Below are positions 1 through 64,000 of a stretch of DNA of 64,000 nucleotides, one piece after another. The position numbers were made by a program, and so were the translations under genes. The number at the start of each line of letters is the position of its first letter. Within the stretch, counting starts at the first letter, position 1. The notes beneath the pieces are model-generated. The model did no database searches and was not told the DNA's origin. It saw only the letters and a list, made by a program, of their open reading frames with translations. The stretch comes from Smithellaceae bacterium (GTDB taxonomy: Bacteria; Desulfobacterota; Syntrophia; Syntrophales; Smithellaceae). The stretch covers positions 4,821,245 through 4,885,244 of the forward strand of contig OY821638.1 of the NCBI GenBank assembly GCA_963682105.1, read 5' to 3'.

Positions 1-1
1 T

Positions 2-991
2 GGTTCGGTTGGCGCATACCTGGCAGGTTTGGCCGAAAGGCCTGATTTCCTCATCTGCGGAGCGCCGGGCATCTGTGACACCAATGCCAATGCCATGCAG
101 TTCATGTCCGAGTATCTCAATATCCCGCTTTTTCAGCTCACCTTTCCTTCAAATCTGACGGGCAGAAGAATCACTGACTACCAGCGCACGGATTACAAGG
201 CTCTGATTGCATTTATAGAAGAACATGCCGGGGTCCGCCTGGATGAGGATAAACTCAGGTCCGTTCTTGAAGAGCACAGGCGCCAGGATGAGATCATCAA
301 CGAAATCTTTGACCTCACGAGACTGAAACCCTGTCCCATGCCGCCCATTTTCAACCTGTTCCTGTACAGCGGAAAGCTCCAGTCGTCGGGCAGGAAATCA
401 TTCACCACCCTTCTTGAATCCATGCTCGAAGTCGTAAGCGGAAATGCAAAGGCCGGAAGAGCCGGGACAACCTCGGGCAAAGAACGGGCGCGTCTGCTCA
501 TGTGCTACATTGACCATTACACGACGGACGGTCGTTTCTGGCAATGGCTGGACTCGCAGGAGATCAGCCTCCTGCCGACACTCATATTCACCTTTTTCAA
601 CAAGGGGATCAATTACGCGGAAGGCAGGGAGAGTCAGACCTACGAGATGAATACCTCCACCATGGATGCCATGCTTGACTCACTGGCGGACATCAACTCG
701 CGCATGCCCATGATCAAACAACTCCGGGGGCCGTATGATGCGGCAGGGCAGTGGCGGGAAGACCTCTTCTGCATGTCCAGGATCATGAAACCTGATCTGG
801 CGGTCTATATCGGCAGCATGGGATGCCGCAACAGCTATGGCGTAAACAAGCTGATCCAGCGCGATGCCGAGCGCTTTGGCCTGCCGACGCTGCTTTTGTT
901 CGCGGACGCCTTTGACGACCGCGTCGCGTCCTGGGAGTTCTGTGTAGACAAGATCAGCGAGTTCATGCACGTAAGGGGGATTGCCTCATGA
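2..991 (+). CDS. HGD-D family subunit (2-hydroxyacyl-CoA dehydratase / benzoyl-CoA reductase B/C type); 5' end lies outside the window
   Basis: The frame is open from nt 2 to the TTG at 29 that the ORF track used, so the gene starts upstream. The sequence (ICGAPGICDTNANAMQF, AVYIGSMGCRNSYGVNKL, LLLFADAFDDR) resembles the C-terminal two-thirds of HgdA/B-BcrB/C-type subunits. The stop overlaps the next start (ATGA at 988-991). Confidence 0.8.
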   Translation, partial: GSVGAYLAGLAERPDFLICGAPGICDTNANAMQFMSEYLNIPLFQLTFPSNLTGRRITDYQRTDYKALIAFIEEHAGVRLDEDKLRSVLEEHRRQDEIINEIFDLTRLKPCPMPPIFNLFLYSGKLQSSGRKSFTTLLESMLEVVSGNAKAGRAGTTSGKERARLLMCYIDHYTTDGRFWQWLDSQEISLLPTLIFTFFNKGINYAEGRESQTYEMNTSTMDAMLDSLADINSRMPMIKQLRGPYDAAGQWREDLFCMSRIMKPDLAVYIGSMGCRNSYGVNKLIQRDAERFGLPTLLLFADAFDDRVASWEFCVDKISEFMHVRGIAS

Positions 992-1770
992 TTGCAGCCG
1001 GATGCGATGTCGGTTCCCTGACCACCAAAGCGATCATTCTGAACAACACGCGGCTGCTGGGTCATGCCATTGTCCGGTCATCGGTCAACCCCGAGAAATC
1101 GGCTTACGAGGTCATGGAAAAGGCGCTTGCCTCCGCACGGCTTGCGATGGGTGACGTCGCCTTCTGCGTCGGGACAGGTTATGGAAGGGAGCGGATCGGT
1201 TTCGTGCAGAAGACCATTTCCGAAATTTCCTGCCATGCAAAGGGCGCTTATTTCCTCCAGCCGTCCATCCGCACGATCATCGATATCGGCGGACAGGACT
1301 GCAAGGCCATCCGCCTGGACGCAAAGGGGGAGATCGTCAAGTTCATCACCAATGACAAGTGTGCATCCGGCACCGGCAGATTTCTTGAAGTCATGGCGAA
1401 ACTCCTGGGTCTGAAACTCGATGAACTGGGAAGCATCTCGAATCAGGCCTCACAGCCGATCAACCTTGCCTCCACCTGCACGGTATGGGCCCAGGCGGAA
1501 GTCGTCATGCGCCTCAACGATGGCCTGTCCAAAGCGGATCTTGCTGCGGGCATCAATGATGCCATGGCCGCACGCGTTGCCATCCTGGCCCGCTCGGTGG
1601 GTCTCGAAAAGGATGTGTGCATGACAGGCGGCGTGGCGAAGAACACAGGAGTTCTTGAGGCCATGGAAAAGCAGTTGGGCATTCCCATGCGCAGGCTCAG
1701 AGTAGATCCCCAGATGATGGGCGCCCTGGGGGCGGCAGTGTTTGCCCGGGAAAAAACCGGAGGGAAATGA
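988..1770 (+). CDS. BcrAD_BadFG-type ATPase (HgdC / BcrA-BcrD-like electron-activating subunit), copy 1
   Basis: Carries the N-terminal GCDVGSLTTKA, DIGGQD, and the two cluster-cysteine contexts NDKCASGTGRF and STCTVWAQAEV typical of HgdC/BcrAD. ATGA overlaps couple it to both neighbours. Confidence 0.9.
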   Translation: MIAAGCDVGSLTTKAIILNNTRLLGHAIVRSSVNPEKSAYEVMEKALASARLAMGDVAFCVGTGYGRERIGFVQKTISEISCHAKGAYFLQPSIRTIIDIGGQDCKAIRLDAKGEIVKFITNDKCASGTGRFLEVMAKLLGLKLDELGSISNQASQPINLASTCTVWAQAEVVMRLNDGLSKADLAAGINDAMAARVAILARSVGLEKDVCMTGGVAKNTGVLEAMEKQLGIPMRRLRVDPQMMGALGAAVFAREKTGGK

Positions 1771-2555
1771 TGTTTGTAGCGGGATGCGATATCGGATCTT
1801 TAAGCGCCAAGGCCGTCATCATGAAAGATGACCGTATTGTCGCCTCTTCCGTCATCTTCGCGAGGCCGGAGCCGGAAGAATCGGCCCGGGTGGTTATGGA
1901 AGAGGCTTTGAAGAAGGCCGGTTTGTCCATGGATGAGATCGCCTGTTGCGTGGGTACGGGATACGGCAGGAACGCCATTCCCTTTGCCCGGGCCGTGGAG
2001 TCGGAGATCGCCTGCCACGGGAAGGCTGCCCAGTGGCTCAAACCCCAGGTCCGCATGGTCATCGATATCGGGGGCCAGGACGCCAAGGCCATCCGGATCG
2101 ATGAAACGGGCAAGGTCGTTCGCTACGCATACAATGACCGGTGCGCCTCCGGCACGGGCAGGTTCCTTGAGGTGATGGCGGGTTCCATGGGCATCGATCT
2201 CGACGCCATGGGTGATATTTCATTCCAGGCAAGGAATCCCGTCTCTCTGTCCAACCAGTGCGTGGTTTTCGCCGAGACCGAGATCATATCGCTCATCAAT
2301 GAGGGCAGGGACCTTGCGGATATTGTGGGCGGACTGCACAAGGCTTTGTCCCATCGGGTGGCATCGCTGGCCAGGAGCATCGAACTTGAAAGTGAAATCA
2401 CTTTGACAGGGGGGGTGGCGAAAAACCGGGGCATGTTTTGCGCCCTTCAGGAAGCCCTCGGAGTAAAACTGGTCCGTATGGACACGGACCCCCAGATCAT
2501 CGGCGCTGTCGGTGCTGCCCTCATGGCCGGACGGGCAGCCGCCGGGAACGGGTGA
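1767..2555 (+). CDS. BcrAD_BadFG-type ATPase, copy 2 (distinct paralog, tandem with copy 1)
   Basis: Carries GCDIGSLSAKA, DIGGQD, NDRCASGTGRF and NQCVVFAETE. Two different tandem ATPase genes is the arrangement seen in class I benzoyl-CoA reductases (BcrA/BcrD). Confidence 0.9.
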   Translation: MMFVAGCDIGSLSAKAVIMKDDRIVASSVIFARPEPEESARVVMEEALKKAGLSMDEIACCVGTGYGRNAIPFARAVESEIACHGKAAQWLKPQVRMVIDIGGQDAKAIRIDETGKVVRYAYNDRCASGTGRFLEVMAGSMGIDLDAMGDISFQARNPVSLSNQCVVFAETEIISLINEGRDLADIVGGLHKALSHRVASLARSIELESEITLTGGVAKNRGMFCALQEALGVKLVRMDTDPQIIGAVGAALMAGRAAAGNG

Positions 2556-3301
2556 CAGACACAGTGGAACTCTTTACTGAAACCATTTCCGCCGTGCGTG
2601 CTTTTGTCTCACAGACATCCGGCCTGCGATCCTGGATAGCTGATCCGAAACCATCCTGGCCCCCGGGCGGCGGACGGAATATCGTGTTCAAAGAAGACCT
2701 GGGCCTCGAGCTGGGCAGCCCGCAGAAGGAATCCGTATCTTGCCTTCTGTGGACCCATGATCTTGCTTCCATTGAAAACAACAAAGTGATTCTCGTGGGG
2801 CCTGACTTCCCTGAAAGCATGGAACAAAGCCTCCCCTTCGGGAAAGTGGTTCTGGCGGGCGTGGAGGGGTTCACGGAAGACGGCGCCTATGACCTGCACA
2901 AAGATTTGGATTTCCTCCGGTACAGCATCGACCTCAGGGGTTTCATGATGAGGTCTGCATCCCAGTACATGAGGGAATGGTGCCGGATCAGCACTGAAGC
3001 GATCCGGCAGGGCTTTTCCGCTCGTATCCTGGGCTCGGCCCTCATTGGCCTTTTTCTTGAAAAACCCTTTGTGAAGGCCGTGGAAGTCATTTATCTCACC
3101 TCCAGCCCCGAGGATGTGGTCAGGCTCAGGGAGATTACCTCGCCGGCCGAAAAGGTCATCGCAGCCATGAACAAGATGGCCTCGGAAATGGATTTCGAAT
3201 GTGCAAGCTGCGACTACCAGGAGGTATGTGACGATGCCTCCCAGCTCAAGGCCATGCGGGAAAGGCTCATGAAAAAGTCACAGGAGGCCTACGTTGAATG
3301 A
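2552..3301 (+). CDS. Acetyl-CoA synthase (AcsB/CdhC family) middle-domain-like protein, truncated, ending in CxxCx5C
   Basis: I start it at the in-frame GTG at 2552, which overlaps the upstream stop (GTGA); the ORF-track start at 2438 would overlap the ATPase gene by 118 nt. By eye, ILVGPDFPE...LPFGKVVLAG and RISTEAIRQGFSARILG...VEVIYLTSS resemble the ACS middle domain. The C-terminus is FECASCDYQEVC. Function is uncertain. Confidence 0.55.
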   Translation: MTDTVELFTETISAVRAFVSQTSGLRSWIADPKPSWPPGGGRNIVFKEDLGLELGSPQKESVSCLLWTHDLASIENNKVILVGPDFPESMEQSLPFGKVVLAGVEGFTEDGAYDLHKDLDFLRYSIDLRGFMMRSASQYMREWCRISTEAIRQGFSARILGSALIGLFLEKPFVKAVEVIYLTSSPEDVVRLREITSPAEKVIAAMNKMASEMDFECASCDYQEVCDDASQLKAMRERLMKKSQEAYVE

Positions 3302-4064
3302 CACCAGGATAGTGGCGATGTGCGGCAAGGGGGGCGTGGGGAAGACCTCCATTTCCGCGCTCATGGTAAAAAAACTCTCGGAGTCGAACCACCGGAAAGT
3401 TCTCGCCATTGATGCGGATCCTGCCGCGGGGCTTGCAACATCCCTGGGCATCTCCGTGCGCAAGACGGTGGATGATATCCGGAGAGATCTCATCTCAAAG
3501 ATCCGCAAAGGTGATGCGCCGGAAAACCGCCGGACACTGGAGTTGCTCGATTACGAGGTGTTCGACGCCCTCGAAGAACAAAACGGGTATGTCCTGCTCG
3601 CTATCGGAAGGCCTGAAGATGAAGGTTGCTTCTGCAAGGTGAACAACCTGCTCAAGGATATTATCCGTGACCTGACCGGCAAGTTCGATACCGTGCTCAT
3701 CGACGGAGAGGCCGGCATTGAACAGATCAACAGGCGCGTCATGAAGACCGTGGACCATCTGGTCCTTGTCTCGGACACCTCGGTAAAGGGCATCGGTGTG
3801 GCCAATACCATAGCCCTCGTGGCCTCTGATAAAAGGGCCGTCGACTTCAAGCGCATGGGCCTGATCCTCAACCGGGTGAGGGGCGAAGCAGAGGCCCTCG
3901 ACATCAGCCACAGGACAAATCTGGAGATTTACGGATGGCTGTCTGACGACGAGGCCATTCGGGATTTCGATTTCAGGGGCGCCCCCCTGACATCCATGCC
4001 CGAAAACTCACCCAGCCTGGAAATTGTCTCGGATATCCTGAGGAAGATGAATCTCGTTACATAA
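3294..4064 (+). CDS. CooC/AcsF-like MinD-family P-loop ATPase (metallocentre maturation type)
   Basis: TTG start 6 nt after AGGAGG (3282-3287). Has the deviant Walker A CGKGGVGKTS, and a GCFCK (CxC) motif at the position of the CooC metal-binding CxC. Overlaps the upstream gene by 8 nt. Confidence 0.8.
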   Translation: MNDTRIVAMCGKGGVGKTSISALMVKKLSESNHRKVLAIDADPAAGLATSLGISVRKTVDDIRRDLISKIRKGDAPENRRTLELLDYEVFDALEEQNGYVLLAIGRPEDEGCFCKVNNLLKDIIRDLTGKFDTVLIDGEAGIEQINRRVMKTVDHLVLVSDTSVKGIGVANTIALVASDKRAVDFKRMGLILNRVRGEAEALDISHRTNLEIYGWLSDDEAIRDFDFRGAPLTSMPENSPSLEIVSDILRKMNLVT

Positions 4065-5228
4065 ATGACATGGGTCGGGAGGGGGGATGCATTGAAAACA
4101 GATCAACCAAAGATCATGAAGGTGTTTGAAGGTCTTCTGGAAAATCCCCAGAACCGCCTGGTCGAGCAGGCGGCACAAAGCGGGCGTATACCCATCGGGT
4201 ATTCCTGCTCATTCGTTCCCGAACCCCTTCTCATGGCGGACAGGCTCTTCCCGGTGCGTCTCCATGCCATGGGAGTGGCGGGGACGGAGCTTGCCGACAA
4301 TTATCTCTCCAGTCTGCTCTGCTCATACACCCGCAGCATCCTTGAGTTTGCCATGGATGACAGGTACGACCTTATCCGGGGGTGGGTATTCGTTCCGTCG
4401 TGCGCGCACATGCAGCGCCTCACGGACAACCTTGACTATCTCAAGAAACCTTCCTTCATCCATGTTATCGACGTACCGCGCAAAGTGAACAGCGCCACCG
4501 TGGCATGGCAGACAGAAGAGCTTCGTATGCTTGCAGATAAGCTTTCAGAGCATTTCAACGTCGATATAAGTGATCATGCGCTTATGAAGGCCATCGAAGA
4601 GTGGAATCATTTCTGCTCCGTTGTAAGTAAAATCGGAGACCTAAGGAAAAGACCGAATCCTCCCATCACAGGGACCGAATTTCATTGTGCGGTTATGGCG
4701 TCCCTTGCCTCGCCCAAAGACCTGATTCTTCCGTATCTCGAGGCCCTGCACGATGAAATCAAACATCAGGATGCTAAAGAAAAATACCGTGCCCGTCTCA
4801 TGGTGGCAGGCGGCCATCTTCATGACCCTGAGTTCATCCGCGTCATCGAGTCCCAAGGTGGACTTGTAGTAGCCGACCGCTTCTGCACCGGTTCCATACC
4901 CGGCCTCAATCCCGTCAAGGTCAATGGTGACCCCTTCAGGTCACTGGCGGAACAATCCTTTGAGAAGGCACGCTGCCCGCGCATGATGGAAGATTTCGAG
5001 CACCGTCTTAAACTCATCATTGATACGGTAAAGGAATACAAGGTGGATGGCGTTGTGCTCGAGGTTATCAAGTTCTGCGACCTCTGGGGGGTGGATGCCA
5101 TGCCGCTCGTGAGCGCCCTGCGCAACGAAGGCATCCCGGTGCTGAAACTGGAGCGTGAATACCGCCTCGGCAGTGAAGGCCAGCTCCGCACCCGGGTCCA
5201 GGCATTCATTGAGAGTATGGGCAGATAG
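4065..5228 (+). CDS. HGD-D family subunit (HgdB/BcrC-like), module 2 small subunit
   Basis: The motifs IGYSCSFVPEPLL, VFVPSCAHMQRL and DGVVLEVIKFCDLWG are typical of dehydratase/BCR beta-type subunits. An alternative start is TTG 4092, 5 nt after GGGAGGGGGG (4077-4086). Confidence 0.85.
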   Translation: MTWVGRGDALKTDQPKIMKVFEGLLENPQNRLVEQAAQSGRIPIGYSCSFVPEPLLMADRLFPVRLHAMGVAGTELADNYLSSLLCSYTRSILEFAMDDRYDLIRGWVFVPSCAHMQRLTDNLDYLKKPSFIHVIDVPRKVNSATVAWQTEELRMLADKLSEHFNVDISDHALMKAIEEWNHFCSVVSKIGDLRKRPNPPITGTEFHCAVMASLASPKDLILPYLEALHDEIKHQDAKEKYRARLMVAGGHLHDPEFIRVIESQGGLVVADRFCTGSIPGLNPVKVNGDPFRSLAEQSFEKARCPRMMEDFEHRLKLIIDTVKEYKVDGVVLEVIKFCDLWGVDAMPLVSALRNEGIPVLKLEREYRLGSEGQLRTRVQAFIESMGR

Positions 5229-5255
5229 TGGTTTGAAAATGGAGGAATCCCGGAA

Positions 5256-6767
5256 ATGACAAACACACGTGCATACCCAAAATCTCTGGTCATGAGACTG
5301 TCGGAGACGGGGAAAAGGTTATGGCAGACATCCCTGCCGGAATATCTCATGAACTCGCCGGACCTGAATGCCGCGCTCACCTATATGAAATACTGGGCGC
5401 TCAACTACAACGAAATCGGAAAGTTCGGAATCGAATGTGCTGTCAAGCTAGGCCCTGTGGGTGCCATCCAGATGATCATCAACAGTCCCTGGCTTTTGAC
5501 CCTGCTGAAGATAAACGGCCTGATGAGGCGTTATGGCCGCGGCAGGAAAGGTCTGTACCTGGAGTCTGTCTGCATGACGCTGAACACCATCGTCACAGGA
5601 ACCAACGACACCTTGAGGCAGATGTTTTTTTATCCTGATAGACTGGTCATCATCGAGGATCTGGTGCCAACGGATATCATGCATGCCATGGGGCTTGCCG
5701 CCTACCAGCTCGAGGGAATGGGAATTATGCTTCCCATCATCGATCAGAACGCGGCCACGAAGTACATCGACGAGGCGGAAAACGAGGGCATGAATCCCGA
5801 TGCCTGTAGCCTGCCAAAAACGACCGTAGGCATGGTTCTTAAGGGCCACATGCCCAAGGGTCTTGCTCTCGTGAGTTCAAATCTTCCTTGTGATGCAGGG
5901 GCAGCCTCATATTCCTTCTTTCAGCGTGCGTACAATATTCCCATCTACCGAGTCGATGTACCATACCATTTCTACAATGAGCGGGCGGAAAACCTTTTCA
6001 TTGAAGATGTGAAGGGCATGATTGCCTGGCTCGAAAAACACACACCCGGCCGCATGGACTGGGATCGTTTCCGGGATATCTGCGAGAACCGCAACCGCAT
6101 GCTGGAACTTGAGCTTGAGCTGTGGGACATGCTGCGTGCACGACCCGCCCCTCTTGCGTCAGAGGCCGTATGGCTGAGCCACCTCTGGCACTATAATGTG
6201 ACACCGGATTATAAAACGTCTGTTCATCTCTTCGAGAATCTGGTGAAGATGGCCAGGAAAAACCTTGAGACCAATACCCCGGCCACGGAGAATGAACGGT
6301 ACCGAACCATCGTGTGGAACCCTCCCTTCCTCCATTTTTCCGACATTTTCAACTGGGCCGAGCGGACCTATGGTCTGACGCTTATGAACGACAGCATGTC
6401 CTATCACCATCACACGCCCATCGACACCTCCACGCCCGAATCTATGTTACGTGGTTGGAGCAGGATCGTCATGCAGGGTCCCATGGTTCGTCATACCCGG
6501 GGACCGGCCGAAAATTACCTCGACGATATTTTCCGCGCACATAAGCAGTTCGATCTTGACATGATATGGATTGCCAACCATGTGGGTTGCAAGGGCGGAC
6601 AGGCCATGAATGGTATTCTGCGTGAAAAATGCCGTGAGAAGAGAATACCTCTGCTAATTCTCGATTACGACCTTAGCGACCCGAGAATTGTTTCCCACGA
6701 CAACATGAAACGGCAGGTGGAGCATTTCATGGACAATGTCATGAAAGCGCCTCGCCTTAAACACTAG
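5256..6767 (+). CDS. HGD-D family subunit (HgdA/BcrB-like), module 2 large subunit
   Basis: 503 aa. Carries NPDACSLPKTTVG, SSNLPCDAGAASY and IWIANHVGCKGGQAMNG, typical of alpha-type subunits. GGAGGA lies 9 nt upstream of the ATG. Confidence 0.85.
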   Translation: MTNTRAYPKSLVMRLSETGKRLWQTSLPEYLMNSPDLNAALTYMKYWALNYNEIGKFGIECAVKLGPVGAIQMIINSPWLLTLLKINGLMRRYGRGRKGLYLESVCMTLNTIVTGTNDTLRQMFFYPDRLVIIEDLVPTDIMHAMGLAAYQLEGMGIMLPIIDQNAATKYIDEAENEGMNPDACSLPKTTVGMVLKGHMPKGLALVSSNLPCDAGAASYSFFQRAYNIPIYRVDVPYHFYNERAENLFIEDVKGMIAWLEKHTPGRMDWDRFRDICENRNRMLELELELWDMLRARPAPLASEAVWLSHLWHYNVTPDYKTSVHLFENLVKMARKNLETNTPATENERYRTIVWNPPFLHFSDIFNWAERTYGLTLMNDSMSYHHHTPIDTSTPESMLRGWSRIVMQGPMVRHTRGPAENYLDDIFRAHKQFDLDMIWIANHVGCKGGQAMNGILREKCREKRIPLLILDYDLSDPRIVSHDNMKRQVEHFMDNVMKAPRLKH

Positions 6768-6781
6768 CTGGAGAGCTCTAA

Positions 6782-8092
6782 ATGCATGCAATCGAAGATG
6801 CTCAACTGTATCGGAAGCTTGGGGGAAAAATAGACAACCTTCACGTGAGGGCGCCCTGGAATGAAACCTGGCACAGCATTCTTAAGGAGCTCTACACCAC
6901 GGATGAGGCCGACGTTGTAGTAAAAATGCCCTACACTTTATCTACACTGGAGCGAATCTCAAAGGTCACCAACGTTTCGCAGACCCGTCTGCAGGGCATC
7001 CTGGAAGGACTGTGCGCCAAGGGGCTTATCCTGGATCTCTGGAATGAAGATCTTGGACGGTTCTTCTATATGCCAAATCCCATAGCCATAGGGATCTTCG
7101 AATTTACGATGATGAGGTCCGGCAACGATCTAAATATGAAGAAGTGGGCCAGGCTCTTTCACGAATACTTCGGCTCCGTTCATGCAGCGAATTTTTCGCA
7201 TCATGAGCAGGTCTCCGCGCTAAGAGTTATCCCCGTCGAAGAATCGGTGAAAGAAGGCCATTACATGGAATTTTTCGGTTACGAAAAAGCCACATCGCTC
7301 ATTGAGAACGCCGGAAAACTGGCCATCGGCGTGTGCTCCTGCAGGAACGAAAAGCTGCATACCGGCATGAAAGAATGCGATGCTCCGCTGGATACCTGCA
7401 GTTTTTTAGGAATCGGTGCGGACTATGCGATCAGAAACAACTTTGCACGAGAGGTCACGAAATCCGAGATGCTGGATAATCTTGCCCGGTCCAGGGAATA
7501 CGACCTCGTGTTCTGTGCCGTGAACACCCGGAAGAACCCCATGGCTATCTGTCATTGCTGCAAATGCTGCTGTAATTTTCTGGGCGGCCTGACCCGCTAC
7601 GGGTATTCGAACAGTGTCATCACTTCAAGTTTTATTTCAAGTATCGATGCGGGAAAGTGCACGGGGTGCGGGAAATGCGTGAAGGTGTGTCCGGTGAACG
7701 CATTGAGCCTGGTTTCTGCACATGATCCTGAAAATAATAAAAGGAAGACGGTTCAGCTCAATACAGAGAGATGCCTGGGCTGCGGGCTATGCCCGGCAAA
7801 GTGTGCGACCGCAGCGATAGAGATGATGCTGCGCACCGGTGAAGTACTTCACCCCGAATCCATGTTCGAGGTGACCATCCTCGCATCGCTGGAACGCGGC
7901 ACGCTGCAGAATCAGATCTTCGACAACCCCCAGAGTGTGCCCCAGGAATTCATGAGGTCTTTTGTGGGTGCGTGCCTAAGACTGTCCCCGGTCAAGAGGG
8001 CCTTGATGAGCGATACATTCAGATCCACTTTTCTGAGAACCGCGAAGTTGACCGCGAAGTTTCAGGGCAAGGGATGGATGCTGGATATTTAG
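6782..8092 (+). CDS. Multi-cluster Fe-S protein: Cys-run CHCCKCCC plus a C-terminal 2x[4Fe-4S] ferredoxin domain
   Basis: CTGCGKCVKVCP and CLGCGLCPAKC are classical ferredoxin motifs. Additional cysteine groups are CSCRNEKLHTGMKEC and AICHCCKCCCNF. The N-terminal ~100 aa look winged-helix-like (weak evidence). Confidence 0.7.
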   Translation: MHAIEDAQLYRKLGGKIDNLHVRAPWNETWHSILKELYTTDEADVVVKMPYTLSTLERISKVTNVSQTRLQGILEGLCAKGLILDLWNEDLGRFFYMPNPIAIGIFEFTMMRSGNDLNMKKWARLFHEYFGSVHAANFSHHEQVSALRVIPVEESVKEGHYMEFFGYEKATSLIENAGKLAIGVCSCRNEKLHTGMKECDAPLDTCSFLGIGADYAIRNNFAREVTKSEMLDNLARSREYDLVFCAVNTRKNPMAICHCCKCCCNFLGGLTRYGYSNSVITSSFISSIDAGKCTGCGKCVKVCPVNALSLVSAHDPENNKRKTVQLNTERCLGCGLCPAKCATAAIEMMLRTGEVLHPESMFEVTILASLERGTLQNQIFDNPQSVPQEFMRSFVGACLRLSPVKRALMSDTFRSTFLRTAKLTAKFQGKGWMLDI

Positions 8093-8129
8093 TTCCGGCG
8101 CCATGAAATCATCACGACAGGAGAAGAAT

Positions 8130-8924
8130 ATGACAAAAAAGTATTTCGGCGGATGCGATGTGGGGTCGACAACAGGAAAAGCCGTGATCATCGATGAAGG
8201 CGACAACATCGTCGCCTCCTCCATTGTGCCGAGTGAAATCGACCCTGAGCTGACATCCACGCTCGCCCTTGAAAAAGCCTGTACGCAGATCCAGGGGCTT
8301 AGTGGGCGTGAGGGTCTCCATTATCTGATAGGTACGGGCTACGGCCGTAATGAAGTGCCCTTTGCCCATGAGAACATATCGGAGATCAGTTGTCATGCCA
8401 TGGGCGCATTTTTCTGCAAGCCGGAGATCAAGACCATTGTGGATATCGGCGGTCAGGACGTGAAGGCGATTGCTGTTGACGGCAACGGGTCAGTCATGGA
8501 GTTCGCCATGAACGATAAGTGCGCGGCAGGCACCGGCAGGTTCTTCGAGGCGATGAGCCGGATCTTCCGCATGGATCTTGAGAAGTTTTCAGATCTTTCC
8601 CTGAAGGCGAACAGGATTATCCCGGTAACGGCTCAATGCAGTGTCTTTGCCGAAAGCGAGGTCATCAGTCTTCTGGCCAGAAAGAATCCACCCGATGAGA
8701 TTGCCGCCGGCATCCAGACCGCCGTGTCCAAACGCTGTTTCACCCTGCTCAAGCGTATCGGCATGCGCCCCCAGGTGACGGTTACGGGCGGTTGTGCGAA
8801 GAACAGGGGCCTCATCAAGGCGCTCGCCGGCATCATCAATATGGACGTAACCAGCCTCCCCGTAGACCCTCAGATTATAGGTGCCCTGGGGGCGGCGGTG
8901 TATGCAAAGCAAAAAGGAATGTAA
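8130..8924 (+). CDS. BcrAD_BadFG-type ATPase, copy 3 (HgdC-like activator for module 2)
   Basis: Start moved to ATG 8130, 6 nt after AGGAG. Carries GCDVGSTTGKA, DIGGQD, NDKCAAGTGRF and AQCSVFAESE. Confidence 0.9.
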   Translation: MTKKYFGGCDVGSTTGKAVIIDEGDNIVASSIVPSEIDPELTSTLALEKACTQIQGLSGREGLHYLIGTGYGRNEVPFAHENISEISCHAMGAFFCKPEIKTIVDIGGQDVKAIAVDGNGSVMEFAMNDKCAAGTGRFFEAMSRIFRMDLEKFSDLSLKANRIIPVTAQCSVFAESEVISLLARKNPPDEIAAGIQTAVSKRCFTLLKRIGMRPQVTVTGGCAKNRGLIKALAGIINMDVTSLPVDPQIIGALGAAVYAKQKGM

Positions 8925-8954
8925 ACCAATATATGATGAAAGGATGGAGGAGCA

Positions 8955-10196
8955 ATGGGCAGGAATCTCGATAACCTTTTCGTATATCCAAAGCAGTTGA
9001 TGGATGATGAATCCCTGAGTGTCGTGAGACTTGTCAGGCAATGGTCCGACAAGGAGATCGTGACCAAGCGCATGGAATATCGTGAGGACTATGAGAAGCT
9101 CTTCGCGCTGAAGAGAAAAAATCTCTGCATCGATCTCGGACTCCAGAAGCTCACCGTCCCGGCCGATCTCGGAGGGTTCGGATGGAACAGCCCTTCAAAG
9201 GCCCCGGCCTTGCTCGCCCTTGCCTGTGAGACCGGACGCGCCGATGCATCCATAGGCGTCCTTGCAGCGGCATCCTGGGCGCTGTTCCTCATGTTTGCCT
9301 GTAAGCACAATCACAAAGACAGTCTCTGCGGCGCTTTGGCATCCCGGTATTCGGAAGAAGCGGTCCGGACTCCGGCTTTCATCCTGACAGGCCCCGGGAG
9401 AAAGGGAATAGAGACCCCTCTTTTCTTCGGCAGGTCTGTTCTGGCGCTTGCCGAAAGATCCGAAGCAGGCCTCACCCTGAACGGCAAAGACCTCCGTCCT
9501 CTCATCGCAGGCGGCATGGCCGATCTCTTTTGCGTAGTGTACGCTGACGAAAACGGCAAGGCCGGTATCGCGCTTGTACCCGCGGATGCAATGGGCATAA
9601 AACGAGGCCCGTCCATTCTCATGACCGGGCTTAATGCCTGCGGGAATTCACAGATCGATTTCGATCAAGTACCTTTAGCCGTGGAAAATATTCTGGATCA
9701 GGATGGAAATATTGAAGAGCTGTACACCTGGGCCAATCTGCTTCTCGGCGGTGTGAGTGTCGGCGCTGCAATGAATTTCTTTGAACTGCTGGCGGATTGG
9801 AGCGATAACCGGACCATCAAGGGAGGCATCATCCTGAAGGAAAACCCCCTGTGCGCATCGGTTCTTGCCGATGTCGCCGGGGAGATCGCCATGGCAAGGC
9901 TGCTGCTGGGCGATTTAGCCGCAATCATTGCGACGCAGACGGAATCCCGGGCGGAGACCATCCGGCGCGCCTTCACTTACGCCGGGATGATCGGCCACCG
10001 GGTTCAGCAGGGCGTCATGCATGCCATGAACCGCGGCCTGGAGCTCATGGGGTCGGCGGGCTACGCGAGGGAGTGGCATGTAGAAAAGCACTGGAGGGAC
10101 GTGAAAACGATCCAGTCGATACTTTACGGAGTCGCTGCCGAGGCGCCGATCAAAATGGACACTGCCCGGTTTTTCTATAACTGTACTGAGATTTAA
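8955..10196 (+). CDS. Acyl-CoA dehydrogenase family protein (atypical C-terminal motif)
   Basis: GGAGGAG precedes the ATG. The C-terminal EKHWRDVKTIQSILYGV aligns with the ACAD signature EK.MRDAKI.QIYEGT, but the Glu is absent. Confidence 0.8.
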   Translation: MGRNLDNLFVYPKQLMDDESLSVVRLVRQWSDKEIVTKRMEYREDYEKLFALKRKNLCIDLGLQKLTVPADLGGFGWNSPSKAPALLALACETGRADASIGVLAAASWALFLMFACKHNHKDSLCGALASRYSEEAVRTPAFILTGPGRKGIETPLFFGRSVLALAERSEAGLTLNGKDLRPLIAGGMADLFCVVYADENGKAGIALVPADAMGIKRGPSILMTGLNACGNSQIDFDQVPLAVENILDQDGNIEELYTWANLLLGGVSVGAAMNFFELLADWSDNRTIKGGIILKENPLCASVLADVAGEIAMARLLLGDLAAIIATQTESRAETIRRAFTYAGMIGHRVQQGVMHAMNRGLELMGSAGYAREWHVEKHWRDVKTIQSILYGVAAEAPIKMDTARFFYNCTEI

Positions 10197-10210
10197 GGAG
10201 AGGGTTGACC

Positions 10211-11485
10211 ATGAAACATATTGACGAATTCTCCCGGTCCGAAGAGTACATCTCCCCGTTTGACAGGCACTTCAGACGCCTGCTCAGAAAAACGATCGAG
10301 GAATCGATCATGCCCTACCGGAGGCAGTATGATGAGGACTGGAAGGATCATCATCTTATCGAGCCTGCATTCCACAGGATCATGGTCGGGCTCGGGCTTC
10401 AAAAGGGCCTGTTTCCTATGGAATATGGAGGGATGGGCCTGGCTAAATCCGATTATTTTTTCAGGGCGGGCTATATGGTCTGCGAGGAACTGGGCAGAGC
10501 CGATACCGGTTTTGCCGTCGCACTGGGAGTGACATACTGGCCCCTGCTCGTGATTTCGGTTGATCCTTATGTGAACGAGCGGCTCATTGCCGAGTTTGCG
10601 CCTATGTTCTGCAATGCGGACAAGGCTGTATTTGCAGCCAATGCAATGACCGAACCCCAGGGAGGTTCCGACATCGAAAACCTCGGCCTGCTCGGCGGTA
10701 AAACCATCCGCACGACGGCCCGCCTCGATGGCGACGAGTGGGTGATCAACGGCCACAAACTCTGGCCCACCAATTCAGGCGGCGTGTCGAAACTGTTCGG
10801 TGTACCTTGCACGACCAAGCCCGGATCAGATGATCCAAATGATTTTGCCTTTATTTATGTGCCTGCCGATCTGCCGGGCGTGACCCAGGGCGGCGCCTAT
10901 GAGAAAGCGGGCATGGCGGCGGACAAGAATGGCGATATCTGGTTGGAGGATGTCCGTGTCCCTTCCTGGTACCGGGCTCACGGTCCGGGCAGGGATGCCG
11001 AGGCCTTCTACCAGCTTATTCCTTTCGGCCAGGTTATGAGCTGCGCATTCCTGACCGGGGCCATGATGAACCTCTATGAGCGACTGTATGAATTTGTATC
11101 CACCCGCACATACAACAATCGTCCGCTCAAAGAGAACGACGCAGTAGCAGGAATCATCGGCCGTATAGCAGGTGACATCGACATTTGCAGAATTCTCGGC
11201 TACGAGTCTGCCATGATCGGGGACCGCAGGAACAAGCCCTATGGGAAGCCGCTGATTTCGGAAGACGTGGTGGGCAGGATCAGAAACATCAAGGACTTCG
11301 TGTCGGATAGAGCGGTGGACTGTTTTGGCAAGGCCATGGACGTGCTTGGCCTCTATGGCGCGGACCGCGACTGGGACATCGAGAAGCACTGGCGCGACAT
11401 TAAGATCGTTCAACTCTGGATGGGTGGCAAGCAGCTCTGCCAGATGGAGGCCGCCCGATACTTCTTTAACTGCGAGACTCTCTGA
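10211..11485 (+). CDS. Acyl-CoA dehydrogenase family protein (atypical C-terminal motif), paralog of the previous gene
   Basis: ATG 10211 is preferred over TTG 10205. Carries AMTEPQGGSD and EKHWRDIKIVQLWMGG, where Met replaces the canonical catalytic Glu. The C-terminal ARYFFNCETL matches ARFFYNCTEI of the neighbour. Confidence 0.8.
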   Translation: MKHIDEFSRSEEYISPFDRHFRRLLRKTIEESIMPYRRQYDEDWKDHHLIEPAFHRIMVGLGLQKGLFPMEYGGMGLAKSDYFFRAGYMVCEELGRADTGFAVALGVTYWPLLVISVDPYVNERLIAEFAPMFCNADKAVFAANAMTEPQGGSDIENLGLLGGKTIRTTARLDGDEWVINGHKLWPTNSGGVSKLFGVPCTTKPGSDDPNDFAFIYVPADLPGVTQGGAYEKAGMAADKNGDIWLEDVRVPSWYRAHGPGRDAEAFYQLIPFGQVMSCAFLTGAMMNLYERLYEFVSTRTYNNRPLKENDAVAGIIGRIAGDIDICRILGYESAMIGDRRNKPYGKPLISEDVVGRIRNIKDFVSDRAVDCFGKAMDVLGLYGADRDWDIEKHWRDIKIVQLWMGGKQLCQMEAARYFFNCETL

Positions 11486-11492
11486 GGTGACC

Positions 11493-11948
11493 ATGGATAA
11501 CAAACAGGACACAGGAATATTGGAAAATCAAACAAGCGTTGCTGAAGAGCTCCTTGCCAGCACCTCCTTCAAGGACAGCCTGCGGCTGTTCCTGAAGAAC
11601 ATCGATCCGGAGTCCGGTCCCGCGCTTGTCCGCACACTTATGGGCAAAGACGTTGAGGTCCCCATGGCGGTAATAAGCGCCATGCCGGCAATAGCGAACT
11701 GCCTTATCAAGATGGCCATGGAAATGGTGGCGCAGATACGGAAATACCCTGCACCGATGCTTACAGGCATGACGGAATCCCTGCTACAGGATGTGGACAG
11801 GGAAACGCTTGCCCGACTGATCGGGGAGATTCGGGAACTCGGCAAAGATATGGCTCCTGTCTTCAGAGCCTTTTCAGCGTCCCTCGAAGAACAGTCTTCC
11901 AAAGAAAAGGAGATGACATCATGCAAACGGGATCTTCCCCGCAAGTAA
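11493..11948 (+). CDS. Hypothetical protein (151 aa), paralog of the next gene
   Basis: ATG at 11493 lies 8 nt after the upstream stop. It shares the pattern ...D(P/S)(E/D)SG...V(R/K)TLMG(K/E)D(V/P)EV... with the downstream ORF. I recognise no family. Confidence 0.6.
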   Translation: MDNKQDTGILENQTSVAEELLASTSFKDSLRLFLKNIDPESGPALVRTLMGKDVEVPMAVISAMPAIANCLIKMAMEMVAQIRKYPAPMLTGMTESLLQDVDRETLARLIGEIRELGKDMAPVFRAFSASLEEQSSKEKEMTSCKRDLPRK

Positions 11949-12565
11949 ATGGCGACATCCTGAAAGCACTCCTGCGGTCCACGCTGGTCAAGGACCTCAT
12001 CAGGATCAACATGAACTCCAGGCATCCTGATTCAGGCAGGAGGACAGTGAAGACGCTTATGGGAGAAGACCCGGAGGTCTTCTTTGCGATCACCGGCGGC
12101 CTTCCCGTGACCGTCAACAACATGATCGGAGCGCTCACCGAGCTGGCGATACAACTGAACAAGTTATCGCCCGAACTTATGAAGTCATTCATGTCAAGCC
12201 TTGCGGACGACATCGACAGAGAGGCGGTCAGGGGGTGCGCAAAAGCCTGGACCGATCTGGCAGCGATGATGCTGCAGGCATCTCCGGAAATGAAGGCTCG
12301 CATTATACAAACCATACTGGCTGAAGGGCCCAGGATCAATGCCAATGCCATCAATGCCTTTTCACGATTCGTGAACGACATCACCCGGGACGACCCCGAG
12401 GCCTTCGGCAGATTCGTATCCAAAGTGACCGAAAACGTTGATGGCAAAGAACTGAGCAAAGCCGCCGCCACCATGACCAACGCTTTCCTCGACCGGAAAA
12501 TGCGCTGGTCGTCCTGGTTCTGGAAGCTGCTGTGGGGCAGGATGAAAAAGAAATTCGGGAGATGA
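11921..12565 (+). CDS. Hypothetical protein (214 aa), paralog of the previous gene
   Basis: AAGGAG (11907-11912) lies 8 nt upstream of the ATG. Overlaps the previous ORF by 28 nt. Mostly helical-looking, with a basic/aromatic C-terminal tail (KMRWSSWFWKLLWGRMKKKFGR). Confidence 0.6.
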   Translation: MQTGSSPQVNGDILKALLRSTLVKDLIRINMNSRHPDSGRRTVKTLMGEDPEVFFAITGGLPVTVNNMIGALTELAIQLNKLSPELMKSFMSSLADDIDREAVRGCAKAWTDLAAMMLQASPEMKARIIQTILAEGPRINANAINAFSRFVNDITRDDPEAFGRFVSKVTENVDGKELSKAAATMTNAFLDRKMRWSSWFWKLLWGRMKKKFGR

Positions 12566-12668
12566 AGCAAAAAGTTATCAGTGCGGGGAACATGATCAAC
12601 GGTATTGTCCGGTTAGCCCCATCACCAAAGTATGCAGCCTCCGTATACTTTAGCCGTAAATTTTGTCC

Positions 12669-12698
12669 TTGACAGACAGGACAAGGTTAAACTATACG
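12669..12698 (+). promoter_or_regulatory. Candidate sigma70-type promoter for the psiF-like gene
   Basis: TTGACA (12669-12674), 18-nt spacer, TATACG (12693-12698). The -35 sits inside an inverted repeat TGTCCT-N8-AGGACA. Sequence pattern only. Confidence 0.3.
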
Positions 12699-12829
12699 AT
12701 GTCAACGCATCATCTATTTTTTAATTAATCTTATTTGTTACGGAAAATCAGGAGAAGAACTCTTATCCCTTTCTGACGGGGAATCGGGCTTATTCTGTTT
12801 TTTCCGAATTAACTCCAAAGGAGGTTTCT

Positions 12830-13204
12830 ATGAAAGGGAAGTGGAAGATTGCAATGGCAGTGACCGTTGTCGCCGCGCTGATCCTGGTTGCGTTTGGCGC
12901 TTTGGCGGTCGAAACGGAGAAAAAAGCCAAGAGTCCCAAACAGCAGGCCCAGCAGGAAAAAATGAAAGCCTGCAATGCCGACGCCAAAGCCAAGGGGCTC
13001 AAGGGCGACGAACGCAAAAAGTTTATGAGTGAATGCCTCAAGGGCGACAAGGACACCTCGGCGACGCCTGCAACGCCGGCCAAAGACACCAAGGCGGCCC
13101 AGCAGGAAAAGATGAAAGCCTGCAACGCCGATGCCAAGGCCAAAGGTCTCAAGGGGGACGAACGCAAGAAATTCATGAGCGAATGCCTCAAGGCCGCTCC
13201 ATAA
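12830..13204 (+). CDS. psiF: PsiF-repeat protein (two PsiF repeats) with signal peptide
   Basis: AAGGAGG precedes the ATG and the N-terminus is hydrophobic. Two copies of AQQEKMKACNADAKAKGLKGDERKKFMSECLK match the PsiF repeat pattern (C-x20-C with KGD.R..FM..CLK). Confidence 0.85.
   Translation: MKGKWKIAMAVTVVAALILVAFGALAVETEKKAKSPKQQAQQEKMKACNADAKAKGLKGDERKKFMSECLKGDKDTSATPATPAKDTKAAQQEKMKACNADAKAKGLKGDERKKFMSECLKAAP
12947..13192. repeat. Internal tandem repeat of the psiF-like gene (2 x 96 nt, period 150 nt)
   Basis: 12947-13042 and 13097-13192 encode 32 identical residues. By my codon-by-codon comparison they differ at 11 synonymous third positions. Confidence 0.9.
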
Positions 13205-13245
13205 TATTCACCCCGACCAAGACTGTATTAACCTGATATTTTGAG

Positions 13246-13280
13246 AAACCGGCCCCAATCGAAACGGGGGCCGGTTTTTT
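13246..13280 (+). terminator. Rho-independent terminator after psiF, possibly bidirectional
   Basis: 11-bp stem AAACCGGCCCC / GGGGCCGGTTT, 10-nt loop, then a T6 run. It sits between the convergent psiF and slp genes. Confidence 0.8.
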
Positions 13281-13290
13281 ATCGCAGGAT

Positions 13291-13818
13291 TTAATGGCGA
13301 TACCGCGGGTAGGGACGCCACGGATAATAATAGTACGGATATGGATTCCAGAAGTACCAGGGGTCATAATAGGAGGGGGTATCCTCCCACTTTTCCCACA
13401 GGTGAAGGGCATTGGACTCGATAACCGGATAAGAGTATGGGTGTTCACCAATCAGCCGTTTTTCTTTTCCCGCAATCTTTCCCACAACCGTTATTTCGCG
13501 ATTTTTGCTGTAAAGGGCCGGGTCAAGAAAACCTCGATGGGAAAGAATAAAACGTCCCGCCGACTTATCCAAATTCGTGGGACGCTTCTGAAAATCGAGA
13601 TCCGTCTGCCTGACGATTATCAGAGTATCATTGGGTTTAGCGATGGTCTCAATGATAACGCCGCCCCAGATGACGCCTTCCCCTTTGAAGTTATCCGGGG
13701 CCTTTAAAACGTCGCTGAATGCGATGTCTCTTTTGACCTCCTGCATAACCTGTTGTGAGAAAGGAGCACAAGAAACGATCAATACGAAAAGGATTGGAAT
13801 GAAAAATTTAGTTCTCAT
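13291..13818 (-). CDS. Slp family outer-membrane lipoprotein, Tyr/Pro/Trp-rich C-terminal tail
   Basis: Lipobox LIVSC. The core VIWGGVIIE...LDFQKRP...SAGRFI...GFLDP matches the Slp pattern. The tail is YYDPWYFWNPYPYYYYPWRPYPRYRH. Confidence 0.8.
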   Translation of the reverse strand: MRTKFFIPILFVLIVSCAPFSQQVMQEVKRDIAFSDVLKAPDNFKGEGVIWGGVIIETIAKPNDTLIIVRQTDLDFQKRPTNLDKSAGRFILSHRGFLDPALYSKNREITVVGKIAGKEKRLIGEHPYSYPVIESNALHLWEKWEDTPSYYDPWYFWNPYPYYYYPWRPYPRYRH

Positions 13819-14352
13819 TTAAAACCCCACTCCCACGCCGCCGCCGATACCGCCGCCGCGGCTTCCACCAACCCCGCCGATGCCGATGCGAAATCGAGGC
13901 GTATTATAGGCGTCATCCGGCTTCCAGAGATAATGTTCACGGGCAGTTATCACGGGATACGTGTAATTGATATCACTGAGCGAGCGGGTGGTCTTGCCTT
14001 CCACCTGTCCTGCCACGGTCAACTTCCTGCCATTTGCATAGATGGTAGGGTCGAGGAAGCCCTTAATGCTGACGATAAAACGGCCTGCTGATTGATCGGC
14101 GTCCGATGGCCGCTGTTGATAGTCGAGGGGCTTTTCCAGAACCTCAATCCACGTTTCGTCAGCCTTCGGGGTTGTCGCAATGATCTGCCCTCCGAGAAGA
14201 ACGATCTTTCCTTTCATTAAATCGGGATCTTTCTGCAGCGCCGTAAAAGAGATACTTTTATCCACGGTGCTCATGGTCGTCTGCGAAATAACGGGAGCAC
14301 AGGCTGATATCAGCGCCACTATACATCCGATGATAACGATTTTTTTACTCAT
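13819..14352 (-). CDS. Slp family outer-membrane lipoprotein, Gly-rich C-terminal tail
   Basis: Lipobox LISAC. The core VLLGGQIIA...LDYQQRP...SAGRFI...GFLDP matches Slp. The tail is IGIGGVGGSRGGGIGGGVGVGF. It abuts the downstream slp paralog with no gap. Confidence 0.8.
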   Translation of the reverse strand: MSKKIVIIGCIVALISACAPVISQTTMSTVDKSISFTALQKDPDLMKGKIVLLGGQIIATTPKADETWIEVLEKPLDYQQRPSDADQSAGRFIVSIKGFLDPTIYANGRKLTVAGQVEGKTTRSLSDINYTYPVITAREHYLWKPDDAYNTPRFRIGIGGVGGSRGGGIGGGVGVGF

Positions 14353-14563
14353 TATTGACCTCGCTTTCCAATCGCGGGGGGTCGAGGTTTGTTAGAGAAC
14401 AACCAGATTGATCCATGCAACAACTACAACTTAAAGGTATTCTTTGTTCACAAAAAGTCAAGGGGATATTTATCCAATCAGTTGAGATTTTATCCGATAG
14501 AAATCACAATTCATGTCCGTTGTTCAATACGTACCGCTAATGATTTTCGAAAGCAGTATTACC

Positions 14564-14592
14564 TTGACAGGCCATAATGAAAAATATAAAAA
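14564..14592 (+). promoter_or_regulatory. Candidate sigma70-type promoter of the PqqD/HprK-like operon
   Basis: TTGACA (14564-14569), 17-nt spacer, TAAAAA (14587-14592). This is mutually exclusive with translation of the 30-codon ORF that starts at 14577. Confidence 0.3.
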
Positions 14593-14669
14593 AACTCTGC
14601 TTTGTCAGACAGGACGCAGACGCAAAAGAGCAGAAATTCATATTCTTTTCGGGAGTTCAGCATGTTTGA
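14577..14669 (+). CDS. Speculative 30-codon ORF (MKNIKKLCFVRQDADAKEQKFIFFSGVQHV) overlapping the PqqD-like start
   Basis: I translated it by hand. Its stop TGA (14667-14669) overlaps the PqqD-like ATG (14662) by 8 nt. The only upstream SD-like element is a weak AGG. No homology evidence. Confidence 0.15.
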   Translation: MKNIKKLCFVRQDADAKEQKFIFFSGVQHV

Positions 14670-15102
14670 TATATCTCAGCAAGTCATTCACGAAACCATC
14701 GACGGCGAAACGATGATTGTCCGTCTCGACAGCGGCAATTATTACAGCATGAATCCGATTGGCGGCCAGGTCTGGGCCTTGATTGAACAGGGGGCGTCAA
14801 AAGATCAGATTGTCTCCGCGTTTTCCGGGCTTTACGGCCTTGAAAAAAAGAGCGTTGAAGAGCCGATAGAAACTTTCCTCAAGTATCTCATTGTAGAAGA
14901 ACTGATTCTTCCCAACGGGGCGTCGTCGCATGCAGGCGCGGTGTATTCGCCCGCCGGCATGGAGCGCCTGACGGATTTCTTTGAACCGCCGCTTCTTTCC
15001 AAATATTCCGATATGCAGGAACTGCTCATCCTCGATCCCATTCATGACGTAAGCGATGCAGGCTGGCCGAATCCCAAGCCGGAAAAAGAGGATAATGGAT
15101 AA
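14662..15102 (+). CDS. PqqD family protein (RiPP-recognition-element-type peptide chaperone)
   Basis: ATG 14662 lies 6 nt after GGGAG. ETMIVRLDSGNYYSMNPIGGQVWALIEQGASKDQIVSAFSGLYGL...VEEPIETFLKYLIVEELI is the PqqD pattern. A ~55-aa C-terminal extension follows. Confidence 0.8.
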   Translation: MFDISQQVIHETIDGETMIVRLDSGNYYSMNPIGGQVWALIEQGASKDQIVSAFSGLYGLEKKSVEEPIETFLKYLIVEELILPNGASSHAGAVYSPAGMERLTDFFEPPLLSKYSDMQELLILDPIHDVSDAGWPNPKPEKEDNG

Positions 15103-16231
15103 CAGAGAAATCGGGCGGGAACCGCTTGCGACGGTGGAGCCTGCGGAAAGTCATGCGCTTCTCGACGCCTACTTCGATTCCGCACTGAAAATATTTATAT
15201 CCGCACAGGCAACGCACACCGGGCCTGTCAAAAAGTATTTCACGCTTTGCGGCAAAACCATAGAACTGACCTTTGCCAATGAGCGGCTTCTTCCTTACAT
15301 AACTCCTGCACTGGAACATATTGCGGCTTCCGCCGTGGACAGCCCTGCGCTTAAAGTCTTCATCTGGGACGATGCGACGACCGGAACCGTTATGCCCGCA
15401 CCGCCCTGGTTCGGCTATGCCGTGCAGAAGCAAGGCGGTCATCTGGAAGGCCTCTATACAAGACGGGGCGATGTCCGGGGGTTCAACAGCAGCCGCATCA
15501 AAACCGCTTACAACTGGTCCGCCAATGCGCTCAGCATGTATGACGCCGGCGAAGCAACAGCCCTGTACTGGACGAGGGACGCTCGGGATTTGCCTGCCTA
15601 TGAGACAAGCGCACCGATTCGAAACATTCTCAACTGGTGGGCCCAGGAGCGCAATTACCATTTTGCACACGGGGCGGCGGTCGGGACCGCGGACGGCGGA
15701 GTGCTTCTTGCGGGCAAGGGCGGATCGGGCAAGTCCACGGCGGCGCTGGCCTGCCTGAACTCGGGCCTGTTTTACGCAAGCGACGATTATTGCCTGGTTA
15801 CCGCGGACCCTGTGCCTGCGGCGTACAGCATATTTTCTTCCGCCAAGGTCGATCCCGGAAACATTTTCAGGGTTGAGCATATCGCGCCGTCGCGGGGCAG
15901 AACCGGAAACAAGTATGACGATAAAGAAGTCTTTTTTCTGTATCCGCGATTTGCCGACCGGATCATTCCGGGGTTTCCGCTGCGAGCCATCCTGCTGCCC
16001 CGGATCACCGGCAAGCCGCATTCGGCCTTAAGCCCGGCAACGCCGGCCGACGGCGTCAAGGCCCTGACCATCAGCACGATGTGCCAGTTTCCCGGCGCGG
16101 GTAAAAAAGTGGTGGATATCATGCAGCGCCTCGCCGCGGCGCTGCCCTGTTATCATCTGGATTTCGGGACGGACCCGGCACAGGTTCCCGCGTTGATTCT
16201 GAATCTGCTTGAAAAGAGAAAGGATGGATAA
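15095..16231 (+). CDS. HPr-kinase C-terminal-domain-like P-loop protein (HprK-related kinase)
   Basis: ATG 15095 overlaps the PqqD-like stop (ATGGATAA). The P-loop LLAGKGGSGKSTAALACL followed by FYASDDYCLV resembles the HprK GxSGxGKS...ADD core. Confidence 0.7.
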   Translation: MDNREIGREPLATVEPAESHALLDAYFDSALKIFISAQATHTGPVKKYFTLCGKTIELTFANERLLPYITPALEHIAASAVDSPALKVFIWDDATTGTVMPAPPWFGYAVQKQGGHLEGLYTRRGDVRGFNSSRIKTAYNWSANALSMYDAGEATALYWTRDARDLPAYETSAPIRNILNWWAQERNYHFAHGAAVGTADGGVLLAGKGGSGKSTAALACLNSGLFYASDDYCLVTADPVPAAYSIFSSAKVDPGNIFRVEHIAPSRGRTGNKYDDKEVFFLYPRFADRIIPGFPLRAILLPRITGKPHSALSPATPADGVKALTISTMCQFPGAGKKVVDIMQRLAAALPCYHLDFGTDPAQVPALILNLLEKRKDG

Positions 16232-16234
16232 GCC

Positions 16235-17419
16235 GTGAAGATCATCATGCTCAGCCCTTTTACGCCGTACCCGCCGGATTCGGGCGGACGCATCCGTCAA
16301 TGGGAGTTCATCAAATGTCTGGGCAGACGCCATGATCTGACGATCGTCTTTTTTATCAACAAAGGGGAGGAAAAGATTCTCGAAGGCGCCTTTGACGGCG
16401 TCTGTTCCCGGGTGGCCACGATTACACACGCTGGAGATACGGCGCCGACAGGCCCGCAATCTCTGCCCTGGCCGATGCGTTCCTACGGCGTGGAACCCAT
16501 GCGGAAGCTGCTTACGGAACTGGCCGCCAATCGCTATGATCTGCTCCTGACCGACTTTATTTACATGGCCCAGCACCGCTCCCTTTTTGACGCGCCGGCC
16601 GTCCTTCATGAGCACAACATCGAATCATCCATCTACAAACAATACTCCGAACTTCCCAATGTGCAGGATATGGAGATTTTCGGCATCCGGAAAGATGCTC
16701 TTTTCTGGAAGGCAACCTGGATGCTCATGCGTCAGTACGAAAACAAGACATGGCCCGCGTTCGATCTTCGGATTACCGTAAGCCGGCTCGATAAGACCCA
16801 GATGGACTCGCGCTGTCCGGACGGGCGAACCATTGTTGCCGAAAACGGCGTCAACACAAAGGACATTCGGCTGCTGCCGGTCAACCGTTCCAAGAAGATT
16901 CTGTTTGTCGGCACGATGAATTATTTTCCCAATGTAGATGGAGCTTTGTTTATGGTCCAGTCCATCATGCCCCATATCCGGCGTCTGGATCCGGATATCC
17001 GGCTGTGCATCGCGGGAAAAGATATTCCCCGTCATATTCGTGAGCTCGGCGCGGATACCCGGATAGAGATTATCTCTGATTTCCCGGATATTTCTGAGGT
17101 GGCGGCGGACTGTTGCCTGTCGGTGGTTCCTTTGAGGCTGGGCGGCGGTACGCGCATCAAAATACTCGAAGCCTTCGCCTTGGGACTGCCGGTGGTTTCC
17201 ACCGCAAAGGGATGCGAGGGGCTTGATGTTGAAGACGGCCGGCAGCTTGTTATCCGGGATGATCCGGAAGCCTTTGCCGAAGCGGTGGTCAGAGTTGCCA
17301 ACAACCATGAGCTGGCCGACTCGCTCCGCGAAAACGGCCGCAGTCTTGTGGAAGGACGATACGACTGGCAAAAGATATTCGAAACAGCCGAAGAGCAAAT
17401 GCTGAAACTGGTAAAATAA
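16235..17419 (+). CDS. Glycosyltransferase family 4 (GT-B, group 1)
   Basis: GTG start 3 nt after the upstream stop. N-terminal MKIIMLSPFTPYPPDSGGRIR; C-terminal SVVPLRLGGGTRIKILEAFALGLPVVST (EX7E-type region). Confidence 0.85.
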   Translation: MKIIMLSPFTPYPPDSGGRIRQWEFIKCLGRRHDLTIVFFINKGEEKILEGAFDGVCSRVATITHAGDTAPTGPQSLPWPMRSYGVEPMRKLLTELAANRYDLLLTDFIYMAQHRSLFDAPAVLHEHNIESSIYKQYSELPNVQDMEIFGIRKDALFWKATWMLMRQYENKTWPAFDLRITVSRLDKTQMDSRCPDGRTIVAENGVNTKDIRLLPVNRSKKILFVGTMNYFPNVDGALFMVQSIMPHIRRLDPDIRLCIAGKDIPRHIRELGADTRIEIISDFPDISEVAADCCLSVVPLRLGGGTRIKILEAFALGLPVVSTAKGCEGLDVEDGRQLVIRDDPEAFAEAVVRVANNHELADSLRENGRSLVEGRYDWQKIFETAEEQMLKLVK

Positions 17420-18789
17420 TGGACTCCCGGGTCGCAAGAAGCATCTATGAATTTCTTCGTCGCATCCTCAAACGGCGCTTCCGGATGATTTTCTTTTCGC
17501 CGGCAAGGGCCTTGAAGGCTGCATACCGTAAACCGGCAAGCCAGAATACGAACGCTTCGCTTGATGCAACAGGGCGTAACGTCCGGACGGCAAAGGAAAT
17601 TTCCATCCAGGAGAATGTCATTTCCTATCCGCTGACGGCGGCAACAGGCGAAAATGAACCGGGCATCCTCTATTTTGGAGGGCTTGCCAACCCTGAAACG
17701 CAAACGCTGATCCGCGAAGCCATCCATTGCCGTGGAATGGTTTGCAGTCAATCGCTTCCGGCAACCTCGGTTGAAAAGCAAATTCCTGTCAACTGTCTGG
17801 AAATCCGGCAACCGGTTCTTTACGGGGGAATCCTTTTTAACCATTTCGGTCATTTCATTCTGGAATCATTATCCCGGTTATATGCCTATCCGATGGTTCG
17901 GGACATTGATCCGTTTGTGTTGTTTTATAGCCAATGGGGGATCCCAAGGTACCTGGAGAAAAATAACTTTGTCAACCAGATCCTCACGGGACTCGGTATT
18001 CCGGTGCACAGACTGATCTTTGTTGAACGCGTCGCCAAAATTCGCACAGTCATCATTCCGGATCAAAAGTACGGCTTTGGATTGACCCGCCGGCCGGACG
18101 AGATGTTTTTGACGTTCATCAGAAGTTTTCGTTTTCAATATAAGATTCCCGGGGGGCTTAAAAAAGCGGAAAAGATCTACGTATCAAGATCCGGATTGCG
18201 CAATAAAGGAAGACAAATCGGCGAAAAGATTTTCGAGGCGTATCTCGCCGGCGAAGGATACGGAATATTTTATCCTGAACGGCATACCTTTTTCGAACAA
18301 TTGACGGTATACGCCCGCGCCGGAAAGCTGATTATCTCGGAGGGGAGCGCATTATTTTCATGTATGTTTCTCCCGGAAATGAACGCGGATATTGCCGTCG
18401 TCTGCAGAAGAAGAGAGCCGGATCACAGCATGCGCGGAGTAACGGACTGCCTGCATGATTCTGGCAGGAACATCCTGTGGATCGATGCCGTGCGCGAACA
18501 ATATCAATTTGGTCTCGATACCTGGGATGCGCTGGCTGATATCGACTGGTGCGAGGTGAGCCGTCTGTTGCGGAATCATGGTTTTGTAAATAATCCGTTC
18601 CGGCGCTTAGCCGACGACAAACATCTGGCGCTTGTCCGGTCCGAGCTCCGGGAATATCTGCGTGAGATATCCGGAAACCCGAAATTTGTCGATCACATGA
18701 TGCAATTAAAAGAAATCCACCCGTTCCGGATCGAACCTCTCGATCCTGGCGATTCCCGGGGTGGGGTAAAAGAGAGAAATCAGATATGA
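17419..18789 (+). CDS. Glycosyltransferase family 61 / DUF563 protein
   Basis: GGILFNHFGHFILESLSRLY and the later ISEGSALFS are the DUF563/GT61 hallmarks. The start overlaps the upstream stop (TAATG). Confidence 0.75.
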   Translation: MDSRVARSIYEFLRRILKRRFRMIFFSPARALKAAYRKPASQNTNASLDATGRNVRTAKEISIQENVISYPLTAATGENEPGILYFGGLANPETQTLIREAIHCRGMVCSQSLPATSVEKQIPVNCLEIRQPVLYGGILFNHFGHFILESLSRLYAYPMVRDIDPFVLFYSQWGIPRYLEKNNFVNQILTGLGIPVHRLIFVERVAKIRTVIIPDQKYGFGLTRRPDEMFLTFIRSFRFQYKIPGGLKKAEKIYVSRSGLRNKGRQIGEKIFEAYLAGEGYGIFYPERHTFFEQLTVYARAGKLIISEGSALFSCMFLPEMNADIAVVCRRREPDHSMRGVTDCLHDSGRNILWIDAVREQYQFGLDTWDALADIDWCEVSRLLRNHGFVNNPFRRLADDKHLALVRSELREYLREISGNPKFVDHMMQLKEIHPFRIEPLDPGDSRGGVKERNQI

Positions 18790-19496
18790 AGAAAAACGAA
18801 TCCATCAGTGTCATCATCCCGGTATACAACGGGGAGCGTTACATTGCCGAGGCCGTCGGAAGTGTCCTTGCACAGGATTACCCCCGGATCGAAATCGTCG
18901 CGGTGGATGACGGATCAACCGACCGCACCGCCGAATTACTGCGGTCTTATGCGAATGTGCACTACGTCTGTCAATCCAGACTGGGGGCTTCAGCCGCGCG
19001 CAACAACGGCGTTCGCTGTTCGTCAGGCGATTGGCTTGCCTTTCTGGACGCGGATGATCTCTGGATGCGCGATAAGCTGAAAGTGCAGACCGCCCTGTTG
19101 CGGACCAATCCCGACCTGGACATGGTTTTCGGATATGTCGAACAGTTCTACAGCCCGGAACTCGAGGCGTCGCTGAAAAGCAAAATAAAATTTGCCGAAG
19201 GCAGCATGCCCGGATATGTTCCGGGCTCCATGCTCGTCCGGAAAGATTCCTTTCTGAAGGTTGGCTTCTTCAATGAGGCATTCAAGATAGGTGAGTTCAT
19301 TGACTGGTACACGAGAGCGCTGGATTACGGTTTGAACGGTCATCTTGCCCGGGAAGTTGTGTTAAGAAGACGAATTCATGACGCCAATACCGGCATTCGG
19401 GAAAGGGATTCCCGCAAGGATTATCTGCGGGTGCTGAAAGCTTCGCTGGACAGACGAAGAATGAACGAAAAGAGAAAAGAGGCCGGTGGCGAATGA
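18786..19496 (+). CDS. Glycosyltransferase family 2
   Basis: ISVIIPVYNGERYIAEAVGSVLAQDYP..EIVAVDDGSTDRT plus the LDADD motif. ATGA overlap with the upstream gene. Confidence 0.9.
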   Translation: MKKNESISVIIPVYNGERYIAEAVGSVLAQDYPRIEIVAVDDGSTDRTAELLRSYANVHYVCQSRLGASAARNNGVRCSSGDWLAFLDADDLWMRDKLKVQTALLRTNPDLDMVFGYVEQFYSPELEASLKSKIKFAEGSMPGYVPGSMLVRKDSFLKVGFFNEAFKIGEFIDWYTRALDYGLNGHLAREVVLRRRIHDANTGIRERDSRKDYLRVLKASLDRRRMNEKRKEAGGE

Positions 19497-20650
19497 CGAC
19501 CGATAAAGAAGGCTTTTTCTGGCCGACGCACGAGCAGGAATTACTTCTTCAAGCGACGCTGCTCAAAGAGGAAAATGCCGTCACCGCATGGCGCAGTTGG
19601 GCCGCTTGCGTTAATTTCGATCGGCTGGATGCCGGCTCTCAGCGCCTTTTGCCCCTGCTTTATAAAAACCTCACCGATCAAAAGGTGAGGCATCCGGTTC
19701 TCGATGTGTACAAGGGGTTTTACCGGATGACCTGGTACAAGAACCGCCTTTTGTGCCATCGCATTACCGGTGTTTTACGTCTTCTGAATCAGCACGGCAT
19801 AGCGGCTCTGTTGTTGAAGGGGGCTGCTCTGGTCTCCCTTTATTATAAGGATTGGGCTCTGCGTCCGATGAATGACTTCGATTTGCTGGTGGAGCAGGAC
19901 CAGGTGATGAAAGCCGTTGAGCTTTTGTGCCGAAACGGCTGGACCCCGGTTGATTCACCGCCCGCCGAATCGGACTTTCAGACCCGGCATGCCTGTACGC
20001 TCACCGATGGTTCTGGCATCGAATTTGACCTTCACTGGCGGATCATGCATGAATCAGGCTGCAATGATGTTGATGACAACTTCAAGGGCAGCGCCATGCG
20101 GATCGATTTTTGCGGGGTTTACGTGTCCGTGCTGTCCCACACGGACCAGCTTTTTCACGTTCTTGTTCACGGCGTACGCTGGAACGTTATCGCGCCCCTG
20201 CGATGGGTTCCCGATGCAATGATGGTTTTGCGGGAAGCAGGATCGAAGATAGACTGGAACAGATTATTGCAGGAAGCCCGCGGCAGACGCCTTGTCGTCT
20301 CCCTGAAAAAATCGCTTACCTATCTTTATGACGGGTTTGCCGCGCCGATTCCGACTGACATCATGGCAACGGTGAAAAGATTGAAGCCGTCTGTGACGGA
20401 GCGACTGGAGTTTTGGATGAACAGCCGGCCCCGGGGGCTTCTGAGGGATATTGTTTATCTCTGGTTTACGCATGTCAGGACATCCGGCACTTCGGGATCG
20501 GTCAGGCTGTTGCTCCGATTTCCCTCTTTTCTCAGAACATTCTGGAAGGCGCCGGAGAAAAAGAACACGGCGGGTTTTCTGTTGGGCCGACTGATCAGAA
20601 GAATCTTTAATGGCGCCGGAGCATCACCCGGACAAAACCCGGCCGCCTGA
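19493..20650 (+). CDS. Uncharacterised nucleotidyltransferase family protein (NTP_transf_5 / PF14907-like)
   Basis: LLLKGAALVSLYYKDWALRPMNDFDLLVEQDQ...FDLHWRIMH matches the family pattern (LKG...R...D.DLLV...DLH). ATGA overlap with the upstream gene. Confidence 0.75.
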   Translation: MTTDKEGFFWPTHEQELLLQATLLKEENAVTAWRSWAACVNFDRLDAGSQRLLPLLYKNLTDQKVRHPVLDVYKGFYRMTWYKNRLLCHRITGVLRLLNQHGIAALLLKGAALVSLYYKDWALRPMNDFDLLVEQDQVMKAVELLCRNGWTPVDSPPAESDFQTRHACTLTDGSGIEFDLHWRIMHESGCNDVDDNFKGSAMRIDFCGVYVSVLSHTDQLFHVLVHGVRWNVIAPLRWVPDAMMVLREAGSKIDWNRLLQEARGRRLVVSLKKSLTYLYDGFAAPIPTDIMATVKRLKPSVTERLEFWMNSRPRGLLRDIVYLWFTHVRTSGTSGSVRLLLRFPSFLRTFWKAPEKKNTAGFLLGRLIRRIFNGAGASPGQNPAA

Positions 20651-20699
20651 AGAAGAGCCGCTGCTCGTAAGAAAATCACTGAAGAGGTATAATATTTTA

Positions 20700-22470
20700 A
20701 TGATTGCCGCCTTGTTAAAAAAAATATCAGGCGACTGGTATAATGAAAACATTTATTTCAAATATCGGATTCATAAAATGTCCCCCTGGAAGCGCATGCC
20801 GGCGCGATTTATTTTCCTGCCCATGGCCTTCGGGAGAAGACTCAACAAGTTCATCCGCGATAGACTGGAAATACCCGGCGTGGAAATGTCCATCATCACT
20901 CCCTGCAACCCGCATTGCAGAGACTGTGAAAGCCTGAATCCTCTTCATCCGCAACCGGTTGCTCCGGACATCGACCGGCTTATCAGGGATGCAAACGATT
21001 TTTTGTTCCACGTGGATTGTGTGCACCGCCTGATGATTACAGGCAGCGAGCCCTTTGCTTATCGTGAATTCCCTGCGCTCTTGACTTACCTGCTTGGGCA
21101 GGACAAAATTAATCTGGTGCATCTTTTCACCCGCGGTTCGGTTCTTCCAGGACCGGATATTCTGCAGTTACTCAGGCATCGCAAAATCCTGGTGACGATC
21201 AGCAGTTATCCGGCGGAAGATTCGCCGGATAAACCCCGTTTCATTGCCGTTATGGAAGAAAATTGCATCAATTACATGGTGAAAGATACCTGGCGGGATC
21301 TGGGCAGTTTCAATCCTGTTGCGGATGGCAGTCTGGACGCCATGAAACACCGTTTTGCAAGATGTGTCAGCAGAGTTCATAATCTGAACGGCGGCGAGTA
21401 CCATCTGTGCCCCCGGTCGGCTCATGGCCGGCAATTGAGACAGTTTTCTCCGGAGAAGCCGGAGAGCGTGATCTTCCGGGACAGGAAAAACCCTCAGGCG
21501 TTTAAAAAAGAGATGCGGCAACTTCTGCTGAAAAAGTATCTTACCGCCTGTCGCCAATGCGGGGGAAGCCGCAGAGAAACAAAAATGGACATCCTGTTAC
21601 AGACATTGTCGGGAAGATGGTACAATGAAAATATTTACTATAAATATCACATCCACAAGATGTCGCCGGGGCGGCAGGATGCAGCGCGGCTCTTGTTCCT
21701 GCCTTTGTCCATGGGGATAAAACTCAACAGTGCGATACGTCATCGATTGGAAATACCGCATATCGAACTGCCGATTACCACCCGCTGCAACCTGCGCTGT
21801 AAAGACTGCGGGAATTTAATTCCTTTTTATCCGCGTCCGGCTGATTTTGACGTGGAACAGTTGATTCAGGATGCCGATGACTTTCTGAATCATGTGCATC
21901 GGGTTCACCGTTTTATCGTTATGGGCGGTGAAACCTTTCTCTACCGGGAATTGCATCGATTATTAAGTCACCTGATTCAACAAAACAAGATTGGTCTTCT
22001 GCACCTTTTTACCAATGGTTCCGTCATCCCCAAAACAGAGATCCTGCAATTGCTGAAGCATCGCAAAATCCTGGTGTCCGTGAGCAGTTTCCCGGCGGAG
22101 GTGTCCCCCAACAAAGCCCGTTTCATTGATATCCTCGAAGAAAACCATATCAATTATAAAATAGAAGATCATTTGTGGCGGGATCTGGGCGGCATCAATC
22201 CGGACGTGGACAGCCGTCCGGAAACACTGAAGCGTCGTTTCGCCAATTGCAGCATTAAAGGGTGCCATAACTTGAGCAACGGCGAATATCATTTATGTCC
22301 CCGATCTGTTCATGGTGAGCAGTTGGGACAATTTGTGCCGGATGCCTCGGACAAAGTGGTCATCCGGAACCGGAAGGATCCCCATGCCTTTAAAAAAGAA
22401 CGGCAGGCTTTGCTTCGGAAAGAATATCTTGCCGCCTGCAGCAGATGTACGGGCAAACCCGAAGAAACCG
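20700..22470. repeat. Intragenic tandem duplication (module 1 20700-21584; module 2 21585 to about 22470)
   Basis: Aligning the two halves by eye gives roughly half identical residues and no stop codon between them. Confidence 0.85.
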
Positions 22471-22592
22471 TTTATCCGGGCATTCAGATATCCGGGGGTG
22501 TTGCAGATATAATCGGAAAAAACGACAGGCCGTCTTCAGAGGCCCGGGGAAAAAATCAGGATATTTCCGATCTTGCCCGCCTGAAAATCTGA
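20700..22592 (+). CDS. Fused twin radical-SAM enzyme (two paralogous ~295-aa rSAM modules in one ORF)
   Basis: Module 1 has ITPCNPHCRDC and module 2 has ITTRCNLRCKDC (both CxxxCxxC). Each module starts with ...SG.WYNENIY.KY.IHKMSP and ends with YL.AC..C. Start ATG 20700 is chosen by symmetry with the module 2 Met at 21585; the ORF is also open from 20610. Confidence 0.8.
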   Translation: MIAALLKKISGDWYNENIYFKYRIHKMSPWKRMPARFIFLPMAFGRRLNKFIRDRLEIPGVEMSIITPCNPHCRDCESLNPLHPQPVAPDIDRLIRDANDFLFHVDCVHRLMITGSEPFAYREFPALLTYLLGQDKINLVHLFTRGSVLPGPDILQLLRHRKILVTISSYPAEDSPDKPRFIAVMEENCINYMVKDTWRDLGSFNPVADGSLDAMKHRFARCVSRVHNLNGGEYHLCPRSAHGRQLRQFSPEKPESVIFRDRKNPQAFKKEMRQLLLKKYLTACRQCGGSRRETKMDILLQTLSGRWYNENIYYKYHIHKMSPGRQDAARLLFLPLSMGIKLNSAIRHRLEIPHIELPITTRCNLRCKDCGNLIPFYPRPADFDVEQLIQDADDFLNHVHRVHRFIVMGGETFLYRELHRLLSHLIQQNKIGLLHLFTNGSVIPKTEILQLLKHRKILVSVSSFPAEVSPNKARFIDILEENHINYKIEDHLWRDLGGINPDVDSRPETLKRRFANCSIKGCHNLSNGEYHLCPRSVHGEQLGQFVPDASDKVVIRNRKDPHAFKKERQALLRKEYLAACSRCTGKPEETVYPGIQISGGVADIIGKNDRPSSEARGKNQDISDLARLKI

Positions 22593-22606
22593 CTTGAATC
22601 CTGAGT

Positions 22607-23410
22607 TCAAACCTTCATACCCGGCAGGTTGAGCGATGCCGTGTTGCCGCCGTCCACCGGCAGGGCCTGTCCGGTGATGTAACTGGCCGCGTCGCTGGCT
22701 AAAAAGCAGATCGCCTGGGCCACTTCTTCCGGGCGACCGTAACGCCGCAGTTCACAGCGGCTGCCGAGCTTATCGACCTTGCCTTTATCACGGGCCAGCT
22801 CAAATATCGGACGGGTCATTCCCGTTTCGATCAGGCCGGGACAGACGGCGTTGACGCGGATGTTGAAGCCGCCCAGATCGCATGCTGCCGTTTGTGTAAA
22901 GTTAATCACGGCGGCTTTGCTGGCGCTGTAAGCGTTCAGGCCGGCGCCGGCGCGGATTCCGGCCACGGAGGCTGTATTGACGATGGCACCGGAATTTCTT
23001 CCCCGCATATGCTTTGCGGCGTGCTTGATCGCGAAAACGGCGCCCAGAACATTGACTTCATAAACATGCTGCCAGTCTTCTTTGGATTCCTGATCCAGCC
23101 CGAGAAACTCTCCCGTGATGCCCGCATTGTTGCACAGGATGTCAATCTGTCCGTAAGTCTGAACGGCAAAATTGATCAGCGCTTCGACATCGCTTTCCTT
23201 TGATACATCCGTCTGTCTGCCGACAACGGCGCCTTTTTCCTCTTTTACGAGACCGACGGTTTCCGTCAGGCCCTTTTCATTGATATCAGCCAACAGCAGC
23301 TTTGCGCCTTCGCGGGCAAAAAGAATCGCCGCCGCACGGCCGATGCCGTCTGCCGCTCCGGTGATGACAGCCACTTTTCCTTCCAGACGTCCATTTTCCT
23401 TGTTTGTCAT
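22607..23410 (-). CDS. Short-chain dehydrogenase/reductase (SDR)
   Basis: TGAADGIGRAAA (TGxxxGxG), NNAG, and YSASKAAV (YxxxK). Confidence 0.9.
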   Translation of the reverse strand: MTNKENGRLEGKVAVITGAADGIGRAAAILFAREGAKLLLADINEKGLTETVGLVKEEKGAVVGRQTDVSKESDVEALINFAVQTYGQIDILCNNAGITGEFLGLDQESKEDWQHVYEVNVLGAVFAIKHAAKHMRGRNSGAIVNTASVAGIRAGAGLNAYSASKAAVINFTQTAACDLGGFNIRVNAVCPGLIETGMTRPIFELARDKGKVDKLGSRCELRRYGRPEEVAQAICFLASDAASYITGQALPVDGGNTASLNLPGMKV

Positions 23411-23451
23411 TTTACTATAAACTCCTTTTTTTAGAATCTTTAATACTTTAT

Positions 23452-24216
23452 CTAAGTGAGGAAGCCGCCGTCAACGATAAAGTTTGCACCCGTTGTGAAG
23501 GAGGCCGCGTCGGAAACCAGATACAAAACCACTCCGGCAATTTCTCTCGGAACAGCATGCCTGTTCAGGGGAATCATTTTCACTGCGATGTCGTGGATGG
23601 CCTCATTGTCCATAATGGCTTTGGAGAAGTGTGTGTCCACTAAGCCGGGCAGGAGTGCGTTTACACGGATATTTTTCCCCGCAAGCTCTTTGGCAAAAGC
23701 CTGGGTCATGGAGATAAGTCCCGCCTTGGTCATGGAATAGACGCCTTGAAAAGGCGCAGGCCTGATCCCATTCACTGACGATACATTCACGATGGTTCCG
23801 CCTCCTGTCGCCTCCATGATCCTTGCCGCCTTCTGGATCATGAAGAAAGGCCCTTTGAGGTTCACGTCAAATGTTTTGTTCCAGACCCCTTCATCCGCAC
23901 CCATCATTTCCCCAAAGTATGGATTGGTGGCAGCATTGTTTATAAGGATGTCTACCCTGCCGCAGCTCTCTTTGATACCGGCGAAAAGCATATCGACCTG
24001 TTTGAGATCGCCGACATTGCAGGCCATGACATCAGTCATCCCTCCCCGGGATGCTATCTTAGAAGCCACTTCTTTCAGTGCATCAGCCTTCCTGCTTACC
24101 AGGATGCAATGTGCTCCGTAATCGGCAAGCGTGATGGCGATGGCCTCGCCTATGCCCCTGCTCGCGCCTGTGATCACTGCAACTTTTCCATTCAGATTGA
24201 AATCTACCTTATCCAT
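23452..24216 (-). CDS. Short-chain dehydrogenase/reductase (SDR)
   Basis: TGASRGIGEAIA, NNAA, and YSMTKAGL (YxxxK). Confidence 0.9.
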   Translation of the reverse strand: MDKVDFNLNGKVAVITGASRGIGEAIAITLADYGAHCILVSRKADALKEVASKIASRGGMTDVMACNVGDLKQVDMLFAGIKESCGRVDILINNAATNPYFGEMMGADEGVWNKTFDVNLKGPFFMIQKAARIMEATGGGTIVNVSSVNGIRPAPFQGVYSMTKAGLISMTQAFAKELAGKNIRVNALLPGLVDTHFSKAIMDNEAIHDIAVKMIPLNRHAVPREIAGVVLYLVSDAASFTTGANFIVDGGFLT

Positions 24217-24271
24217 GCTGGTCTCCTTACCGGTATTTCATTGTGATCCGGAAATCTTAAAACGTAAATCG

Positions 24272-25144
24272 CTAGCGCAGACCCACGAGGTCTGCGAAAT
24301 TTTTTCCCAGGAGCCTTTCCCTGACACTTGTGTCAGGAAACATCCTGTCAATTCTGCGTTTGATGAAGCCATAGTCGTACTGGTGCTCGGGTCCGTGAAA
24401 ACCGTAAGGACCGTCCGTGCCGAAGAAAAGCCGGTCCTCGCCGATGAACTCGACCGCACTGCGTGTGGCTGTTTCGCTGGTATAGCTCGTCTGCGAGAGA
24501 TCCAGATACACGTTTTTCATCGGTTTGATCTTCTTCCAGGTGTCGGCATAACCGGGAAAGCCCGCATGGGCCAGGATGAGCTTGAGGTCCGGTACTTTTT
24601 TCAGCAGGGCTTCGAAATTGCCTTCTTCCTCGAATCCGGTGTGAATGAGCAGCGGTTTGCCTATTTTGGCCAGCCGCCCGGCGACAGGCTCAAGTTCCAC
24701 AGGAGGAAAGTGATGCCAGAAAGGGTGTGCCTTGACGCCGATAAATCCCTTCTGGTCTTGATACTTCTCCAACTCATCCACCTGGCTTTTCTTTCCTCTG
24801 GGGTTGACAAAAACCCATCCGAGAAACTTATCCGGATGCTTCTCTACAGTATCAAAAACTTTCTTATTATCCGGATCGGTCGTAATCGGGTATGGCGTTC
24901 CCAGAATCTTGAGATCACCTTTATCCGTAAAATTTGAAATCAGGGCTTTGCCGATTCCCCGTAAAAAACGGTTTTCCAGAAGAGTCTGCAGGAGATTGAT
25001 GAGAAACCTGGGCGGTTCGGCAAAAGGTTCGATCAAAGACCCCATCAGCGCAACTTTGTCAATACCGCATTTCTGCATCTCGCCAATCAGTCGATCTACT
25101 GAGTAGACCCTTTCTTCCAGATGATAATGGCAATCAATGATCAT
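24272..25144 (-). CDS. Amidohydrolase-2 family metal-dependent hydrolase
   Basis: N-terminal MIIDCHYHL (HxH), with later HAGFPG and FGTDGPY. The family contains lactonases, decarboxylases and hydratases. Confidence 0.8.
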   Translation of the reverse strand: MIIDCHYHLEERVYSVDRLIGEMQKCGIDKVALMGSLIEPFAEPPRFLINLLQTLLENRFLRGIGKALISNFTDKGDLKILGTPYPITTDPDNKKVFDTVEKHPDKFLGWVFVNPRGKKSQVDELEKYQDQKGFIGVKAHPFWHHFPPVELEPVAGRLAKIGKPLLIHTGFEEEGNFEALLKKVPDLKLILAHAGFPGYADTWKKIKPMKNVYLDLSQTSYTSETATRSAVEFIGEDRLFFGTDGPYGFHGPEHQYDYGFIKRRIDRMFPDTSVRERLLGKNFADLVGLR

Positions 25145-26790
25145 ATCTTCCCCGCCTTTTCCAGTTCGAGACGCCGAAGTTCCTTTTTCATGACCTTGCC
25201 GGTAGGATTTCTCGGAAAGTCATCCACAAATTCTATAAAACTGGGGATTTTGTAGCGCGCAAGTTTTTCCTGGAGATAGGTCTTCAATTCTTCGTCCGTC
25301 ATGGAATCTTTTTCATGCAGCACGACGAAGGCTTTAACCTTTTCCGTAAGCGCCGGGTCCGGAACACCTATAACCGAGACCTCTCTTACTTTGGGATGGG
25401 TTTCGATGGCCATCTCCACCTCCCGGGGATAGATGTTTTCTCCGCCGCGGTTGATCATGTCCTTTTTCCGGTCAACGATGAAAATGAAGCCGTCCTTGTC
25501 CATGATTCCCATGTCTCCGGTGTGCAGCCAACCATCCTTAATGGTATCTCTTGTGGACTCCGGTTGATTATAATAGCATAGCATAACTTGGTCGCCCCTG
25601 ATACAGATCTCTCCGGGTTCCCCTGTGGGCATCTCATTGTTGTTGTCGTCCAGAATTTTCAACTCATTGCCCGGAATTCCAACGCCGACAGACCCCGGTT
25701 TTCTCTTGCCCAGAGGAGGATTTGCGGTCGATATGCCGTGCGCCTCGGAGAGGCCGAAACCCTCGATGATTTCCGTATTGAACTTGTCTCTGAATGTGTT
25801 GATGAGGTCGACGGGCATGGGGGCGGCTCCGCTGAATGCATATCTCAGCTTCAGTCGCGAACGGTCAATTTTCTCCGGGTCCGCAGTAAACAGCACAAAA
25901 GCATACAACGCCGGCACGCCCATGACGACCGTGATGCCGTAATCCAGAATAGGCTCCCAGAAGTCGTTGGGCGAGGGACTTTTGCGCAGGCAGATGGTCA
26001 GTCCGGCAAACATGAGGGGGAATGTCCACACACAGATAGGGTTTACGTGGAACATGGGAAGAACCATGAGCATCACATCGTTATCCCTGTAGCAATTCAT
26101 GCTTGCCATTCCCCTGCACAAGGACAATTGTCCGGCATTTTTAAGCAGGATGCCCTTGGGGCGCCCGGTGGTTCCCGAAGAGTACAATAGAAGAAAGGGA
26201 TCGTCCGGCTTCTGGGGCACAAAGGCTTCGTTTGTCGGGTAGTTTAGAAGAATTTCCGAAAGGGTCGTTTCCACCGGCCCGAATGCATGCCCGGTTCCGG
26301 TGACCACTTCAACCACAATGGGTTTATGGGTTGCCTGTTCATATCCTGCGGCAAACGGCTTCATAAACTCGCTTCCCACAAAGACGATTTTTGGTTTGGC
26401 ATCATCAAGAAGATAGGCTATTTCCGGACCCTGGAGCATAAAATTGACGGCTCCGGAAATGGCTCCAAGTTTCTGGATGCCAAACATAATATGGAAAACT
26501 TCGGGAGAGTTGAGAACCAGAAAGGAGACAAAATCGCCTTTCCGGATGCCTTTGCTTTTCAGAAAGTTGGCTACCCTGTTGGCGCGTTCATTGACTTGCC
26601 GGTATGTTATAACCTGTTCATAAAAATAAACAAACGTTTTATGCGGAATCTCCGCTGCCCTGGCGACAAGCATTTCCGCAGGACTGTCGAATTCGGTTTT
26701 TAATCCCTTTAATACAGATATCTGATTCAGTGGACACGCATCGATCGTGACCTTCTGTGCTGCAAGACCCATGGTTGTTTCTCCTTTCAT
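25141..26790 (-). CDS. AMP-forming acyl-CoA synthetase (ANL superfamily)
   Basis: Carries YSSGTTGRPKG (A3 motif), GEICIRG and WLHTGDMG..D.DGF, with the C-terminal lysine context PRNPTGKVMK. Confidence 0.9.
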   Translation of the reverse strand: MKGETTMGLAAQKVTIDACPLNQISVLKGLKTEFDSPAEMLVARAAEIPHKTFVYFYEQVITYRQVNERANRVANFLKSKGIRKGDFVSFLVLNSPEVFHIMFGIQKLGAISGAVNFMLQGPEIAYLLDDAKPKIVFVGSEFMKPFAAGYEQATHKPIVVEVVTGTGHAFGPVETTLSEILLNYPTNEAFVPQKPDDPFLLLYSSGTTGRPKGILLKNAGQLSLCRGMASMNCYRDNDVMLMVLPMFHVNPICVWTFPLMFAGLTICLRKSPSPNDFWEPILDYGITVVMGVPALYAFVLFTADPEKIDRSRLKLRYAFSGAAPMPVDLINTFRDKFNTEIIEGFGLSEAHGISTANPPLGKRKPGSVGVGIPGNELKILDDNNNEMPTGEPGEICIRGDQVMLCYYNQPESTRDTIKDGWLHTGDMGIMDKDGFIFIVDRKKDMINRGGENIYPREVEMAIETHPKVREVSVIGVPDPALTEKVKAFVVLHEKDSMTDEELKTYLQEKLARYKIPSFIEFVDDFPRNPTGKVMKKELRRLELEKAGKI

Positions 26791-26817
26791 TGATGTGTCG
26801 CTTCGCCTGGCAGGCGA

Positions 26818-28311
26818 TTAAACCATTTTTGTCAGCGTTCCGGGTTTCAGTTGTTCGATTCCCGCAAGGTAATTGGCAAGATGTTCCCGAAGTTTGATGT
26901 CGTACTGGGATGTGATGGCAATCTGCTCCATGATGGGTGATCCGCCGCCGTGATAGTTGCCATAGTTCATCGATCCGGTGGCTGAGGAACAGGTAAAATC
27001 AATGAAGGACAGCCAGAACCGAATCTGATGCTCGATCGGTATTTTGGGATTGCGCATCAGGTATTTCTCCAGTGTTGCTTTGGTTTCCGGATTGGTGAGA
27101 TCACCTTCATAGGGGAATGTGGCTGGCAGGCCGCCTGCGATGTTGCAGAGAATTTCCTGCTCGTGGAAGACGGCTTCGCCGGTGAGGCATCGGCCCACAT
27201 TGGCATAAATCGAATTCGGGATGTAGCTGCCCGGTCCGTAGGGTATGGGGCCCATTCCCGGGACATAAATTTCAGGCTTTGCCGTGGCCGATGCGGTAAA
27301 GCCCGCCGCATAACCCAGTTCCGAAACCGTGATGATTTCCGCCAGCATTTCCCGGATGTGCGATTCTTTCCTGATGCCATTGACATTGGCGGCCTGCGAA
27401 GCCATGCCCAGAAGAACATCACCGATCGCCGGCTTGCAGCCTGAATAGCTGTGACGGTGAAACAGCGCAAACAGAAGGGCGCAGGCGCCGCCGTGCATAT
27501 TTTCCCCGCAGAGGAACACGCGTTCCCACGGCACAAAGACGTTATCAAAGACCACATAGGAATCCGTATAACCCCCATCAAAGCCCCGTTGGTAATGCTT
27601 ACGCTCGCGCATCGCATGGATATGGACGATTTGCCTTACTCCCTCATGATCGGCCGGGACGGCAAACGCAACGGCATAGTCTTTCTCATCCGGACCCAGC
27701 GCGCGGGTGGGCACAACCATAATTTCATCGGCAATCGACGCCTCCGAGATATGGACTTTGCAGCCATTGACAACGATGCCGTCTTTCTTTTTTTCCACCA
27801 CATGAAGGTATGCATCCGGATCCGTCTGCTCGGCCGGTCTTTTCAATCGCTCGCCTTTCACATCCGTCTGGGCGCTGCACCCCACCAGATCGTTTTTCTG
27901 GAAATAGTCAAGCCACTTCAGAAAATTTTTATGGTATTCCGTGTTGCCGTTGTTCTGCTTGTCGGCTTCGAAGGAAGCGGCATTGACGGCGTTGAGCGCA
28001 TCGCATCCCATGCACCGCTGGATGCATAAGCCGACCTTCCTGCAAAGGGCACGCGTCATGTTCTGCTTTTTATGCAGATCCTCAGGAGACTGATGAACAT
28101 GGCAGAACCGGTTGATGATTTCACCTGATAAATGGGATTTGGCCGTGCACAGGTCTTTGAGCTCGGGATCGCATGCGGCGTCAAAAGTAACGCCCATGAC
28201 ATTAAGAACCTTCTGCTGGACTTCATCGGTTCGGTCAATTTTATTCCCGTCAAAAAATAAATTCCGCCGCATCTTTCTTAAGCCTTCTACGTATTGCTCT
28301 CTCGTTCTCAT
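26818..28311 (-). CDS. 4-hydroxybutyryl-CoA dehydratase / vinylacetyl-CoA isomerase family protein (AbfD-like), paralog 1
   Basis: 497 aa with AAAGGAGG SD. It has CIQRC (Cx3C) and HRHSYSGC (Hx6C), matching the AbfD [4Fe-4S] ligand spacing (C99/C103/H292/C299 in the Clostridium enzyme, from memory). Confidence 0.8.
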   Translation of the reverse strand: MRTREQYVEGLRKMRRNLFFDGNKIDRTDEVQQKVLNVMGVTFDAACDPELKDLCTAKSHLSGEIINRFCHVHQSPEDLHKKQNMTRALCRKVGLCIQRCMGCDALNAVNAASFEADKQNNGNTEYHKNFLKWLDYFQKNDLVGCSAQTDVKGERLKRPAEQTDPDAYLHVVEKKKDGIVVNGCKVHISEASIADEIMVVPTRALGPDEKDYAVAFAVPADHEGVRQIVHIHAMRERKHYQRGFDGGYTDSYVVFDNVFVPWERVFLCGENMHGGACALLFALFHRHSYSGCKPAIGDVLLGMASQAANVNGIRKESHIREMLAEIITVSELGYAAGFTASATAKPEIYVPGMGPIPYGPGSYIPNSIYANVGRCLTGEAVFHEQEILCNIAGGLPATFPYEGDLTNPETKATLEKYLMRNPKIPIEHQIRFWLSFIDFTCSSATGSMNYGNYHGGGSPIMEQIAITSQYDIKLREHLANYLAGIEQLKPGTLTKMV

Positions 28312-28342
28312 ATGGGCCTCCTTTGAATAGTTAATATATTGA

Positions 28343-28366
28343 ACAGTACTGTCTGTTATTACAGAC
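28343..28366. promoter_or_regulatory. Overlapping palindromes in the abfD1 leader
   Basis: ACAGTACTGT (28343-28352) is a perfect 10-bp palindrome. GTCTGT-TATT-ACAGAC (28351-28366) is a perfect 6-bp-arm inverted repeat. Confidence 0.35.
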
Positions 28367-28384
28367 TTGATTTTGCATGTTAAA

Positions 28385-28435
28385 ATCTTAAGTGAATAAG
28401 CTTAACTTGACAATTTCGTTAGAAGACAATAACAT
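28385..28435. promoter_or_regulatory. Back-to-back divergent promoter candidates (abfD1 operon and araC-type gene) with overlapping -35 boxes
   Basis: Plus strand: TTGACA 28407-28412, 17-nt spacer, TAACAT 28430-28435. Minus strand: TTGTCA (complement of 28408-28413), 17-nt spacer, TAAGAT (complement of 28385-28390). Confidence 0.4.
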
Positions 28436-28483
28436 TGTCATTTACGGACAATTATTGGACAATAATATTGTCATTTGCGGACA
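28425..28483. promoter_or_regulatory. Two tandem 26-bp operator-like units spaced 33 bp
   Basis: GACAATAACATTGTCATTTACGGACA (28425-28450) and GACAATAATATTGTCATTTGCGGACA (28458-28483) are 24/26 identical. Each contains the inverted repeat GACAAT-N3-ATTGTC. They lie between the putative -10 and the araC-type ATG. Confidence 0.5.
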
Positions 28484-28491
28484 GGGGTGAT

Positions 28492-29538
28492 ATGAGAAAA
28501 CATTCAAACACGGACACGCATTTCACATCAAAAGGAGTTCTGCCGTATTATCGCTCGGTCAATATCCTGTCGGTCGTTGTCCATTATATGGAAAAGCTTG
28601 GGTTTGATGCAGATGATCTTCTTGCCGGCAGCGGCATTCAGGCAGGCGACCTGGACGACCCGGATGTTTTTGTAACGCCGGAACAGGAATTTAAGGTCAT
28701 GCGCAAGATCGTTGCCTTGAAACCGGACCCGACGATAGGGTTCGTTCTGGGACAGCAGTACCATATCGGAGTTTACAATAAGATCGGAGCGGCGGTTTGC
28801 AGCAGTGACACGCTGCTTGAGGCCTTAAAAATACTCTTTCAATATATCGATCTCACCATGACCTATTTCCAGTACGATCTTGAGGTGAGGGATAATCTTG
28901 TTTTTATAAAAATCAGGGAGCTTATTGACCTCAAGGAACTGCGCAAATTTATCTGTGAAAGAGAATTTTCCGCCGCGCATCGGATCGTCTGCGACGCCCT
29001 TCAGTTACTCATACCGTTTAATGAAGTCAGACTTGCTTACCCGAAGCCGGCGCATGCCTCTACCTATAAGGATGCATTCCGGTGTCCGGTTTATTTTAAT
29101 GCTCCTGAACACATGGTCGTTTTTGACAGCAAGTATCTCTTCATGCGGTTGCCGATGGCAAATCCGCTGATGAAAAAAACATACGAGAAAGAATGCAGGC
29201 AATTGTGCCTTCGCCTGCAGGTACAGGAGTCCGCCACCGATCAGGTGCGGCATAACATTTTTTTCGGCCCTGAAGGCCTGCCGTCGTTGGGCCAGTTGTC
29301 CCGGAACATGAGTATTTCATCCAGAACCCTGAGACGCCGTCTGGCAGAAGAGGGAACATCCTTTAAGGCATTGGGGGCGGAAATTCTGAAAGAAAAGGCA
29401 ATCAATCTGATTCAAACGACATCCCGGCCGATGGAGCAGATTGCCGCGGAACTCGGATACAGTGATCTGCCGAATTTTTACCGTGCCTTCAGGAACTGGA
29501 CCGGGCATAAACCCAGTTATTATCGTGAAAGAAAATAA
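28492..29538 (+). CDS. AraC family transcriptional regulator
   Basis: ATG 28492 follows an AGGGGTGA SD. The C-terminal HTH region is LSRNMSISSRTLRRRLAEEGTSFKAL...IAAELGYSDLPNFYRAFRNWTG. Confidence 0.9.
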   Translation: MRKHSNTDTHFTSKGVLPYYRSVNILSVVVHYMEKLGFDADDLLAGSGIQAGDLDDPDVFVTPEQEFKVMRKIVALKPDPTIGFVLGQQYHIGVYNKIGAAVCSSDTLLEALKILFQYIDLTMTYFQYDLEVRDNLVFIKIRELIDLKELRKFICEREFSAAHRIVCDALQLLIPFNEVRLAYPKPAHASTYKDAFRCPVYFNAPEHMVVFDSKYLFMRLPMANPLMKKTYEKECRQLCLRLQVQESATDQVRHNIFFGPEGLPSLGQLSRNMSISSRTLRRRLAEEGTSFKALGAEILKEKAINLIQTTSRPMEQIAAELGYSDLPNFYRAFRNWTGHKPSYYRERK

Positions 29539-29593
29539 CTGAACGGCTCCGGTTATAAGCAAAACCATACTGAGTAGGTCTATTGCCGTTAGT

Positions 29594-29640
29594 GAAAAAA
29601 AAGAAACTCCGGAAGGCAACCGTTGCCTTCCGGAGTTTCT
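29594..29640 (-). terminator. Rho-independent terminator of abfD2 (39-nt perfect palindrome)
   Basis: 29602-29640 pairs perfectly (19 bp around C29621). The A-run at 29595-29601 becomes a U-tract on the minus strand. It lies between the convergent araC-type and abfD2 genes. Confidence 0.8.
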
Positions 29641-29669
29641 GATATGGGTATTCAAAGCCTGTTGAACGG

Positions 29670-31163
29670 TTAAGTCATTTTAGTCAGCGTTCCCGCCTTC
29701 AGGGGTTCAATTCCCGCCAGATAATTGGCCAGATGTTCCCGAAGTTTGATATCATACTGGGAGGTAATGGCAATCTGTTCCATGATCGGCGATCCGCCGC
29801 CGTGATAGTTGCCGTAGTTGATCGATCCGGACGTTGACGAACAGGTGTAATCAATGAAGGACAGCCAGAACCGAATCTGATGCTCGATCGGTATTTTGGG
29901 ATTGCGCATCAGGTATTTTTCCAGCGTTGCCTTGGTTTCCGGATTGGTGAGATCGCCTTCATAGGGGAAGGTGGCCGGCATGCCGCCTGCAATGTTGCAC
30001 AGAATTTCCTGCTCATGGAACACGGCTTCGCCGGTGAGGCATCGGCCCACATTGGCGTAGATCGAATTCGGAATGTAACTGCCCGGTCCGTAGGGGACAG
30101 GACCCAGTCCCGGAATATAGATTTCCGGTTTGGCCATGGCCGATGCGGTAAAGCCTGCGGCGTACCCCAGTTCCGAAACCTTGATAATTTCAGACAGCAT
30201 TTCCCGGATATGCGACTCTTTCTTGACGCCGTTGACATTGGCGGCCTGAGATGCCAGGCCCAAAACGATGTCGCCGATGGCAGGCTTGCAGCCGGAATAG
30301 CTGTGACGGTGGAACAGCGCAAACAGGAGAGCGCAGGCGCCGCCGTGCATATTCTCGCCGCAGAGGAACACGCGGTCCCACGGCACGAAAACATGGTCAA
30401 AAACAATATAGGAATCCGAATAGCCGAAACTGAAGCCTCTTTGATAATGCTTGCGTTCGCGAAGCGTATGAAGATGGACGATCTGCTTTACGCCTTCATG
30501 ATCAGCGGGCACGGCAAACGCAACGGCATAATCTTTTTCATCCGGACCCAGCGCGCGGGTGGGCACAACCATGATTTCATCGGCAATGGACGCCTCCGAG
30601 ATATGGACCTTGCAGCCATTGACGATGATGCCGTCTTTATTTTTTTCCACCACATGGAGATAGGCATCCGGGTCTGTCTGCTCGGCCGGTCTTTTCAACC
30701 GCTCGCCTTTCACATCCGTCTGGGCGCTGGCGCCGACCAGATCGTTTTTCTGGAAATATTCGAGCCATTTCAGGAAATTTTTATGGTACTCCGTGTTGCC
30801 GTTGTTCTGCTTGTCCGCTTCGAAGGAGACGGAATTGACGGCGTTGAGCGCGTCGACGCCCATACACCGCTGGATGCACAGGCCGACTTTTCGGCACAGG
30901 GCGCGGGTCATGTTCTGCTTTTTATGCAGATCCTCCGGAGACTGATGAACGTGGCAGAACCGGTTGATCGTTTCGCCCGTCAGATGGGATTTGGCCGTGC
31001 ACAGGTCCTTCAGTTCGGGATCGAAGGCCGCGTCAAAGGTAACGCCCATGACGTCGATCACCCTTTTCTGGACCTCGTCGGTTCGGTCAATCTTGTTGCC
31101 GTCAAAATATAAATTCCGTCGCATCTTTTTCAGACCTTCTATGTACTGCTCTTTGTTTCTCAT
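29670..31163 (-). CDS. AbfD-like dehydratase family protein, paralog 2
   Basis: Start moved to ATG 31163 (AAAGGAGG SD, same geometry and 497-aa length as paralog 1). It keeps CIQRC and HRHSYSGC. Confidence 0.8.
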   Translation of the reverse strand: MRNKEQYIEGLKKMRRNLYFDGNKIDRTDEVQKRVIDVMGVTFDAAFDPELKDLCTAKSHLTGETINRFCHVHQSPEDLHKKQNMTRALCRKVGLCIQRCMGVDALNAVNSVSFEADKQNNGNTEYHKNFLKWLEYFQKNDLVGASAQTDVKGERLKRPAEQTDPDAYLHVVEKNKDGIIVNGCKVHISEASIADEIMVVPTRALGPDEKDYAVAFAVPADHEGVKQIVHLHTLRERKHYQRGFSFGYSDSYIVFDHVFVPWDRVFLCGENMHGGACALLFALFHRHSYSGCKPAIGDIVLGLASQAANVNGVKKESHIREMLSEIIKVSELGYAAGFTASAMAKPEIYIPGLGPVPYGPGSYIPNSIYANVGRCLTGEAVFHEQEILCNIAGGMPATFPYEGDLTNPETKATLEKYLMRNPKIPIEHQIRFWLSFIDYTCSSTSGSINYGNYHGGGSPIMEQIAITSQYDIKLREHLANYLAGIEPLKAGTLTKMT

Positions 31164-31268
31164 ATGTGCCTCCTTTAAGACGTGTCTTATGTCGATCAAT
31201 AAATTATTGACGTTCATAATATTTGTCTATATTTTAACTCATAATAAATAAAAATCAATAAATATTAA

Positions 31269-31297
31269 TTGACAGTAATTATAAGTTGGTTTAATAT
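31269..31297 (+). promoter_or_regulatory. Candidate sigma70-type promoter of the tetR-type gene
   Basis: TTGACA (31269-31274), 17-nt spacer, TAATAT (31292-31297), inside an AT-rich divergent region. Confidence 0.45.
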
Positions 31298-31431
31298 TAC
31301 TATTACATTGATTATTTTGCGTTTCTTAGAACGGTTGTATGGGTTCATATGGCCCATTACCACAGGCGAAGATACTTGCCTTTTGACGTGCCGTGATTTA
31401 GATTGCAGACCCAACACAACAAGGAGAGTTT

Positions 31432-32133
31432 ATGGCCAGAGATGATATCAAGGAAGCCAGAAAAGATAATGTTATTGAATCCGCTCTGCAGGTGTTTGCG
31501 GAAAAAGGTTATGCGGATGCCACCATGACCGATATCGCAAAAAAAGCGGGTGTTTCCACGCCGGTTTTGTATGAATATTTTAAAACCAAGGAGGATTTGC
31601 TTTTTGCCATTCCGGAAAAATTTACCGGAGAGCCGGCGCAAATGTTTGATTTTATGCTTCCCTACCTTCGAGGGCCTGAAGCAAAAATAAGGGGAATTGT
31701 TCAGGGGTATTTGACTCTTTATGAAAGCAACCCTCTTTACACGTCCCTGGTCATGCTGGAATTAAAAACAAATCGAAGGTTCTTGAAAACGAATGCATAC
31801 AGCCTCATCAAGAAGGTTGCCCATATCCTTCTGGAAAGCATTCGGGAAGGAATCAACGACGGAACATTTAAAGAGAATACCGATGCTTTTTTGATCCGAT
31901 CCATGATTTTGGGCGCCATTGAGCATCTGTGCGTCCGCAAGCTTCTGCTCGGGGAACCGAAAAATCTCCTTTTGTATGTTGATCCGATGGTTGATACGAT
32001 TCTGGATGGAATCAAGAAGCAGTCAAAACAGGTTTCCATTAATCTGAATCTGAATAATCTGGAGTTGCCGGACCGTCCGGCGGCCGATTTGCCGAAAGGA
32101 AGAAAAGCAGGCGCCGGAAAGAAATCATCCTGA
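31432..32133 (+). CDS. TetR/AcrR family transcriptional regulator
   Basis: The N-terminal HTH is ESALQVFAEKGYADATMTDIAKKAGVSTPVLYEYFKTKEDLL. AAGGAGAG SD. Confidence 0.9.
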   Translation: MARDDIKEARKDNVIESALQVFAEKGYADATMTDIAKKAGVSTPVLYEYFKTKEDLLFAIPEKFTGEPAQMFDFMLPYLRGPEAKIRGIVQGYLTLYESNPLYTSLVMLELKTNRRFLKTNAYSLIKKVAHILLESIREGINDGTFKENTDAFLIRSMILGAIEHLCVRKLLLGEPKNLLLYVDPMVDTILDGIKKQSKQVSINLNLNNLELPDRPAADLPKGRKAGAGKKSS

Positions 32134-32170
32134 GGACCGGCGCGGCTTTCTATTATGGTGTACATGGGCT

Positions 32171-32941
32171 ATGCAATCAGAAGATTATGAACGTCTGAAA
32201 TACGCCCGCGGCCTTCTTGAAACCCCGGGGCTTGCAGCACGGCTTTCAAATATGATCGGCATGCCCTTTGAGAAGGCCTTTGAATATCTGCCGGCAAAAT
32301 GGTCTGACTCGATCCAGACGATTACCCGGAAATCTCTGTGGCATGCGCTCGACATTGCCGTCAAAACCTTTGACCGGCATGAAAAAAGATTAGCCAGTAA
32401 TGCCCTTCATAAAGTTCTTGTTGCCGCGTCGGGAGGAGTGGGTGGCGCTTTTGGGCTTCCGGCGCTGGCCATTGAATTGCCGGTTACAACCGTCATTATG
32501 TTCCGGTCCATTGCCGATATCGCCAGAAGCGAAGGGGAGGATCTTCAGCAGATGGAAACCAGGCTCGCCTGTCTTGCGGTTTTTGCTCTGGGAGGAAACT
32601 CCGCCAAAGACGACGGCGCTGAGGGCGGCTATTACGCAGTGAAGATCCTGCTGGCCCAGCAGTTGTCCGAGGCTGCCAGGTATATTGTGCAAAGGGGAAT
32701 TGCCGAAGAAGGAGCCCCTGCGCTGGTCAGGCTTCTGGCCACAATCGCCTCAAGATTCGGCGTCACCGTGTCACAGAAAGCCGCCGCATCGGCGGTTCCG
32801 CTTATCGGCGCAGCCGGAGGCGCGCTCATCAACTCTCTCTTTATGGAACATTTCCAGAACATGGCAAGAGGGCATTTCATGATGAGGGGGCTCGAAAAAA
32901 AATACGGTCCGGAAGAGGTTTCCCGCCTGTATCACCTATAA
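32171..32941 (+). CDS. EcsC family protein
   Basis: ASGGVGGAFGLPALAIELPVTTVIMFRSIADIARSEG resembles the EcsC core (GG.SG.GG...DLP....I.LR). Confidence 0.65.
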   Translation: MQSEDYERLKYARGLLETPGLAARLSNMIGMPFEKAFEYLPAKWSDSIQTITRKSLWHALDIAVKTFDRHEKRLASNALHKVLVAASGGVGGAFGLPALAIELPVTTVIMFRSIADIARSEGEDLQQMETRLACLAVFALGGNSAKDDGAEGGYYAVKILLAQQLSEAARYIVQRGIAEEGAPALVRLLATIASRFGVTVSQKAAASAVPLIGAAGGALINSLFMEHFQNMARGHFMMRGLEKKYGPEEVSRLYHL

Positions 32942-32973
32942 CCTATCGCCCATCGCCTATAACCTCTGGCCTA

Positions 32974-33558
32974 TCATCCATTTGCCTTCTCTACATCTTC
33001 CGGCGTATTCAGATTCCGGAAAAGACGGCCGTCCGCATTAAAAGGTTTGATTTGCTCTTCCCCGATGGTCAAAACGCGCATATCGCGGTAGAAACCGGTA
33101 ATTTTGAGTTTATCCATCAGCAGCAGTCTTTTGATGTTGGGCAGACAGTTGCGCGAGTAAATGGCGTGCAGGGGCTGATAGCCTTCCGGGAGATCCGGGA
33201 CGATGATGTCATGTTTGCCGGACTGTCCAATCAGATATGAGATAAAATCTTTGTTCAAAAAAGGCATGTCGCAGGGGCTGACAAAAGCATAGGGGGTTCT
33301 GGCATAAGACAATCCTGTGTATATCCCGCAGAGAGGGCCTTTGCCTTTGTAAATATCCGTCACCACGGCAGCGTCGCTAAATTCCAGGTAAGAAAGAGGA
33401 TCGTTGGTGACGATAATGATTTCGGCAAACAGTTGACGGTAAATATCAAGGGTCCTGTCGATCAGGCGGATTCCGTCGATTTCCAGGAATGCTTTATTGG
33501 TTCCCATACGGGAATTTTTACCCCCCGCCAGAAGAATGCCGGTTGTTTTGGAATTCAT
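32974..33558 (-). CDS. mobA: Molybdenum cofactor guanylyltransferase (MobA-like)
   Basis: GILLAGGKNSRMGTNKAFLEI and later SPCDMPFL are MobA family motifs. 194 aa. Confidence 0.8.
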   Translation of the reverse strand: MNSKTTGILLAGGKNSRMGTNKAFLEIDGIRLIDRTLDIYRQLFAEIIIVTNDPLSYLEFSDAAVVTDIYKGKGPLCGIYTGLSYARTPYAFVSPCDMPFLNKDFISYLIGQSGKHDIIVPDLPEGYQPLHAIYSRNCLPNIKRLLLMDKLKITGFYRDMRVLTIGEEQIKPFNADGRLFRNLNTPEDVEKANG

Positions 33559-33690
33559 ATTATTTCCTGTCTAATTGATCCAAAAGATTTTCCTGCTTTT
33601 TAACTGTCTTAATTGTATATCTTATTTGAAGATCAAGATGATTGTCCATTCATTTTTATCTATGATTGATAGAACGATGAATTGAGGAAT

Positions 33691-33726
33691 CCGGGAATGT
33701 CCCGACCGATAACAGGACATTCCCGG
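33691..33726 (-). terminator. Stem-loop downstream of the acetate-channel gene (no clear U-tract)
   Basis: 12-bp perfect stem CCGGGAATGTCC / GGACATTCCCGG with a 12-nt loop, 23 nt past the stop. Confidence 0.4.
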
Positions 33727-33748
33727 TGACTTGATGTTAAAGCTGGTT

Positions 33749-34306
33749 TTAACCGATCGGTAAAATTACTTTTCCGAATTTTTCATTAATGACCTCGGCC
33801 ATGGCAAGGTAAATGGCGGAGAGTCCGCAGAAGATACCTTCGTAGCCGGTCACGACCGCCCATGTTCCTTTCCATTCGAATGCATCACGTGCCGCAAGCA
33901 TCCAGAACAGAATGGTCAGAGACAGAAAGACCACCTGAAGCGCCCGATTTGCCTTCCAGGTGCCGATCCACATGAAAAATGTAAACAGACCCCACATGAA
34001 GAGATAGCAAGCCATGAATGCTTCACCGTTTGCCGGTATTCCGAACTTTCCATTGAAATAAATAAGGAATACCAATGTTAACCAGAAAAATCCATAGGAT
34101 GTGAAGGCAGTAGTGCCAAAGGTATTACCTTTTTTAAATTCCATGCATCCCGCGACGACTTGGGCCATTCCGCCATAGAAAATGCCCATTGCTAAAATAA
34201 CTGCGTTGACCGGAAAAAAACCTGCGTTGTGGATGTTTAAGAGAACAGTGGTCATTCCAAAACCCATCAGACCCAATGGTGCAGGATTAGCAAGATTGTC
34301 AGACAT
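33749..34306 (-). CDS. GPR1/FUN34/YaaH family acetate/succinate channel (SatP-like)
   Basis: Start moved to ATG 34306 (AAGGAGGGGG SD). Carries the NPAPLGLMGFG signature and is multi-pass hydrophobic. Confidence 0.85.
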   Translation of the reverse strand: MSDNLANPAPLGLMGFGMTTVLLNIHNAGFFPVNAVILAMGIFYGGMAQVVAGCMEFKKGNTFGTTAFTSYGFFWLTLVFLIYFNGKFGIPANGEAFMACYLFMWGLFTFFMWIGTWKANRALQVVFLSLTILFWMLAARDAFEWKGTWAVVTGYEGIFCGLSAIYLAMAEVINEKFGKVILPIG

Positions 34307-34403
34307 AAAAACCCCCTCCTTACAAATATTTTTTTTGTCCTTATTAGAATTTTGACTATAAGTCAAATACAGAAATCAAAAAAATAAAAAAATATTTTAA
34401 GAC

Positions 34404-34440
34404 AAAAAAATAAACACCCGGACGGTTATTGCCGTCCGGG
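34404..34440 (-). terminator. Rho-independent terminator of the giant activase gene
   Basis: 9-bp GC-rich stem CCCGGACGG / CCGTCCGGG with a 6-nt loop. On the minus strand it is followed by TGTTTATTTTTTTG. Confidence 0.7.
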
Positions 34441-34487
34441 CTGATGAAGTGGAAAGATACGTAATATTATGTGATTGGTGATGTCGT

Positions 34488-37400
34488 TTATCTGGATATT
34501 TTTCGATCAATGGCGATTGATTTTGTGCCATCACGCTCCACCATGGTCTGAATATCGCCCTTGCCTTTGAAGCGTTTGACATTCAGCATGAAGATTTCCA
34601 GCTTGCTTAAGACGTTGGGCGGCAGCAGGTTGCCGTCGATTTCAATGGAAATCGTCGGATATTTTCTTTCTCTGGCCCAAGGCGTGTACAATCCTTCAAT
34701 GACGCGGCCGATCAGGCAGGCAAACGGCGAAATGTTCACAATACCAGAGAAGCCGTCCATCATGGCGGTGGCGGCCACGCCGCTGGAGATACTGATTTCC
34801 GAATACAGTTCGAGTCCAACAAAATGCTTTTCGGTATTTTTCATGATCGCTTTCATGTCGTGAGGCGTGTGCGGAACCAGGCCGGTCGTACTCAAAGTGT
34901 CTCGAACTTTTCTTTCCACGTTCTTTTTATAGATATGTTCGATTCTCCAGCCGATGAGGTCCCGGAATTCCTGCGCAAAGACGCGCCGATACCATGGGTG
35001 TAGGCTGAGTTTCTTTTTAAGCTCGTAATGACGGACAAAATCGCAGTAGTAAAACCATTCGGCGACATTCGACACCTTACCGACAATGCCGTGGCGGCTG
35101 AACTGCTGAATGAGTTCGTCGACGGCAAAATCATCGCGCCGGACGTAGATTTCCCCGACAATCAGAACCTTGGGACAGTCTTCCATTTTCCGTGCCAGCG
35201 GGATTTTAGAGATCGTGTTGGCGATTTCCTTGAGAACCGGCAGGACTTTGGTGATATCCTTCTCGGCCACTCCGAGCATCTTTTGCCAGATCCCGTCGTA
35301 AATCCGCATGGCCTCGGCGGGATCGGCGGCGCATGTTCTAAGCGATGTTTCAACATCTTTCATATAGTCGCCGATAATCGCCGCCCACCAGGCGTACTTG
35401 GTAAATTCCGGGCCCAGTTCCGTGTAGGAATTATCCGAATCCATCGTGAAGACCACGACGTTTTCCATGCGTAGATCGCGGAAGAGATTTTCATAGAAGA
35501 CGAAATACTGGCCGGTCCGGCAGGGACCGGTCGTGGTCGGGACAAACAGAATATAAATTTCATCTTTGCGGTATTCATCTGACGCCAGATATTTCAACGC
35601 ACTCCCCAGCACCAGGTGTGAAGGCAGACATTCCTTGCCGGATGCGTGGTTGCGGGCCAGTTGCAGGGTATAGATATCCGGAACGGGCATCGCTTGTGCA
35701 TTGAGTCCCAGACCGCGAATCGTCGCACCGACCATCTCCGCTGAAAGTCTGCCCATGTTGGACAGAAGCAGCTTGACGCGCGGGTTGTTCTTGATCGGTA
35801 TTTTCTCTCCGGTAACGGTGTTTTTAATATGAATCTCTTCACCTTTGTTGTTGATGAAGCGCAGGCCGTTATCGTAGCGTTCCTCGCGGATGTCCGTGAG
35901 TTTGGAGCGGTATCCTTCGATGATATCCAGAAACGCCTCAATGCGTGTGTCGACACCGGCATCCGCCGTGTGCGAATCCAGCTCGAGAATCAGGAACGGC
36001 TTCGTGCCCATGATCCATTTCAGATAATGCAGCATGAAGGAGTCGGGTGCGCAGGAGAAGTTGGAAATGTAGGTTACAAAGATGTTGTCTTCATCTTTAA
36101 GCAGCATGGCGGCTTTCATATCCTGCTGCCCGTAATACCAGTACATGTTGGGATAAATAGGCAAATCGGCAAAAGGCAGTATATCGAAGGGAATAACCGA
36201 ATGTCCGCGGGAAGTGTACTTCCGGGGGATGCCCATGTTGGCGTCGGCGGTAAAGGAATTGTAAGGCCGTCCCAGAACGGCAATCACCGGGCGTTTGGCC
36301 TTTTTGGATTCCTCAAGCGCCTCTCTGCCCAGCGCAGTGAACCGGGCAAAGCATTCCATCTGCTTTTGATACGCGAGATCAAATGCATTCCGGGCGTCGC
36401 TTTCGTTTACGCCCAGAGCTGCGGCCATGGCGATAAACGGTTCGGCGGCTTTTTCCAGACCGTACATAAAACTGACGACCGGTGCGAGGTATTTTCCCTC
36501 CGGAATTTCCGGGAAGGCTTTCTTGATGTAGTAGGGCAGGCTCTGCGTGATCGGACAGAAGTTGGCCGGAGAGTTCTTTTCGTAGCTTTCCATGTCGCGG
36601 AAGTGCGGCAGGAAAATGTAATCGATCTTGCGGTTGAAAATATCCTGAACCGCGCCGTGCGCAATTTCCGCCGGGAAACAATAACTGCTTTCTACTCGGG
36701 CCGTTCCTTCATGGGCGATTTCTTCAGAAACAAATGTTTCTATGCCCAGCGCATGGAAAAACCAGGCATACAGAGGCCAGAGCGTATAAATGGAGAAGCA
36801 GCGGGGAATGCCGACAACGTAGGTGTGTTTTTTAACCAGTTCTTCGGGATTCGGCGCGCATTCCTTAAAGAGGATGTCGTTGCGTTTCTCGATGTAATCG
36901 ACAACGCCGGCTTCATTGAATTCTTTCTTCTTCCGGATATTGGCGTATTTGTTACAGCGGCCGCCGAACATGTATTTATGCCCGTTGACGTTGAGAATGC
37001 GGATCGGGCAGAAATTATCGCAGGCTTTGCATTGGAATTCCTTCTCGTGGACGATGCTGGTCGCAAGGATCGAATCGATATCATAGGATGACTTGGACAG
37101 GAAGCCTTCCTCAACTTTCTGTTTGGCAAGGATTCCCACACCGAAACACCCCATCAGTTCAGGATCGGGAGGGACGAGAATGTTTTTATCCAACAACATC
37201 GCAAACGCCAGCGGAACAGCCTTGTTTTTGGCGACGCCGCCCTGCAGGACGATGTTTTTGCCGATGTTACGGTTGCCGACCACCCGGTTGAGGTAGTTCG
37301 ATACGATCGATGTGACGATGCCGGCCGTGATGTCTTCGCGTGAGGCGCCCTGCTGCACGGCATTGCGAATGTCAGAGTTAATAAAGGCGGAGCAATGTTC

Positions 37401-38798
37401 CCCGAATTTCAGCGGCTCTTTGGCTGCGAGCGCTATATCGCCGATCAGCGCGGCATCGGGAATGTTCAGGTCCCCCTGCGCCGATTCTTCCAGAAACGAT
37501 CCGGTTCCCGCGGAGCAGGCTTCGTTCATGGCGTAATCGATGGGGACTTTATTTTTCAACGAAACATACTTGGCGTCCTGGCCGCCGATTTCGAAGATGG
37601 TGTCGATATTGTCTCTGTAAAATGTCGTACCGACGGCATGAGCAATGATTTCATTATACACGCCGGGGGTTTCCAGAAAGACGCCGAGAATTTCGCGTGA
37701 CGATCCTGTCGTGGAGGCAAGCGTAATGCTGATTTTGCCGTCGCCGATATCCTCGCGGATCTGTTTTTTCATTTCGATCAGACAGTTCTTCAGTGCGCTG
37801 ACGGGATCGCCATGTGTGCGTCCATAGAAAGAAGCGGTGATTTCATTAGTTTCCATGTCGATCAGACAGGCCTTGGTTGTTGTTGAACCGCCGTCGACGC
37901 CGAGGATATATTCCCGCCCTGCAACGACCTTGCCTTTTTGTGAAGGCAGATAAGTGACTTTACCCTGAGCGGTTTGCAGGCTTTTAAAACGCTTAAACTG
38001 AATCCGGCTGTTCTTAAACAATGCATCGAGAGAGGGCAGGGGGCTTCCTGAAGCTTGAGCCAGAAGCGCCGCGCCGTAGGCTTCAAAATAAGGCGCCTCC
38101 GGGGGTACGATAAATTCAATTTCAGGCATGCGTTCGCGGATAAATTTCAGGATATAAGGATTCTGGGTTACGCCGCCGACCAGCAGGACTTTTCCTTTTT
38201 CGATTCTGGCGCGCTTGAGAAAATCAACGACTTTGATGGCCATCACATCGCTGAGCGACAACACGATGTCGCCGGTTTTGGCTTCGCCTTTGTTCAGGCG
38301 GTGTGTGCAGTCGCTTTTCATGAAAACGGAACAGCGCGAGGAGAGCTTCAGGACGCAGGAGTCGGCCGGAATCGAATGGATGTCGTTGAGCTTCATATTC
38401 ATCCGCGCCAGTTGCTGTTTAAAAAATTCTCCTGTGCCCGATGCGCACTTGTTTCCTGAAAAACTGGTGATGATTTTTTTATTCGAATCGATTGTATAAA
38501 CAACGAGATCTTCACCGCCCAGAGACACCAGGGCATCCACCTGATCGTTTGAGTAACGCAAAGCTTCTTCAATACAGAGAGGTTCGATCACGCTGTTGAT
38601 GTTTAAAAGATGCCGTCCTTCTGTGCCCGTAGCCAGTGTTTGAACACCGGCCTGGATTTGATGAGACGATAATACTTTTTTCAGTGTTTCGAGAAAGCTT
38701 CCTTCGTGCGGTTCCACCGCATTCCACAAAATGCTGTTTCCTTCCAGCATGGCAACTTTAATGTTAGAAGCACCAATATTGATTCCCAGGCTGTACAT
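34488..38798 (-). CDS. Fusion protein: two BcrAD_BadFG activase ATPase domains plus a DUF2229-type (activase-related) C-terminal half
   Basis: Start moved to ATG 38798 (GAGGAG SD); 1436 aa. Domain 1: GINIGASNIKV, GGED, NKCASGTGEF, SSRCSVFMKSD. Domain 2: GVDGGSTTTKA, GGQD, NEACSAGTGSF, GEHCSAFINSD. Then CKACDNFC...GGRCNKY and a ~750-aa region typical of putative CoA-substrate-specific enzyme activase proteins. Confidence 0.8.
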   Translation of the reverse strand: MYSLGINIGASNIKVAMLEGNSILWNAVEPHEGSFLETLKKVLSSHQIQAGVQTLATGTEGRHLLNINSVIEPLCIEEALRYSNDQVDALVSLGGEDLVVYTIDSNKKIITSFSGNKCASGTGEFFKQQLARMNMKLNDIHSIPADSCVLKLSSRCSVFMKSDCTHRLNKGEAKTGDIVLSLSDVMAIKVVDFLKRARIEKGKVLLVGGVTQNPYILKFIRERMPEIEFIVPPEAPYFEAYGAALLAQASGSPLPSLDALFKNSRIQFKRFKSLQTAQGKVTYLPSQKGKVVAGREYILGVDGGSTTTKACLIDMETNEITASFYGRTHGDPVSALKNCLIEMKKQIREDIGDGKISITLASTTGSSREILGVFLETPGVYNEIIAHAVGTTFYRDNIDTIFEIGGQDAKYVSLKNKVPIDYAMNEACSAGTGSFLEESAQGDLNIPDAALIGDIALAAKEPLKFGEHCSAFINSDIRNAVQQGASREDITAGIVTSIVSNYLNRVVGNRNIGKNIVLQGGVAKNKAVPLAFAMLLDKNILVPPDPELMGCFGVGILAKQKVEEGFLSKSSYDIDSILATSIVHEKEFQCKACDNFCPIRILNVNGHKYMFGGRCNKYANIRKKKEFNEAGVVDYIEKRNDILFKECAPNPEELVKKHTYVVGIPRCFSIYTLWPLYAWFFHALGIETFVSEEIAHEGTARVESSYCFPAEIAHGAVQDIFNRKIDYIFLPHFRDMESYEKNSPANFCPITQSLPYYIKKAFPEIPEGKYLAPVVSFMYGLEKAAEPFIAMAAALGVNESDARNAFDLAYQKQMECFARFTALGREALEESKKAKRPVIAVLGRPYNSFTADANMGIPRKYTSRGHSVIPFDILPFADLPIYPNMYWYYGQQDMKAAMLLKDEDNIFVTYISNFSCAPDSFMLHYLKWIMGTKPFLILELDSHTADAGVDTRIEAFLDIIEGYRSKLTDIREERYDNGLRFINNKGEEIHIKNTVTGEKIPIKNNPRVKLLLSNMGRLSAEMVGATIRGLGLNAQAMPVPDIYTLQLARNHASGKECLPSHLVLGSALKYLASDEYRKDEIYILFVPTTTGPCRTGQYFVFYENLFRDLRMENVVVFTMDSDNSYTELGPEFTKYAWWAAIIGDYMKDVETSLRTCAADPAEAMRIYDGIWQKMLGVAEKDITKVLPVLKEIANTISKIPLARKMEDCPKVLIVGEIYVRRDDFAVDELIQQFSRHGIVGKVSNVAEWFYYCDFVRHYELKKKLSLHPWYRRVFAQEFRDLIGWRIEHIYKKNVERKVRDTLSTTGLVPHTPHDMKAIMKNTEKHFVGLELYSEISISSGVAATAMMDGFSGIVNISPFACLIGRVIEGLYTPWARERKYPTISIEIDGNLLPPNVLSKLEIFMLNVKRFKGKGDIQTMVERDGTKSIAIDRKISR

Positions 38799-38913
38799 AA
38801 AAACTCCTCTAAGTAAATAATCCGTACTGTCATTATTACGATTAGCGCTTATCGTCAAGTACCCAATCGCATAAAAACAAACAGGATAACGTAATGTAAG
38901 GAGTGTGAAAACG

Positions 38914-38951
38914 AAAGAAAAAAAGCTGATGGCCGTTGCCATCAGCTTTTT
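38914..38951 (-). terminator. Rho-independent terminator after atpB
   Basis: 10-bp stem AGCTGATGGC / GCCATCAGCT with a 4-nt loop. An A-run on one side and a T-run on the other give a U-tract on the minus strand. Confidence 0.8.
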
Positions 38952-38999
38952 ACTAATTTAAATTAAAAATCAATGTCCCTTTCGGGAGGCCATTGAATT

Positions 39000-39671
39000 T
39001 TAATGACCTTCTTCCATGGCGCCGCCGATATACATCATGGCCAGTAGCATGAAAACCAGCGTCTGAACGACGGAGGTGAAAATCATCAAAATCATAATGG
39101 GCAGAGGAACGATCAGCGGAACCAGAAGCAGAACCACCAGGAGAACGATGTCTTCACCGGCGATGTTTCCGAAAAGCCGGAACGTCAGTGAAAGTGGACG
39201 TGACAAATGGCTGATGATTTCAATGGGCAGCATGAGCGGAATGAGCCACCATACCGGACCCAGAAACTGTTTGAAGTATTTGGGGCCGTGGGTCATCACG
39301 CCGACAATGTGAGTCATGAAAAAGACAACAAGCGCCATGGCCGCATTGGTGTTGATGTTGGCCGTCGGCGATTCGAAACCGGGGATGATGCCGATCAGGT
39401 TCGACGTCAGGATGAAGAGTCCGATGGTTGCAATCAGCGGAAAGAATTTCTTTCCATGATGTCCCATCGTATCGAGAAGCAGCGAGTGAAAACCGTCTAC
39501 GATGACTTCCATCACGTTTTGCAGGCGGCCCGGATAAACTTGCATACTGCGCGTAGCCAGAAATGAAAGCACAGACAGAATCGCGACGACAAACAACGTG
39601 TTGAAGACAATGGTCATATTAATGCCCACATCCTTGAGCAACGTCGTGTGGAAGAATATTAGGGGTTCCAT
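39000..39671 (-). CDS. atpB: F-type ATP synthase subunit a
   Basis: [20 protein letters not shown] contains the conserved essential Arg context (LS..LRLFGN). Five or six TM-like segments. Confidence 0.9.
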
Positions 39672-39677
39672 TTGTGT

Positions 39678-40073
39678 CTAACCTACCTCCTCAATAAAGT
39701 TTTTTTTTGCCAGGGCTATGATCATGGTGACAACCATATTGATCACGACCACGGAAAGTCCGATCACCAGGCCGAAAATGTCAACCGTCTTGGTTACAAT
39801 CAGCAGGTACAAAACGACGCCGGTCAGAATCAGGCGTATATAGTATTTAATCATCGTCGGTTGCTTGACGTTGCCTGAAAGATTTTTGAAAAGACCGCGC
39901 AGGCCGAATACCATGCCGTGAAAATTGAGAATACTGATAAAACCGCCCAGAAGGACGCCTAAATAAAATTTTTGTGATGCAAAAATCAATGAAGGAATAA
40001 ACAGAATCGCCAGAATGATCCAGTTGGCAATTTCAAGTCTTCTTTGGAACGGGTCTTTGGCGATGTGGTTCAC
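39678..40073 (-). CDS. atpI: ATP synthase protein I (AtpI-like)
   Basis: 131-aa hydrophobic protein directly upstream of atpB, with the typical position and four TM-like segments. Family call rests on context and composition. Confidence 0.6.
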   Translation of the reverse strand: MNHIAKDPFQRRLEIANWIILAILFIPSLIFASQKFYLGVLLGGFISILNFHGMVFGLRGLFKNLSGNVKQPTMIKYYIRLILTGVVLYLLIVTKTVDIFGLVIGLSVVVINMVVTMIIALAKKNFIEEVG

Positions 40074-40323
40074 TTTTCAAACTCTTTATGATGGTTTCTT
40101 CATCCTGAAAATTTTTCTTAATCAAAACATATATGTTACGAAATCCAGCCGTAATGCCGATCATCAGAAAGACAACGGTAAATACGTTACCGGAATCAAA
40201 CTTCCCATCTAAAAACCGTCCTATCAGGAGGCAGCCGAAAATCGCCAGAACCATTGCGATTCCGATGCTGCTGGCGTACGCCATCTGGATGGCCAATTTT
40301 TTAGTTTCGCTATCCATTTCCAT
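40033..40323 (-). CDS. AtpZ/ATPase_gene1 family small membrane protein
   Basis: 96 aa. IGIAMVLAIFGCLLIGRFLDGKF...VFLMIGITAGFRN fits the AtpZ pattern (two TM helices, G..LD). It lies upstream of atpI. Confidence 0.6.
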   Translation of the reverse strand: MEMDSETKKLAIQMAYASSIGIAMVLAIFGCLLIGRFLDGKFDSGNVFTVVFLMIGITAGFRNIYVLIKKNFQDEETIIKSLKSEPHRQRPVPKKT

Positions 40324-40382
40324 TTAGTGTGCGCTCCTTAACATGCGCTAAAAACAAAGTCAATCAAAAACATGACCGCCGT

Positions 40383-41345
40383 TCATTTTTTGTGTAAAAA
40401 ATGCCGGTTTTTTTTATACCAGTCAATAGTTTTTTGAAGTCCGGTGGCGAGATCGGTTTTTGACTTAAAACCGAATTCTTTCAATGCTCTCGTTGTGTCG
40501 AGCCGGCGGCGGGGCTGACCGTCAGGTTTGGAGAAGTCCCAGATTATTTTTCCGGAAAATCCAGACAAACGTGCGATCATTTCGGTCAGATCTTTGATGG
40601 AAATTTCGTTACCCGTGCCGATATTCACCGGTTCGCTTTTTTCGTACAGATCGGCGGCCATGCAGATGGCTTCTGCTGCATTTTCAACATAAAAAAACTC
40701 CCGGGTTGCAGATCCTGTTCCCCATACTTCCAGGGTATCCGAATGGGAATCCATTGCATCAAAACATTTCTTGATTAGCGCCGGAATGACATGGGAGGAG
40801 CGGGGATCGAAATTGTCGCCCGGTCCATAAAGATTGACGGGAAGAAGGAAAATAGAGTTAAATCCATATTGTTGACGATAAGCCTGGGACTGAACCAGCA
40901 TCATTTTTTTCGCCAGCCCATAAGGCGCATTGGTGTCTTCCGGATATCCCATCCAGATGTCTTCTTCCTTGAAAGGCACCGGTGTGAGTTTCGGATATGC
41001 GCAAATAGTGCCCAAGGCGACAAACTTTTCAATCTTATGCAGATAAGCCTCATGAATAAGTTGGGAACCCATGATCAGGTTATCGTAAAAGAGCTCAGCC
41101 GGTCTTTCCCGATTGAAACCGATGCCGCCGACTTTGGCGGCCAGATGGATGACCACATCCGGTTTTTTGTCATCGAACATGCGCCGGATGTCGGCCAGAA
41201 CGGTTAAATTATATTCAGGAAGATCGGCAATGTCGATGCTCCGGCAACCATAGGCACCAAGCGCATGCGTAAGGTGTTGTCCCAGAAATCCTTTGCCTCC
41301 GGTTACGGTAATGCGTTTGTTTTTCAGCAAGTTGAGAGCCCTCAA
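40383..41345 (-). CDS. fcl: GDP-L-fucose synthase (GDP-4-keto-6-deoxymannose 3,5-epimerase/4-reductase)
   Basis: Extended SDR with VTGGKGFLG, the YGLAKK (YxxxK) motif and 320 aa. It lies 3 nt downstream of gmd, the canonical gmd-fcl pair. Confidence 0.8.
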
Positions 41346-41348
41346 AAT

Positions 41349-42380
41349 CTAGCCGATGCGTTCCGAGTTGAGGCAGGAAAAGCCCGCGTCAACTAGGGTT
41401 TTTTCTTTCTTCGCCAACTCGAGATCTGCCGCGATCATCATGTCGATGAGCCGGTCAAAAGTGACTTTAGGCTGCCATCCAAGAATTTTTTTTGCTTTGG
41501 ATGCATCTCCCAGCAAGACGTCAACTTCGGTGGGGCGAAAATACCGGGGATCAATGGCAACATACTGAGCATAATCCAGATCGAGCTTACTGAAGACTTT
41601 TTCCGCAAATTCTCTTACGGAATGCGTCTCGCCGGTTGCAATGACATAATCGTCGGGTTTGTCCTGCTGCAGCATCAACCACATGGCTTCCACAAAATCA
41701 CCGGCAAATCCCCAGTCTCTTTTAGCTTCCAGATTACCCAGATAAAGCTTATCGCGAAGCCCGACCTTGATTTGCGCTGCGGCGCGTGTGATTTTCCGGG
41801 TAACGAACGTCTCGCCGCGCTTCGGTGATTCATGATTGAAGAGAATGCCGTTAGTGGCGAAGATTCCGTATGCGTCGCGATAGTTCTGTACTATGTAATA
41901 AGCGTATACTTTGGCGGCGGCGTAAGGGCTGCGGGGCTGAAAAACCGTTTTCTCACTTTGAGGCGGCAGAGCGGCGCCGAACATTTCACTGGATGATGCC
42001 TGATAAAATTTCGTTTTGATCCCGGTTTTGCGGATCGATTCCAGAAGCCTGAGTGTTCCAAGACCTGTGATGTCGCTTGTATATTCGGGCATATCGAAGC
42101 TGACCCGCACATGGCTTTGAGCGCCCAGATGATAGATTTCATCAGGCTTGATGGACGACAATAAATCCATCAGTTGACCGGAAACGCTCAAATCGCCAAA
42201 ATGCAAATACAGTCTGGCTTTCGGATCGTGAAGATCGTGATATAAATGATCGATGCGATCCGTATTAAATGTACTGGATCGGCGGATCAGACCATGCACC
42301 TCATAGCCTTTGTTGAGTAAAAACTCGGCAAGGTAGGAACCATCCTGCCCCGTAATACCGGTGATAAAAGCTTTCTTCAT
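41349..42380 (-). CDS. gmd: GDP-mannose 4,6-dehydratase
   Basis: Start at ATG 42380. [46 protein letters not shown] is near-canonical Gmd. Also has YAAAKVY and LFNHESPRRG-like FNHESPKRG. Confidence 0.92.
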
Positions 42381-42433
42381 AAGCACCTGCTTCTCTTTCT
42401 TTTGCCTTGGACCTTGATCCTTGTACCTGATGT

Positions 42434-43753
42434 TTACAACCGCCAGTAGTTGATTCCCAGCGCTTGAGCCTGCAGAGGATCAAACACGGCTTTGACATCC
42501 AGTAAAATGGGGCGGTTTTTGCGGCAGAACGCAGAGATTTTTTCGACTCCCATTTCCTGATACTCGCGATGAGCGACCGCCAGAATGACCGCATCCACGT
42601 CTTTCATTTCTTTAAAAGACTTAAGTTCAATGCCGCAATGATCGCGGGCTTCTTCCGGAATGGCCAGCGGATCGTGCGCCAGAACGGTTACACCGTAATC
42701 CTCCAGTTCGTTGATAATATCGACAACGCGCGTGTTGCGCAAATCCGGAACATTTTCCTTGAAGGAAAGCCCGAGCACCGCCACACGCGCTTTTTTCACC
42801 TGAATGTCCGCGGCGATCAACATTTTAACGGTGCGTTCCGCGATGTACTTGCCCATGTTGTCATTGATCCGGCGTCCGGAGAGAATCACTTCCGGGCGAT
42901 AGCCGATGCTTTCCGCTTTATAGGTCAGATAATAGGGATCGACGCCGATGCAGTGGCCACCCACCAGGCCCGGCCGGAAATTGAGGAAGTTCCATTTTGT
43001 GCCGGCGGCCTCAAGGACCTCCAGCGTGTCAATGCCCATTTTGTTGAAGATAATCGCCAGTTCGTTCATGAGCGCGATGTTGATGTCGCGCTGTGTGTTT
43101 TCGATGACCTTTGCGGCTTCGGCAACTTTGATGGAAGACGCCCGGTGCAGGCCGACTTTGACAACCGCGCTGTAAATGCCTTCCAGCAAATCCAGAGTAT
43201 CCGTATCGGAAGCGGAAATAATCTTGACGGTATTGTCGACGGTGTGAACTTTATCGCCCGGGTTGATGCGTTCGGGCGAATAACCGACTGTAAAATCCCT
43301 GCCAAATTTCAGTTTTGATTCCCGCTCCAGAACGGGAACGCAGATATCCTCCGTGACACCGGGATAAACCGTGGATTCATATACGATGCAGGACCCTGCG
43401 GACATGTGTTTGCCGATGATGGCCGAGGCGTTTTCCATGGCGCCCAGATCGGGAACATGGAAGTGATCCACCGGCGTGGGGACGGCAACGATGAAAAGCT
43501 TGCAGGCGGCTAGATCCGTGGGTTTTGACGTAAAATGCATTTTCGCTTTTTTCAGTTCCGCATCCGAAACTTCCATCGTGCGGTCATGCCCCTTTTTGAG
43601 TTCGGCGACATTGGCTTCGCTGACGTCATACCCCACGACGGTAAAATGGCGCGATAAATGGACAGCCAGAGGCAGGCCGACGTAACCCAGCCCGACGACG
43701 GCAATTTTGTTTTTCCCCGCATAGAAAGATTGAGCAGTCAGAGTCTTTTTCAT
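42434..43753 (-). CDS. Nucleotide-sugar 6-dehydrogenase (UDP-glucose/GDP-mannose dehydrogenase family, TviB/WbpO-like)
   Basis: [15 protein letters not shown], the catalytic Cys context GGHCIGVDP, and 439 aa. Confidence 0.85.
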
Positions 43754-43833
43754 GTTTATCCCTCAACTGATGTATTTTAGGTCAACAAATAAAAATTTCT
43801 ACCTTAAATGGTTGATGCTTGTCAATGCGACGG

Positions 43834-45117
43834 TTATAAATTTTTCAATGTTTTTGATAGACCCGATAACGTTTTGTCGAGATCCTCCCGGGTGTGGGCA
43901 AATGATAAAAATCCCGCTTCAAATTGCGACGGCGCCAGCCAGACGCCGTTTTTCAACATGCCGTGGAAGAATCGTGCGTACATTCCGGTATCCGATTTCA
44001 TCGCGCTTTGCAGATCGTAAACAGGGCCCTCCTGGAAAAAAACAGTAAACATAGAGCAGAATTGATTGGTGCAAACCGCAATGCCCTTTTCCCTGAATAA
44101 TTTTTCACTTTCGAAACAAAGAATATCGGTTTTCTGGGTTAATTCATTAAATATTTTTTCTTTGGATTTGAGAAGAGCAAGCGTTGCTCTTCCGGCGCTC
44201 ATCGCCAGGGGATTTCCCGACAAGGTGCCTGCCTGATAGACATCGCCTGCGGGGGCCAGTCTTTCCATGATCTCTTGTTTCCCGCCCACGGCGCCGACAG
44301 GCATGCCGCCGCCAATGATTTTTCCCAGGCATGTCAGGTCCGGTGTAATACCGATCATATTCTGATAACCGCCGAACAAAAAGCGAAAACCTGTAATGAC
44401 TTCATCAAATATCAGGACGATGCCGTGTTGAATTGTAAGTTCCCTTAGTTTCTTCAGAAAGTTTTCTTTCGGAAGAACGACACCCATATTACCGGAAACC
44501 GGTTCAACGATCACGGCTGCAAGTTCTGATCCATATCGCAAAATGGCATTTTCCAGTGCGTCCGTGTCGTTGTAGGGAAGGCTCAGGGTGAGTCTGGCCA
44601 GTTCTTCGGGAATGCCCGGAGAGCCGGGAATGCCCAGCGTGGTGACGCCTGATCCCGCCTTGATCAGAAGCGAGTCGGCATGGCCGTGGTAGCAGCCGTC
44701 GAATTTAAGAATCATGTTTCGTCCGGTGTAACCTCGGGCCAGGCGGATGGCCGTCATTGTTGCTTCCGTGCCGGAACTGGTCATGCGCACCCGTTCAATG
44801 GATGGAATGGCTTCGCAGATCAACCGGGCCATCTGAGTTTCCACTTCCGTGGGCGCCCCAAAGCTTGTTCCCTGTCCGGCCGCACGACAGATGGCCTCTG
44901 TGACGTCCGGATGGGCATGCCCCAGAATCATCGGCCCCCAGGACAACACATAGTCAATATATTCATTGCCTGCTGTGTCATAAATTTTGCTCCCGTTCGC
45001 TTTTTGGACGAAAACAGGATTGCCGCCCACCGATTTCCAGGCGCGCACCGGCGAGTTGACACCGCCGACAATAACCTCGCTTGCCTTCGCAAAAGAATCC
45101 GTTTTCAATTGAGTCAT
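43834..45117 (-). CDS. hemL: Glutamate-1-semialdehyde 2,1-aminomutase
   Basis: Start moved to ATG 45117, which shares one nt with the upstream stop (TGATG). Carries GGVNSPVRA, YIDYVLSWGPMILGH and FDEVITGFR, with the Lys context LGKIIGGG. Confidence 0.92.
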   Translation of the reverse strand: MTQLKTDSFAKASEVIVGGVNSPVRAWKSVGGNPVFVQKANGSKIYDTAGNEYIDYVLSWGPMILGHAHPDVTEAICRAAGQGTSFGAPTEVETQMARLICEAIPSIERVRMTSSGTEATMTAIRLARGYTGRNMILKFDGCYHGHADSLLIKAGSGVTTLGIPGSPGIPEELARLTLSLPYNDTDALENAILRYGSELAAVIVEPVSGNMGVVLPKENFLKKLRELTIQHGIVLIFDEVITGFRFLFGGYQNMIGITPDLTCLGKIIGGGMPVGAVGGKQEIMERLAPAGDVYQAGTLSGNPLAMSAGRATLALLKSKEKIFNELTQKTDILCFESEKLFREKGIAVCTNQFCSMFTVFFQEGPVYDLQSAMKSDTGMYARFFHGMLKNGVWLAPSQFEAGFLSFAHTREDLDKTLSGLSKTLKNL

Positions 45118-45593
45118 CAGAAATACTCCGGAGACGTTTTTTTGTATTCGTGTCGGCTTTCCAGAACGAGGAAATCGTCGCATTGTATGGCAGCCGACAT
45201 TTGCTGAATCAGCGCTGCAAGCTTTTCATCCTGCGCGTGCAGCATGGTAAAAAGATTATATCTGTTTTGAAAAGCCGGGCTTCTTTCGTAACAATGAGAA
45301 ATGAATGACAGCGAAGCAAACTTCTTCCCGGCGAATTCGATCGAATCAGGCGGTACGGCCCACATCACCAGAGCGTTTCTGGAGTAGCCGGCTTTCTGAT
45401 GACGAAGAATAGCGCCGAATTTTCTGATAATGCCTTGCCGGGAAAGCTTTTGCAGCCAGGTCATTAATTCATCGCTTTCGAGACCGCAGATGTTTGCAAT
45501 CGCCGCAAATGGTTTTGCCTGAAGGGGGATATCCTTTTGAAGAATTTGCGCCGCTTTTTTTTCCTGTATCGTGAATGTTTGCATGGTGTTCAC
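45117..45593 (-). CDS. Siroheme decarboxylase subunit (AhbA/AhbB, NirD/L/G/H-like, Lrp/AsnC fold)
   Basis: 158 aa. LQKDIPLQAKPFAAIANICGLESDELMTWLQKLSRQGIIRKFGAILRH fits the NirDL/Ahb pattern, and it is coupled to hemL. Confidence 0.7.
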   Translation of the reverse strand: MNTMQTFTIQEKKAAQILQKDIPLQAKPFAAIANICGLESDELMTWLQKLSRQGIIRKFGAILRHQKAGYSRNALVMWAVPPDSIEFAGKKFASLSFISHCYERSPAFQNRYNLFTMLHAQDEKLAALIQQMSAAIQCDDFLVLESRHEYKKTSPEYF

Positions 45594-45669
45594 TTTTATC
45601 CTGCCTGCATTGTAAAATCAAGCTGAGCATTAGGTTTTTAAAAAAAATTAAACTGTTCGCAAAAAAATC

Positions 45670-45699
45670 TTGACAATGCCTTCAAGGATCGTTAAGAAT
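45670..45699 (+). promoter_or_regulatory. Candidate sigma70-type promoter of atpE
   Basis: TTGACA (45670-45675), 17-nt spacer, TAAGAA(T) (45693-45699), preceded by an A/T-rich UP-like tract. Confidence 0.4.
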
Positions 45700-45809
45700 A
45701 ACTGAAAATGACCGGCAGTCGTAAATTTTCGTGAAAGGAGGGTTGGAAAAATAAAATACTCAACGATTCCGGGCATTAAATTAATCAAAAAATCACAAGG
45801 AGGCTGTAA

Positions 45810-46184
45810 ATGAAAAAAGGTTTAGCTTATTCAGTGCTGGCGATGGTGTTGATGATTGTTTGTGCTCCGTTCGTTATGGCAGCTCCCGAAGCAGCGGCTC
45901 CGGCGGCAGGCGTTGATTACACGAAGGCCATTGTCATGGGTTGCGCATTGCTGGGCGCAGGCATTGCAATCGGCGTCGGCGCGGTTGGCGCGGGTCTTGG
46001 TCTTGGTCAGGCGACAAGCGGCGCGGCTAATGCAGTCGGCAGAAATCCCGAAGCTCAGGGTAAAGTCATGTTGACCATGATGGTTGGTATGGCTATGACG
46101 GAATCCGTCGCAATTTATGCGTTGGTTATTTCACTGGTTATGTTGTTTGCAAACCCGATTTTGAAGATGATTGGCCTTGGCTAA
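45810..46184 (+). CDS. atpE: F-type ATP synthase subunit c with an N-terminal signal-peptide-like extension
   Basis: AAGGAGG SD. The C-terminal hairpin GLGQATSGAANAVGRNPEAQGK...MAMTESVAIYALVISLVMLFANP is a c-subunit (RNPE loop, carboxylate Glu). The extra N-terminus is MKKGLAYSVLAMVLMIVCAPFVMA. Confidence 0.9.
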   Translation: MKKGLAYSVLAMVLMIVCAPFVMAAPEAAAPAAGVDYTKAIVMGCALLGAGIAIGVGAVGAGLGLGQATSGAANAVGRNPEAQGKVMLTMMVGMAMTESVAIYALVISLVMLFANPILKMIGLG

Positions 46185-46210
46185 TCAAAAATAATTAGCT
46201 ATACTCTCAA

Positions 46211-46253
46211 GGGAGAAGAAGCAAATAACAATGGACTTCTTCTCCCTTTTTTT
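46211..46253 (+). terminator. Rho-independent terminator of atpE
   Basis: 11-bp stem GGGAGAAGAAG / CTTCTTCTCCC with a 14-nt loop, then T7. Confidence 0.85.
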
Positions 46254-46304
46254 ATGCCTGATGATCAGGGAAAGCATGACCATAACGGATCAGGGCGCGC
46301 GTCT

Positions 46305-46712
46305 TTAATCTCCGGTAACCACTTTTTCCCGTAATACTTTGATTTCTGCACGCTTATGCTTGGCTTCAAGGATTTTTTCTTTAGCCCGCTGGCTTCTCTT
46401 TCTCTTTTGACGCCTTATCTTTTCAATCTTTTCTTTTTCAGCGGCAATGAACCCCTTTTGCTGCTGTTCGATTTTATCCAGAAGCAGACGGCGTGCTATA
46501 AAACGATTTAAGGTTTGCGATCTTTCCCTCTGGCATTTGACGGAAAGACCGGTGGGAATGTGCACAAGATGAACACACGATGAGCTTTTATTGACTTTTT
46601 GTCCGCCGGGACCGGAGGAACGGACGAAGGATTCTTCAAATTCGGTGTCACAAACGCCGAGTTCCTGCATTCGTGCGGCGAGGGCTTTTTCTTTATCAGC
46701 GGATACCGGCAT
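46305..46712 (-). CDS. RF-1 domain GGQ protein (ArfB/YaeJ-like peptidyl-tRNA hydrolase)
   Basis: SSGPGGQKVNKSSSCVHLVH.PTG is the GGQ domain. The C-terminal third is a Lys/Arg-rich tail (RRQKRKRSQRAKEKILEAKHKR), as in ArfB. Confidence 0.75.
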   Translation of the reverse strand: MPVSADKEKALAARMQELGVCDTEFEESFVRSSGPGGQKVNKSSSCVHLVHIPTGLSVKCQRERSQTLNRFIARRLLLDKIEQQQKGFIAAEKEKIEKIRRQKRKRSQRAKEKILEAKHKRAEIKVLREKVVTGD

Positions 46713-46729
46713 GGTCGGCCCCTGAAGAT

Positions 46730-47161
46730 TTATGGAATGGAGTATATTTCATCGCCGATTAGATTGATCCAGTTCTCCGTAAGGATCTCTCTGGCTTCTT
46801 CCAGTTTATCGACGCCCAGAATCACGATGGTTTCCTTCCCGATGCGATTGATGGTTGTATAAACATAAAGAATATTAATCTCCGCTTTAGCCAGAGGTTT
46901 AAAAATGGCGTTGATGCCGCCGGAGTGGAGGGGAACTTCAGCGGCCAGCACCGGAGTGACTTCAAAGTTGAAATTGAAGCTGCTCAGGAGCGCGGCGGCG
47001 CGGTCGGGATCATTCACGACCAGGCGAACCCGGCTGTCATGCTCGATACTGGCGGCTGCCACGGCAATCGTAGCGATATCTTCTTCGTCAAGAATATGGG
47101 TCAGTTTGGCAAAAGTGCCGGGGATGTTGCCTAGCAGAACGGAAATTTGTTTAACGGCCAT
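46730..47161 (-). CDS. ACT domain-containing protein (two ACT-like halves)
   Basis: ISVLLGNIPGTFAKLTHIL and a second V.LHSGGINAIFKPLAKAEINI repeat. Composition is typical of small-ligand-binding ACT proteins. Confidence 0.65.
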   Translation of the reverse strand: MAVKQISVLLGNIPGTFAKLTHILDEEDIATIAVAAASIEHDSRVRLVVNDPDRAAALLSSFNFNFEVTPVLAAEVPLHSGGINAIFKPLAKAEINILYVYTTINRIGKETIVILGVDKLEEAREILTENWINLIGDEIYSIP

Positions 47162-47173
47162 AAAATATCCTCA

Positions 47174-47713
47174 TTAATCCTGAACGTAATCGTATCCGGC
47201 GTTGAAAGCCTTCCTGTTGATTTCGGCAAGAGATTTCTTTCGGCTGCCCATAATGGATTCCAGGCTTTTCAGGTAGATTTCAGGAGAAACGACATTTGAT
47301 TTTTTTATAAAGGCGCCCATCATGATGATATTCGACACACGGCTGTTGCCCAGTTCCTGTGCCATGTCTGCGCAGGGGATGCATATCGTTTTGACATCCT
47401 GACGGATGGGACGCCCCTCAACGATGGATGAATTGATAAAAATCGTTCCATTGGACACAACCTTGTTTTGAAAGGAAATGAGGGACGGCGAATTCATCAC
47501 CACCAGGTAATCAGGTTCCGAAGCGACCGGAGAGGCTATTTCTTCGTCTCCCATGGCGACGGTGCAATTGGCGGTTCCACCCCTCATTTCTGCGCCGTAA
47601 GCGGGAAGATAGGTGACGTGCAATCCTTTATTCATGGCCGCGTTGGCCAGGCTGATTCCCATCATCAAAACGCCCTGACCGCCAAAACCCGAGAAGAATG
47701 CTTTAACGATCAT
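47174..47713 (-). CDS. 2-oxoacid:ferredoxin oxidoreductase, gamma subunit
   Basis: FSGFGGQGVLMMG...YGAEMRGGTANC is the OFOR gamma pattern. ATGA overlap with beta. Confidence 0.9.
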   Translation of the reverse strand: MIVKAFFSGFGGQGVLMMGISLANAAMNKGLHVTYLPAYGAEMRGGTANCTVAMGDEEIASPVASEPDYLVVMNSPSLISFQNKVVSNGTIFINSSIVEGRPIRQDVKTICIPCADMAQELGNSRVSNIIMMGAFIKKSNVVSPEIYLKSLESIMGSRKKSLAEINRKAFNAGYDYVQD

Positions 47714-48483
47714 GACTGGCCCTCCGCAATTTTCTTCAAATCTGCGATATTGTCTTTGAAGACACCGGGAGGAAATTCCTTAGCCATCACGTCGTCGATC
47801 CATTTGCATGAATCAATGGACGACATCTTCCAGTTTGTCGGGCACATGGAGAGAATTTCGATCATGGAAAAACCGAGTCCGTCCAGTTGGCACTGAAAAG
47901 CCTTTCGAATGGCCTTTTTCGTTTTATTAACGCCAGCCGGAGAACTTACCGAGCATCTTTCCAGATAAGTAACACCTCCAATCTGGGAGAAAATTTCACA
48001 AACTTTAACCGGATAGCCGTCGAGCGCCTGTTTCCGTCCGGTGGGGCTTGTTGTCGTTTTCTGGTTCAGCATGGTGGTCGGCGCCATCTGCCCGCCGGTC
48101 ATGCCGTAAACGGCGTTATTGATAAAGATGACGGTGATGTTTTCACCGCGGTTGGCGGCATGAAAACTTTCAGCCATGCCAATGGCGGCAAGATCTCCGT
48201 CGCCCTGATAGGAAAAGACCAGGCGGTCCGGAAGAGAGCGTTTGATGCCGGACGCCATGGCCGGCCCGCGGCCGTGAGGCGCTTCAATCATATCCACGTC
48301 AAAGTAATTATAGGCCAGAACGGCGCATCCCGCCGGCGGCACACCAATAGTTATTCCCCGGATGTCCATTTCATCGATGATTTCGCAGACAACGCGATGG
48401 GCGATGCTGTGACCGCAACCCGGGCAATAATGGTAAATGTTATGTTTTAAACTTTTGGGATGCTGAAAAACTATTTTTGACAT
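47710..48483 (-). CDS. 2-oxoacid:ferredoxin oxidoreductase, beta (TPP-binding) subunit
   Basis: CPGCGH near the N-terminus and the GDGD...NN..YGMTGGQ TPP motif. Confidence 0.9.
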   Translation of the reverse strand: MSKIVFQHPKSLKHNIYHYCPGCGHSIAHRVVCEIIDEMDIRGITIGVPPAGCAVLAYNYFDVDMIEAPHGRGPAMASGIKRSLPDRLVFSYQGDGDLAAIGMAESFHAANRGENITVIFINNAVYGMTGGQMAPTTMLNQKTTTSPTGRKQALDGYPVKVCEIFSQIGGVTYLERCSVSSPAGVNKTKKAIRKAFQCQLDGLGFSMIEILSMCPTNWKMSSIDSCKWIDDVMAKEFPPGVFKDNIADLKKIAEGQS

Positions 48484-48516
48484 GTTAATCGAATCCTTAA
48501 TTGTGATGATCGGACA

Positions 48517-49575
48517 TCAATCTTTTTTCGTATAGATCTTGGCAACAACATTGGCCAACTCCGCAGGCGTCGGCACAGCGCCGCCCGGGCGTCCATGGAA
48601 TTCAATGTTGGCGTACCCCTGCAATGCCAGGCGAACATCCTCAAGCATCTGGCCGGTGCTCATTTCAAAAACCAGGTAGTTTTTTATTTTGGCCGATAGT
48701 GCTCTTAACTTTAATTCCGGAAAAGGCCACAGGGAAATCGGTCGGAACAGACCAACTTTCATGCCGTGTTCACGCAGTCTTTTGATGGCGCCCTTGGCGA
48801 TTCTTGCCGCGGTGCCGTAAGCCACAATGACCACGTCGGCGTCGTCGGTCAGATGCTCTTCGTGGAGCGTTTCATTTTTTTTGATGACCTGATATTTTCG
48901 CTCCAGCTTCCAGTTATGCTCTTCGCTGTCAATCGGATCCAGAAGCAGGCCGCGGATAAATTTGCTTTTGCCCGTTCCTGCGCCCCTCAGCATAAACTTT
49001 TCGGGATAATTGCGGGGTTTTGGCTTCTTGAAAATGACCGGCTCCATCATTTGCCCCATCATGCCGTCGGCCAAAATCATTACCGGCGTACGGTATTTAT
49101 CGGCCAGATCAAAAGCATCCATAGTCAAGTCGGCCAATTCCTGGCAGGTGGCCGGCGCCAGAACAATCGTGCGGTAGTCGCCATGACCGCCGCCGCGGGT
49201 GGCCTGGAAATAATCCCCCTGCGAGGGGCGGATGTTGCCTAATCCCGGGCCGCCGCGCATAATATTGACAATGATGCCGGGGAGTTCACAGGCGGCCATG
49301 GAAGAAATGCCTTCCTGCTTCAAGTCAATGCCGGGGCTTGAAGAAGATGTCATGACGCGGACGCCGGTCCCGCTGGCGCCGGCAATCATGTTGATGGCGG
49401 CAATTTCACTTTCCGACTGGATAAATACGCCGCCTTCCGCGTTGCGGATATGCTCGGCCATATATTCGGTCAGTTCGTTTTGCGGGGTAATGGGGTAACC
49501 GGCATAAAACCGGCAACCGGCGCGGATCGCCGCTTCGCCGATAATATTGTTTCCTGACATTAATACTTTATTCAC
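48517..49575 (-). CDS. 2-oxoacid:ferredoxin oxidoreductase, alpha subunit
   Basis: MSGNNIIGEAAIRAGCRFYAGYPITPQNE is the canonical OFOR alpha N-terminus. Confidence 0.9.
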   Translation of the reverse strand: MNKVLMSGNNIIGEAAIRAGCRFYAGYPITPQNELTEYMAEHIRNAEGGVFIQSESEIAAINMIAGASGTGVRVMTSSSSPGIDLKQEGISSMAACELPGIIVNIMRGGPGLGNIRPSQGDYFQATRGGGHGDYRTIVLAPATCQELADLTMDAFDLADKYRTPVMILADGMMGQMMEPVIFKKPKPRNYPEKFMLRGAGTGKSKFIRGLLLDPIDSEEHNWKLERKYQVIKKNETLHEEHLTDDADVVIVAYGTAARIAKGAIKRLREHGMKVGLFRPISLWPFPELKLRALSAKIKNYLVFEMSTGQMLEDVRLALQGYANIEFHGRPGGAVPTPAELANVVAKIYTKKD

Positions 49576-49777
49576 GGTAGACCTCTATTGCGACATCCGG
49601 ACACATGGTTGCGCAAATTGCGCAGCCGTTGCATTCCTTCTCTTCGTCGGCGCAGACGGGGTGATATCCCTGCGTGTTAAATTCCGTGGAAGGCACGATA
49701 TGGCCTTTGGGGCAGAAATGAATACAGAGATGACACTCCTTACACAGTTCTTTTTTTACCTTAATATATCCTTTCAC
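49568..49777 (-). CDS. 2-oxoacid:ferredoxin oxidoreductase, delta subunit (2x[4Fe-4S] ferredoxin)
   Basis: CKECHLCIHFCP and CNGCAICATMCP. GTG start. Overlaps alpha by 8 nt. Confidence 0.85.
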   Translation of the reverse strand: MKGYIKVKKELCKECHLCIHFCPKGHIVPSTEFNTQGYHPVCADEEKECNGCAICATMCPDVAIEVYRE

Positions 49778-49895
49778 ATTCTGTCCCCGATTCGTTTTTA
49801 CCTGGAATTCAATTCCTTTTGGCGGATGCTATCTGTCCCATAATGCCTAGAATGTCAAGCAATTTTAGACAGCCGGGCAGCCGGAATCCTTGCCC

Positions 49896-50396
49896 TCAGA
49901 TTTTAGTGATCTGGAAACCTTCGAGCTTGATAGCGACGGAGCGCTGCAACAATTCGATGGAAATAACGAAAAGTTCTTTTTGCGGCTCCGCTTTAACCAC
50001 CGTTCCTTCAATGCCGGCAAAGGGGCCGTCAATGATTTTCGCCGCCTCACCCGCTTTCGGATACTGCAGAGTGAACATTTCCACTTTTTTATCCATCAGG
50101 CGCTGAATGGCCTGGATTTTTTCATCCGGCACCGGCAGTGGTTCGGCGTTTTCCTTTTTTCCCAGGATACGCACAACACCGAATGTCTTGAGAATGGCCA
50201 GTTTTGTTTCATTATCCAGCGTTCCTTCAACAAAAAGATAACCGGGGAAGAGCGGCACCGATATCTTCTTTTTCCGGTCTTTTCGCTTGCTCCATACTTC
50301 CATCTCCGGTAAAAAAGACGTCAGGCGTTTCTGGAGAAGTCCGTTATGGGCTTTGTATTCATGTCGGCTTTTCGTATGTACGGCATACCACGGCAT
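49896..50396 (-). CDS. Specialised NusG paralog (UpxY/RfaH/LoaP-like transcription antiterminator)
   Basis: The NGN domain starts with WYAVHTKSRHE...FPGYLFV, and the C-terminal KOW is GPFAGIEGTV. At 166 aa it lacks the housekeeping secE/rplK context. Confidence 0.75.
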   Translation of the reverse strand: MPWYAVHTKSRHEYKAHNGLLQKRLTSFLPEMEVWSKRKDRKKKISVPLFPGYLFVEGTLDNETKLAILKTFGVVRILGKKENAEPLPVPDEKIQAIQRLMDKKVEMFTLQYPKAGEAAKIIDGPFAGIEGTVVKAEPQKELFVISIELLQRSVAIKLEGFQITKI

Positions 50397-50480
50397 AACA
50401 GTCCTTTGTATTCTTAATGTTTCCGTGCAAAATAACGCCCATCAACTATAGCATGTGTTTATTTTTTGCAATGGAGAAAA

Positions 50481-52076
50481 ATGAAAGTTTTCCGGCTCAA
50501 CGGCTTAAAGCTGACTTTAGATGAGGGGGAAGAAGGCCTTGTGCCAAAGGCTGCCCGTGCGCTGGGCATTCTGACCGGTGATATTGACTCGCTGCAAGTT
50601 CTCAGAAAAGCGCTGGATGCAAGGCGAAACAGACCTCCCCATTTTGTTTATGCCGTAAAAATTGTTGTGTCCGATCAAATCCTGCCTCCGGAGATTATGC
50701 CGGAGGGAATGCAGATATCCCCTTTTCAGGATGATCCGACTGTTGATCCGTCAACGCCGGTTTTAAAAGTTAAACAGCCGGTTGTTGTGATCGGCAGCGG
50801 TCCGGCCGGTCTTTTTGCCGCCTATGCCCTGGCTGTGAAAAGTATTCCGGTTGTGTTGCTGGAAAGAGGCCGTCCGGTGGAACAACGTATAAAAGATGTG
50901 GCTCTATTCTGGGACAAAGGTGTGCTCGATCCGCAAAGCAACGTTCTTTTCGGCGAGGGAGGCGCGGGCACTTTTTCTGACGGAAAGCTGACCAGCCGCA
51001 GTAAAAATCCTTATGCGGGCTGGGTGAAAAAAGTACTGGTCGAGATGGGGGCGCCGTCATCTGTTTTGGCGGATGCCAAGCCCCACATCGGTACGGATCG
51101 TTTGCGCAAGGTGCTGGTTAATGTGCGTCAGAGACTGCTGGAATGCGGGTGCCTGATCCGGTTTGAATCGCAGGTGACGGATATCGTCATCCGGCAGGGC
51201 GTCATCGCCGCACTGGTGGTCAATGGACAAGAAGAAATTCAGGCTGAGCATGTGATTCTGGCAATCGGTCAGAGCGCCGACGATACCTATTATAAATTGT
51301 CGGAGCGGGGAGTGAAGATGGAACCCAAACCGTTTGCCATGGGGGCGCGCGTGGAACACCCGCAGACACTGATTAATTCCATGCAGTATGGGCAATGGTC
51401 GGGACATCCGCAGTTGCCCCCGGCCGAATATTTTGTCACAGCCGCTTTATCCAAGCAGGATCGGTCCGTTTATACCTTCTGCATGTGTCCGGGAGGACAG
51501 GTCATTGGTTGCAGCGCTTTTCCCGGAACTGTTATCACCAACGGTATGAGCCGCCAGGCCCGCAGTGGAGAATTTGCCAACAGCGCAGTTGTGGTCAACG
51601 TTCGAACAGATGATTTTTTATCGTGGGGATTGCCTCTGGGTGGTTTGGAATTTCGAAAACACTGGGAGCAGAAAGCATTTGTTGCGGGCGGTGGCAATTA
51701 TTGCGCTCCGGCCCAGAAATTGAACGATTTTGTGCATGGTAAGATATCCGGTGAAGTCGGAAAAACCAGTTTTTTACCCGGTGTAAAGTCGGTTGATCTA
51801 TCAGAAGTGTTTCCGTTTTTCGTAACGGAGGCCCTTCGCGCGGGGCTGGGGCAGATGAATCGGAAAATGCCGGGGTTTCTGTTCGACGATGCGCATCTGA
51901 TCGGCGTGGAAACGCGGACGTCATCGCCTGTTCGCATTTGCCGCACGGCGGACGGCCAAAGTGAAACCGTCCGGGGACTTTACCCGTGTGGGGAAGGCGC
52001 AGGTTACGCCGGCGGCATTATCAGTTCGGCGCTGGATGGGATTAAAGCAGCTCTGAACATTATTTCACAGAAGTAA
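50481..52076 (+). CDS. FAD-dependent oxidoreductase (COG2509-like, uncharacterised)
   Basis: Dinucleotide fold VVVIGSGPAGLFAAYALA...LLERG, and a C-terminal LYPCGEGAGYAGGI typical of this family. Start ATG 50481 is preferred over TTG 50466. Confidence 0.75.
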   Translation: MKVFRLNGLKLTLDEGEEGLVPKAARALGILTGDIDSLQVLRKALDARRNRPPHFVYAVKIVVSDQILPPEIMPEGMQISPFQDDPTVDPSTPVLKVKQPVVVIGSGPAGLFAAYALAVKSIPVVLLERGRPVEQRIKDVALFWDKGVLDPQSNVLFGEGGAGTFSDGKLTSRSKNPYAGWVKKVLVEMGAPSSVLADAKPHIGTDRLRKVLVNVRQRLLECGCLIRFESQVTDIVIRQGVIAALVVNGQEEIQAEHVILAIGQSADDTYYKLSERGVKMEPKPFAMGARVEHPQTLINSMQYGQWSGHPQLPPAEYFVTAALSKQDRSVYTFCMCPGGQVIGCSAFPGTVITNGMSRQARSGEFANSAVVVNVRTDDFLSWGLPLGGLEFRKHWEQKAFVAGGGNYCAPAQKLNDFVHGKISGEVGKTSFLPGVKSVDLSEVFPFFVTEALRAGLGQMNRKMPGFLFDDAHLIGVETRTSSPVRICRTADGQSETVRGLYPCGEGAGYAGGIISSALDGIKAALNIISQK

Positions 52077-53154
52077 ATCGCCCGTCGACTATGATGTCGG
52101 CGCCTTTTTTCAGAATTTTCCGGACCGACAAAAGTTTAGCGTCCTGCAGATTGCGGATATGAAGATCACCGACCGCTTCAATGCCTTTACCGATAATTTT
52201 CGGCGCAATGACAGTGACCAAACGGTTGACCAGATTTTCTTTCAGGGCGGACGTAATGATTTTTGCGCCGCCTTCAATCAGAATGGATGATATCTGCCTG
52301 CCGGCGAGGATTTTTAACAAATTTTTCAGGTCAACATGCCCCTGCTTGTCAGGAGAGATCGTGACCAGATCGGCGCCTGCTTTTTTCAGCGCGATAAACT
52401 TTTTATCGGAGGCGTTTTTTGTTGTGGCGATTAATGTCGGCGCTTCGGCGAGATTCTGCAAGACATTGACATGATCCGAAATAGAAAGAGAGGAATCTAC
52501 GATGACCCTTAAAGGGTTGCGTCCCTTAACTCTCCTGACGGTCAGCGCCGGATTATCCGCTATGACGGTTCCTATGCCGGCAAGCACGGCGTCATGTTCG
52601 GCTCTCAATCTGTGGGCAAAGGTCAGGGACGAGGGGGAACTGATCCATTGGGAGTTGCCGGTTGATGTCGCAATCCGGCCGTCAAGGGATTGAGCGTATT
52701 TGACCGTGACAAAAGGCATGCCGGTTTCCATGTAATAAAAGAAGACTTCATTAAGATCGCGGCATTCATTTTCCAGAACACCCACAGTGGTCTGGATGCC
52801 GGCATCGTGAAGGCGGTTGATTCCCTTGCAGGCAACCAGCGGATTGGAATCGGTCGCGCCGATGACGACTCGTCCGAGTTTGTGACGGATAATAAGATCT
52901 GTACACGGGGGCGTTTTGCCGTGATGGCAGCAGGGTTCCAGCGTTACATAAATTATTGCGCCTGCAACGTTTTCCGTGGCGTTAAGAATGGCGTTGACTT
53001 CCGCATGATTTTCTCCGCAGCATTCGTGATAACCCTGACCGATAATCCGGTTATTCTTCACAACGACCGCGCCGACCATGGGATTCGGACTTGCATAGCC
53101 GCGGCCTCTGGTCGCCAGTTTCAAAGCAAGTTTCATGTAATCGTCGTCATTCAT
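52060..53154 (-). CDS. ribD: Bifunctional riboflavin biosynthesis deaminase/reductase
   Basis: NPMVGAVVV...GYHE..G..HAEVNA...TLEPCCHHGKTPPC is the deaminase zinc site, and a reductase half follows. The 3' end overlaps the convergent FAD gene by 17 nt. Confidence 0.92.
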   Translation of the reverse strand: MNDDDYMKLALKLATRGRGYASPNPMVGAVVVKNNRIIGQGYHECCGENHAEVNAILNATENVAGAIIYVTLEPCCHHGKTPPCTDLIIRHKLGRVVIGATDSNPLVACKGINRLHDAGIQTTVGVLENECRDLNEVFFYYMETGMPFVTVKYAQSLDGRIATSTGNSQWISSPSSLTFAHRLRAEHDAVLAGIGTVIADNPALTVRRVKGRNPLRVIVDSSLSISDHVNVLQNLAEAPTLIATTKNASDKKFIALKKAGADLVTISPDKQGHVDLKNLLKILAGRQISSILIEGGAKIITSALKENLVNRLVTVIAPKIIGKGIEAVGDLHIRNLQDAKLLSVRKILKKGADIIVDGRFTSVK

Positions 53155-53269
53155 GGGGAGTTATTACCTCAGGGGCTGAATGATTGTAAAGCATTTTATT
53201 CCGGGAAATGTAATATTTCTATTGACTTCTGATAAAAAAACAGGATAGCCTTATCAAAAATTAAAAGGA

Positions 53270-54046
53270 ATGACATCAGGGATGATTTTATACATATTCG
53301 CCTTCATTTTCGGCGCGGTGGTCGGCAGCTTCCTGAATGTCTGCATATTCCGTATCCCGGCAAAAGGGTCCATCGTCAAACCTTCTTCGCAATGCCCCCA
53401 GTGTCATCACCCCATCCGTTTTTACGACAATATTCCGATCATCAGTTTTTTAATATTGCGGGCAAAATGCCGCGACTGCGGCGCAAAGATTTCCTGGCGG
53501 TATCCTCTGGTCGAACTGATTACCGCCGCTTTTACGCTGGTGCTGTTTATGAAGTTCGGCCTGACCTTGAAGTTTCTGGTTTTTTTCATTTTCACGGCCG
53601 CTTTGATTGTTATTACATTTATTGATCTGGACCATCAAATCATTCCGGACGTTATTTCGCTGCCGGGCATCCCGATTTTTTTTCTGGCGGCCATCTTCAT
53701 TACGGGAGTGCCGTGGCAAGAAGCCGTCATCGGGTTACTCATTGGAGGCGGCGTGCTTTTTGCGATCGCGTTTGTTTACGAGTTTCTCACGAAGCGCGAA
53801 GGGATGGGCGGGGGCGATATCAAGCTTCTGGCTATGATCGGCGGTTTTTTCGGGTGGAAATCGCTGATATTTATTCTGCTGTTCAGCTCTCTGGCCGGAG
53901 CGCTGGTCGGCGTTGCCGTTATGATTATTCAGAAAAAAAATATGAAATATGCCGTGCCGTTCGGTCCCTTTCTTTCAGCCGCGGCCGTGGCATACATATT
54001 TCTGGGGGCGTCTTTCATCCAGTTTTTAATACCGGTTTACAAGTAG
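53270..54046 (+). CDS. pilD: Prepilin peptidase / N-methyltransferase (A24 family)
   Basis: The zinc-ribbon-like CPQCHH...CRDCG, then the active-site contexts IDLDHQIIPD and GGGDIKLLAMIG. Confidence 0.92.
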   Translation: MTSGMILYIFAFIFGAVVGSFLNVCIFRIPAKGSIVKPSSQCPQCHHPIRFYDNIPIISFLILRAKCRDCGAKISWRYPLVELITAAFTLVLFMKFGLTLKFLVFFIFTAALIVITFIDLDHQIIPDVISLPGIPIFFLAAIFITGVPWQEAVIGLLIGGGVLFAIAFVYEFLTKREGMGGGDIKLLAMIGGFFGWKSLIFILLFSSLAGALVGVAVMIIQKKNMKYAVPFGPFLSAAAVAYIFLGASFIQFLIPVYK

Positions 54047-54153
54047 CATCAGACGATCAGGCGGAGATTCGTCTGCTGCTGCCGGAAATATATAAAATAT
54101 AGTTTCTTCTGCAATTCAAAAAAAACATTATTGCTGCATGGATGCGTTTGTTT

Positions 54154-54630
54154 ATGGAGAACAAAAAAATAGATCAGGGTTTTTCCCTGCTGGAAATTTG
54201 TATCGTCATCGCGATGATTGCTATTGTCGTCGCGATAGCAGCGCCATCTATATCCGCTTACTATAGAACCTATAAATTCAAAGAGTATGCCTACTCCATG
54301 GAGAGTCTTGTGAGAGTCAGTAAATTAACGGCCATGGAAAGATCGGTCAACGCCGGCGTCTGTGTAGACAGCGCCGCTAAAACAATAAGCATTGTCAATA
54401 TGAAAGACAGCAGAAGCAAAAGTCAAATATGCTCAGGCGCCGTGTTGAACACACTGCGCATAGAGGATAGCTTTGTTTCTCTGTCGGGCAGCGCCATCGC
54501 TTTTGATCCGAGGGGGTTTGCGATTTTCATAGGCAATGTCTGCGTCAGTAACGATGCGAAATACTACAAAGTGATTATCAGCAGGTTTGGAGCGATACGA
54601 ATCGATAGAGGGGCAGGGGGGTGTTCATGA
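54154..54630 (+). CDS. Type IV minor pilin / pseudopilin, GspH-FimT family
   Basis: Prepilin N-terminus MENKKIDQG/FSLLEICIVIAMIAIVVAIAAP (G-1, E+5), and a body resembling FimT/GspH (A.SEA...VC...GR). Confidence 0.8.
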   Translation: MENKKIDQGFSLLEICIVIAMIAIVVAIAAPSISAYYRTYKFKEYAYSMESLVRVSKLTAMERSVNAGVCVDSAAKTISIVNMKDSRSKSQICSGAVLNTLRIEDSFVSLSGSAIAFDPRGFAIFIGNVCVSNDAKYYKVIISRFGAIRIDRGAGGCS

Positions 54631-55040
54631 TAAACGTTGGTTTCGGGTTTTTTAAAAAAAAGTTGAAATGTATGAGCGGTTTCACCGTCATTGAAAGCCT
54701 GATCGCCGTGACACTTGTTATGGTTATCTGTCTGTCCTGCATGGGAATGATTTCTTTCTTCGCGAGATGTACAAAACAGGACACGCTCAACACCTGTCTT
54801 TTGCAGGCGGCGTCGTCCGGAATCGAAGCGGTCAGAGCCGATACATCCACCTCGTTTATTAAGGTATCGTGCGGCGGATACACGGCGAATGTCAGTATTA
54901 CATCCCTGGGCACGCTTCCACAGACAGCGCCGGCAATGGGCTTGGAAACAAAAGCCTGTGTAGAGATTACTTCTACGTCCGAAATTGAAGGCAAAAAAAT
55001 GGTCCTCAAAGATTTTATCTGCAATTTTCCAAAGGGGTAA
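54627..55040 (+). CDS. Type IV minor pilin (PilV-like)
   Basis: The ATG overlaps the upstream stop (ATGA). The prepilin motif is ...KKKLKCMSG/FTVIESLIAVTLVMVI. Confidence 0.7.
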   Translation: MINVGFGFFKKKLKCMSGFTVIESLIAVTLVMVICLSCMGMISFFARCTKQDTLNTCLLQAASSGIEAVRADTSTSFIKVSCGGYTANVSITSLGTLPQTAPAMGLETKACVEITSTSEIEGKKMVLKDFICNFPKG

Positions 55041-55043
55041 CAA

Positions 55044-55982
55044 ATGAAAGGCAAACCATCCTCAGCAGACGGAAGGGAATGCGGGTTTACGCTTGTTGAA
55101 ATGCTGATTGCGCTGTTGATCAGCGCCGTTATTCTGACAGTCGTCATATCGATGTACACGACGTCGGCCAAAACCTTTCAAAGCGTGAAAGACATCTCTG
55201 ACGTAAAGGAGATCGGCAAGTCCGGCATGGCGCAACTGGAGTGGCTTTTTCAAAGATGGGGAACGTCCACTCCCTGCGATAATGCAAACACGGCTTTATG
55301 CACGTCGGCAGGGCTGGACTGCCGGGTCAACGAAATCTTTGTCTATCCTCCGCCCAGTTCGGTTTGCATCACAATTTTTGATCGTAATCCCGATGAAATA
55401 TTCTTTTATGCCAACCTTTACGGAAACGGATTTGTCCATATTCCGCCCGTTGAAGATTCGACAATCCTCGGTGTTAAAAGTTGCCGGTTATCCACGGAAA
55501 AGAGCGATAACTGTTATCATATAAAAATGGGAGCGAAGTTTCTTGTCGATCAGCAGAATATGTCGGTTTACAAGCCCCTTATTTTTTCGCTGTCCGCTCT
55601 TTCTTCCAACAATCTTGTCTGCACAGACGGCACCATTGAGGCCAACGCGACTGTTTCTGCCCGGGCGAAGGCGCTCAATGGTTCTTTAGACTCAAGCGGT
55701 TCAGCCAAAATCTATACGCTTGAAGGCGGGGAAGTGCTTTTGCGCGTTCCCCATTTAGTGAGACTCTTTTGCAAACCCAATGCAAGTGACGGCGACCGGA
55801 TGTGGCTTTATATGGAATTGACGGATATGTCGTCGGATTGCGGCGCCCATGAGAAGCCTCAGCCTTTGATTCCCGTGAATTCTTTTAACGTCCGGACGCA
55901 GGGAGAGGGAGTGGTCGTGACGATGCAGGTGCGCGGGGCCGGCGGGAAAGGCATGGACATGGAGCGGCATTTTGGAAGGTAG
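55044..55982 (+). CDS. Type IV minor pilin (PilW-like)
   Basis: The prepilin motif is ...GRECG/FTLVEMLIALLISAVILTVV. 312 aa, in the PilW position. Confidence 0.7.
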   Translation: MKGKPSSADGRECGFTLVEMLIALLISAVILTVVISMYTTSAKTFQSVKDISDVKEIGKSGMAQLEWLFQRWGTSTPCDNANTALCTSAGLDCRVNEIFVYPPPSSVCITIFDRNPDEIFFYANLYGNGFVHIPPVEDSTILGVKSCRLSTEKSDNCYHIKMGAKFLVDQQNMSVYKPLIFSLSALSSNNLVCTDGTIEANATVSARAKALNGSLDSSGSAKIYTLEGGEVLLRVPHLVRLFCKPNASDGDRMWLYMELTDMSSDCGAHEKPQPLIPVNSFNVRTQGEGVVVTMQVRGAGGKGMDMERHFGR

Positions 55983-56037
55983 GCCAACGTGTTTCATGCG
56001 GCTTTCAACTGATGGAGAGAAATCCGGGAGGACATGG

Positions 56038-57963
56038 ATGAATAATAAAGGATTTTCATTAATTACGGTTCTTGTTTTGTCGCTTGTCATGTTTCTGATC
56101 GGCGGGACGGGCCTCTACATTGCCGCAACCAATTTCAGGGCGACGCGGGCGGACATTAATCTGAACATTGCGGAAAAAGCGTCCAATGCGGGCCTGCTCA
56201 ATGCCTTTGATCATATTAACATGAAAGGCACGGGGGCGAAAAACGAAGAGTACGAGAGCCCTTTGGGCAATGCGTCTTACAAAACGAAAACAACGTTCGG
56301 TGGAAAAAATGTATGGTTTGTCAGCTCTCAGGGGATATACGACCGCGGGAAAGTTATAAAAACAGCCATGTTTCAGGGATATTACGGCGTTGGCCTTTAC
56401 ACGGTCAGAGGGCAGGTTGACGCCGACCTGGAAGGAGCGAGACTCTCCGGTTGCGATATGGATTCGACAGTGGCCTCCAATTGCTACGTTCCCGCTTTTA
56501 TTGCATTCACAACCAAAATTCCCTCATCGAAACCCGAGGCCTGTACGGACAAAGACGGCAAGTCTGTTTCCGCCGCCGTCGACGGGAAATCGGCCGGTGT
56601 GTACGGAAACCCTGCCACATATAATTTGGATCAGGGAGATTTGTCTAAAATTTTTTTTAAAGTTAAATGTTTCAATAAGTTTAATAATACCGGCTGTAAG
56701 GTCAGCCTGCTGGATTATCTGGAAAATGACTATGGTTGGAATTCCGCCCATACGGAGCAGCAGATGTTTTTTCAGCAGACGGGCGCCAATGCCAATAGGC
56801 TCGGCATACCGGTTGTCAGTCTTTCTCCGCCTGATTTGCCGACCAGTGGCGCCGGCGCCTGTATCTATTCTCTGGCAATCGGTTTAAATTTGGCGGCAAC
56901 TGCAACTTTCAAAGACTGCAAAGAAATAGTGATCACTTCAACGCCTGTAATAACAGGCAACGGAACAAGGAGTGGACAGCCAGTCAAGATTTACGCTTAT
57001 GGCGGGACCCCGACATTCAGCAGCGCGTCGAATTTCAAATTATTTACGACAACTGCATTTACCGTTACGAATTCATCTGATTTTGCGATCAACGGCACGT
57101 CTGATAACGCCATAAACACCGGCAATAGCAATTTTAGCATTAACTCGACAGGAAAAACCGTTTTTAAAGGCGCCAACAGCGGTTTCGTCCTTAACACCAC
57201 CGGAACCACCACTTTAAACGGAACAATCGGTGCAACGGCATATCCGTTTAGAATCGTCTCAACGAATAAGATTACCGCCGAAGCAGAGGCCGTTTTGACG
57301 AATGGGACATTGATAACCGGGCCTGTGACGACCAATGTCGCGAATAATGAGGGAATAAACCTCAGCTCTTCCCCTCAGAATCTGGAAGCAAAGGGCAATG
57401 TGACCTTCGACAATGTCAATATATTTGCCCGGAAGCTCGATTTTGCCGAATATTCAACCGTGAGAATTTTAAATAGTCTGGTTTACGTTTATGCGCATGC
57501 CTGCCCGGAATGCTCCAGATCGACCAGTAACTCTTCACTGGTTGCCTGCGAGCAAGATAGCGGGTGGTGCGGCTGGTACGGGAAAAACATCAGTTTCAAT
57601 ATCGGGCGGGATTTGGATGGAACCGCCAAGCCCGTTCTCTTTATTTCAAACAATACGTCTGTAAAAGTTGAAAGTCCCCGTGGTGTTGCTTATACCTGGG
57701 GGGTCTGGTACGGAGAGGATGTGACTTATTTGATATGGAAGAATCAAAACGGATGGGATTTCAGCGGTTTTCTGATAAGAAATTTTCCTCCTGATCTTGT
57801 GCTCGGGATCTCCTTAAAGAGCAGTAAGATCAGATTGAATTTTTCAAAGTCCGTCATTGATGCCATATCCGGCAGATACAGATTTTTTCGCCAGGTGGAA
57901 TGTGTGCGCGATCCTCTGACGCCCAAAGCGCAAATGATCCAGACCAGAATGACCAATTATTGA
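56038..57963 (+). CDS. PilX-N-terminal-domain pilus protein with a large Asn/Thr/Gly-rich, beta-helix-like body
   Basis: ATG 56038 lies 5 nt after GGGAGGA. MNNKGFSLITVLVLSLVMFLIGGTGLYIAATNFRATR is the PilX_N pattern. The middle has repetitive N.S.F.IN.TG-type segments, and the C-terminal region has CPEC...C...C. Confidence 0.65.
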   Translation: MNNKGFSLITVLVLSLVMFLIGGTGLYIAATNFRATRADINLNIAEKASNAGLLNAFDHINMKGTGAKNEEYESPLGNASYKTKTTFGGKNVWFVSSQGIYDRGKVIKTAMFQGYYGVGLYTVRGQVDADLEGARLSGCDMDSTVASNCYVPAFIAFTTKIPSSKPEACTDKDGKSVSAAVDGKSAGVYGNPATYNLDQGDLSKIFFKVKCFNKFNNTGCKVSLLDYLENDYGWNSAHTEQQMFFQQTGANANRLGIPVVSLSPPDLPTSGAGACIYSLAIGLNLAATATFKDCKEIVITSTPVITGNGTRSGQPVKIYAYGGTPTFSSASNFKLFTTTAFTVTNSSDFAINGTSDNAINTGNSNFSINSTGKTVFKGANSGFVLNTTGTTTLNGTIGATAYPFRIVSTNKITAEAEAVLTNGTLITGPVTTNVANNEGINLSSSPQNLEAKGNVTFDNVNIFARKLDFAEYSTVRILNSLVYVYAHACPECSRSTSNSSLVACEQDSGWCGWYGKNISFNIGRDLDGTAKPVLFISNNTSVKVESPRGVAYTWGVWYGEDVTYLIWKNQNGWDFSGFLIRNFPPDLVLGISLKSSKIRLNFSKSVIDAISGRYRFFRQVECVRDPLTPKAQMIQTRMTNY

Positions 57964-58029
57964 CATTCGAAGCGTTCAATATTTGCGGAGGTTCGAGGAA
58001 GCGCCGCTTATCAGAGACTCAGATGAATA

Positions 58030-58064
58030 AAAAAAGCAGAACCGGTGTGACTCTGCTTCTTTTA
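58030..58064 (+). terminator. Weak terminator-like hairpin after the pilin operon
   Basis: 7-bp stem AAGCAGA / TCTGCTT with an 11-nt loop, flanked by an A-run and CTTTTAT. Confidence 0.4.
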
Positions 58065-58211
58065 TCTCAAAAAATCGGATCCGGTAAAAACCATTCCGTT
58101 GTGTTTATACCCGCAGCCAACCTCAGAAAACGGTTGTTGTACACATCTGTCCTGCGATGAGACATCCTGAGACATTGCACGAATTAAAAAGATAGCGTCA
58201 TGGATGCATTA

Positions 58212-60683
58212 TCAAATAAGGATGGTTTTTATTTTAATCACGGCCACACTGTTGGTCTGTTCGGATGGAATGCGCAGAACATTTTGAACGATATCGACAG
58301 GGCGGACGGAGCCGGTCTGGGAGTGACAAAGTGTCGTTTCCACTTTCCTGTCATTTTTGTTCAGGGTCAGCGACTCGACAAAAGGCCGGATATCACGCGT
58401 GACGATTTTCCCTTTGGCGGTTCGGGTAATTTCAAAAGAGTTATCAGCCAGAAATTTTTCAATATTGCCGCCGATGATGTCCATCCGGTCTTCGGTCGTG
58501 TCTGCCGGCAGAATCAGATCGTAAGAAAATCCGTACAGAGCTTTGGCCAGGTCTTTGGCCACCCAGGGTAGAAGCTGAATGGCGGTGATGTCAACGCCTG
58601 CGGGCAGGGCTGCATTGATTTCTTTCCGGAGGACGGAAAGATCCTGTGTAAATTCGGAGGCGGTCACATCCATAAACTCCTGCCGGCTTTCCATTCCCAC
58701 GGAGGTGGCGGTGGCGAAAGATATTTTCGGATGCGGATGGAATCCCGCCGTATAGGCCAGTTGCAGCGAACTGCGTTTGATTGCACGCGTGATGGCCTGC
58801 ATCAGTTCCAGATGGGATAAAAACCGGGCGCGGCCGGTTTTGGCAAAACTCATCCGATAGACTTTTTCTCCGGCCGTAGTGTCTTGCACCGCCCGTTTCG
58901 GAGGTGGCGCGCTGATGTCCTTTGACGAAAAAACATTTTGAATATCTTTAAAATCGCAAACGCCGCAATTCTGACAGACATCATAGCGGCAGTCGGGTGT
59001 TGTGTTTTGCAGACGGGCGTTTTGTTTTTCCGCCAGCAGAAAGTCGCGGCTCAAACCGCAGTCGATATGATCCCAGGGCAGCGCTTCATCAGGGGAGCGT
59101 TCGCGCAGGTAATCGTCAACGGAAATGCCGGTTTCGGACATTGCCTCCTGCCACAGCTCGAAACGGAAAAGTTCACCCCACCCGTCAAAGCGGCAACCTT
59201 TCGAAAAAGCGCATAAAAGCAGCTCGCCGATTTTTTCATCGCCGCGGGAAAACATCCCTTCCAGCAGGCTCATCCGGGCGTCGTGCCATTTGACGGCCAG
59301 ATTGCGGTTCTGGATTTTGCGGCGGATCAGATCCTGGCGGGCGAATGTTTCATCCAGGGAGAGTTGTTTTTCCCATTGAAAGGGGGTGTGGGGTTTCGGA
59401 ACAAACGTCGAAAGGCTGACCGTCACCTGGCCGCGCCGGCGGGCGGCGCGAAGCGCCTGATAGGCCATGTCGATGATTCCGGCCACATCGCTTTCATCTT
59501 CTTCGGGCAGGCCGATCATGAAGTAAAGTTTAACGGTTTTCCAGCCGGCGGCAAAAACCTTGTCAACAGAATCCAGCAAATCTCCGGCAGTGTTGCCTTT
59601 ATTGATAATCCGGCGCATTTTATCGGTTCCCGCTTCCGGGGCCAGCGTGAAACTCGTTTTGCGCGTTTTCTTGATTTCTTCGATTAGTGCAACGCTGAGA
59701 GTTTCGACGCGCAGTGACGGAAGAGCCAGAGCGACGCGATCGGCGTAATATTTTTGCATCAGGGCCTGCATTAAAGGTTCAATGCAACCGTAGTCGCCGG
59801 AACTCAGCGACAGAAGCGAAATTTCATCATGGCCGGTATTCCTGAGCGCCTGATCGGCCATGCCCATCAAGAGTTGCGCGTTTCTTTCGCGATAGGGACG
59901 CCAGATCATGCCCGCCTGGCAGAAACGGCAGCCGCGTGTACAGCCGCGCGCGATTTCCAGCACAATTCGGTCGTGGACCGTCTGCATGAGCGGCACGACG
60001 GGCGCCACGGGATGCGGCCAGGCGTTAAGATCCACCGCTTTTCTCTTTTTGATGACGGTCTTGTTCGTATGGACGGCGGGAACGTAGATGCCCTCGATAC
60101 TCGCAAGTTTTTCCAGCAGGCCGTGTCGGGTGACATGCTGTTTCCTGCCGGATGCGACGGCGTCGGCGATTTGAGCGACAACTTCCTCGCCTTCGCCGAT
60201 GACGAACGCGTCGATGAAAGCAGCCATCGGCGCCGGATTAAAACAGCAGGGACCGCCGGCAATAATCAGCGGGTGGTGATCCAGACGCTCGTTTCTTTTC
60301 AGCGGAATGTTCCCTAGCTCCAGCATGTTGAGAACGTTGGTGTAGGAGAGTTCATACTGGAGAGAAAATCCGATGATATCAAAATCCGTGAGCGGTGTAT
60401 TGGATTCCAGAGATGTGAGCGGCAACCCGTGTTTGCGCAACTGGGATTCGCGATCCGGCCAGGGTGCAAAACATCGTTCGGCCCAGACATCGGGCAGGGC
60501 ATTTAATATAGCGTAAAGAATCTGCATGCCCAGATGCGACATGCCGACTTCATACGTGTCGGGAAAAGATAAAAGAAACCGGCAAGCGGCGCCGGGTTTA
60601 CGCACGGCGTTGACTTCCGCGCCGATGTAACGGCTGGGCTTTTCAGCGCTTTGCAAAAGCTCATCGAGAATGTCTGGGCTCAT
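58212..60683 (-). CDS. Radical SAM protein of the TIGR03960 type fused to a TIGR03936/DUF2344-type domain
   Basis: N-terminal EKPSRYIGAEVN, the rSAM site IARGCTRGCRFC, and a C-terminal third with YRMSFAKTGRARFLSHLELM...GFHPHPKISF, typical of the DUF2344 partner. Confidence 0.8.
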   Translation of the reverse strand: MSPDILDELLQSAEKPSRYIGAEVNAVRKPGAACRFLLSFPDTYEVGMSHLGMQILYAILNALPDVWAERCFAPWPDRESQLRKHGLPLTSLESNTPLTDFDIIGFSLQYELSYTNVLNMLELGNIPLKRNERLDHHPLIIAGGPCCFNPAPMAAFIDAFVIGEGEEVVAQIADAVASGRKQHVTRHGLLEKLASIEGIYVPAVHTNKTVIKKRKAVDLNAWPHPVAPVVPLMQTVHDRIVLEIARGCTRGCRFCQAGMIWRPYRERNAQLLMGMADQALRNTGHDEISLLSLSSGDYGCIEPLMQALMQKYYADRVALALPSLRVETLSVALIEEIKKTRKTSFTLAPEAGTDKMRRIINKGNTAGDLLDSVDKVFAAGWKTVKLYFMIGLPEEDESDVAGIIDMAYQALRAARRRGQVTVSLSTFVPKPHTPFQWEKQLSLDETFARQDLIRRKIQNRNLAVKWHDARMSLLEGMFSRGDEKIGELLLCAFSKGCRFDGWGELFRFELWQEAMSETGISVDDYLRERSPDEALPWDHIDCGLSRDFLLAEKQNARLQNTTPDCRYDVCQNCGVCDFKDIQNVFSSKDISAPPPKRAVQDTTAGEKVYRMSFAKTGRARFLSHLELMQAITRAIKRSSLQLAYTAGFHPHPKISFATATSVGMESRQEFMDVTASEFTQDLSVLRKEINAALPAGVDITAIQLLPWVAKDLAKALYGFSYDLILPADTTEDRMDIIGGNIEKFLADNSFEITRTAKGKIVTRDIRPFVESLTLNKNDRKVETTLCHSQTGSVRPVDIVQNVLRIPSEQTNSVAVIKIKTILI

Positions 60684-60718
60684 TAATTTATTTTCCGTAT
60701 TTTGGATGCAAGGTCTGT

Positions 60719-61144
60719 TTATTCTTCCGTTTCCGGAGAATTGTTTTTCGCCTGATACTTGAAAGGATTGAGTTTGATATCCCGGAGCGTGGAGAGCGCC
60801 AATTTTTTCGCAAAATTGGGCGAAGCCAGATAATTCAGTGTATTATTTTTAAAGGTGTCTATCAACTCGGTCCGGGTGGCCGATTCGTCCTTATCGTATA
60901 CGAATGTTCGTTCCCGTCTGTGTTCGTAAGTCAACTCCTTGCCGAAAATATTGACAAGTGTCCAGTATTCGTCTGCCGATGAAAAAAAAGATTCCAGCAC
61001 GTCGATTTTCATCGAAAAAGTCAGTTCGACTTTTTTAGTATCCGCGGCAATGCGTCGGGTTAAATCGGCAATGGTCAGTTTAAGACCGTTGGGTAAATTA
61101 ATTTCCTCAATAATATTCATGTTTCGTGATGTTTCCTGCTTCAT
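60719..61144 (-). CDS. Hypothetical protein (141 aa)
   Basis: Clean ORF with coding-like composition. I recognise no motif. Confidence 0.5.
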   Translation of the reverse strand: MKQETSRNMNIIEEINLPNGLKLTIADLTRRIAADTKKVELTFSMKIDVLESFFSSADEYWTLVNIFGKELTYEHRRERTFVYDKDESATRTELIDTFKNNTLNYLASPNFAKKLALSTLRDIKLNPFKYQAKNNSPETEE

Positions 61145-61272
61145 TATTTAAGGGCGCTCTTATCATTTTTAGGCTTGACCTGCAACGTTAATCCTTCTAT
61201 AAAGTGCCCGCCGTTTCTGTGAAACGATTTTTTAATGTTTCCCGAGTACTTCGGAAATGGTCAGAGGTTGCA

Positions 61273-62091
61273 ATGTCTTCATCCGATGAAATTATGGTGC
61301 TTTGCCAGCCGGACCCCGGCAAGTCCTGCGGAGCCTGCTGCGGATTATATAATTATGTCGATTCGTCGCGCGAATCGCTGATCCGGAGGTTGCGCACCCG
61401 CACGAAGCGATTCGGCGAAATGGTAAAAATGCCCGGCGATATTGAAAGTTATGCGGAAGCGACTTTCGCCGCGGAAGATTTCCGCAAACGTTATGAAGTG
61501 ATTTACTGCTGCGAGTATCTCGGTTTTCTCGACGCCGGTGAAAAGAAGGTAGGCTGCCTGCTGCATCCGATGCAAAACGACGGCATCGATATGCGCGGCG
61601 GATCGTTTTACGGGCAGGAAGTCTGCGCCGGGCATCTGTGTCCCAGCCATCACTTTATTCCCCGCTCCCAGCAACTTATTTTATTAAAGATCATTGACGA
61701 CTGGTATCTTTACGGCCTTTGTCTGACGGATATCGATCTGGTTGTGACATACTTCCGGATCATCGCCGACCGGGTCGGTCAGGAACTTAAACCCGAAACT
61801 TTCGATCACGAGGGGCTGAAAAAAATCGCGCTGGCGTATTTAAACTGGAAGACAACCTGGCCTTTCCGGTCGTCCGACGCCAACCGCCTGGGCAAGTATT
61901 ATTTTGACGGTTCGCAATACATGATCAGCCATATCGACTACGAAAAATTCGGCCGCGACATCTCCCCGCTCAATTCCATTTTTCTGAGTTTGTCTTCCGA
62001 GTTCTCAAGCGCTGATCAACTGGAAGCGGCGGAAAAAATGGTTTGGGACAATATCGAGCAGTTTGTATCGCTTTATCGCAAAATCTTTTGA
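61273..62091 (+). CDS. Hypothetical Cys-rich protein (CGACCG motif)
   Basis: ATG 61273 lies 5 nt after AGAGG. The N-terminal CQPDPGKSCGACCG recalls the CxxCxxCC zinc/iron-chelating (YkgJ-like) motif. Further Cys/His occur at YCCEY, GCLLHP and CAGHLCPSHH. Confidence 0.55.
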   Translation: MSSSDEIMVLCQPDPGKSCGACCGLYNYVDSSRESLIRRLRTRTKRFGEMVKMPGDIESYAEATFAAEDFRKRYEVIYCCEYLGFLDAGEKKVGCLLHPMQNDGIDMRGGSFYGQEVCAGHLCPSHHFIPRSQQLILLKIIDDWYLYGLCLTDIDLVVTYFRIIADRVGQELKPETFDHEGLKKIALAYLNWKTTWPFRSSDANRLGKYYFDGSQYMISHIDYEKFGRDISPLNSIFLSLSSEFSSADQLEAAEKMVWDNIEQFVSLYRKIF

Positions 62092-62162
62092 TTTTATATT
62101 GACAGGCGGTTGGAAACTTGAGTAGTATTTCAAGGTAAATCCTTTGTGCTGAAGGGTATTTA

Positions 62163-62687
62163 ATGGCTGAAGCATCCAGAGAAATTCTCATTGGCCGAAG
62201 CGACATCGCCAGGCGGGTCCGGGAAGTTGCCGGCGACGTTTCGCGTGATTTTGCCGCAGGCGAGGTGGTCGTGGTCGGCGTTCTCAAGGGATCTTTTATT
62301 TTTATGGCGGATTTGATCCGGGAAATCACCATTCCCTGCCGGATGGATTTCATCCGCGCGGCCAGTTACGGCGACGGTTCTGAAAGTTCCGGCCGGATCA
62401 CCATTACAAAAGATATCGAACTGGATATTGCGGGGCGCGATGTTCTGATTGTTGAGGATATCATTGACACCGGCCTGACGCTCAAATCCATTGTCGATAC
62501 TTTGAAAGGCCGCAATCCGCGGTCACTGAAAGTCTGCGCCTTTCTGGACAAGCGTAAAAGAAGAAAAGTTCCGTTTGAGGCGGATTACGTCTGTTTTGCC
62601 ATAGACGATGGTTTTGTGATCGGCTACGGTCTGGATTTCAATGAAGAGTATCGTTACCTGCCGGATGTATATGTCGTGCAAACCTGA
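62163..62687 (+). CDS. hpt: Hypoxanthine phosphoribosyltransferase
   Basis: VVVGVLKGSFIFMADLIR and the PRPP motif DVLIVEDIIDTGLTL. 174 aa. Confidence 0.92.
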   Translation: MAEASREILIGRSDIARRVREVAGDVSRDFAAGEVVVVGVLKGSFIFMADLIREITIPCRMDFIRAASYGDGSESSGRITITKDIELDIAGRDVLIVEDIIDTGLTLKSIVDTLKGRNPRSLKVCAFLDKRKRRKVPFEADYVCFAIDDGFVIGYGLDFNEEYRYLPDVYVVQT

Positions 62688-62717
62688 ACGGATATTTCAT
62701 TAAAAAGAGGGAGAACG

Positions 62718-63743
62718 ATGATCATTCAATGCAAGCAATGCAAGACGAAGTTTCGTTTTGACGATGCGCTGATGGAAGGCGACGGCTTATGGATGCGTTG
62801 CAGCCGGTGTCAGCATGTGTTTTTTCATGATAATCCCGCCAAAATAAAACCCGCGGCGGATACGGCGATTGAGCCGTTCACGGTGAAAGCGCCGGATAAA
62901 GCCGTTGAAAAAGAAGTCAGACGTCCGTCTTTTGAGCCGGCCGTTAAGGAAACTGTTGTCAACGCACATAAGGAATCTGTTGCGGGGACGCAGGATGAAG
63001 ATATGAAATCTTTCATGAAAGAAGTCATCGGCGAAGAAAAAACGCCGGAGGCTGAACCTGTCCCGGTTTCCAAACCGCACCGTCAGGAAGCGCCCGAGGT
63101 GCAGATTGACTTTACGCAGGTTGCGCAATTTCCGCCGGAACTGGAAGAGCCTTTACAGGAAGCGGAGGAAAAGCCTGCACCGCCGGCACGAAAGAAAAGC
63201 AGTGGATGGAGATTTGCGATCTGGTCTATTCTGGTGATTATCATCATTCCCGCCATCGTTTATTTTTTCCTTTTCCCGGATCTGGGGGAACGGTATATTC
63301 AAATCGCCCGGAAGTATATCGGCGGCATCTCTCAGCCCACGGAAGGCCAGGTGGTGATGGCACAGGTTAAACTTCAGGATATCCGCCAGCGGATTGTCAC
63401 GAATCTCGTTTTGGGCAATATCCGCGTCGTGGAGGGGACAGCCGTCAATCAGGCTGATTTTCCCGTATCCCGGGTGCGGATTAAAGGAGAGATTCTGGAC
63501 GCCTATGCCGTTGTTCAGGGTGAACGCGTCAGCTTCGCCGGAAATGCCCTGACAGAGGAAGAGCTGGCCAATATGTCTGAAGAAGATATTCAAAAACGAT
63601 TGTCACGCCCGGAAGGCCGCAACAATATTAATGAGAGGGTGCTTCCCAACGGGCGCATACCGTTTATGATTGTTTTTACAAAAGAGAAGCCGGGAATCAT
63701 CAAGACGACCGTCGTGGTCGCCGGAGCGGAACGCCTGCTGTGA
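62718..63743 (+). CDS. MJ0042-type zinc-ribbon protein with one TM segment and a DUF3426-like C-terminal domain
   Basis: MIIQCKQCKTKFRFDD...MRCSRCQHVF zinc ribbon, an acidic/Pro linker, the TM segment WRFAIWSILVIIIIPAIVYFFLF, then a C-terminal beta-rich domain. Confidence 0.75.
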   Translation: MIIQCKQCKTKFRFDDALMEGDGLWMRCSRCQHVFFHDNPAKIKPAADTAIEPFTVKAPDKAVEKEVRRPSFEPAVKETVVNAHKESVAGTQDEDMKSFMKEVIGEEKTPEAEPVPVSKPHRQEAPEVQIDFTQVAQFPPELEEPLQEAEEKPAPPARKKSSGWRFAIWSILVIIIIPAIVYFFLFPDLGERYIQIARKYIGGISQPTEGQVVMAQVKLQDIRQRIVTNLVLGNIRVVEGTAVNQADFPVSRVRIKGEILDAYAVVQGERVSFAGNALTEEELANMSEEDIQKRLSRPEGRNNINERVLPNGRIPFMIVFTKEKPGIIKTTVVVAGAERLL

Positions 63744-63818
63744 GCCCGTTTCTTACGATATCCAATATCGGATAAAACTTGCCGCGCTTTTGCGGCGATT
63801 GAAGTAAAGGTTAAATTT

Positions 63819-64000
63819 TTGAGGTACGAAGGAAATATTTTCCGCCCCTTCAGTGAGGCGAATAGCTATCTGTTGCAGTGTACCATCGGTTGTTCCCACA
63901 ATGCCTGTACGTTTTGCGCCATGTACAAGGATAAAAAATATCGCGTCCGCGAGCTTTCCGAAATTCTGGAAGACATCCGTATGGCGAAGGATTATTACGG
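63819..64000 (+). CDS. Radical SAM protein, 3' end outside the window
   Basis: Not in the ORF track because the window ends before any stop. TTG 63819 lies 8 nt after AAAGG. My hand translation [41 protein letters not shown] contains CxxxCxxC. Confidence 0.6.

What the first reader, a model, noticed from the sequence alone, without database searches (positions are those of the whole stretch)
2..8924. Two different BCR/HAD-superfamily enzymes and three archerase-type ATPases in one 9-kb operon
Module 1 has an HGD-D subunit truncated at the window edge, then two distinct tandem BcrAD_BadFG ATPase genes linked by ATGA overlaps. That layout is seen in class I benzoyl-CoA reductases, where a heterodimeric ATPase is a stoichiometric subunit (BcrCBAD/BzdNOPQ). 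Module 2 has an HGD-D pair (387 and 503 aa), a 436-aa multi-cluster Fe-S protein and a single ATPase. That layout is seen in 2-hydroxyacyl-CoA dehydratases with a catalytic activator. All genes are on one strand with minimal gaps, followed by two ACAD-like genes. The window shows no CoA transferase or ligase, no enoyl-CoA hydratase, no ETF and no ring-hydrolysing enzyme next to them, so the substrate cannot be deduced. The pathway may combine an ATP-driven reduction with a ketyl-radical dehydration.
Basis: partly seen in the sequence, partly recalled or inferred. Interest (0 to 1): 0.7.

Follow-up and report, generated by a model that had tools for sequence, protein, structure and literature searches.

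The report
Conserved twin ATP-driven iron-sulfur radical enzyme operon
This is a real, widely conserved but unstudied operon of uncultured anaerobes (Smithella-like) that encodes two related ATP-powered iron-sulfur radical enzymes with three ATPases, two flavin dehydrogenases and, unexpectedly, a CooC-type metal-insertion ATPase plus a fragment-like relative of acetyl-CoA synthase; databases label it benzoyl-CoA reductase or hydroxyacyl-CoA dehydratase, but it matches neither.

Summary
On the + strand there are a truncated HGD-D gene, two tandem BcrAD_BadFG ATPases joined by ATGA overlaps, an HGD-D pair (387 and 503 aa), a 436-aa poly-cluster Fe-S protein, a third ATPase and two ACAD-like genes. 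One is a stand-alone homologue of the acetyl-CoA-synthase middle domain with a C-terminal CxxCx5C. The other is a CooC-type ATPase with the CXC motif.

A 99.4 %-identical contig supplies the upstream part: TetR, a 417-aa unknown, a 399-aa N-type subunit, a 79-aa protein and the full 468-aa O-type subunit. The operon therefore spans about 16 kb.

The same gene order recurs in 78 genome loci and most of 78 metagenome loci (Smithella, Desulfomonilia, Syntrophaceae, Desulfobacterales, Leptospirales, Bacillota). Module 1 with CdhC-like and CooC-like genes is the core. Module 2 follows it in about half.

Both small subunits keep all six [8Fe-9S] cysteines of BzdN/DCCP. Both large subunits keep the three-Cys [4Fe-4S] site. 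The two modules are each other's closest relatives and fall outside BCR, HAD and DCCP. The "BCR module plus HAD module" split is not supported. The substrate is unknown, probably an acyl-CoA. No paper describing the cluster was found.

The parts
2..991 (+). M1O: C-terminal 329 aa of the 468-aa large (substrate-side, O/alpha-type) HGD-D subunit of module 1, cut by the window edge
   Evidence: Pfam HGD-D 4.5e-34. The full-length gene is in L001 4648-6054, which is 99.4 % identical over the 2841-nt overlap. In the family alignment Cys135, Cys164, Cys414 and His311 are conserved in 97/97 sequences.
988..1770 (+). ATP1: archerase-type ATPase (260 aa)
   Evidence: BcrAD_BadFG 4e-60 and TIGR00241 at 240 bits, above its cut-off. 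Best PDB matches are MbdQ 3.9e-67 and HadI 1.4e-62. The cluster cysteines C125 and C164 are conserved in 68/68 sequences. ATGA overlap with M1O.
1767..2555 (+). ATP2: second archerase-type ATPase (262 aa), 48 % identical to ATP1
   Evidence: BcrAD_BadFG 5e-56. C126 and C165 are conserved in 65/65 sequences. Sister clade of ATP1 in the NJ tree. ATGA overlap.
2552..3301 (+). CdhC-like protein (249 aa): stand-alone homologue of the acetyl-CoA-synthase middle (A2) domain with a C-terminal CxxCx5C motif and no A-cluster domain
   Evidence: PF03598 3.3e-10. Profile against PDB: CdhC 9c0s_E 6.7e-9 and ACS residues 334-480 at 1e-5. The AF2 model has pLDDT 81, and the 23 Foldseek PDB hits with E <= 1e-6 are all ACS/CdhC, with the next hit at E 0.29. 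CxxCx5C is conserved in 52/53 sequences. GTGA overlap with ATP2. Present after ATP2 in 57/65 loci.
3294..4064 (+). CooC-type P-loop ATPase (256 aa) with a GKGGVGKT Walker A and a CXC metal motif
   Evidence: Best PDB match is CooC1 3kje at 5.8e-17, with the CXC motif aligned. C112 and C114 are conserved in 54/54 sequences. Present in 52/61 loci. It overlaps the CdhC-like gene by 8 nt and abuts M2N.
4065..5228 (+). M2N: small (N/beta-type) HGD-D subunit of module 2 (387 aa), predicted [8Fe-9S] carrier
   Evidence: HGD-D 1.8e-85. Best PDB match is BzdN at 4.3e-27. Six Cys align with the BzdN/DCCP ligands and are conserved in 27/27 sequences.
5256..6767 (+). M2O: large (O/alpha-type) HGD-D subunit of module 2 (503 aa)
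   Evidence: HGD-D 5e-52. Family profile best match is BzdO at 4.6e-33, ahead of MbdO, DCCP and HadB. Cys184 and Cys212 are conserved in 32/32 sequences and Cys445 in 29/32.
6782..8092 (+). 436-aa poly-cluster Fe-S protein, candidate electron carrier of module 2
   Evidence: Fer4 families at about 1e-11. Nineteen cysteines are invariant in 10/10 homologues, enough for at least four clusters. Present in 10 of 26 loci that have module 2.
8103..8924 (+). ATP3: third archerase-type ATPase (273 aa)
   Evidence: BcrAD_BadFG 1.4e-52 and TIGR00241 at 230 bits. C140 and C179 are conserved in 19/19 sequences. Forms its own clade in the NJ tree.
8955..10196 (+). ACAD1: divergent acyl-CoA-dehydrogenase-like protein (413 aa)
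   Evidence: Acyl-CoA_dh_1 3.6e-11 and a weak N-terminal domain match; no middle-domain hit. It occurs paired with ACAD2 in 36/48 loci.
10205..11485 (+). ACAD2: acyl-CoA-dehydrogenase-like protein (426 aa)
   Evidence: All three ACAD domains match. Best NCBIfam match is cyclohexane-1-carbonyl-CoA dehydrogenase at 8e-29, far below its cut-off.
11493..11948 (+). x1: 151-aa conserved protein with no family match
   Evidence: No Pfam or NCBIfam hit. It follows ACAD2 in most loci.
11921..12565 (+). x2: 214-aa conserved protein with no family match; last gene of the block
   Evidence: No Pfam or NCBIfam hit. Conserved position. Only a weak hhalign link to the unk417 family, probability 56 %.

Best explanation
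The block is one long operon, about 16 kb including the upstream part seen in L001. It belongs to a conserved, uncharacterised gene cluster of strictly anaerobic, mostly uncultured bacteria.

It encodes two paralogous two-subunit radical enzymes of a separate lineage within the BCR/HAD/DCCP (HGD-D) superfamily. In each, a small N-type subunit is predicted to hold a six-Cys double-cubane [8Fe-9S] cluster. A large O-type subunit holds a three-Cys [4Fe-4S] cluster with one open iron next to the substrate.

Inferred mechanism. A low-potential carrier supplies electrons. In this window that is the 436-aa poly-cluster protein; in other loci it is an EFR1-type flavodoxin-ferredoxin. The carrier reduces the [4Fe-4S] cluster bridging an archerase dimer, which is an ATP1/ATP2 heterodimer for module 1 and an ATP3 homodimer for module 2. 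ATP hydrolysis then drives the electron through [8Fe-9S] to the catalytic [4Fe-4S]. There a CoA-thioester substrate is converted by ketyl or hydrogen-atom radical chemistry, most likely a net reduction as in class I BCR.

A two-gene ACAD-like pair, replaced in some genomes by a GMC-type flavoprotein, makes or consumes the unsaturated CoA ester. Acyl-CoA-type TetR repressors control the cluster. The CooC-type ATPase and the ACS-A2-like Fe-S protein are accessory factors of module 1, either for assembly or repair of a metal cluster or as an extra electron- or CoA-handling subunit.

Shown: gene content, motifs, conservation and relationships. Inferred: the electron path, reductive chemistry, a CoA-ester substrate and the role of the CooC and CdhC-like genes.
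For: - Domain identities are secure.
- Operon structure: gaps of -8 to +30 nt with ATGA/GTGA overlaps.
- The six Cys of the N-type subunits align with the BzdN/DCCP ligands and are conserved in 68-69/69 (M1N) and 27/27 (M2N) sequences. HadC has only 4 of the 6 and MbdN only 3. The ligand definitions come from PMC11971306 and PMC7317905.
- The three Cys of the O-type subunits are invariant. M1O Glu104 aligns with HadB Glu55.
- All three ATPases keep both cluster cysteines and exceed the TIGR00241 cut-off.
- Synteny in 78 genome loci: unk417 62/64, M1N 69/72, ATP1 69/72, ATP2 63/67, CdhC-like 57/65, CooC-like 52/61, and module 2 in 26/53. A flavoprotein partner is present in 47/48.
- In metagenomes 25/31 M2 loci have module 1 upstream.
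- Links to CoA-ester metabolism in subsets of loci: enoyl-CoA hydratase in 9, AMP ligase in 6, ADP-forming acyl-CoA synthetase in 4 and SDR in 4. The TetR matches FadR best.
- Dedicated Fe-S or flavodoxin carriers sit next to module 2.
- In NJ trees M1N and M2N are sister clades outside BzdN, MbdN, HadC and DCCP at 19-27 % identity, and ATP1 and ATP2 are sister clades.
Against: - No biochemical, expression or metal data exist.
- Reduction versus dehydration cannot be decided from sequence. M1N and M1O match HadC and HadB slightly better than BzdN and BzdO.
- The His131 acid/base residue of BzdO is Asn in M1O and absent in M2O.
- No ring hydrolase, dienoyl-CoA hydratase, ETF or CoA transferase is part of the conserved core.
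- Stoichiometric ATP use would be costly for syntrophs.
- CoA binding was not tested.
- The trees are crude NJ trees with few references and no support values.
- BzdNO and DCCP assemble [8Fe-9S] in E. coli (BzdNO: PMC11971306; DCCP: from my own knowledge, not checked here), so a dedicated maturase is not obviously required.
Confidence: 0.5

Rival explanations
1. Both modules, or module 1 alone, are 2-hydroxyacyl-CoA dehydratases. In the reverse direction they would be enoyl-CoA 2-hydratases. The ATPases act only as catalytic activators that inject one recycled electron. The ACAD pair oxidises or reduces the enoyl-CoA partner, as acdB does in the had operon. This mode costs almost no ATP and so suits syntrophs.
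For: M1N matches HadC best (6.9e-40 against 6.9e-35 for BzdN). The M1O profile matches HadB best (1.6e-15 against 1.7e-8 for BzdO), with Glu104 aligned to HadB Glu55. All three ATPases are of the HgdC/HadI/MbdQ type. A divergently transcribed polar-amino-acid ABC transporter is present in 11 loci. The link between ACADs and HAD operons comes from established knowledge of hadIBC-acdB-etfBA, not from a test here.
Against: Both N-type subunits have the six-Cys double-cubane set, not the HadC pattern. No CoA transferase, 2-hydroxyacid dehydrogenase or ETF is in the window block, and none recurs in the 78 loci. HadB and HadC NCBIfam scores are 37 and 113 bits against cut-offs of 750 and 700. Module 2 has its own multi-cluster electron carrier, which a catalytic activator does not obviously need.
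Confidence: 0.25
2. The cluster encodes a genuine class I benzoyl-CoA (aryl-CoA) reductase system for anaerobic aromatic degradation, as automatic annotation implies ("benzoyl-CoA reductase subunit B/C").
For: Source annotations name homologues as BCR subunits. The gene order N-O-ATPase-ATPase mirrors bzdNOPQ. The six-Cys N-type subunit resembles BzdN. The M2O profile matches BzdO best at 4.6e-33. Similar Prokka calls in a Smithella-related MAG were read as aromatic degradation in PMC10936416.
Against: NCBIfam equivalog scores are far below the cut-offs: bzdN 94 against 454, bzdO 22-24 against 449 and bzdQ 202 against 380. His131 is absent and Tyr97 is not conserved in the alignments. No ATPase is of the P/D type. 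No dienoyl-CoA hydratase, Oah or BamA ring hydrolase is in the conserved core. Identity to BzdN and MbdN is 19-26 %.
Confidence: 0.06
3. The enzymes are DCCP-like reductases of a small substrate that is not a CoA ester, such as an alkyne or alkene or an inorganic compound. The ACAD-like proteins serve a different step.
For: The best NCBIfam hit of M2N is the double-cubane reductase model at 6.3e-49. The six ligand cysteines are present. DCCP reduces acetylene (PMC7317905).
Against: DCCP is a homodimer of one subunit type, whereas here each N-type gene is paired with an O-type gene carrying a HadB/BzdO-like three-Cys site. The seventh DCCP cysteine is absent. The score of 167 is below the 350 cut-off. 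The context is rich in acyl-CoA enzymes.
Confidence: 0.08
4. The CooC-like and CdhC-like genes are passengers that are unrelated in function to the radical enzymes.
For: No mechanism requires them. BzdNO and DCCP assemble their clusters in E. coli without such factors (BzdNO: PMC11971306; DCCP: from my own knowledge).
Against: They sit between module 1 and module 2 with overlapping or abutting start and stop codons. They follow ATP2 in 57/65 and 52/61 loci across several phyla. Their motifs are strictly conserved.
Confidence: 0.06

Closest known systems
Class I benzoyl-CoA reductase, Bzd type (BzdNOPQ; structures 8S02, 8S1T, 8S2R)
   Same: Gene order is small subunit, large subunit, then two ATPase genes. 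The N-type subunit has the same six cysteine ligands as the BzdN [8Fe-9S] cluster. The O-type subunit has three Cys for a [4Fe-4S] cluster with an open iron. The ATPases are ASKHA-type with a bridging cluster.
   Different: Identity is only 19-26 %. All equivalog scores are far below their cut-offs. His131 and Tyr97 of BzdO are not conserved. The two ATPases are a separate duplication, both Q/HgdC-like with no P/D-like partner. There are extra conserved genes (unk417, a 79-aa protein, CdhC-like, CooC-like, an ACAD pair, x1, x2). No bzd downstream genes are present.
2-Hydroxyisocaproyl-CoA dehydratase HadBC with activator HadI (3O3M, 4EHT)
   Same: Best single-sequence PDB match for M1N (HadC) and M1O (HadB). 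Glu55 of HadB aligns with the invariant Glu104 of M1O. The ATPases are 1e-62-level relatives of HadI. An ACAD lies nearby, as in the had operon.
   Different: The partner subunit has six Cys (double-cubane pattern) where HadC has a three-Cys [4Fe-4S] cluster with an SH ligand. Module 1 has two ATPase genes. There is no CoA transferase, 2-hydroxyacid dehydrogenase or ETF. The organisms are syntrophs and sulfate reducers, not amino-acid-fermenting clostridia.
Double-cubane cluster protein DCCP with DCCP-R (6ENO, 7YYL)
   Same: The six ligand cysteines have similar spacing, and an archerase partner is present.
   Different: DCCP is a homodimer with a 7-Cys motif. Here the seventh Cys is missing and the protein is paired with a distinct O-type subunit. 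The ATPases are distant from DCCP-R (1e-40 against 1e-67 for MbdQ).
CooC1/AcsF nickel-insertion ATPases and acetyl-CoA synthase (AcsB/CdhC)
   Same: The CooC-like protein has the deviant Walker A and the CXC motif, aligned to CooC1. The CdhC-like protein has the ACS A2-domain fold (all top Foldseek hits).
   Different: There is no CODH, no full ACS and no A-cluster domain (no Cys-Gly-Cys Ni site). The partners are HGD-D radical-enzyme genes instead. I found no description of such a pairing in the papers searched.
[quoted passage not shown]
   Same: A class I BCR-like reductase in an obligate anaerobe, embedded among acyl-CoA enzymes and a regulator.
   Different: The reductase genes in that operon are named ncrC-ncrB-ncrA-ncrD. 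It has 22 genes with MaoC dehydratases, a thiolase and hydrolases. It has no CooC-like, CdhC-like or unk417 genes and no second HGD-D module (PMC12016498).

Membership tests
Class I BCR, Bzd type | Small subunit with six Cys ligating a double-cubane [8Fe-9S] cluster | tested here: met
   M1N C32/70/97/264/294/328 and M2N C48/86/113/274/304/338 align with BzdN C36/73/100/263/293/327. They are conserved in 68-69/69 and 27/27 sequences.
Class I BCR, Bzd type | Large subunit with three Cys for an aqua-[4Fe-4S] cluster, plus the Glu65/His131 acid-base pair | tested here: not met
   The three Cys are present and invariant. The His131 position is Asn167 in M1O and has no His in M2O. The Glu is only tentatively aligned.
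Class I BCR, Bzd type | Curated equivalog scores for BzdN, BzdO and BzdQ | tested here: not met
   bzdN 94 against 453.8, bzdO 22-24 against 448.6 and bzdQ 170-202 against 380.2 bits.
Class I BCR, Bzd type | Heterodimeric ATPase made of two divergent subunit types (Q/A-like and P/D-like) | tested here: not met
   Two ATPase genes exist, but both score as Q/HgdC-like. MbdP reaches only 2.7e-39 against 3.9e-67 for MbdQ. ATP1 and ATP2 are sister clades.
2-Hydroxyacyl-CoA dehydratase (HadBC type) | Alpha subunit with three Cys and the catalytic Glu55 | tested here: met
   For M1O, C135 and C164 align with HadB cluster cysteines and E104 aligns with E55. C414 is invariant. For M2O the three Cys are present.
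2-Hydroxyacyl-CoA dehydratase (HadBC type) | Beta subunit carrying a single three-Cys [4Fe-4S] cluster, with no double cubane | tested here: not met
   HadC lacks the cysteines equivalent to M1N C32 and C264. Both window N-type subunits have all six.
2-Hydroxyacyl-CoA dehydratase (HadBC type) | Curated equivalog scores, and a context with a CoA transferase and a 2-hydroxyacid dehydrogenase | tested here: not met
   HadB 28-37 against 750 and HadC 113 against 700 bits. No such genes occur in the window block or recur in the 78 loci.
DCCP (double-cubane cluster protein) | 7-Cys motif, homodimer of one subunit type, and the NF040772 score | tested here: not met
   Six of the seven Cys are present. 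The seventh (DCCP C95) is Arg or His (motif from PMC7317905). The genes are paired with O-type genes. Scores are 167, 41 and 31 against a cut-off of 350.
Archerase (acyl-CoA dehydratase activase, TIGR00241) | ASKHA ATPase scoring above the domain cut-off, with two Cys per monomer for the bridging [4Fe-4S] cluster | tested here: met
   Scores of 240, 239 and 230 bits against a cut-off of 125. The Cys pairs are conserved in 68/68, 65/65 and 19/19 sequences.
CooC/AcsF maturation ATPases | Deviant Walker A and the CXC metal-binding motif | tested here: met
   GKGGVGKT is read directly from the sequence. The CXC motif aligns with CooC1 3kje at 5.8e-17 and is conserved in 54/54 sequences.
CooC/AcsF maturation ATPases | Genomic association with a CODH or ACS client | tested here: not met
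   No cooS or full acsB occurs in the block or in related loci. The only ACS-related gene is the A2-domain protein.
Acetyl-CoA synthase (AcsB/CdhC) | A-cluster domain with a four-Cys [4Fe-4S] site and a Cys-Gly-Cys Ni site | tested here: not met
   Homology covers only ACS residues 334-480 (A2 domain). The protein ends about 60 aa later with a CxxCx5C motif.
Acyl-CoA dehydrogenase | Three ACAD domains and a canonical catalytic Glu | tested here: inconclusive
   ACAD2 has all three domains and ACAD1 lacks a middle-domain hit. By eye neither shows the MCAD-type YEG glutamate. Alternative base positions were not tested.

The most novel reading that the evidence does not exclude
The strictly conserved, translationally coupled CooC-type ATPase and ACS-A2-like Fe-S protein exist because module 1 carries a metal centre that cannot self-assemble. 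This could be a nickel- or other heterometal-containing, or otherwise ATP-assembled, Fe-S cofactor in an HGD-D family enzyme. That would be a new metallocofactor and a new chemistry for the BCR/HAD/DCCP superfamily.

A second unexcluded reading is an oxygen-independent alpha-oxidation of hydrophobic or branched acyl-CoAs. An ACAD would desaturate the acyl-CoA, and a HAD-like enzyme running in reverse would add water at C2.
Probability: 0.12. Interest if true: 0.9.

Novelty: new variant of a known kind. Interest (0 to 1): 0.62.

Why it matters
ATP-driven Fe-S radical enzymes carry out some of the most reducing reactions in biology, and only three functional types are known: BCR, HAD and DCCP. 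This cluster defines a fourth, widespread lineage. In the one-genome-per-species collection, 195 stretches encode a relative of its large module 1 subunit. Hosts include key syntrophs of digesters, peat, sediments and oil systems.

The cluster has its own duplicated ATPase pair and an unprecedented link to CooC/ACS-type proteins.

It is routinely auto-annotated as benzoyl-CoA reductase or 2-hydroxyacyl-CoA dehydratase. Such calls have been used to infer aromatic degradation in Smithella-related MAGs (PMC10936416), so recognising it as distinct prevents false pathway predictions. Identifying its substrate could reveal a missing anaerobic pathway for a hydrophobic, alicyclic or branched acid. 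It would also test whether double-cubane clusters are general electron stores in this superfamily.

Tried and rejected
- **Structure of unk417.** The AlphaFold2 model from a 23-sequence alignment had pLDDT 48.8 and was all-alpha. It was unusable for fold search.
- **Homology of unk417 with x1 and x2.** hhalign gave probabilities of only 56 % and 3.7 %, so the relationship is not established.
- **Metagenome scan with divergent M2O alignments.** Two attempts failed for lack of conserved stretches. The scan succeeded with a closer alignment.
- **Residue-level test of the BzdO thioester ligands (Tyr97, Gln274, Tyr298) in M2O.** The profile alignment is ambiguous by 1-2 positions, so it was not used beyond Tyr97 and His131.
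- **Literature.** Five full-text searches found no description of this cluster. Papers on Smithella M82, limonene and isoprene reductase were opened and found irrelevant.
- **Identity with the thn operon or a bzd cluster.** Rejected on gene content.
- **Context of stand-alone M2 modules.** It is heterogeneous (GlpA-like flavoproteins, efflux genes, an acyl-CoA synthetase) and gives no substrate clue.
- **Promoter and terminator scan.** Counts are at the chance level.
- PDB sequence searches and structure-prediction jobs were exhausted, so M1O and M2O were not modelled.

Full report
**1. What is in the sequence**

Thirteen + strand genes fill window positions 2-12565, with gaps of -8 to +30 nt:
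- M1O: HGD-D, truncated, 2-991
- ATP1: 988-1770
- ATP2: 1767-2555
- a CdhC-like gene: 2552-3301
- a CooC-like gene: 3294-4064
- M2N: HGD-D, 387 aa, 4065-5228
- M2O: HGD-D, 503 aa, 5256-6767
- a 436-aa Fe-S protein: 6782-8092
- ATP3: 8103-8924
- ACAD1: 8955-10196
- ACAD2: 10205-11485
- x1: 11493-11948
- x2: 11921-12565

Pfam and NCBIfam matches are unambiguous for the HGD-D, BcrAD_BadFG, Fer4 and ACAD genes.

**2. The upstream flank**

An exact-protein look-up found contig L001 (Logan SRR28229721). It is 99.4 % identical to the window over 2841 nt. It shows, upstream of the window edge, in order:
- a TetR regulator
- a 417-aa protein with no family ("unk417")
- a 399-aa HGD-D subunit (M1N)
- a 79-aa protein (M1s)
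- the full 468-aa M1O

Module 1 is therefore a complete small and large subunit pair followed by two ATPases. The source labels of the nearest homologues are Smithella, Smithellaceae and "Deltaproteobacteria". The window's own proteins sit on a 5.22-Mb NCBI contig.

**3. Which subunit is which**

Searches against PDB sequences show that M1N and M2N are of the small N/beta type and M1O and M2O are of the large O/alpha type.
- M1N: HadC 6.9e-40, BzdN 6.9e-35
- M2N: BzdN 4.3e-27, HadC 4.2e-21
- M1O family profile: HadB 1.6e-15, DCCP 8e-12, BzdO 1.7e-8
- M2O family profile: BzdO 4.6e-33, MbdO 9e-26, DCCP and HadB about 3e-24

By sequence, then, module 1 leans slightly towards HAD and module 2 towards Bzd.

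**4. Cluster ligands**

The BzdNO structure paper defines the reference sites: six Cys ligands of an [8Fe-9S] double cubane in BzdN, and Cys95, Cys128 and Cys380 plus water on a [4Fe-4S] cluster in BzdO, with Glu65 and His131 as acid/base residues (PMC11971306). The DCCP review gives the 7-Cys motif and states that HadB and HadC each bind one three-Cys [4Fe-4S] cluster (PMC7317905).

N-type subunits. I aligned M1N and M2N with the PDB sequences of BzdN, MbdN, HadC and DCCP.
- Both window proteins have all six ligand cysteines.
- HadC has four of the six and MbdN three.
- The seventh DCCP cysteine is absent, as in BzdN.
- Across related loci the six Cys are conserved in 68-69 of 69 M1N and 27 of 27 M2N sequences.

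O-type subunits.
- Three Cys are invariant: M1O C135/C164/C414 and M2O C184/C212/C445.
- M1O Glu104 aligns with HadB Glu55.
- The BzdO His131 position is an invariant Asn in M1O, and no His is present there in M2O.

Both modules therefore look like [8Fe-9S] plus open-site [4Fe-4S] enzymes. This feature set is shared with Bzd-type BCR, but the BCR acid/base histidine is missing.

**5. ATPases**

- All three exceed the curated cut-off of the activase domain model (230-240 bits against 125).
- All three score as BzdQ > BcrA > BcrD.
- ATP1 matches MbdQ (3.9e-67), HadI and HgdC far better than MbdP (2.7e-39) or DCCP-R.
- The two cluster cysteines are conserved in every homologue.
- In a crude NJ tree, ATP1 and ATP2 are sister clades. 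ATP3 is a separate clade beside MbdQ, HadI and HgdC. MbdP and DCCP-R are distant.

The tandem pair is therefore a duplication specific to this lineage, not an orthologue of the BCR P/Q or A/D pair.

**6. The two overlooked genes**

The 249-aa protein is homologous only to the middle (A2) domain of acetyl-CoA synthase.
- Profile against PDB: CdhC 6.7e-9 and ACS residues 334-480 at 1e-5.
- Its AlphaFold model has pLDDT 81. The 23 Foldseek PDB hits with E <= 1e-6 are all ACS/CdhC, and the next hit has E = 0.29.
- It lacks the A-cluster domain and ends in a CxxCx5C motif that is conserved in 52 of 53 sequences.

The 256-aa protein is a CooC-family ATPase.
- Its best PDB match is CooC1 at 5.8e-17, with the metal-binding CXC motif aligned.
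- The CXC motif is conserved in 54 of 54 sequences.

**7. Conservation**

A pattern scan of one genome per species returned 195 relatives of M1O, and 78 loci were kept. I mapped all window proteins onto them, which shows one recurrent architecture:

[TetR - ACAD1 - ACAD2 - x1 - x2] - [TetR] - unk417 - M1N - (second M1O paralogue) - M1s - M1O - ATP1 - ATP2 - CdhC-like - CooC-like - [M2N - M2O - (Fe-S) - ATP3]

Counts among loci with enough flank:

| Gene | Present |
|---|---|
| unk417 | 62/64 |
| M1N | 69/72 |
| ATP1 | 69/72 |
| ATP2 | 63/67 |
| CdhC-like | 57/65 |
| CooC-like | 52/61 |
| M2N | 26/53 |

- An ACAD pair is present in 36 and a GMC-type FAD oxidoreductase in 11 of 48 loci. One or the other is present in 47 of 48.
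- Twenty loci carry two M1O paralogues.
- In a metagenome scan seeded with M2O, 25 of 31 loci with enough upstream sequence have module 1 in front. Six more distant M2 modules stand alone.
- Hosts are labelled Smithella, Desulfomonilia, Syntrophaceae, Desulfobacterales, Thermodesulfobacteriota, Leptospirales/Spirochaetes and Bacillota, plus the phosphite oxidiser Phox-21. All are MAGs.

Accessory genes in subsets of loci point to CoA-ester metabolism and low-potential electron supply:

| Accessory gene | Loci |
|---|---|
| Divergent polar-amino-acid ABC transporter | 11 |
| Enoyl-CoA hydratase | 9 |
| EFR1-type flavodoxin-ferredoxin, between the CooC-like gene and M2N | 9 |
| AMP-forming ligase | 6 |
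| Radical SAM | 5 |
| ADP-forming acyl-CoA synthetase | 4 |
| Aldehyde:ferredoxin oxidoreductase | 4 |
| SDR | 4 |
| URO-D-like | 4 |

One homologue of unk417 is fused to an SCP2 lipid-carrier domain. This is a weak hint of a hydrophobic substrate.

**8. Relationship to known families**

- Every NCBIfam equivalog model (BzdN/O/Q, BcrA-D, HadB/C, double-cubane reductase) is missed by a wide margin.
- M1N and M2N are 30 % identical to each other but only 19-27 % identical to BzdN, MbdN, HadC and DCCP. In an NJ tree they form sister clades outside those references.
- M1O and M2O are likewise more similar to each other than either is to any solved protein. Their local alignment scores 257 raw, against 23-36-bit single-sequence PDB hits.
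- The two modules are therefore paralogues within one uncharacterised lineage, not one BCR and one HAD.
- Gene content differs from the bzd cluster and the thn operon.
- Five full-text searches found no description of the cluster.
- One paper shows how Prokka "bcr" calls in a Smithella-related MAG were taken as evidence of aromatic degradation (PMC10936416). That illustrates the annotation risk.

**9. How it most likely works**

Shown:
- the gene set
- the cluster-binding motifs
- translational coupling
- conservation

Inferred:
- Reduced ferredoxin-like carriers (the 436-aa protein with 19 invariant Cys, or EFR1-type proteins) reduce the archerase dimers.
- ATP hydrolysis pushes the electron through the double cubane of the N-type subunit to the open-site [4Fe-4S] cluster of the O-type subunit.
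- There a CoA thioester is converted by radical chemistry.

I favour net reduction (0.5) over catalytic-electron dehydration (0.25).

Reasons for favouring reduction:
- the BzdN/DCCP-type double cubane
- the dedicated electron carriers
- the duplicated ATPase
- the absence of CoA-transferase and 2-hydroxyacid-dehydrogenase genes

Reasons that keep the dehydratase rival alive:
- the HAD-leaning similarity of module 1
- the missing His131
- the energy budget of syntrophs

The ACAD pair or the GMC flavoprotein probably supplies or removes the unsaturated CoA ester. The CooC-like and ACS-A2-like pair is most simply a maturation or repair system, or an extra Fe-S subunit, of module 1. No precedent was found, so its role is the main open question.

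**10. Verdict**

The finding is a new variant of a known enzyme kind: conserved, widespread, uncharacterised and prone to misannotation. The substrate, the type of chemistry and any involvement of nickel remain untested.

Noticed in passing
window 34488-38942 (-): A 1484-aa protein with two BcrAD_BadFG ATPase domains plus DUF2229 ("CoA enzyme activase"). It is a further, fused archerase-type system in the same 64-kb window.
   Followed up: no
window 22607-32133: A minus-strand set: two SDRs, an Amidohydro_2 protein, an AMP-dependent CoA ligase (25141-26790) and two HpaB-family proteins (26818-28311 and 29670-31217). That family includes 4-hydroxybutyryl-CoA dehydratase. AraC and TetR regulators are also present. 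This looks like a second possible acyl-CoA or ketyl-radical locus, and it is the only CoA ligase found in the part of the window annotated (about 1-45 kb).
   Followed up: partly
window 14602-22592 (+): PqqD-like, HPr-kinase-C-like, GT1, GT61, GT2 and NTP_transf_5 genes plus a 660-aa radical SAM protein. This looks like a RiPP-type or glycosylation cluster that separates the operon from the next acyl-CoA genes.
   Followed up: no
window 13291-14352 (-): Two tandem Slp-family outer-membrane lipoprotein genes lie immediately after the operon.
   Followed up: no
P0511 (JGI metagenome protein, 530 aa): A homologue of the conserved unknown unk417 is fused to an N-terminal SCP2 sterol/lipid-carrier domain (E 4.4e-7, above the gathering score). 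This is a Rosetta-stone hint of a hydrophobic ligand.
   Followed up: partly
L020-L053 (e.g. L021 around 8-11.4 kb): Twenty loci carry two full M1O paralogues next to a single M1N. Both paralogues keep the three Cys and His311, which suggests alternative catalytic partners for one double-cubane subunit.
   Followed up: partly
L016, L019, L054-L076: Where the ACAD pair is absent, a GMC/FAD_binding_2-type flavoprotein of about 447 aa sits directly upstream of unk417 or after ATP2. This is an apparent non-homologous replacement of the flavin dehydrogenase.
   Followed up: partly
L131, L138, L139, L144, L150, L153: More distant M2N-M2O-ATP3 modules occur alone, without module 1, in varied contexts: GlpA-like flavoproteins, TetR with efflux genes, or an acyl-CoA synthetase.
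   Followed up: partly
window 8955-11485: By eye, neither ACAD-like protein has the MCAD-type catalytic Glu in the C-terminal "YEG" position, and ACAD1 gives no middle-domain Pfam hit. This resembles heteromeric two-gene ACADs, but it was not tested.
   Followed up: no

Follow-up and report, generated by a model that had tools for sequence, protein, structure and literature searches.

The window analyzed here is a stretch of 64,000 nt from a Smithellaceae bacterium (assembly GCA_963682105.1, contig OY821638.1, positions 4,821,245 to 4,885,244, forward strand). Two of its open reading frames (ORFs), CdhCL (249 aa, GTG start) and CooCL (256 aa, TTG start), lie among HGD-D and BcrAD genes (Table 1). 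The original prediction had placed both ORFs here with an 8-nt overlap, and our ORF check recovered them as such, the 3' end of CdhCL and the start of CooCL sharing TTGAATGA. The stop of BcrAD_2 and the start of CdhCL share 4 nt (GTGA), and HGDD_a begins directly after the CooCL stop, without a gap. Both CdhCL and CooCL were under purifying selection, with dN/dS of 0.11-0.17. The 5' end of the first HGD-D gene and the rest of module 1 fall outside the left edge of the window.

Table 1. Features at the CdhCL/CooCL locus (positions within the window)
Feature	Position	Strand	Evidence
HGD-D large subunit, module 1, C-terminal 320 aa	29..991	+	PF06050, 116 bits
BcrAD_1, ASKHA-type electron-activating ATPase, module 1	988..1770	+	PF01869, 204 bits
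BcrAD_2, second ATPase subunit, module 1	1767..2555	+	PF01869, 191 bits
CdhCL: N-terminal helix/strand extension, A2 domain, linker helix, C-terminal Cys motif	2552..3301	+	
ACS A2-homologous segment of CdhCL, residues 44-184	2681..3103	+	Pfam envelope, HMMER alignment
CASCDYQEVC, C217-x2-C220-x5-C226 of CdhCL	3200..3229	+	Sequence and profile alignments
CooCL, CooC/AcsF-family SIMIBI ATPase	3294..4064	+	
C10, then deviant Walker A GKGGVGKT, CooCL	3321..3347	+	Invariant in family alignment; sequence
C112-F-C114, CxC motif of CooCL within IGRPEDEGCFCKVNNLL	3627..3635	+	Aligned with CYC of CooC1
HGDD_a, HGD-D subunit, module 2	4065..5228	+	PF06050, 288 bits; NF040772 double_cubane, 167 bits, under cutoff
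HGDD_b, second HGD-D subunit, module 2	5256..6767	+	PF06050, 178 bits
Fer4_436, 436 aa, 2x[4Fe-4S] ferredoxin domain and CHCCKCCC motif	6782..8092	+	
BcrAD_3, sole activase-type ATPase of module 2	8103..8924	+	PF01869, 179 bits
Two acyl-CoA dehydrogenase-family genes (8955-10196, 10205-11485)	8955..11485	+	
Two conserved helical proteins (11493-11948, 11921-12565)	11493..12565	+	BLASTP vs L001 homologues, E 3e-22 and 2e-42

Host operon and distribution of the pair

The upstream module was ordered HGD-D, HGD-D, BcrAD, BcrAD, CdhCL, CooCL, and this order recurred in almost all 34 species-level loci as well as in distant Clostridia and Deltaproteobacteria. An HGD-D pair with one or more BcrAD/HgdC-type ATPases (PF06050, PF01869) was present in all related loci, and the general plan was two HGD-D genes followed by one or two BcrAD genes, CdhCL and CooCL. 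In almost every context CdhCL directly followed a BcrAD gene, one exception being locus L030, where it comes after the two helical proteins with no BcrAD between; in Clostridial loci, CooCL stood at the operon start, away from CdhCL. The original prediction was right to place the pair among genes of the benzoyl-CoA reductase/2-hydroxyacyl-CoA dehydratase (BCR/HAD) type, but not as a free-standing insert between two modules. Module 2 was facultative and missing in several syntenic loci, and as the pair persists where the downstream module is absent, it belongs to the upstream HGD-D/BcrAD module, of which it forms the conserved 3' end. The operon, whose genes are translationally coupled, encodes an ATP-driven Fe-S enzyme of the BCR/HAD type and closes with CdhCL and CooCL.

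The truncated HGD-D gene was orthologous to the 467-aa HGD-D gene preceding BcrAD1 in all syntenic loci, and the large HGD-D subunit of module 1 carried seven conserved Cys and one His. Module 1 contained no ferredoxin gene; module 2 had a Fer4 protein of its own (Fer4_436), its putative electron carrier. The acyl-CoA dehydrogenase pair belonged to a conserved cluster in the Desulfomonilia/Syntrophales clade, and the two helical-protein genes, whose L001 homologues had no Pfam match, lay between ACAD2 and module 1 in most loci. BcrAD_1 scored 240 bits against TIGR00241, over its cutoff, and all NCBIfam equivalog scores of the host-operon proteins remained under theirs (bzdQ 202/380, scored by BcrAD_1; double_cubane 167/350; bzdN 94/454).

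The pair was not peculiar to this genome. Clustering at 50% identity gave 663 clusters for the CdhCL family, all of stand-alone proteins with a uniform length of about 240 aa, from Desulfomonilia, Syntrophales, other Deltaproteobacteria and gut Clostridia. In a single 50%-identity cluster (P0241), on 2-kb contigs, CdhCL was naturally fused to a ferredoxin domain of the 2x[4Fe-4S] type. Three loci had genes for a corrinoid protein and a URO-D family methyltransferase between CdhCL and CooCL. We found no paper on the function of the CdhCL family; the pair accompanies a widespread group of BCR/HAD-type Fe-S enzymes as a conserved and hitherto undescribed accessory.

No CO dehydrogenase (CODH), full acetyl-CoA synthase (ACS), corrinoid Fe-S protein (CFeSP) or related methyltransferase was detected among all window ORFs of at least 180 aa, and archaeal CdhA, CdhC-A3, CdhD and CdhE had no tblastn match in the window, nor any within 10 kb in 48 related loci (L001-L048), in agreement with what had been claimed earlier for the window. 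These data contradict a role in C1 metabolism, in which the pair would be a split ACS working with CODH/ACS encoded elsewhere, or its decay, in which it would be a degenerating leftover of an acs operon. Automatic JGI/NCBI names ("CO dehydrogenase/acetyl-CoA synthase beta subunit", "carbon monoxide dehydrogenase", "CO dehydrogenase maturation factor") point that way, as do the three loci with corrinoid and methyltransferase genes. However, the near-invariant linkage to HGD-D/BcrAD genes, the many uniform clusters under purifying selection, and the absence of nickel ligands and acetyl-transfer residues from CdhCL (see below) make either reading highly improbable.

CdhCL as a derivative of acetyl-CoA synthase

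The proposed likeness of CdhCL to the middle domain of ACS was borne out. CdhCL matched Pfam PF03598 (CdhC) over residues 44-184 with 40.5 bits (cutoff 24; E 3e-10). The only PDB matches of the family profile were ACS/CdhC chains (E 2e-9 to 5e-5), over exactly those segments quoted when the likeness was first noticed. With the AlphaFold model (pLDDT 82.5), Foldseek returned 23 matches, all ACS (E 1e-11 to 2e-6), the next match being at E 0.39. The score against NCBIfam cdhC was 35 bits against a cutoff of 356. CdhCL is a stand-alone ACS derivative that has kept A2, the helix linking A2 to A3, and cubane Cys 1-3. The fourth cubane Cys, the Cys-Gly-Cys nickel site and the rest of A3 were absent, and only Cys 1-3 align in the profile alignments; the protein does stop short of the nickel site, as had been predicted.

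In the HMMER alignment, Q138, W143 and R145 of CdhCL corresponded to Moorella Q422, W427 and R429. In Clostridium autoethanogenum ACS, acetyl-CoA is bound mainly by A2, with the adenine of CoA stacked on Trp405, the equivalent of Moorella W427 (bioRxiv 10.1101/2024.08.05.606187). The retained Trp leaves open that CdhCL may bind CoA or acyl-CoA as well. CdhCL could then be a CoA-ligand module, a subunit or sensor that binds CoA or acyl-CoA and either brings in substrate or controls the use of electrons or ATP, with CooCL only maturing its metal site. Such a role would suit partner enzymes whose substrates are acyl-CoA thioesters, and the ACS Trp and its Q...W.R.S motif align with residues Q138/W143/R145/S147 that are invariant in CdhCL. 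On the other hand, the Clostridial clade lacks the Trp (REQVRVS), the HGD-D subunits already bind the acyl-CoA substrates themselves, and the residue mapping comes from sequence alignment only. Two A2 residues implicated in acetyl transfer near the thiol end, Arg383 and His386 of C. autoethanogenum, aligned with H116 and L119 in CdhCL, which by this HMMER alignment suggests, with moderate confidence, that the acetyl-transfer Arg/His are not conserved. We regard a CoA-ligand function as quite unlikely.

The cysteine motif was predicted correctly as to the identity of the residues, but not as to their spacing, which is C-x2-C-x5-C in CdhCL and x2/x8 in ACS. Profile-profile alignment to archaeal CdhC (hhalign probability 99.6-99.8%, local E 9e-25) matched the triad to Cys 1-3 of the A-cluster across a deletion of 3 residues; a profile restricted to the C-terminus did not retrieve ACS. 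The C-terminus reaches 23 residues past the third Cys, and model confidence in the Cys region was low (pLDDT <50). Only the Cys of this triad were invariant over the whole family. All five Cys of CdhCL (64, 144, 217, 220, 226) were kept within its clade, as was every Cys of CooCL, and one subclade had an extra upstream Cys, giving C-x3-5-C-x2-C-x5-C, which we take to be a [4Fe-4S] motif of the EndoIII/MutY type. This fourth Cys was gained independently. Because the triad alone is invariant family-wide, a subclade adds a fourth Cys, and the clade keeps every Cys, the motif probably marks a real Fe-S site. A conserved fourth ligand was not found outside this clade in the family alignment, and the site is therefore perhaps no simple cubane.

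The ATPase CooCL

CooCL carries GKGGVGKT and GCFC motifs, and its best PDB match was CooC1 (3kje; E 6e-17), with GCFC aligned to the CYC metal site. Its closest relatives found were the ATPases whose genes immediately follow cdhC in the cdh operons of archaea (145-171 bits), ahead of other archaeal CooC-type proteins (60-94), CooC1 (65) and MinD (37-44). In a neighbor-joining tree the CooCL clade was sister to the cdhC-adjacent clade, and the CxC signature around GCFC was nearly identical to that of the archaeal cdhC-adjacent ATPases, MGRPEGSGCYCYVNNLL. GKGGVGKT and CxC were invariant in the family; CxC was also present in all distant partners and is missing from MinD. A MinD/ParA-type partition ATPase was considered and rejected given the lower MinD scores and the presence of CxC. 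NCBIfam holds no CooC model, and genuine cdh-operon ATPases gave the same sub-threshold MinD matches as CooCL. From its sequence, CooCL is assigned to the CooC family, specifically to the cdhC-adjacent (AcsF-type) branch, the comparison behind the term "AcsF-type" being with the archaeal cdhC-adjacent ATPases. Metal binding at its CxC is predicted.

On the three points that the original prediction had named as able to overturn it, we found PF03598 and structural similarity for CdhCL, a grouping of the ATPase with CooC/AcsF-type rather than MinD/ParA-type proteins, and none of the CODH/ACS genes searched for.

As the nearest relatives of CooCL are cdhC-adjacent ATPases, the pair looks like a co-opted cdhC-acsF gene pair. 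An archaeal locus (L050) showed the order cdhA-B-C-ATPase-D-E, and since CdhCL and CooCL keep the order of cdhC and its accessory ATPase, they were most probably recruited as one unit. According to Gregg et al. (2016), as cited in PMC10134865, AcsF inserts Ni into ACS in an ATP-dependent manner. The neighbor of CooCL is an ACS-derived protein without Ni ligands, and no CODH/ACS is encoded nearby.

The fold of CooCL was not discriminating by itself, as its model matched NifH and BchL just as well as it did MinD and CooC1. These matches would also suit a second ATP-driven electron injector, in which one cluster is held jointly by a CooCL dimer and CdhCL, with Cys from both, and has its potential lowered by ATP hydrolysis at CooCL, in the manner of the nitrogenase Fe protein, likewise of SIMIBI fold. 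In CooC (3kji) the CxC is located at the dimer interface, no fourth ligand is conserved in CdhCL, and C10, which precedes the P-loop, is a third invariant CooCL Cys in this clade. However, C10 is absent in the Clostridial clade, we know of no CooC-family member with a redox cluster, and BcrAD ATPases are already present for that task. An electron injector of this kind is very unlikely.

Candidate roles and comparison with known systems

Two hypotheses lead, metallocluster maturation and a new redox partner, both already raised in the original prediction; we infer the latter to be the most likely and the former its main rival. Our preferred, still tentative, proposal is that CdhCL carries an Fe-S centre loaded by CooCL and serves as low-potential electron donor to BcrAD. 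The C-terminal Cys triad would hold a [4Fe-4S]-type centre of low potential, possibly Ni-bridged, whose fourth ligand may be C144 or C64 in this clade, the additional Cys where the subclade has four, and elsewhere one supplied by a partner. CooCL would dimerize on ATP, take metal at its CxC and load or remodel the centre, as AcsF does for the A-cluster. Holo-CdhCL would then dock on the BcrAD ATPase dimer and supply low-potential electrons, taking the role and operon position of ferredoxin in the bcrCBAD-fdx and bzdNOPQ-M operons, where the ferredoxin gene reportedly follows the ATPase genes. An electron-transfer role is suggested by this shared position, the ferredoxin fusion, the adjacency to BcrAD and the lack of a module-1 ferredoxin; action of CooCL on CdhCL is suggested by its kinship to cdhC-adjacent ATPases, the archaeal gene order and the insertase role of AcsF.

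Because ordinary ferredoxins need no dedicated CooC-type chaperone, a maturation role or a heterometal site would fit better in this respect. In the former, CdhCL would be an adaptor or scaffold and CooCL an ATP-driven insertase that together build or load a special HGD-D cluster or the BcrAD bridging cluster, both remaining outside the working enzyme. CooC and AcsF are maturation factors, a 3-Cys site in which no fourth ligand is conserved is what a carrier of metal or of a transient cluster typically shows, and the seven conserved Cys and one His of the large HGD-D subunit suggest a complex cluster. The separate position of CooCL in Clostridia indicates that its client need not be CdhCL only, but the conserved order of cdhC followed by the ATPase points to CdhCL itself as the client. 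The ferredoxin fusion is better suited to electron transfer, and the tight translational coupling after BcrAD suggests stoichiometric production. To our knowledge, characterized BCRs and the double-cubane protein can be made in active form without CdhCL- or CooCL-like factors. We consider a maturation role less likely than electron donation. A heterometal site could make CdhCL a minimal A-cluster remnant, with a cubane bridged by C220 (Moorella C509) to Ni or another heterometal from CooCL; this we consider unlikely. A bolder variant, organometallic (methyl-metal) chemistry at the site, is hinted at by the corrinoid and methyltransferase genes in three loci.

BCR/HAD-type enzymes catalyze some of the hardest anaerobic reductions, including dearomatization and ketyl-radical dehydration, and by the accepted view they require no more than HGD-D subunits, an ATPase of the BcrAD type and, as electron carrier, a generic ferredoxin or flavodoxin. 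A large, phylogenetically broad subgroup, hosted by Deltaproteobacteria of peat, groundwater and digesters and by abundant animal-gut Clostridia, always carries two added genes derived from CODH/ACS machinery. Should CdhCL prove to be a dedicated donor of low potential, this would explain the electron supply of these enzymes in syntrophs and gut anaerobes. A maturation pair or Ni-bridged centre would extend AcsF/CooC chaperone biology beyond C1 metabolism and offer a natural minimal model of the A-cluster; were the A-cluster remnant true, these would be the first Ni- or heterometal-dependent BCR/HAD members and an extant link between simple Fe-S proteins and the active site of ACS. The current misannotation of the family as "CO dehydrogenase" or "acetyl-CoA synthase beta subunit" can lead to false Wood-Ljungdahl calls in metagenome studies.

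As originally proposed, no described system accounts for the pair. The double-cubane proteins (DCCP/DCCP-R) and the 2-hydroxyacyl-CoA dehydratases with their activators share HGD-D subunits plus BcrAD/HgdC-type ATPases with the host operon, but the window proteins score below the equivalog cutoffs, and the characterized systems, as far as we know and found, have neither CdhCL nor CooCL. With ACS (AcsB/CdhC, PF03598; 1oao, 3git, 9c0s), CdhCL shares the A2 fold, the motifs GPD..., LPFG and Q...W.R.S, the linker helix and cubane Cys 1-3. Unlike ACS, it is a stand-alone protein of about 245 aa without A1, A3, the fourth Cys or Cys-Gly-Cys, has a family-specific N-terminal 40 residues, and is never beside CODH/CFeSP genes, being linked to BcrAD/HGD-D genes instead. 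CooCL shares GKGGVGKT, the aligned CxC and a place after an ACS-type gene with AcsF/CooC (CooC1, 3kje; the archaeal ATPase between cdhC and cdhD), and is 33-38% identical to the cdhC-adjacent ATPases; it differs in forming its own clade, in a client without a Ni site, in its BCR/HAD operon and, in this clade, in the extra invariant Cys before the P-loop. The ferredoxins of class I BCRs, Thauera Fdx after bcrCBAD and Azoarcus BzdM after bzdNOPQ, share with CdhCL the slot directly after the ATPase genes and the proposed function as low-potential donor to a BcrAD-type ATPase. Their fold is unrelated, whereas CdhCL has one site of 3 (or 4) Cys on a scaffold derived from ACS A2, and is accompanied by its own chaperone-type ATPase.

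Homology and cysteine motif of the ACS-derived protein

The homology of CdhCL, the stand-alone 249-aa protein, to acetyl-CoA synthase (ACS) is established. CdhCL passed the gathering score of the Pfam CdhC family PF03598 (40.5 vs 24 bits, residues 44-184), and a profile of 24 homologues matched only ACS/CdhC chains in the PDB; the aligned parts, 335-480 in Moorella and 17-163 in Methanosarcina CdhC, correspond to the middle (A2) domain. The AlphaFold model (pLDDT 82.5, pTM 0.81; pLDDT <50 limited to the cysteine region and the last residues) gave 23 PDB matches at E ≤1e-3, 23/23 of them ACS, with the next match at E 0.39. The AcsB segments quoted in the original prediction were those that the family profile aligned to ACS in the PDB, and the PF03598 search and structure prediction proposed with it both came out in its favor.

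For the cysteine motif, full-length CdhC from 80 archaeal cdh loci was aligned to the CdhCL family profile by hhalign (probability 99.8% global and 99.6% local; local E 9e-25), and the alignment spanned the linker helix. In both modes, C217, C220, and C226 of CdhCL fell on cysteines 1, 2, and 3 of the A-cluster with one 3-residue deletion, and the alignment stopped directly after the third cysteine. In this comparison with archaeal CdhC, the fourth cubane cysteine, the Cys-Gly-Cys nickel site, and the entire A3 domain, which bears the A-cluster, were absent from CdhCL. The prediction that the protein ends in the first three A-cluster cysteines, before the fourth and the nickel site, was thus correct in register and end point and incorrect in spacing, which was x2/x5, not x2/x8. 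The homology of the motif depends on the full-length profile-profile alignment, because a profile of the C-terminal 80 residues retrieved coiled-coil designs and no ACS from PDB sequences; Exonuclease V, with a C-x2-C-x5-C motif, appeared in that search at E 1.6 only. The most far-reaching interpretation, that CdhCL bears a Ni-bridged minimal A-cluster, seems improbable.

In ACS of C. autoethanogenum, the adenine of acetyl-CoA stacks on Trp405, and the Arg383/His386 pair is thought to act in acetyl transfer (bioRxiv 10.1101/2024.08.05.606187). Trp405, equivalent to Moorella W427, aligned with the invariant W143 of CdhCL inside a common Q...W.R.S motif; Arg383/His386 were not kept in CdhCL in the alignment to ACS. 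Binding of CoA or acyl-CoA by the retained A2 surface would be a lesser rival to the function favored below.

When 1.84 billion representative proteins were searched exhaustively with the family profile, 663 CdhCL clusters were recovered at E ≤1e-3 and 487 at ≤1e-10, with source annotations including "hypothetical protein", "carbon monoxide dehydrogenase", and "CO dehydrogenase/acetyl-CoA synthase beta subunit". The best 150 of the 663 were all stand-alone proteins, either ~230-275 aa long or fragmentary. Conservation of the cysteine motif is established, the three C-terminal cysteines being the only ones invariant across distant members; C64 and C144 were confined to a Desulfomonilia/Syntrophales clade. 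One subclade carried a fourth cysteine 3-5 residues upstream, giving C-x3-5-C-x2-C-x5-C, which we take to resemble the [4Fe-4S] motif of endonuclease III/MutY; the subclade pattern argues that the CdhCL site is a cubane and requires a fourth ligand. In one cluster (P0241), CdhCL was fused to a 2x[4Fe-4S] ferredoxin domain. A second candidate fusion (P0390, 331 aa, from an ENA contig) was rejected, as it contained an exact internal duplication of ~85 residues and was probably an assembly artefact.

Placement of the accessory ATPase

The best PDB match of CooCL, the ATPase encoded with CdhCL, was CooC1 (E 6e-17), with MinD proteins at E 1e-10 and worse, and its GCFC aligned with the CYC at the metal site in CooC1, the position anticipated from the sequence. 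Fold alone did not separate CooC from MinD or NifH (Foldseek, CooCL model), and NCBIfam contains no CooC/AcsF model. Against the ORFs of archaeal cdh loci, CooCL scored 145-171 bits on the ATPase whose gene lies directly 3' of cdhC, compared with 60-94 bits on other, cdhA-proximal CooC-type genes; the order cdhA-B-C-ATPase-D-E was verified in locus L050. In a neighbour-joining tree, the CooCL clade adjoined that of the cdhC-adjacent ATPases, CooC1 grouped with the remaining archaeal CooC types in a separate clade, and MinD lay outside. Tree and bit scores agreed with the original assignment to the CooC/AcsF type rather than to ParA/MinD. The residues flanking the CxC read IGRPEDEGCFCKVNNLL in CooCL, MGRPEGSGCYCYVNNLL in the cdhC-adjacent ATPases, and EIKKGGSQCYCRENSFL in CooC1.

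PMC10134865, citing Gregg et al. (2016), gives AcsF as the Ni insertase of ACS. We infer, from a comparison that covered archaeal ATPases, CooC1, and MinD, that the archaeal cdhC-adjacent ATPase is the counterpart of AcsF. By every sequence-level criterion, CooCL falls in the CooC/AcsF family; its presumed client is new. One archaeal cdh locus (L127) carried an adjacent pair of accessory ATPase genes 5' of cdhA: one was CooC1-like, and the other, at 94 bits to CooCL, lay part-way towards the cdhC-adjacent/CooCL branch.

Gene order and module membership

Within the window, the leftmost 12.6 kb formed a single co-directional gene string. The second BcrAD gene and the CdhCL gene shared a GTGA overlap, the CdhCL and CooCL genes overlapped by TTGAATGA, and the next HGD-D gene followed CooCL with zero gap; dN/dS was 0.11-0.17 for the CdhCL and CooCL genes. 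The HGD-D/BcrAD host enzymes reached no equivalog cutoff of the NCBIfam models and are of the benzoyl-CoA-reductase/2-hydroxyacyl-CoA-dehydratase (BCR/HAD) type.

Features of the window and of related loci
Feature	Position	Strand	Basis
HGD-D gene, 3' part only	29-991	+	Pfam/NCBIfam
Two BcrAD-type ATPase genes	988-1770, 1767-2555	+	Pfam/NCBIfam
CdhCL and CooCL genes	2552-3301 and 3294-4064	+	Pfam for CdhCL; CooC1 PDB match for CooCL
Module 2: two HGD-D, 436-aa ferredoxin-domain protein, third BcrAD	4065-8924	+	Pfam/NCBIfam
436-aa protein of module 2	6782-8092	+	
Two acyl-CoA dehydrogenase (ACAD) genes	8955-11485	+	Pfam/NCBIfam
Two small helical proteins, no Pfam family	11493-12565	+	Pfam search
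Small secreted Lys-rich protein	12830-13204	+	
Probable aromatic or acyl-CoA catabolic cluster	22607-31217	-	
1484-aa BcrAD_BadFG/DUF2229 protein	34488-38942	-	
Helical proteins in related loci	L001:3271-5597; L040:2428-3873		
CdhCL after two helical proteins	L030:3914-5826		
Methyltransferase/corrinoid insert	L011:10731-12571		
52-66-aa one-helix proteins	L042:7834-8001, L048:3479-3646, L044:1414-1578, L131:8839-8997; L042:11575-11766		
Two accessory ATPase genes	L127:1308-2881		

Synteny was compared in 34 species-level genomes and three metagenome contigs carrying one homologue. Wherever the contig was long enough, module-1 loci read ACAD1, ACAD2, three unknown genes, HGD-D (377 aa), a 79-aa gene, HGD-D (467 aa), BcrAD, BcrAD, CdhCL, CooCL; the 5' part of module 1 extends past the window's left edge. 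Module 2 followed CooCL in many loci. The pair is part of the upstream module, because module 2 was missing in six loci (L001, L020, L023, L029, L031, and L037) while the pair stayed, and membership in the downstream module was rejected on the same ground. The prediction of a pair embedded between two modules was right in that module genes flank it on both sides; the pair itself is part of the first. ACAD genes stood 3' of module 2 in the window and in L006.

The HGD-D/BcrAD association recurred in 8/8 distant members with gene context (25-45% identity). Deltaproteobacteria had the order HGD-D, HGD-D, BcrAD (, BcrAD), CdhCL, CooCL, and gut or digester Clostridia (Oscillospiraceae, Eubacteriales) had CooCL, HGD-D, HGD-D, BcrAD, a 52-55-aa single-TM protein, and CdhCL, optionally with a second HGD-D pair next. 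The linkage to BcrAD/HGD-D is established, as is co-inheritance with an ATPase of the AcsF type, and an ACS-type gene followed by a CooCL-type ATPase is the ancestral cdhC-ATPase order. The only exception seen to BcrAD-CdhCL adjacency was L030, a Syntrophales MAG contig that ends inside CdhCL, where CdhCL directly followed two helical proteins without an intervening HGD-D or BcrAD.

Homologues of CODH, the A3 domain, CdhD, and CdhE were found neither in the window, in agreement with the original prediction for CODH and full ACS, nor within 10 kb in 48 related loci. Genuine C1 metabolism for the pair is contradicted by the data. Two genes were inserted between CdhCL and CooCL in L008, L011, and L036. 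The L011 insert, in the same operon, encodes a 388-aa methyltransferase of the URO-D family (194 bits on PF01208) and a 225-aa B12-binding corrinoid protein with a DPHDLG motif; the spacing is equal in L008 and L036 and probably L014. The coincidence of a corrinoid protein with a neighbouring ACS fragment is striking; the insert may equally point to O-demethylation of methoxylated aromatic substrates. The two ACADs and the O-demethylase-type genes of some loci point to (methoxy)aromatic or alicyclic acyl-CoAs as the module substrate.

Several further conserved proteins accompanied the modules. The 436-aa module-2 protein, kept in many related loci, has a ferredoxin domain of the 2x[4Fe-4S] type, a run of cysteines reading CHCCKCCC, and an N-terminal region without assignment. 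Helical proteins of ~140 aa and 205 aa matched no Pfam family, nor did one of 423-495 aa just 5' of the first HGD-D gene, kept even between distant loci (L001 vs L040, E 2e-27). Clostridial-type loci encoded conserved small proteins (52-66 aa) that contain a single hydrophobic helix and lack cysteine, directly 5' of CdhCL and 3' of the second HGD-D pair, which hints at membrane attachment of the complex.

Elsewhere in the window, the 1484-aa protein ("CoA enzyme activase" type), in which DUF2229 is joined to two BcrAD_BadFG ATPase domains, represented a fourth BcrAD-family system. The probable catabolic cluster comprised two SDRs, an amidohydrolase, an AMP-binding CoA ligase, an AraC regulator, and two HpaB-family proteins (4-hydroxyphenylacetate hydroxylase/4-hydroxybutyryl-CoA dehydratase fold). 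In the Lys-rich protein, KMKACNADAKAKGLKGDERKKFMSECLK was internally duplicated.

Candidate function and comparison with known systems

The reading we tentatively prefer, judged somewhat short of an even chance for its three parts jointly, is that the cysteine triad of CdhCL would hold a low-potential Fe-S centre, that CooCL would load or remodel it in an ATP-dependent manner, as AcsF does for the A-cluster, and that holo-CdhCL would act as a dedicated electron-entry partner of the BcrAD dimer. In the bcrCBAD-fdx and bzdNOPQ-M operons, the ferredoxin gene lies directly after the ATPase genes. Electron entry is suggested because CdhCL occupies this same place, because module 1 lacks a ferredoxin gene and module 2 has one, because the P0241 ferredoxin fusion exists, and because CdhCL descends from the A-cluster, a cluster of very low potential. 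The main rival, in which CdhCL and CooCL would serve to mature a cluster of the HGD-D or BcrAD proteins, appears less likely; the open three-cysteine site, the chaperone ancestry, and the detachment of CooCL from CdhCL in Clostridia would fit it. That CooCL and CdhCL together form an ATP-coupled injector resembling the nitrogenase Fe protein is, like CoA binding, a smaller rival to electron entry through CdhCL.

The only literature trace found of a CdhCL-type protein is a 2015 domain-annotation paper (PMC4443539), in which UniProt B8FZT4 is listed as a partial PF03598 domain that stands alone. B8FZT4 makes Desulfitobacterium hafniense DCB-2 a candidate for a cultured carrier. The literature search found no functional description of the pair and no paper assigning it a function, in keeping with the view that it fits no described system. 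CdhCL is not an ACS, because three of the four tested defining features fail: unlike ACS, it lacks an A3 domain bearing all the A-cluster ligands, the residues for acetyl transfer, and a CODH/CFeSP gene context. We class the whole as a BCR/HAD-type system that has gained two further conserved components by recruitment from the CODH/ACS machinery.
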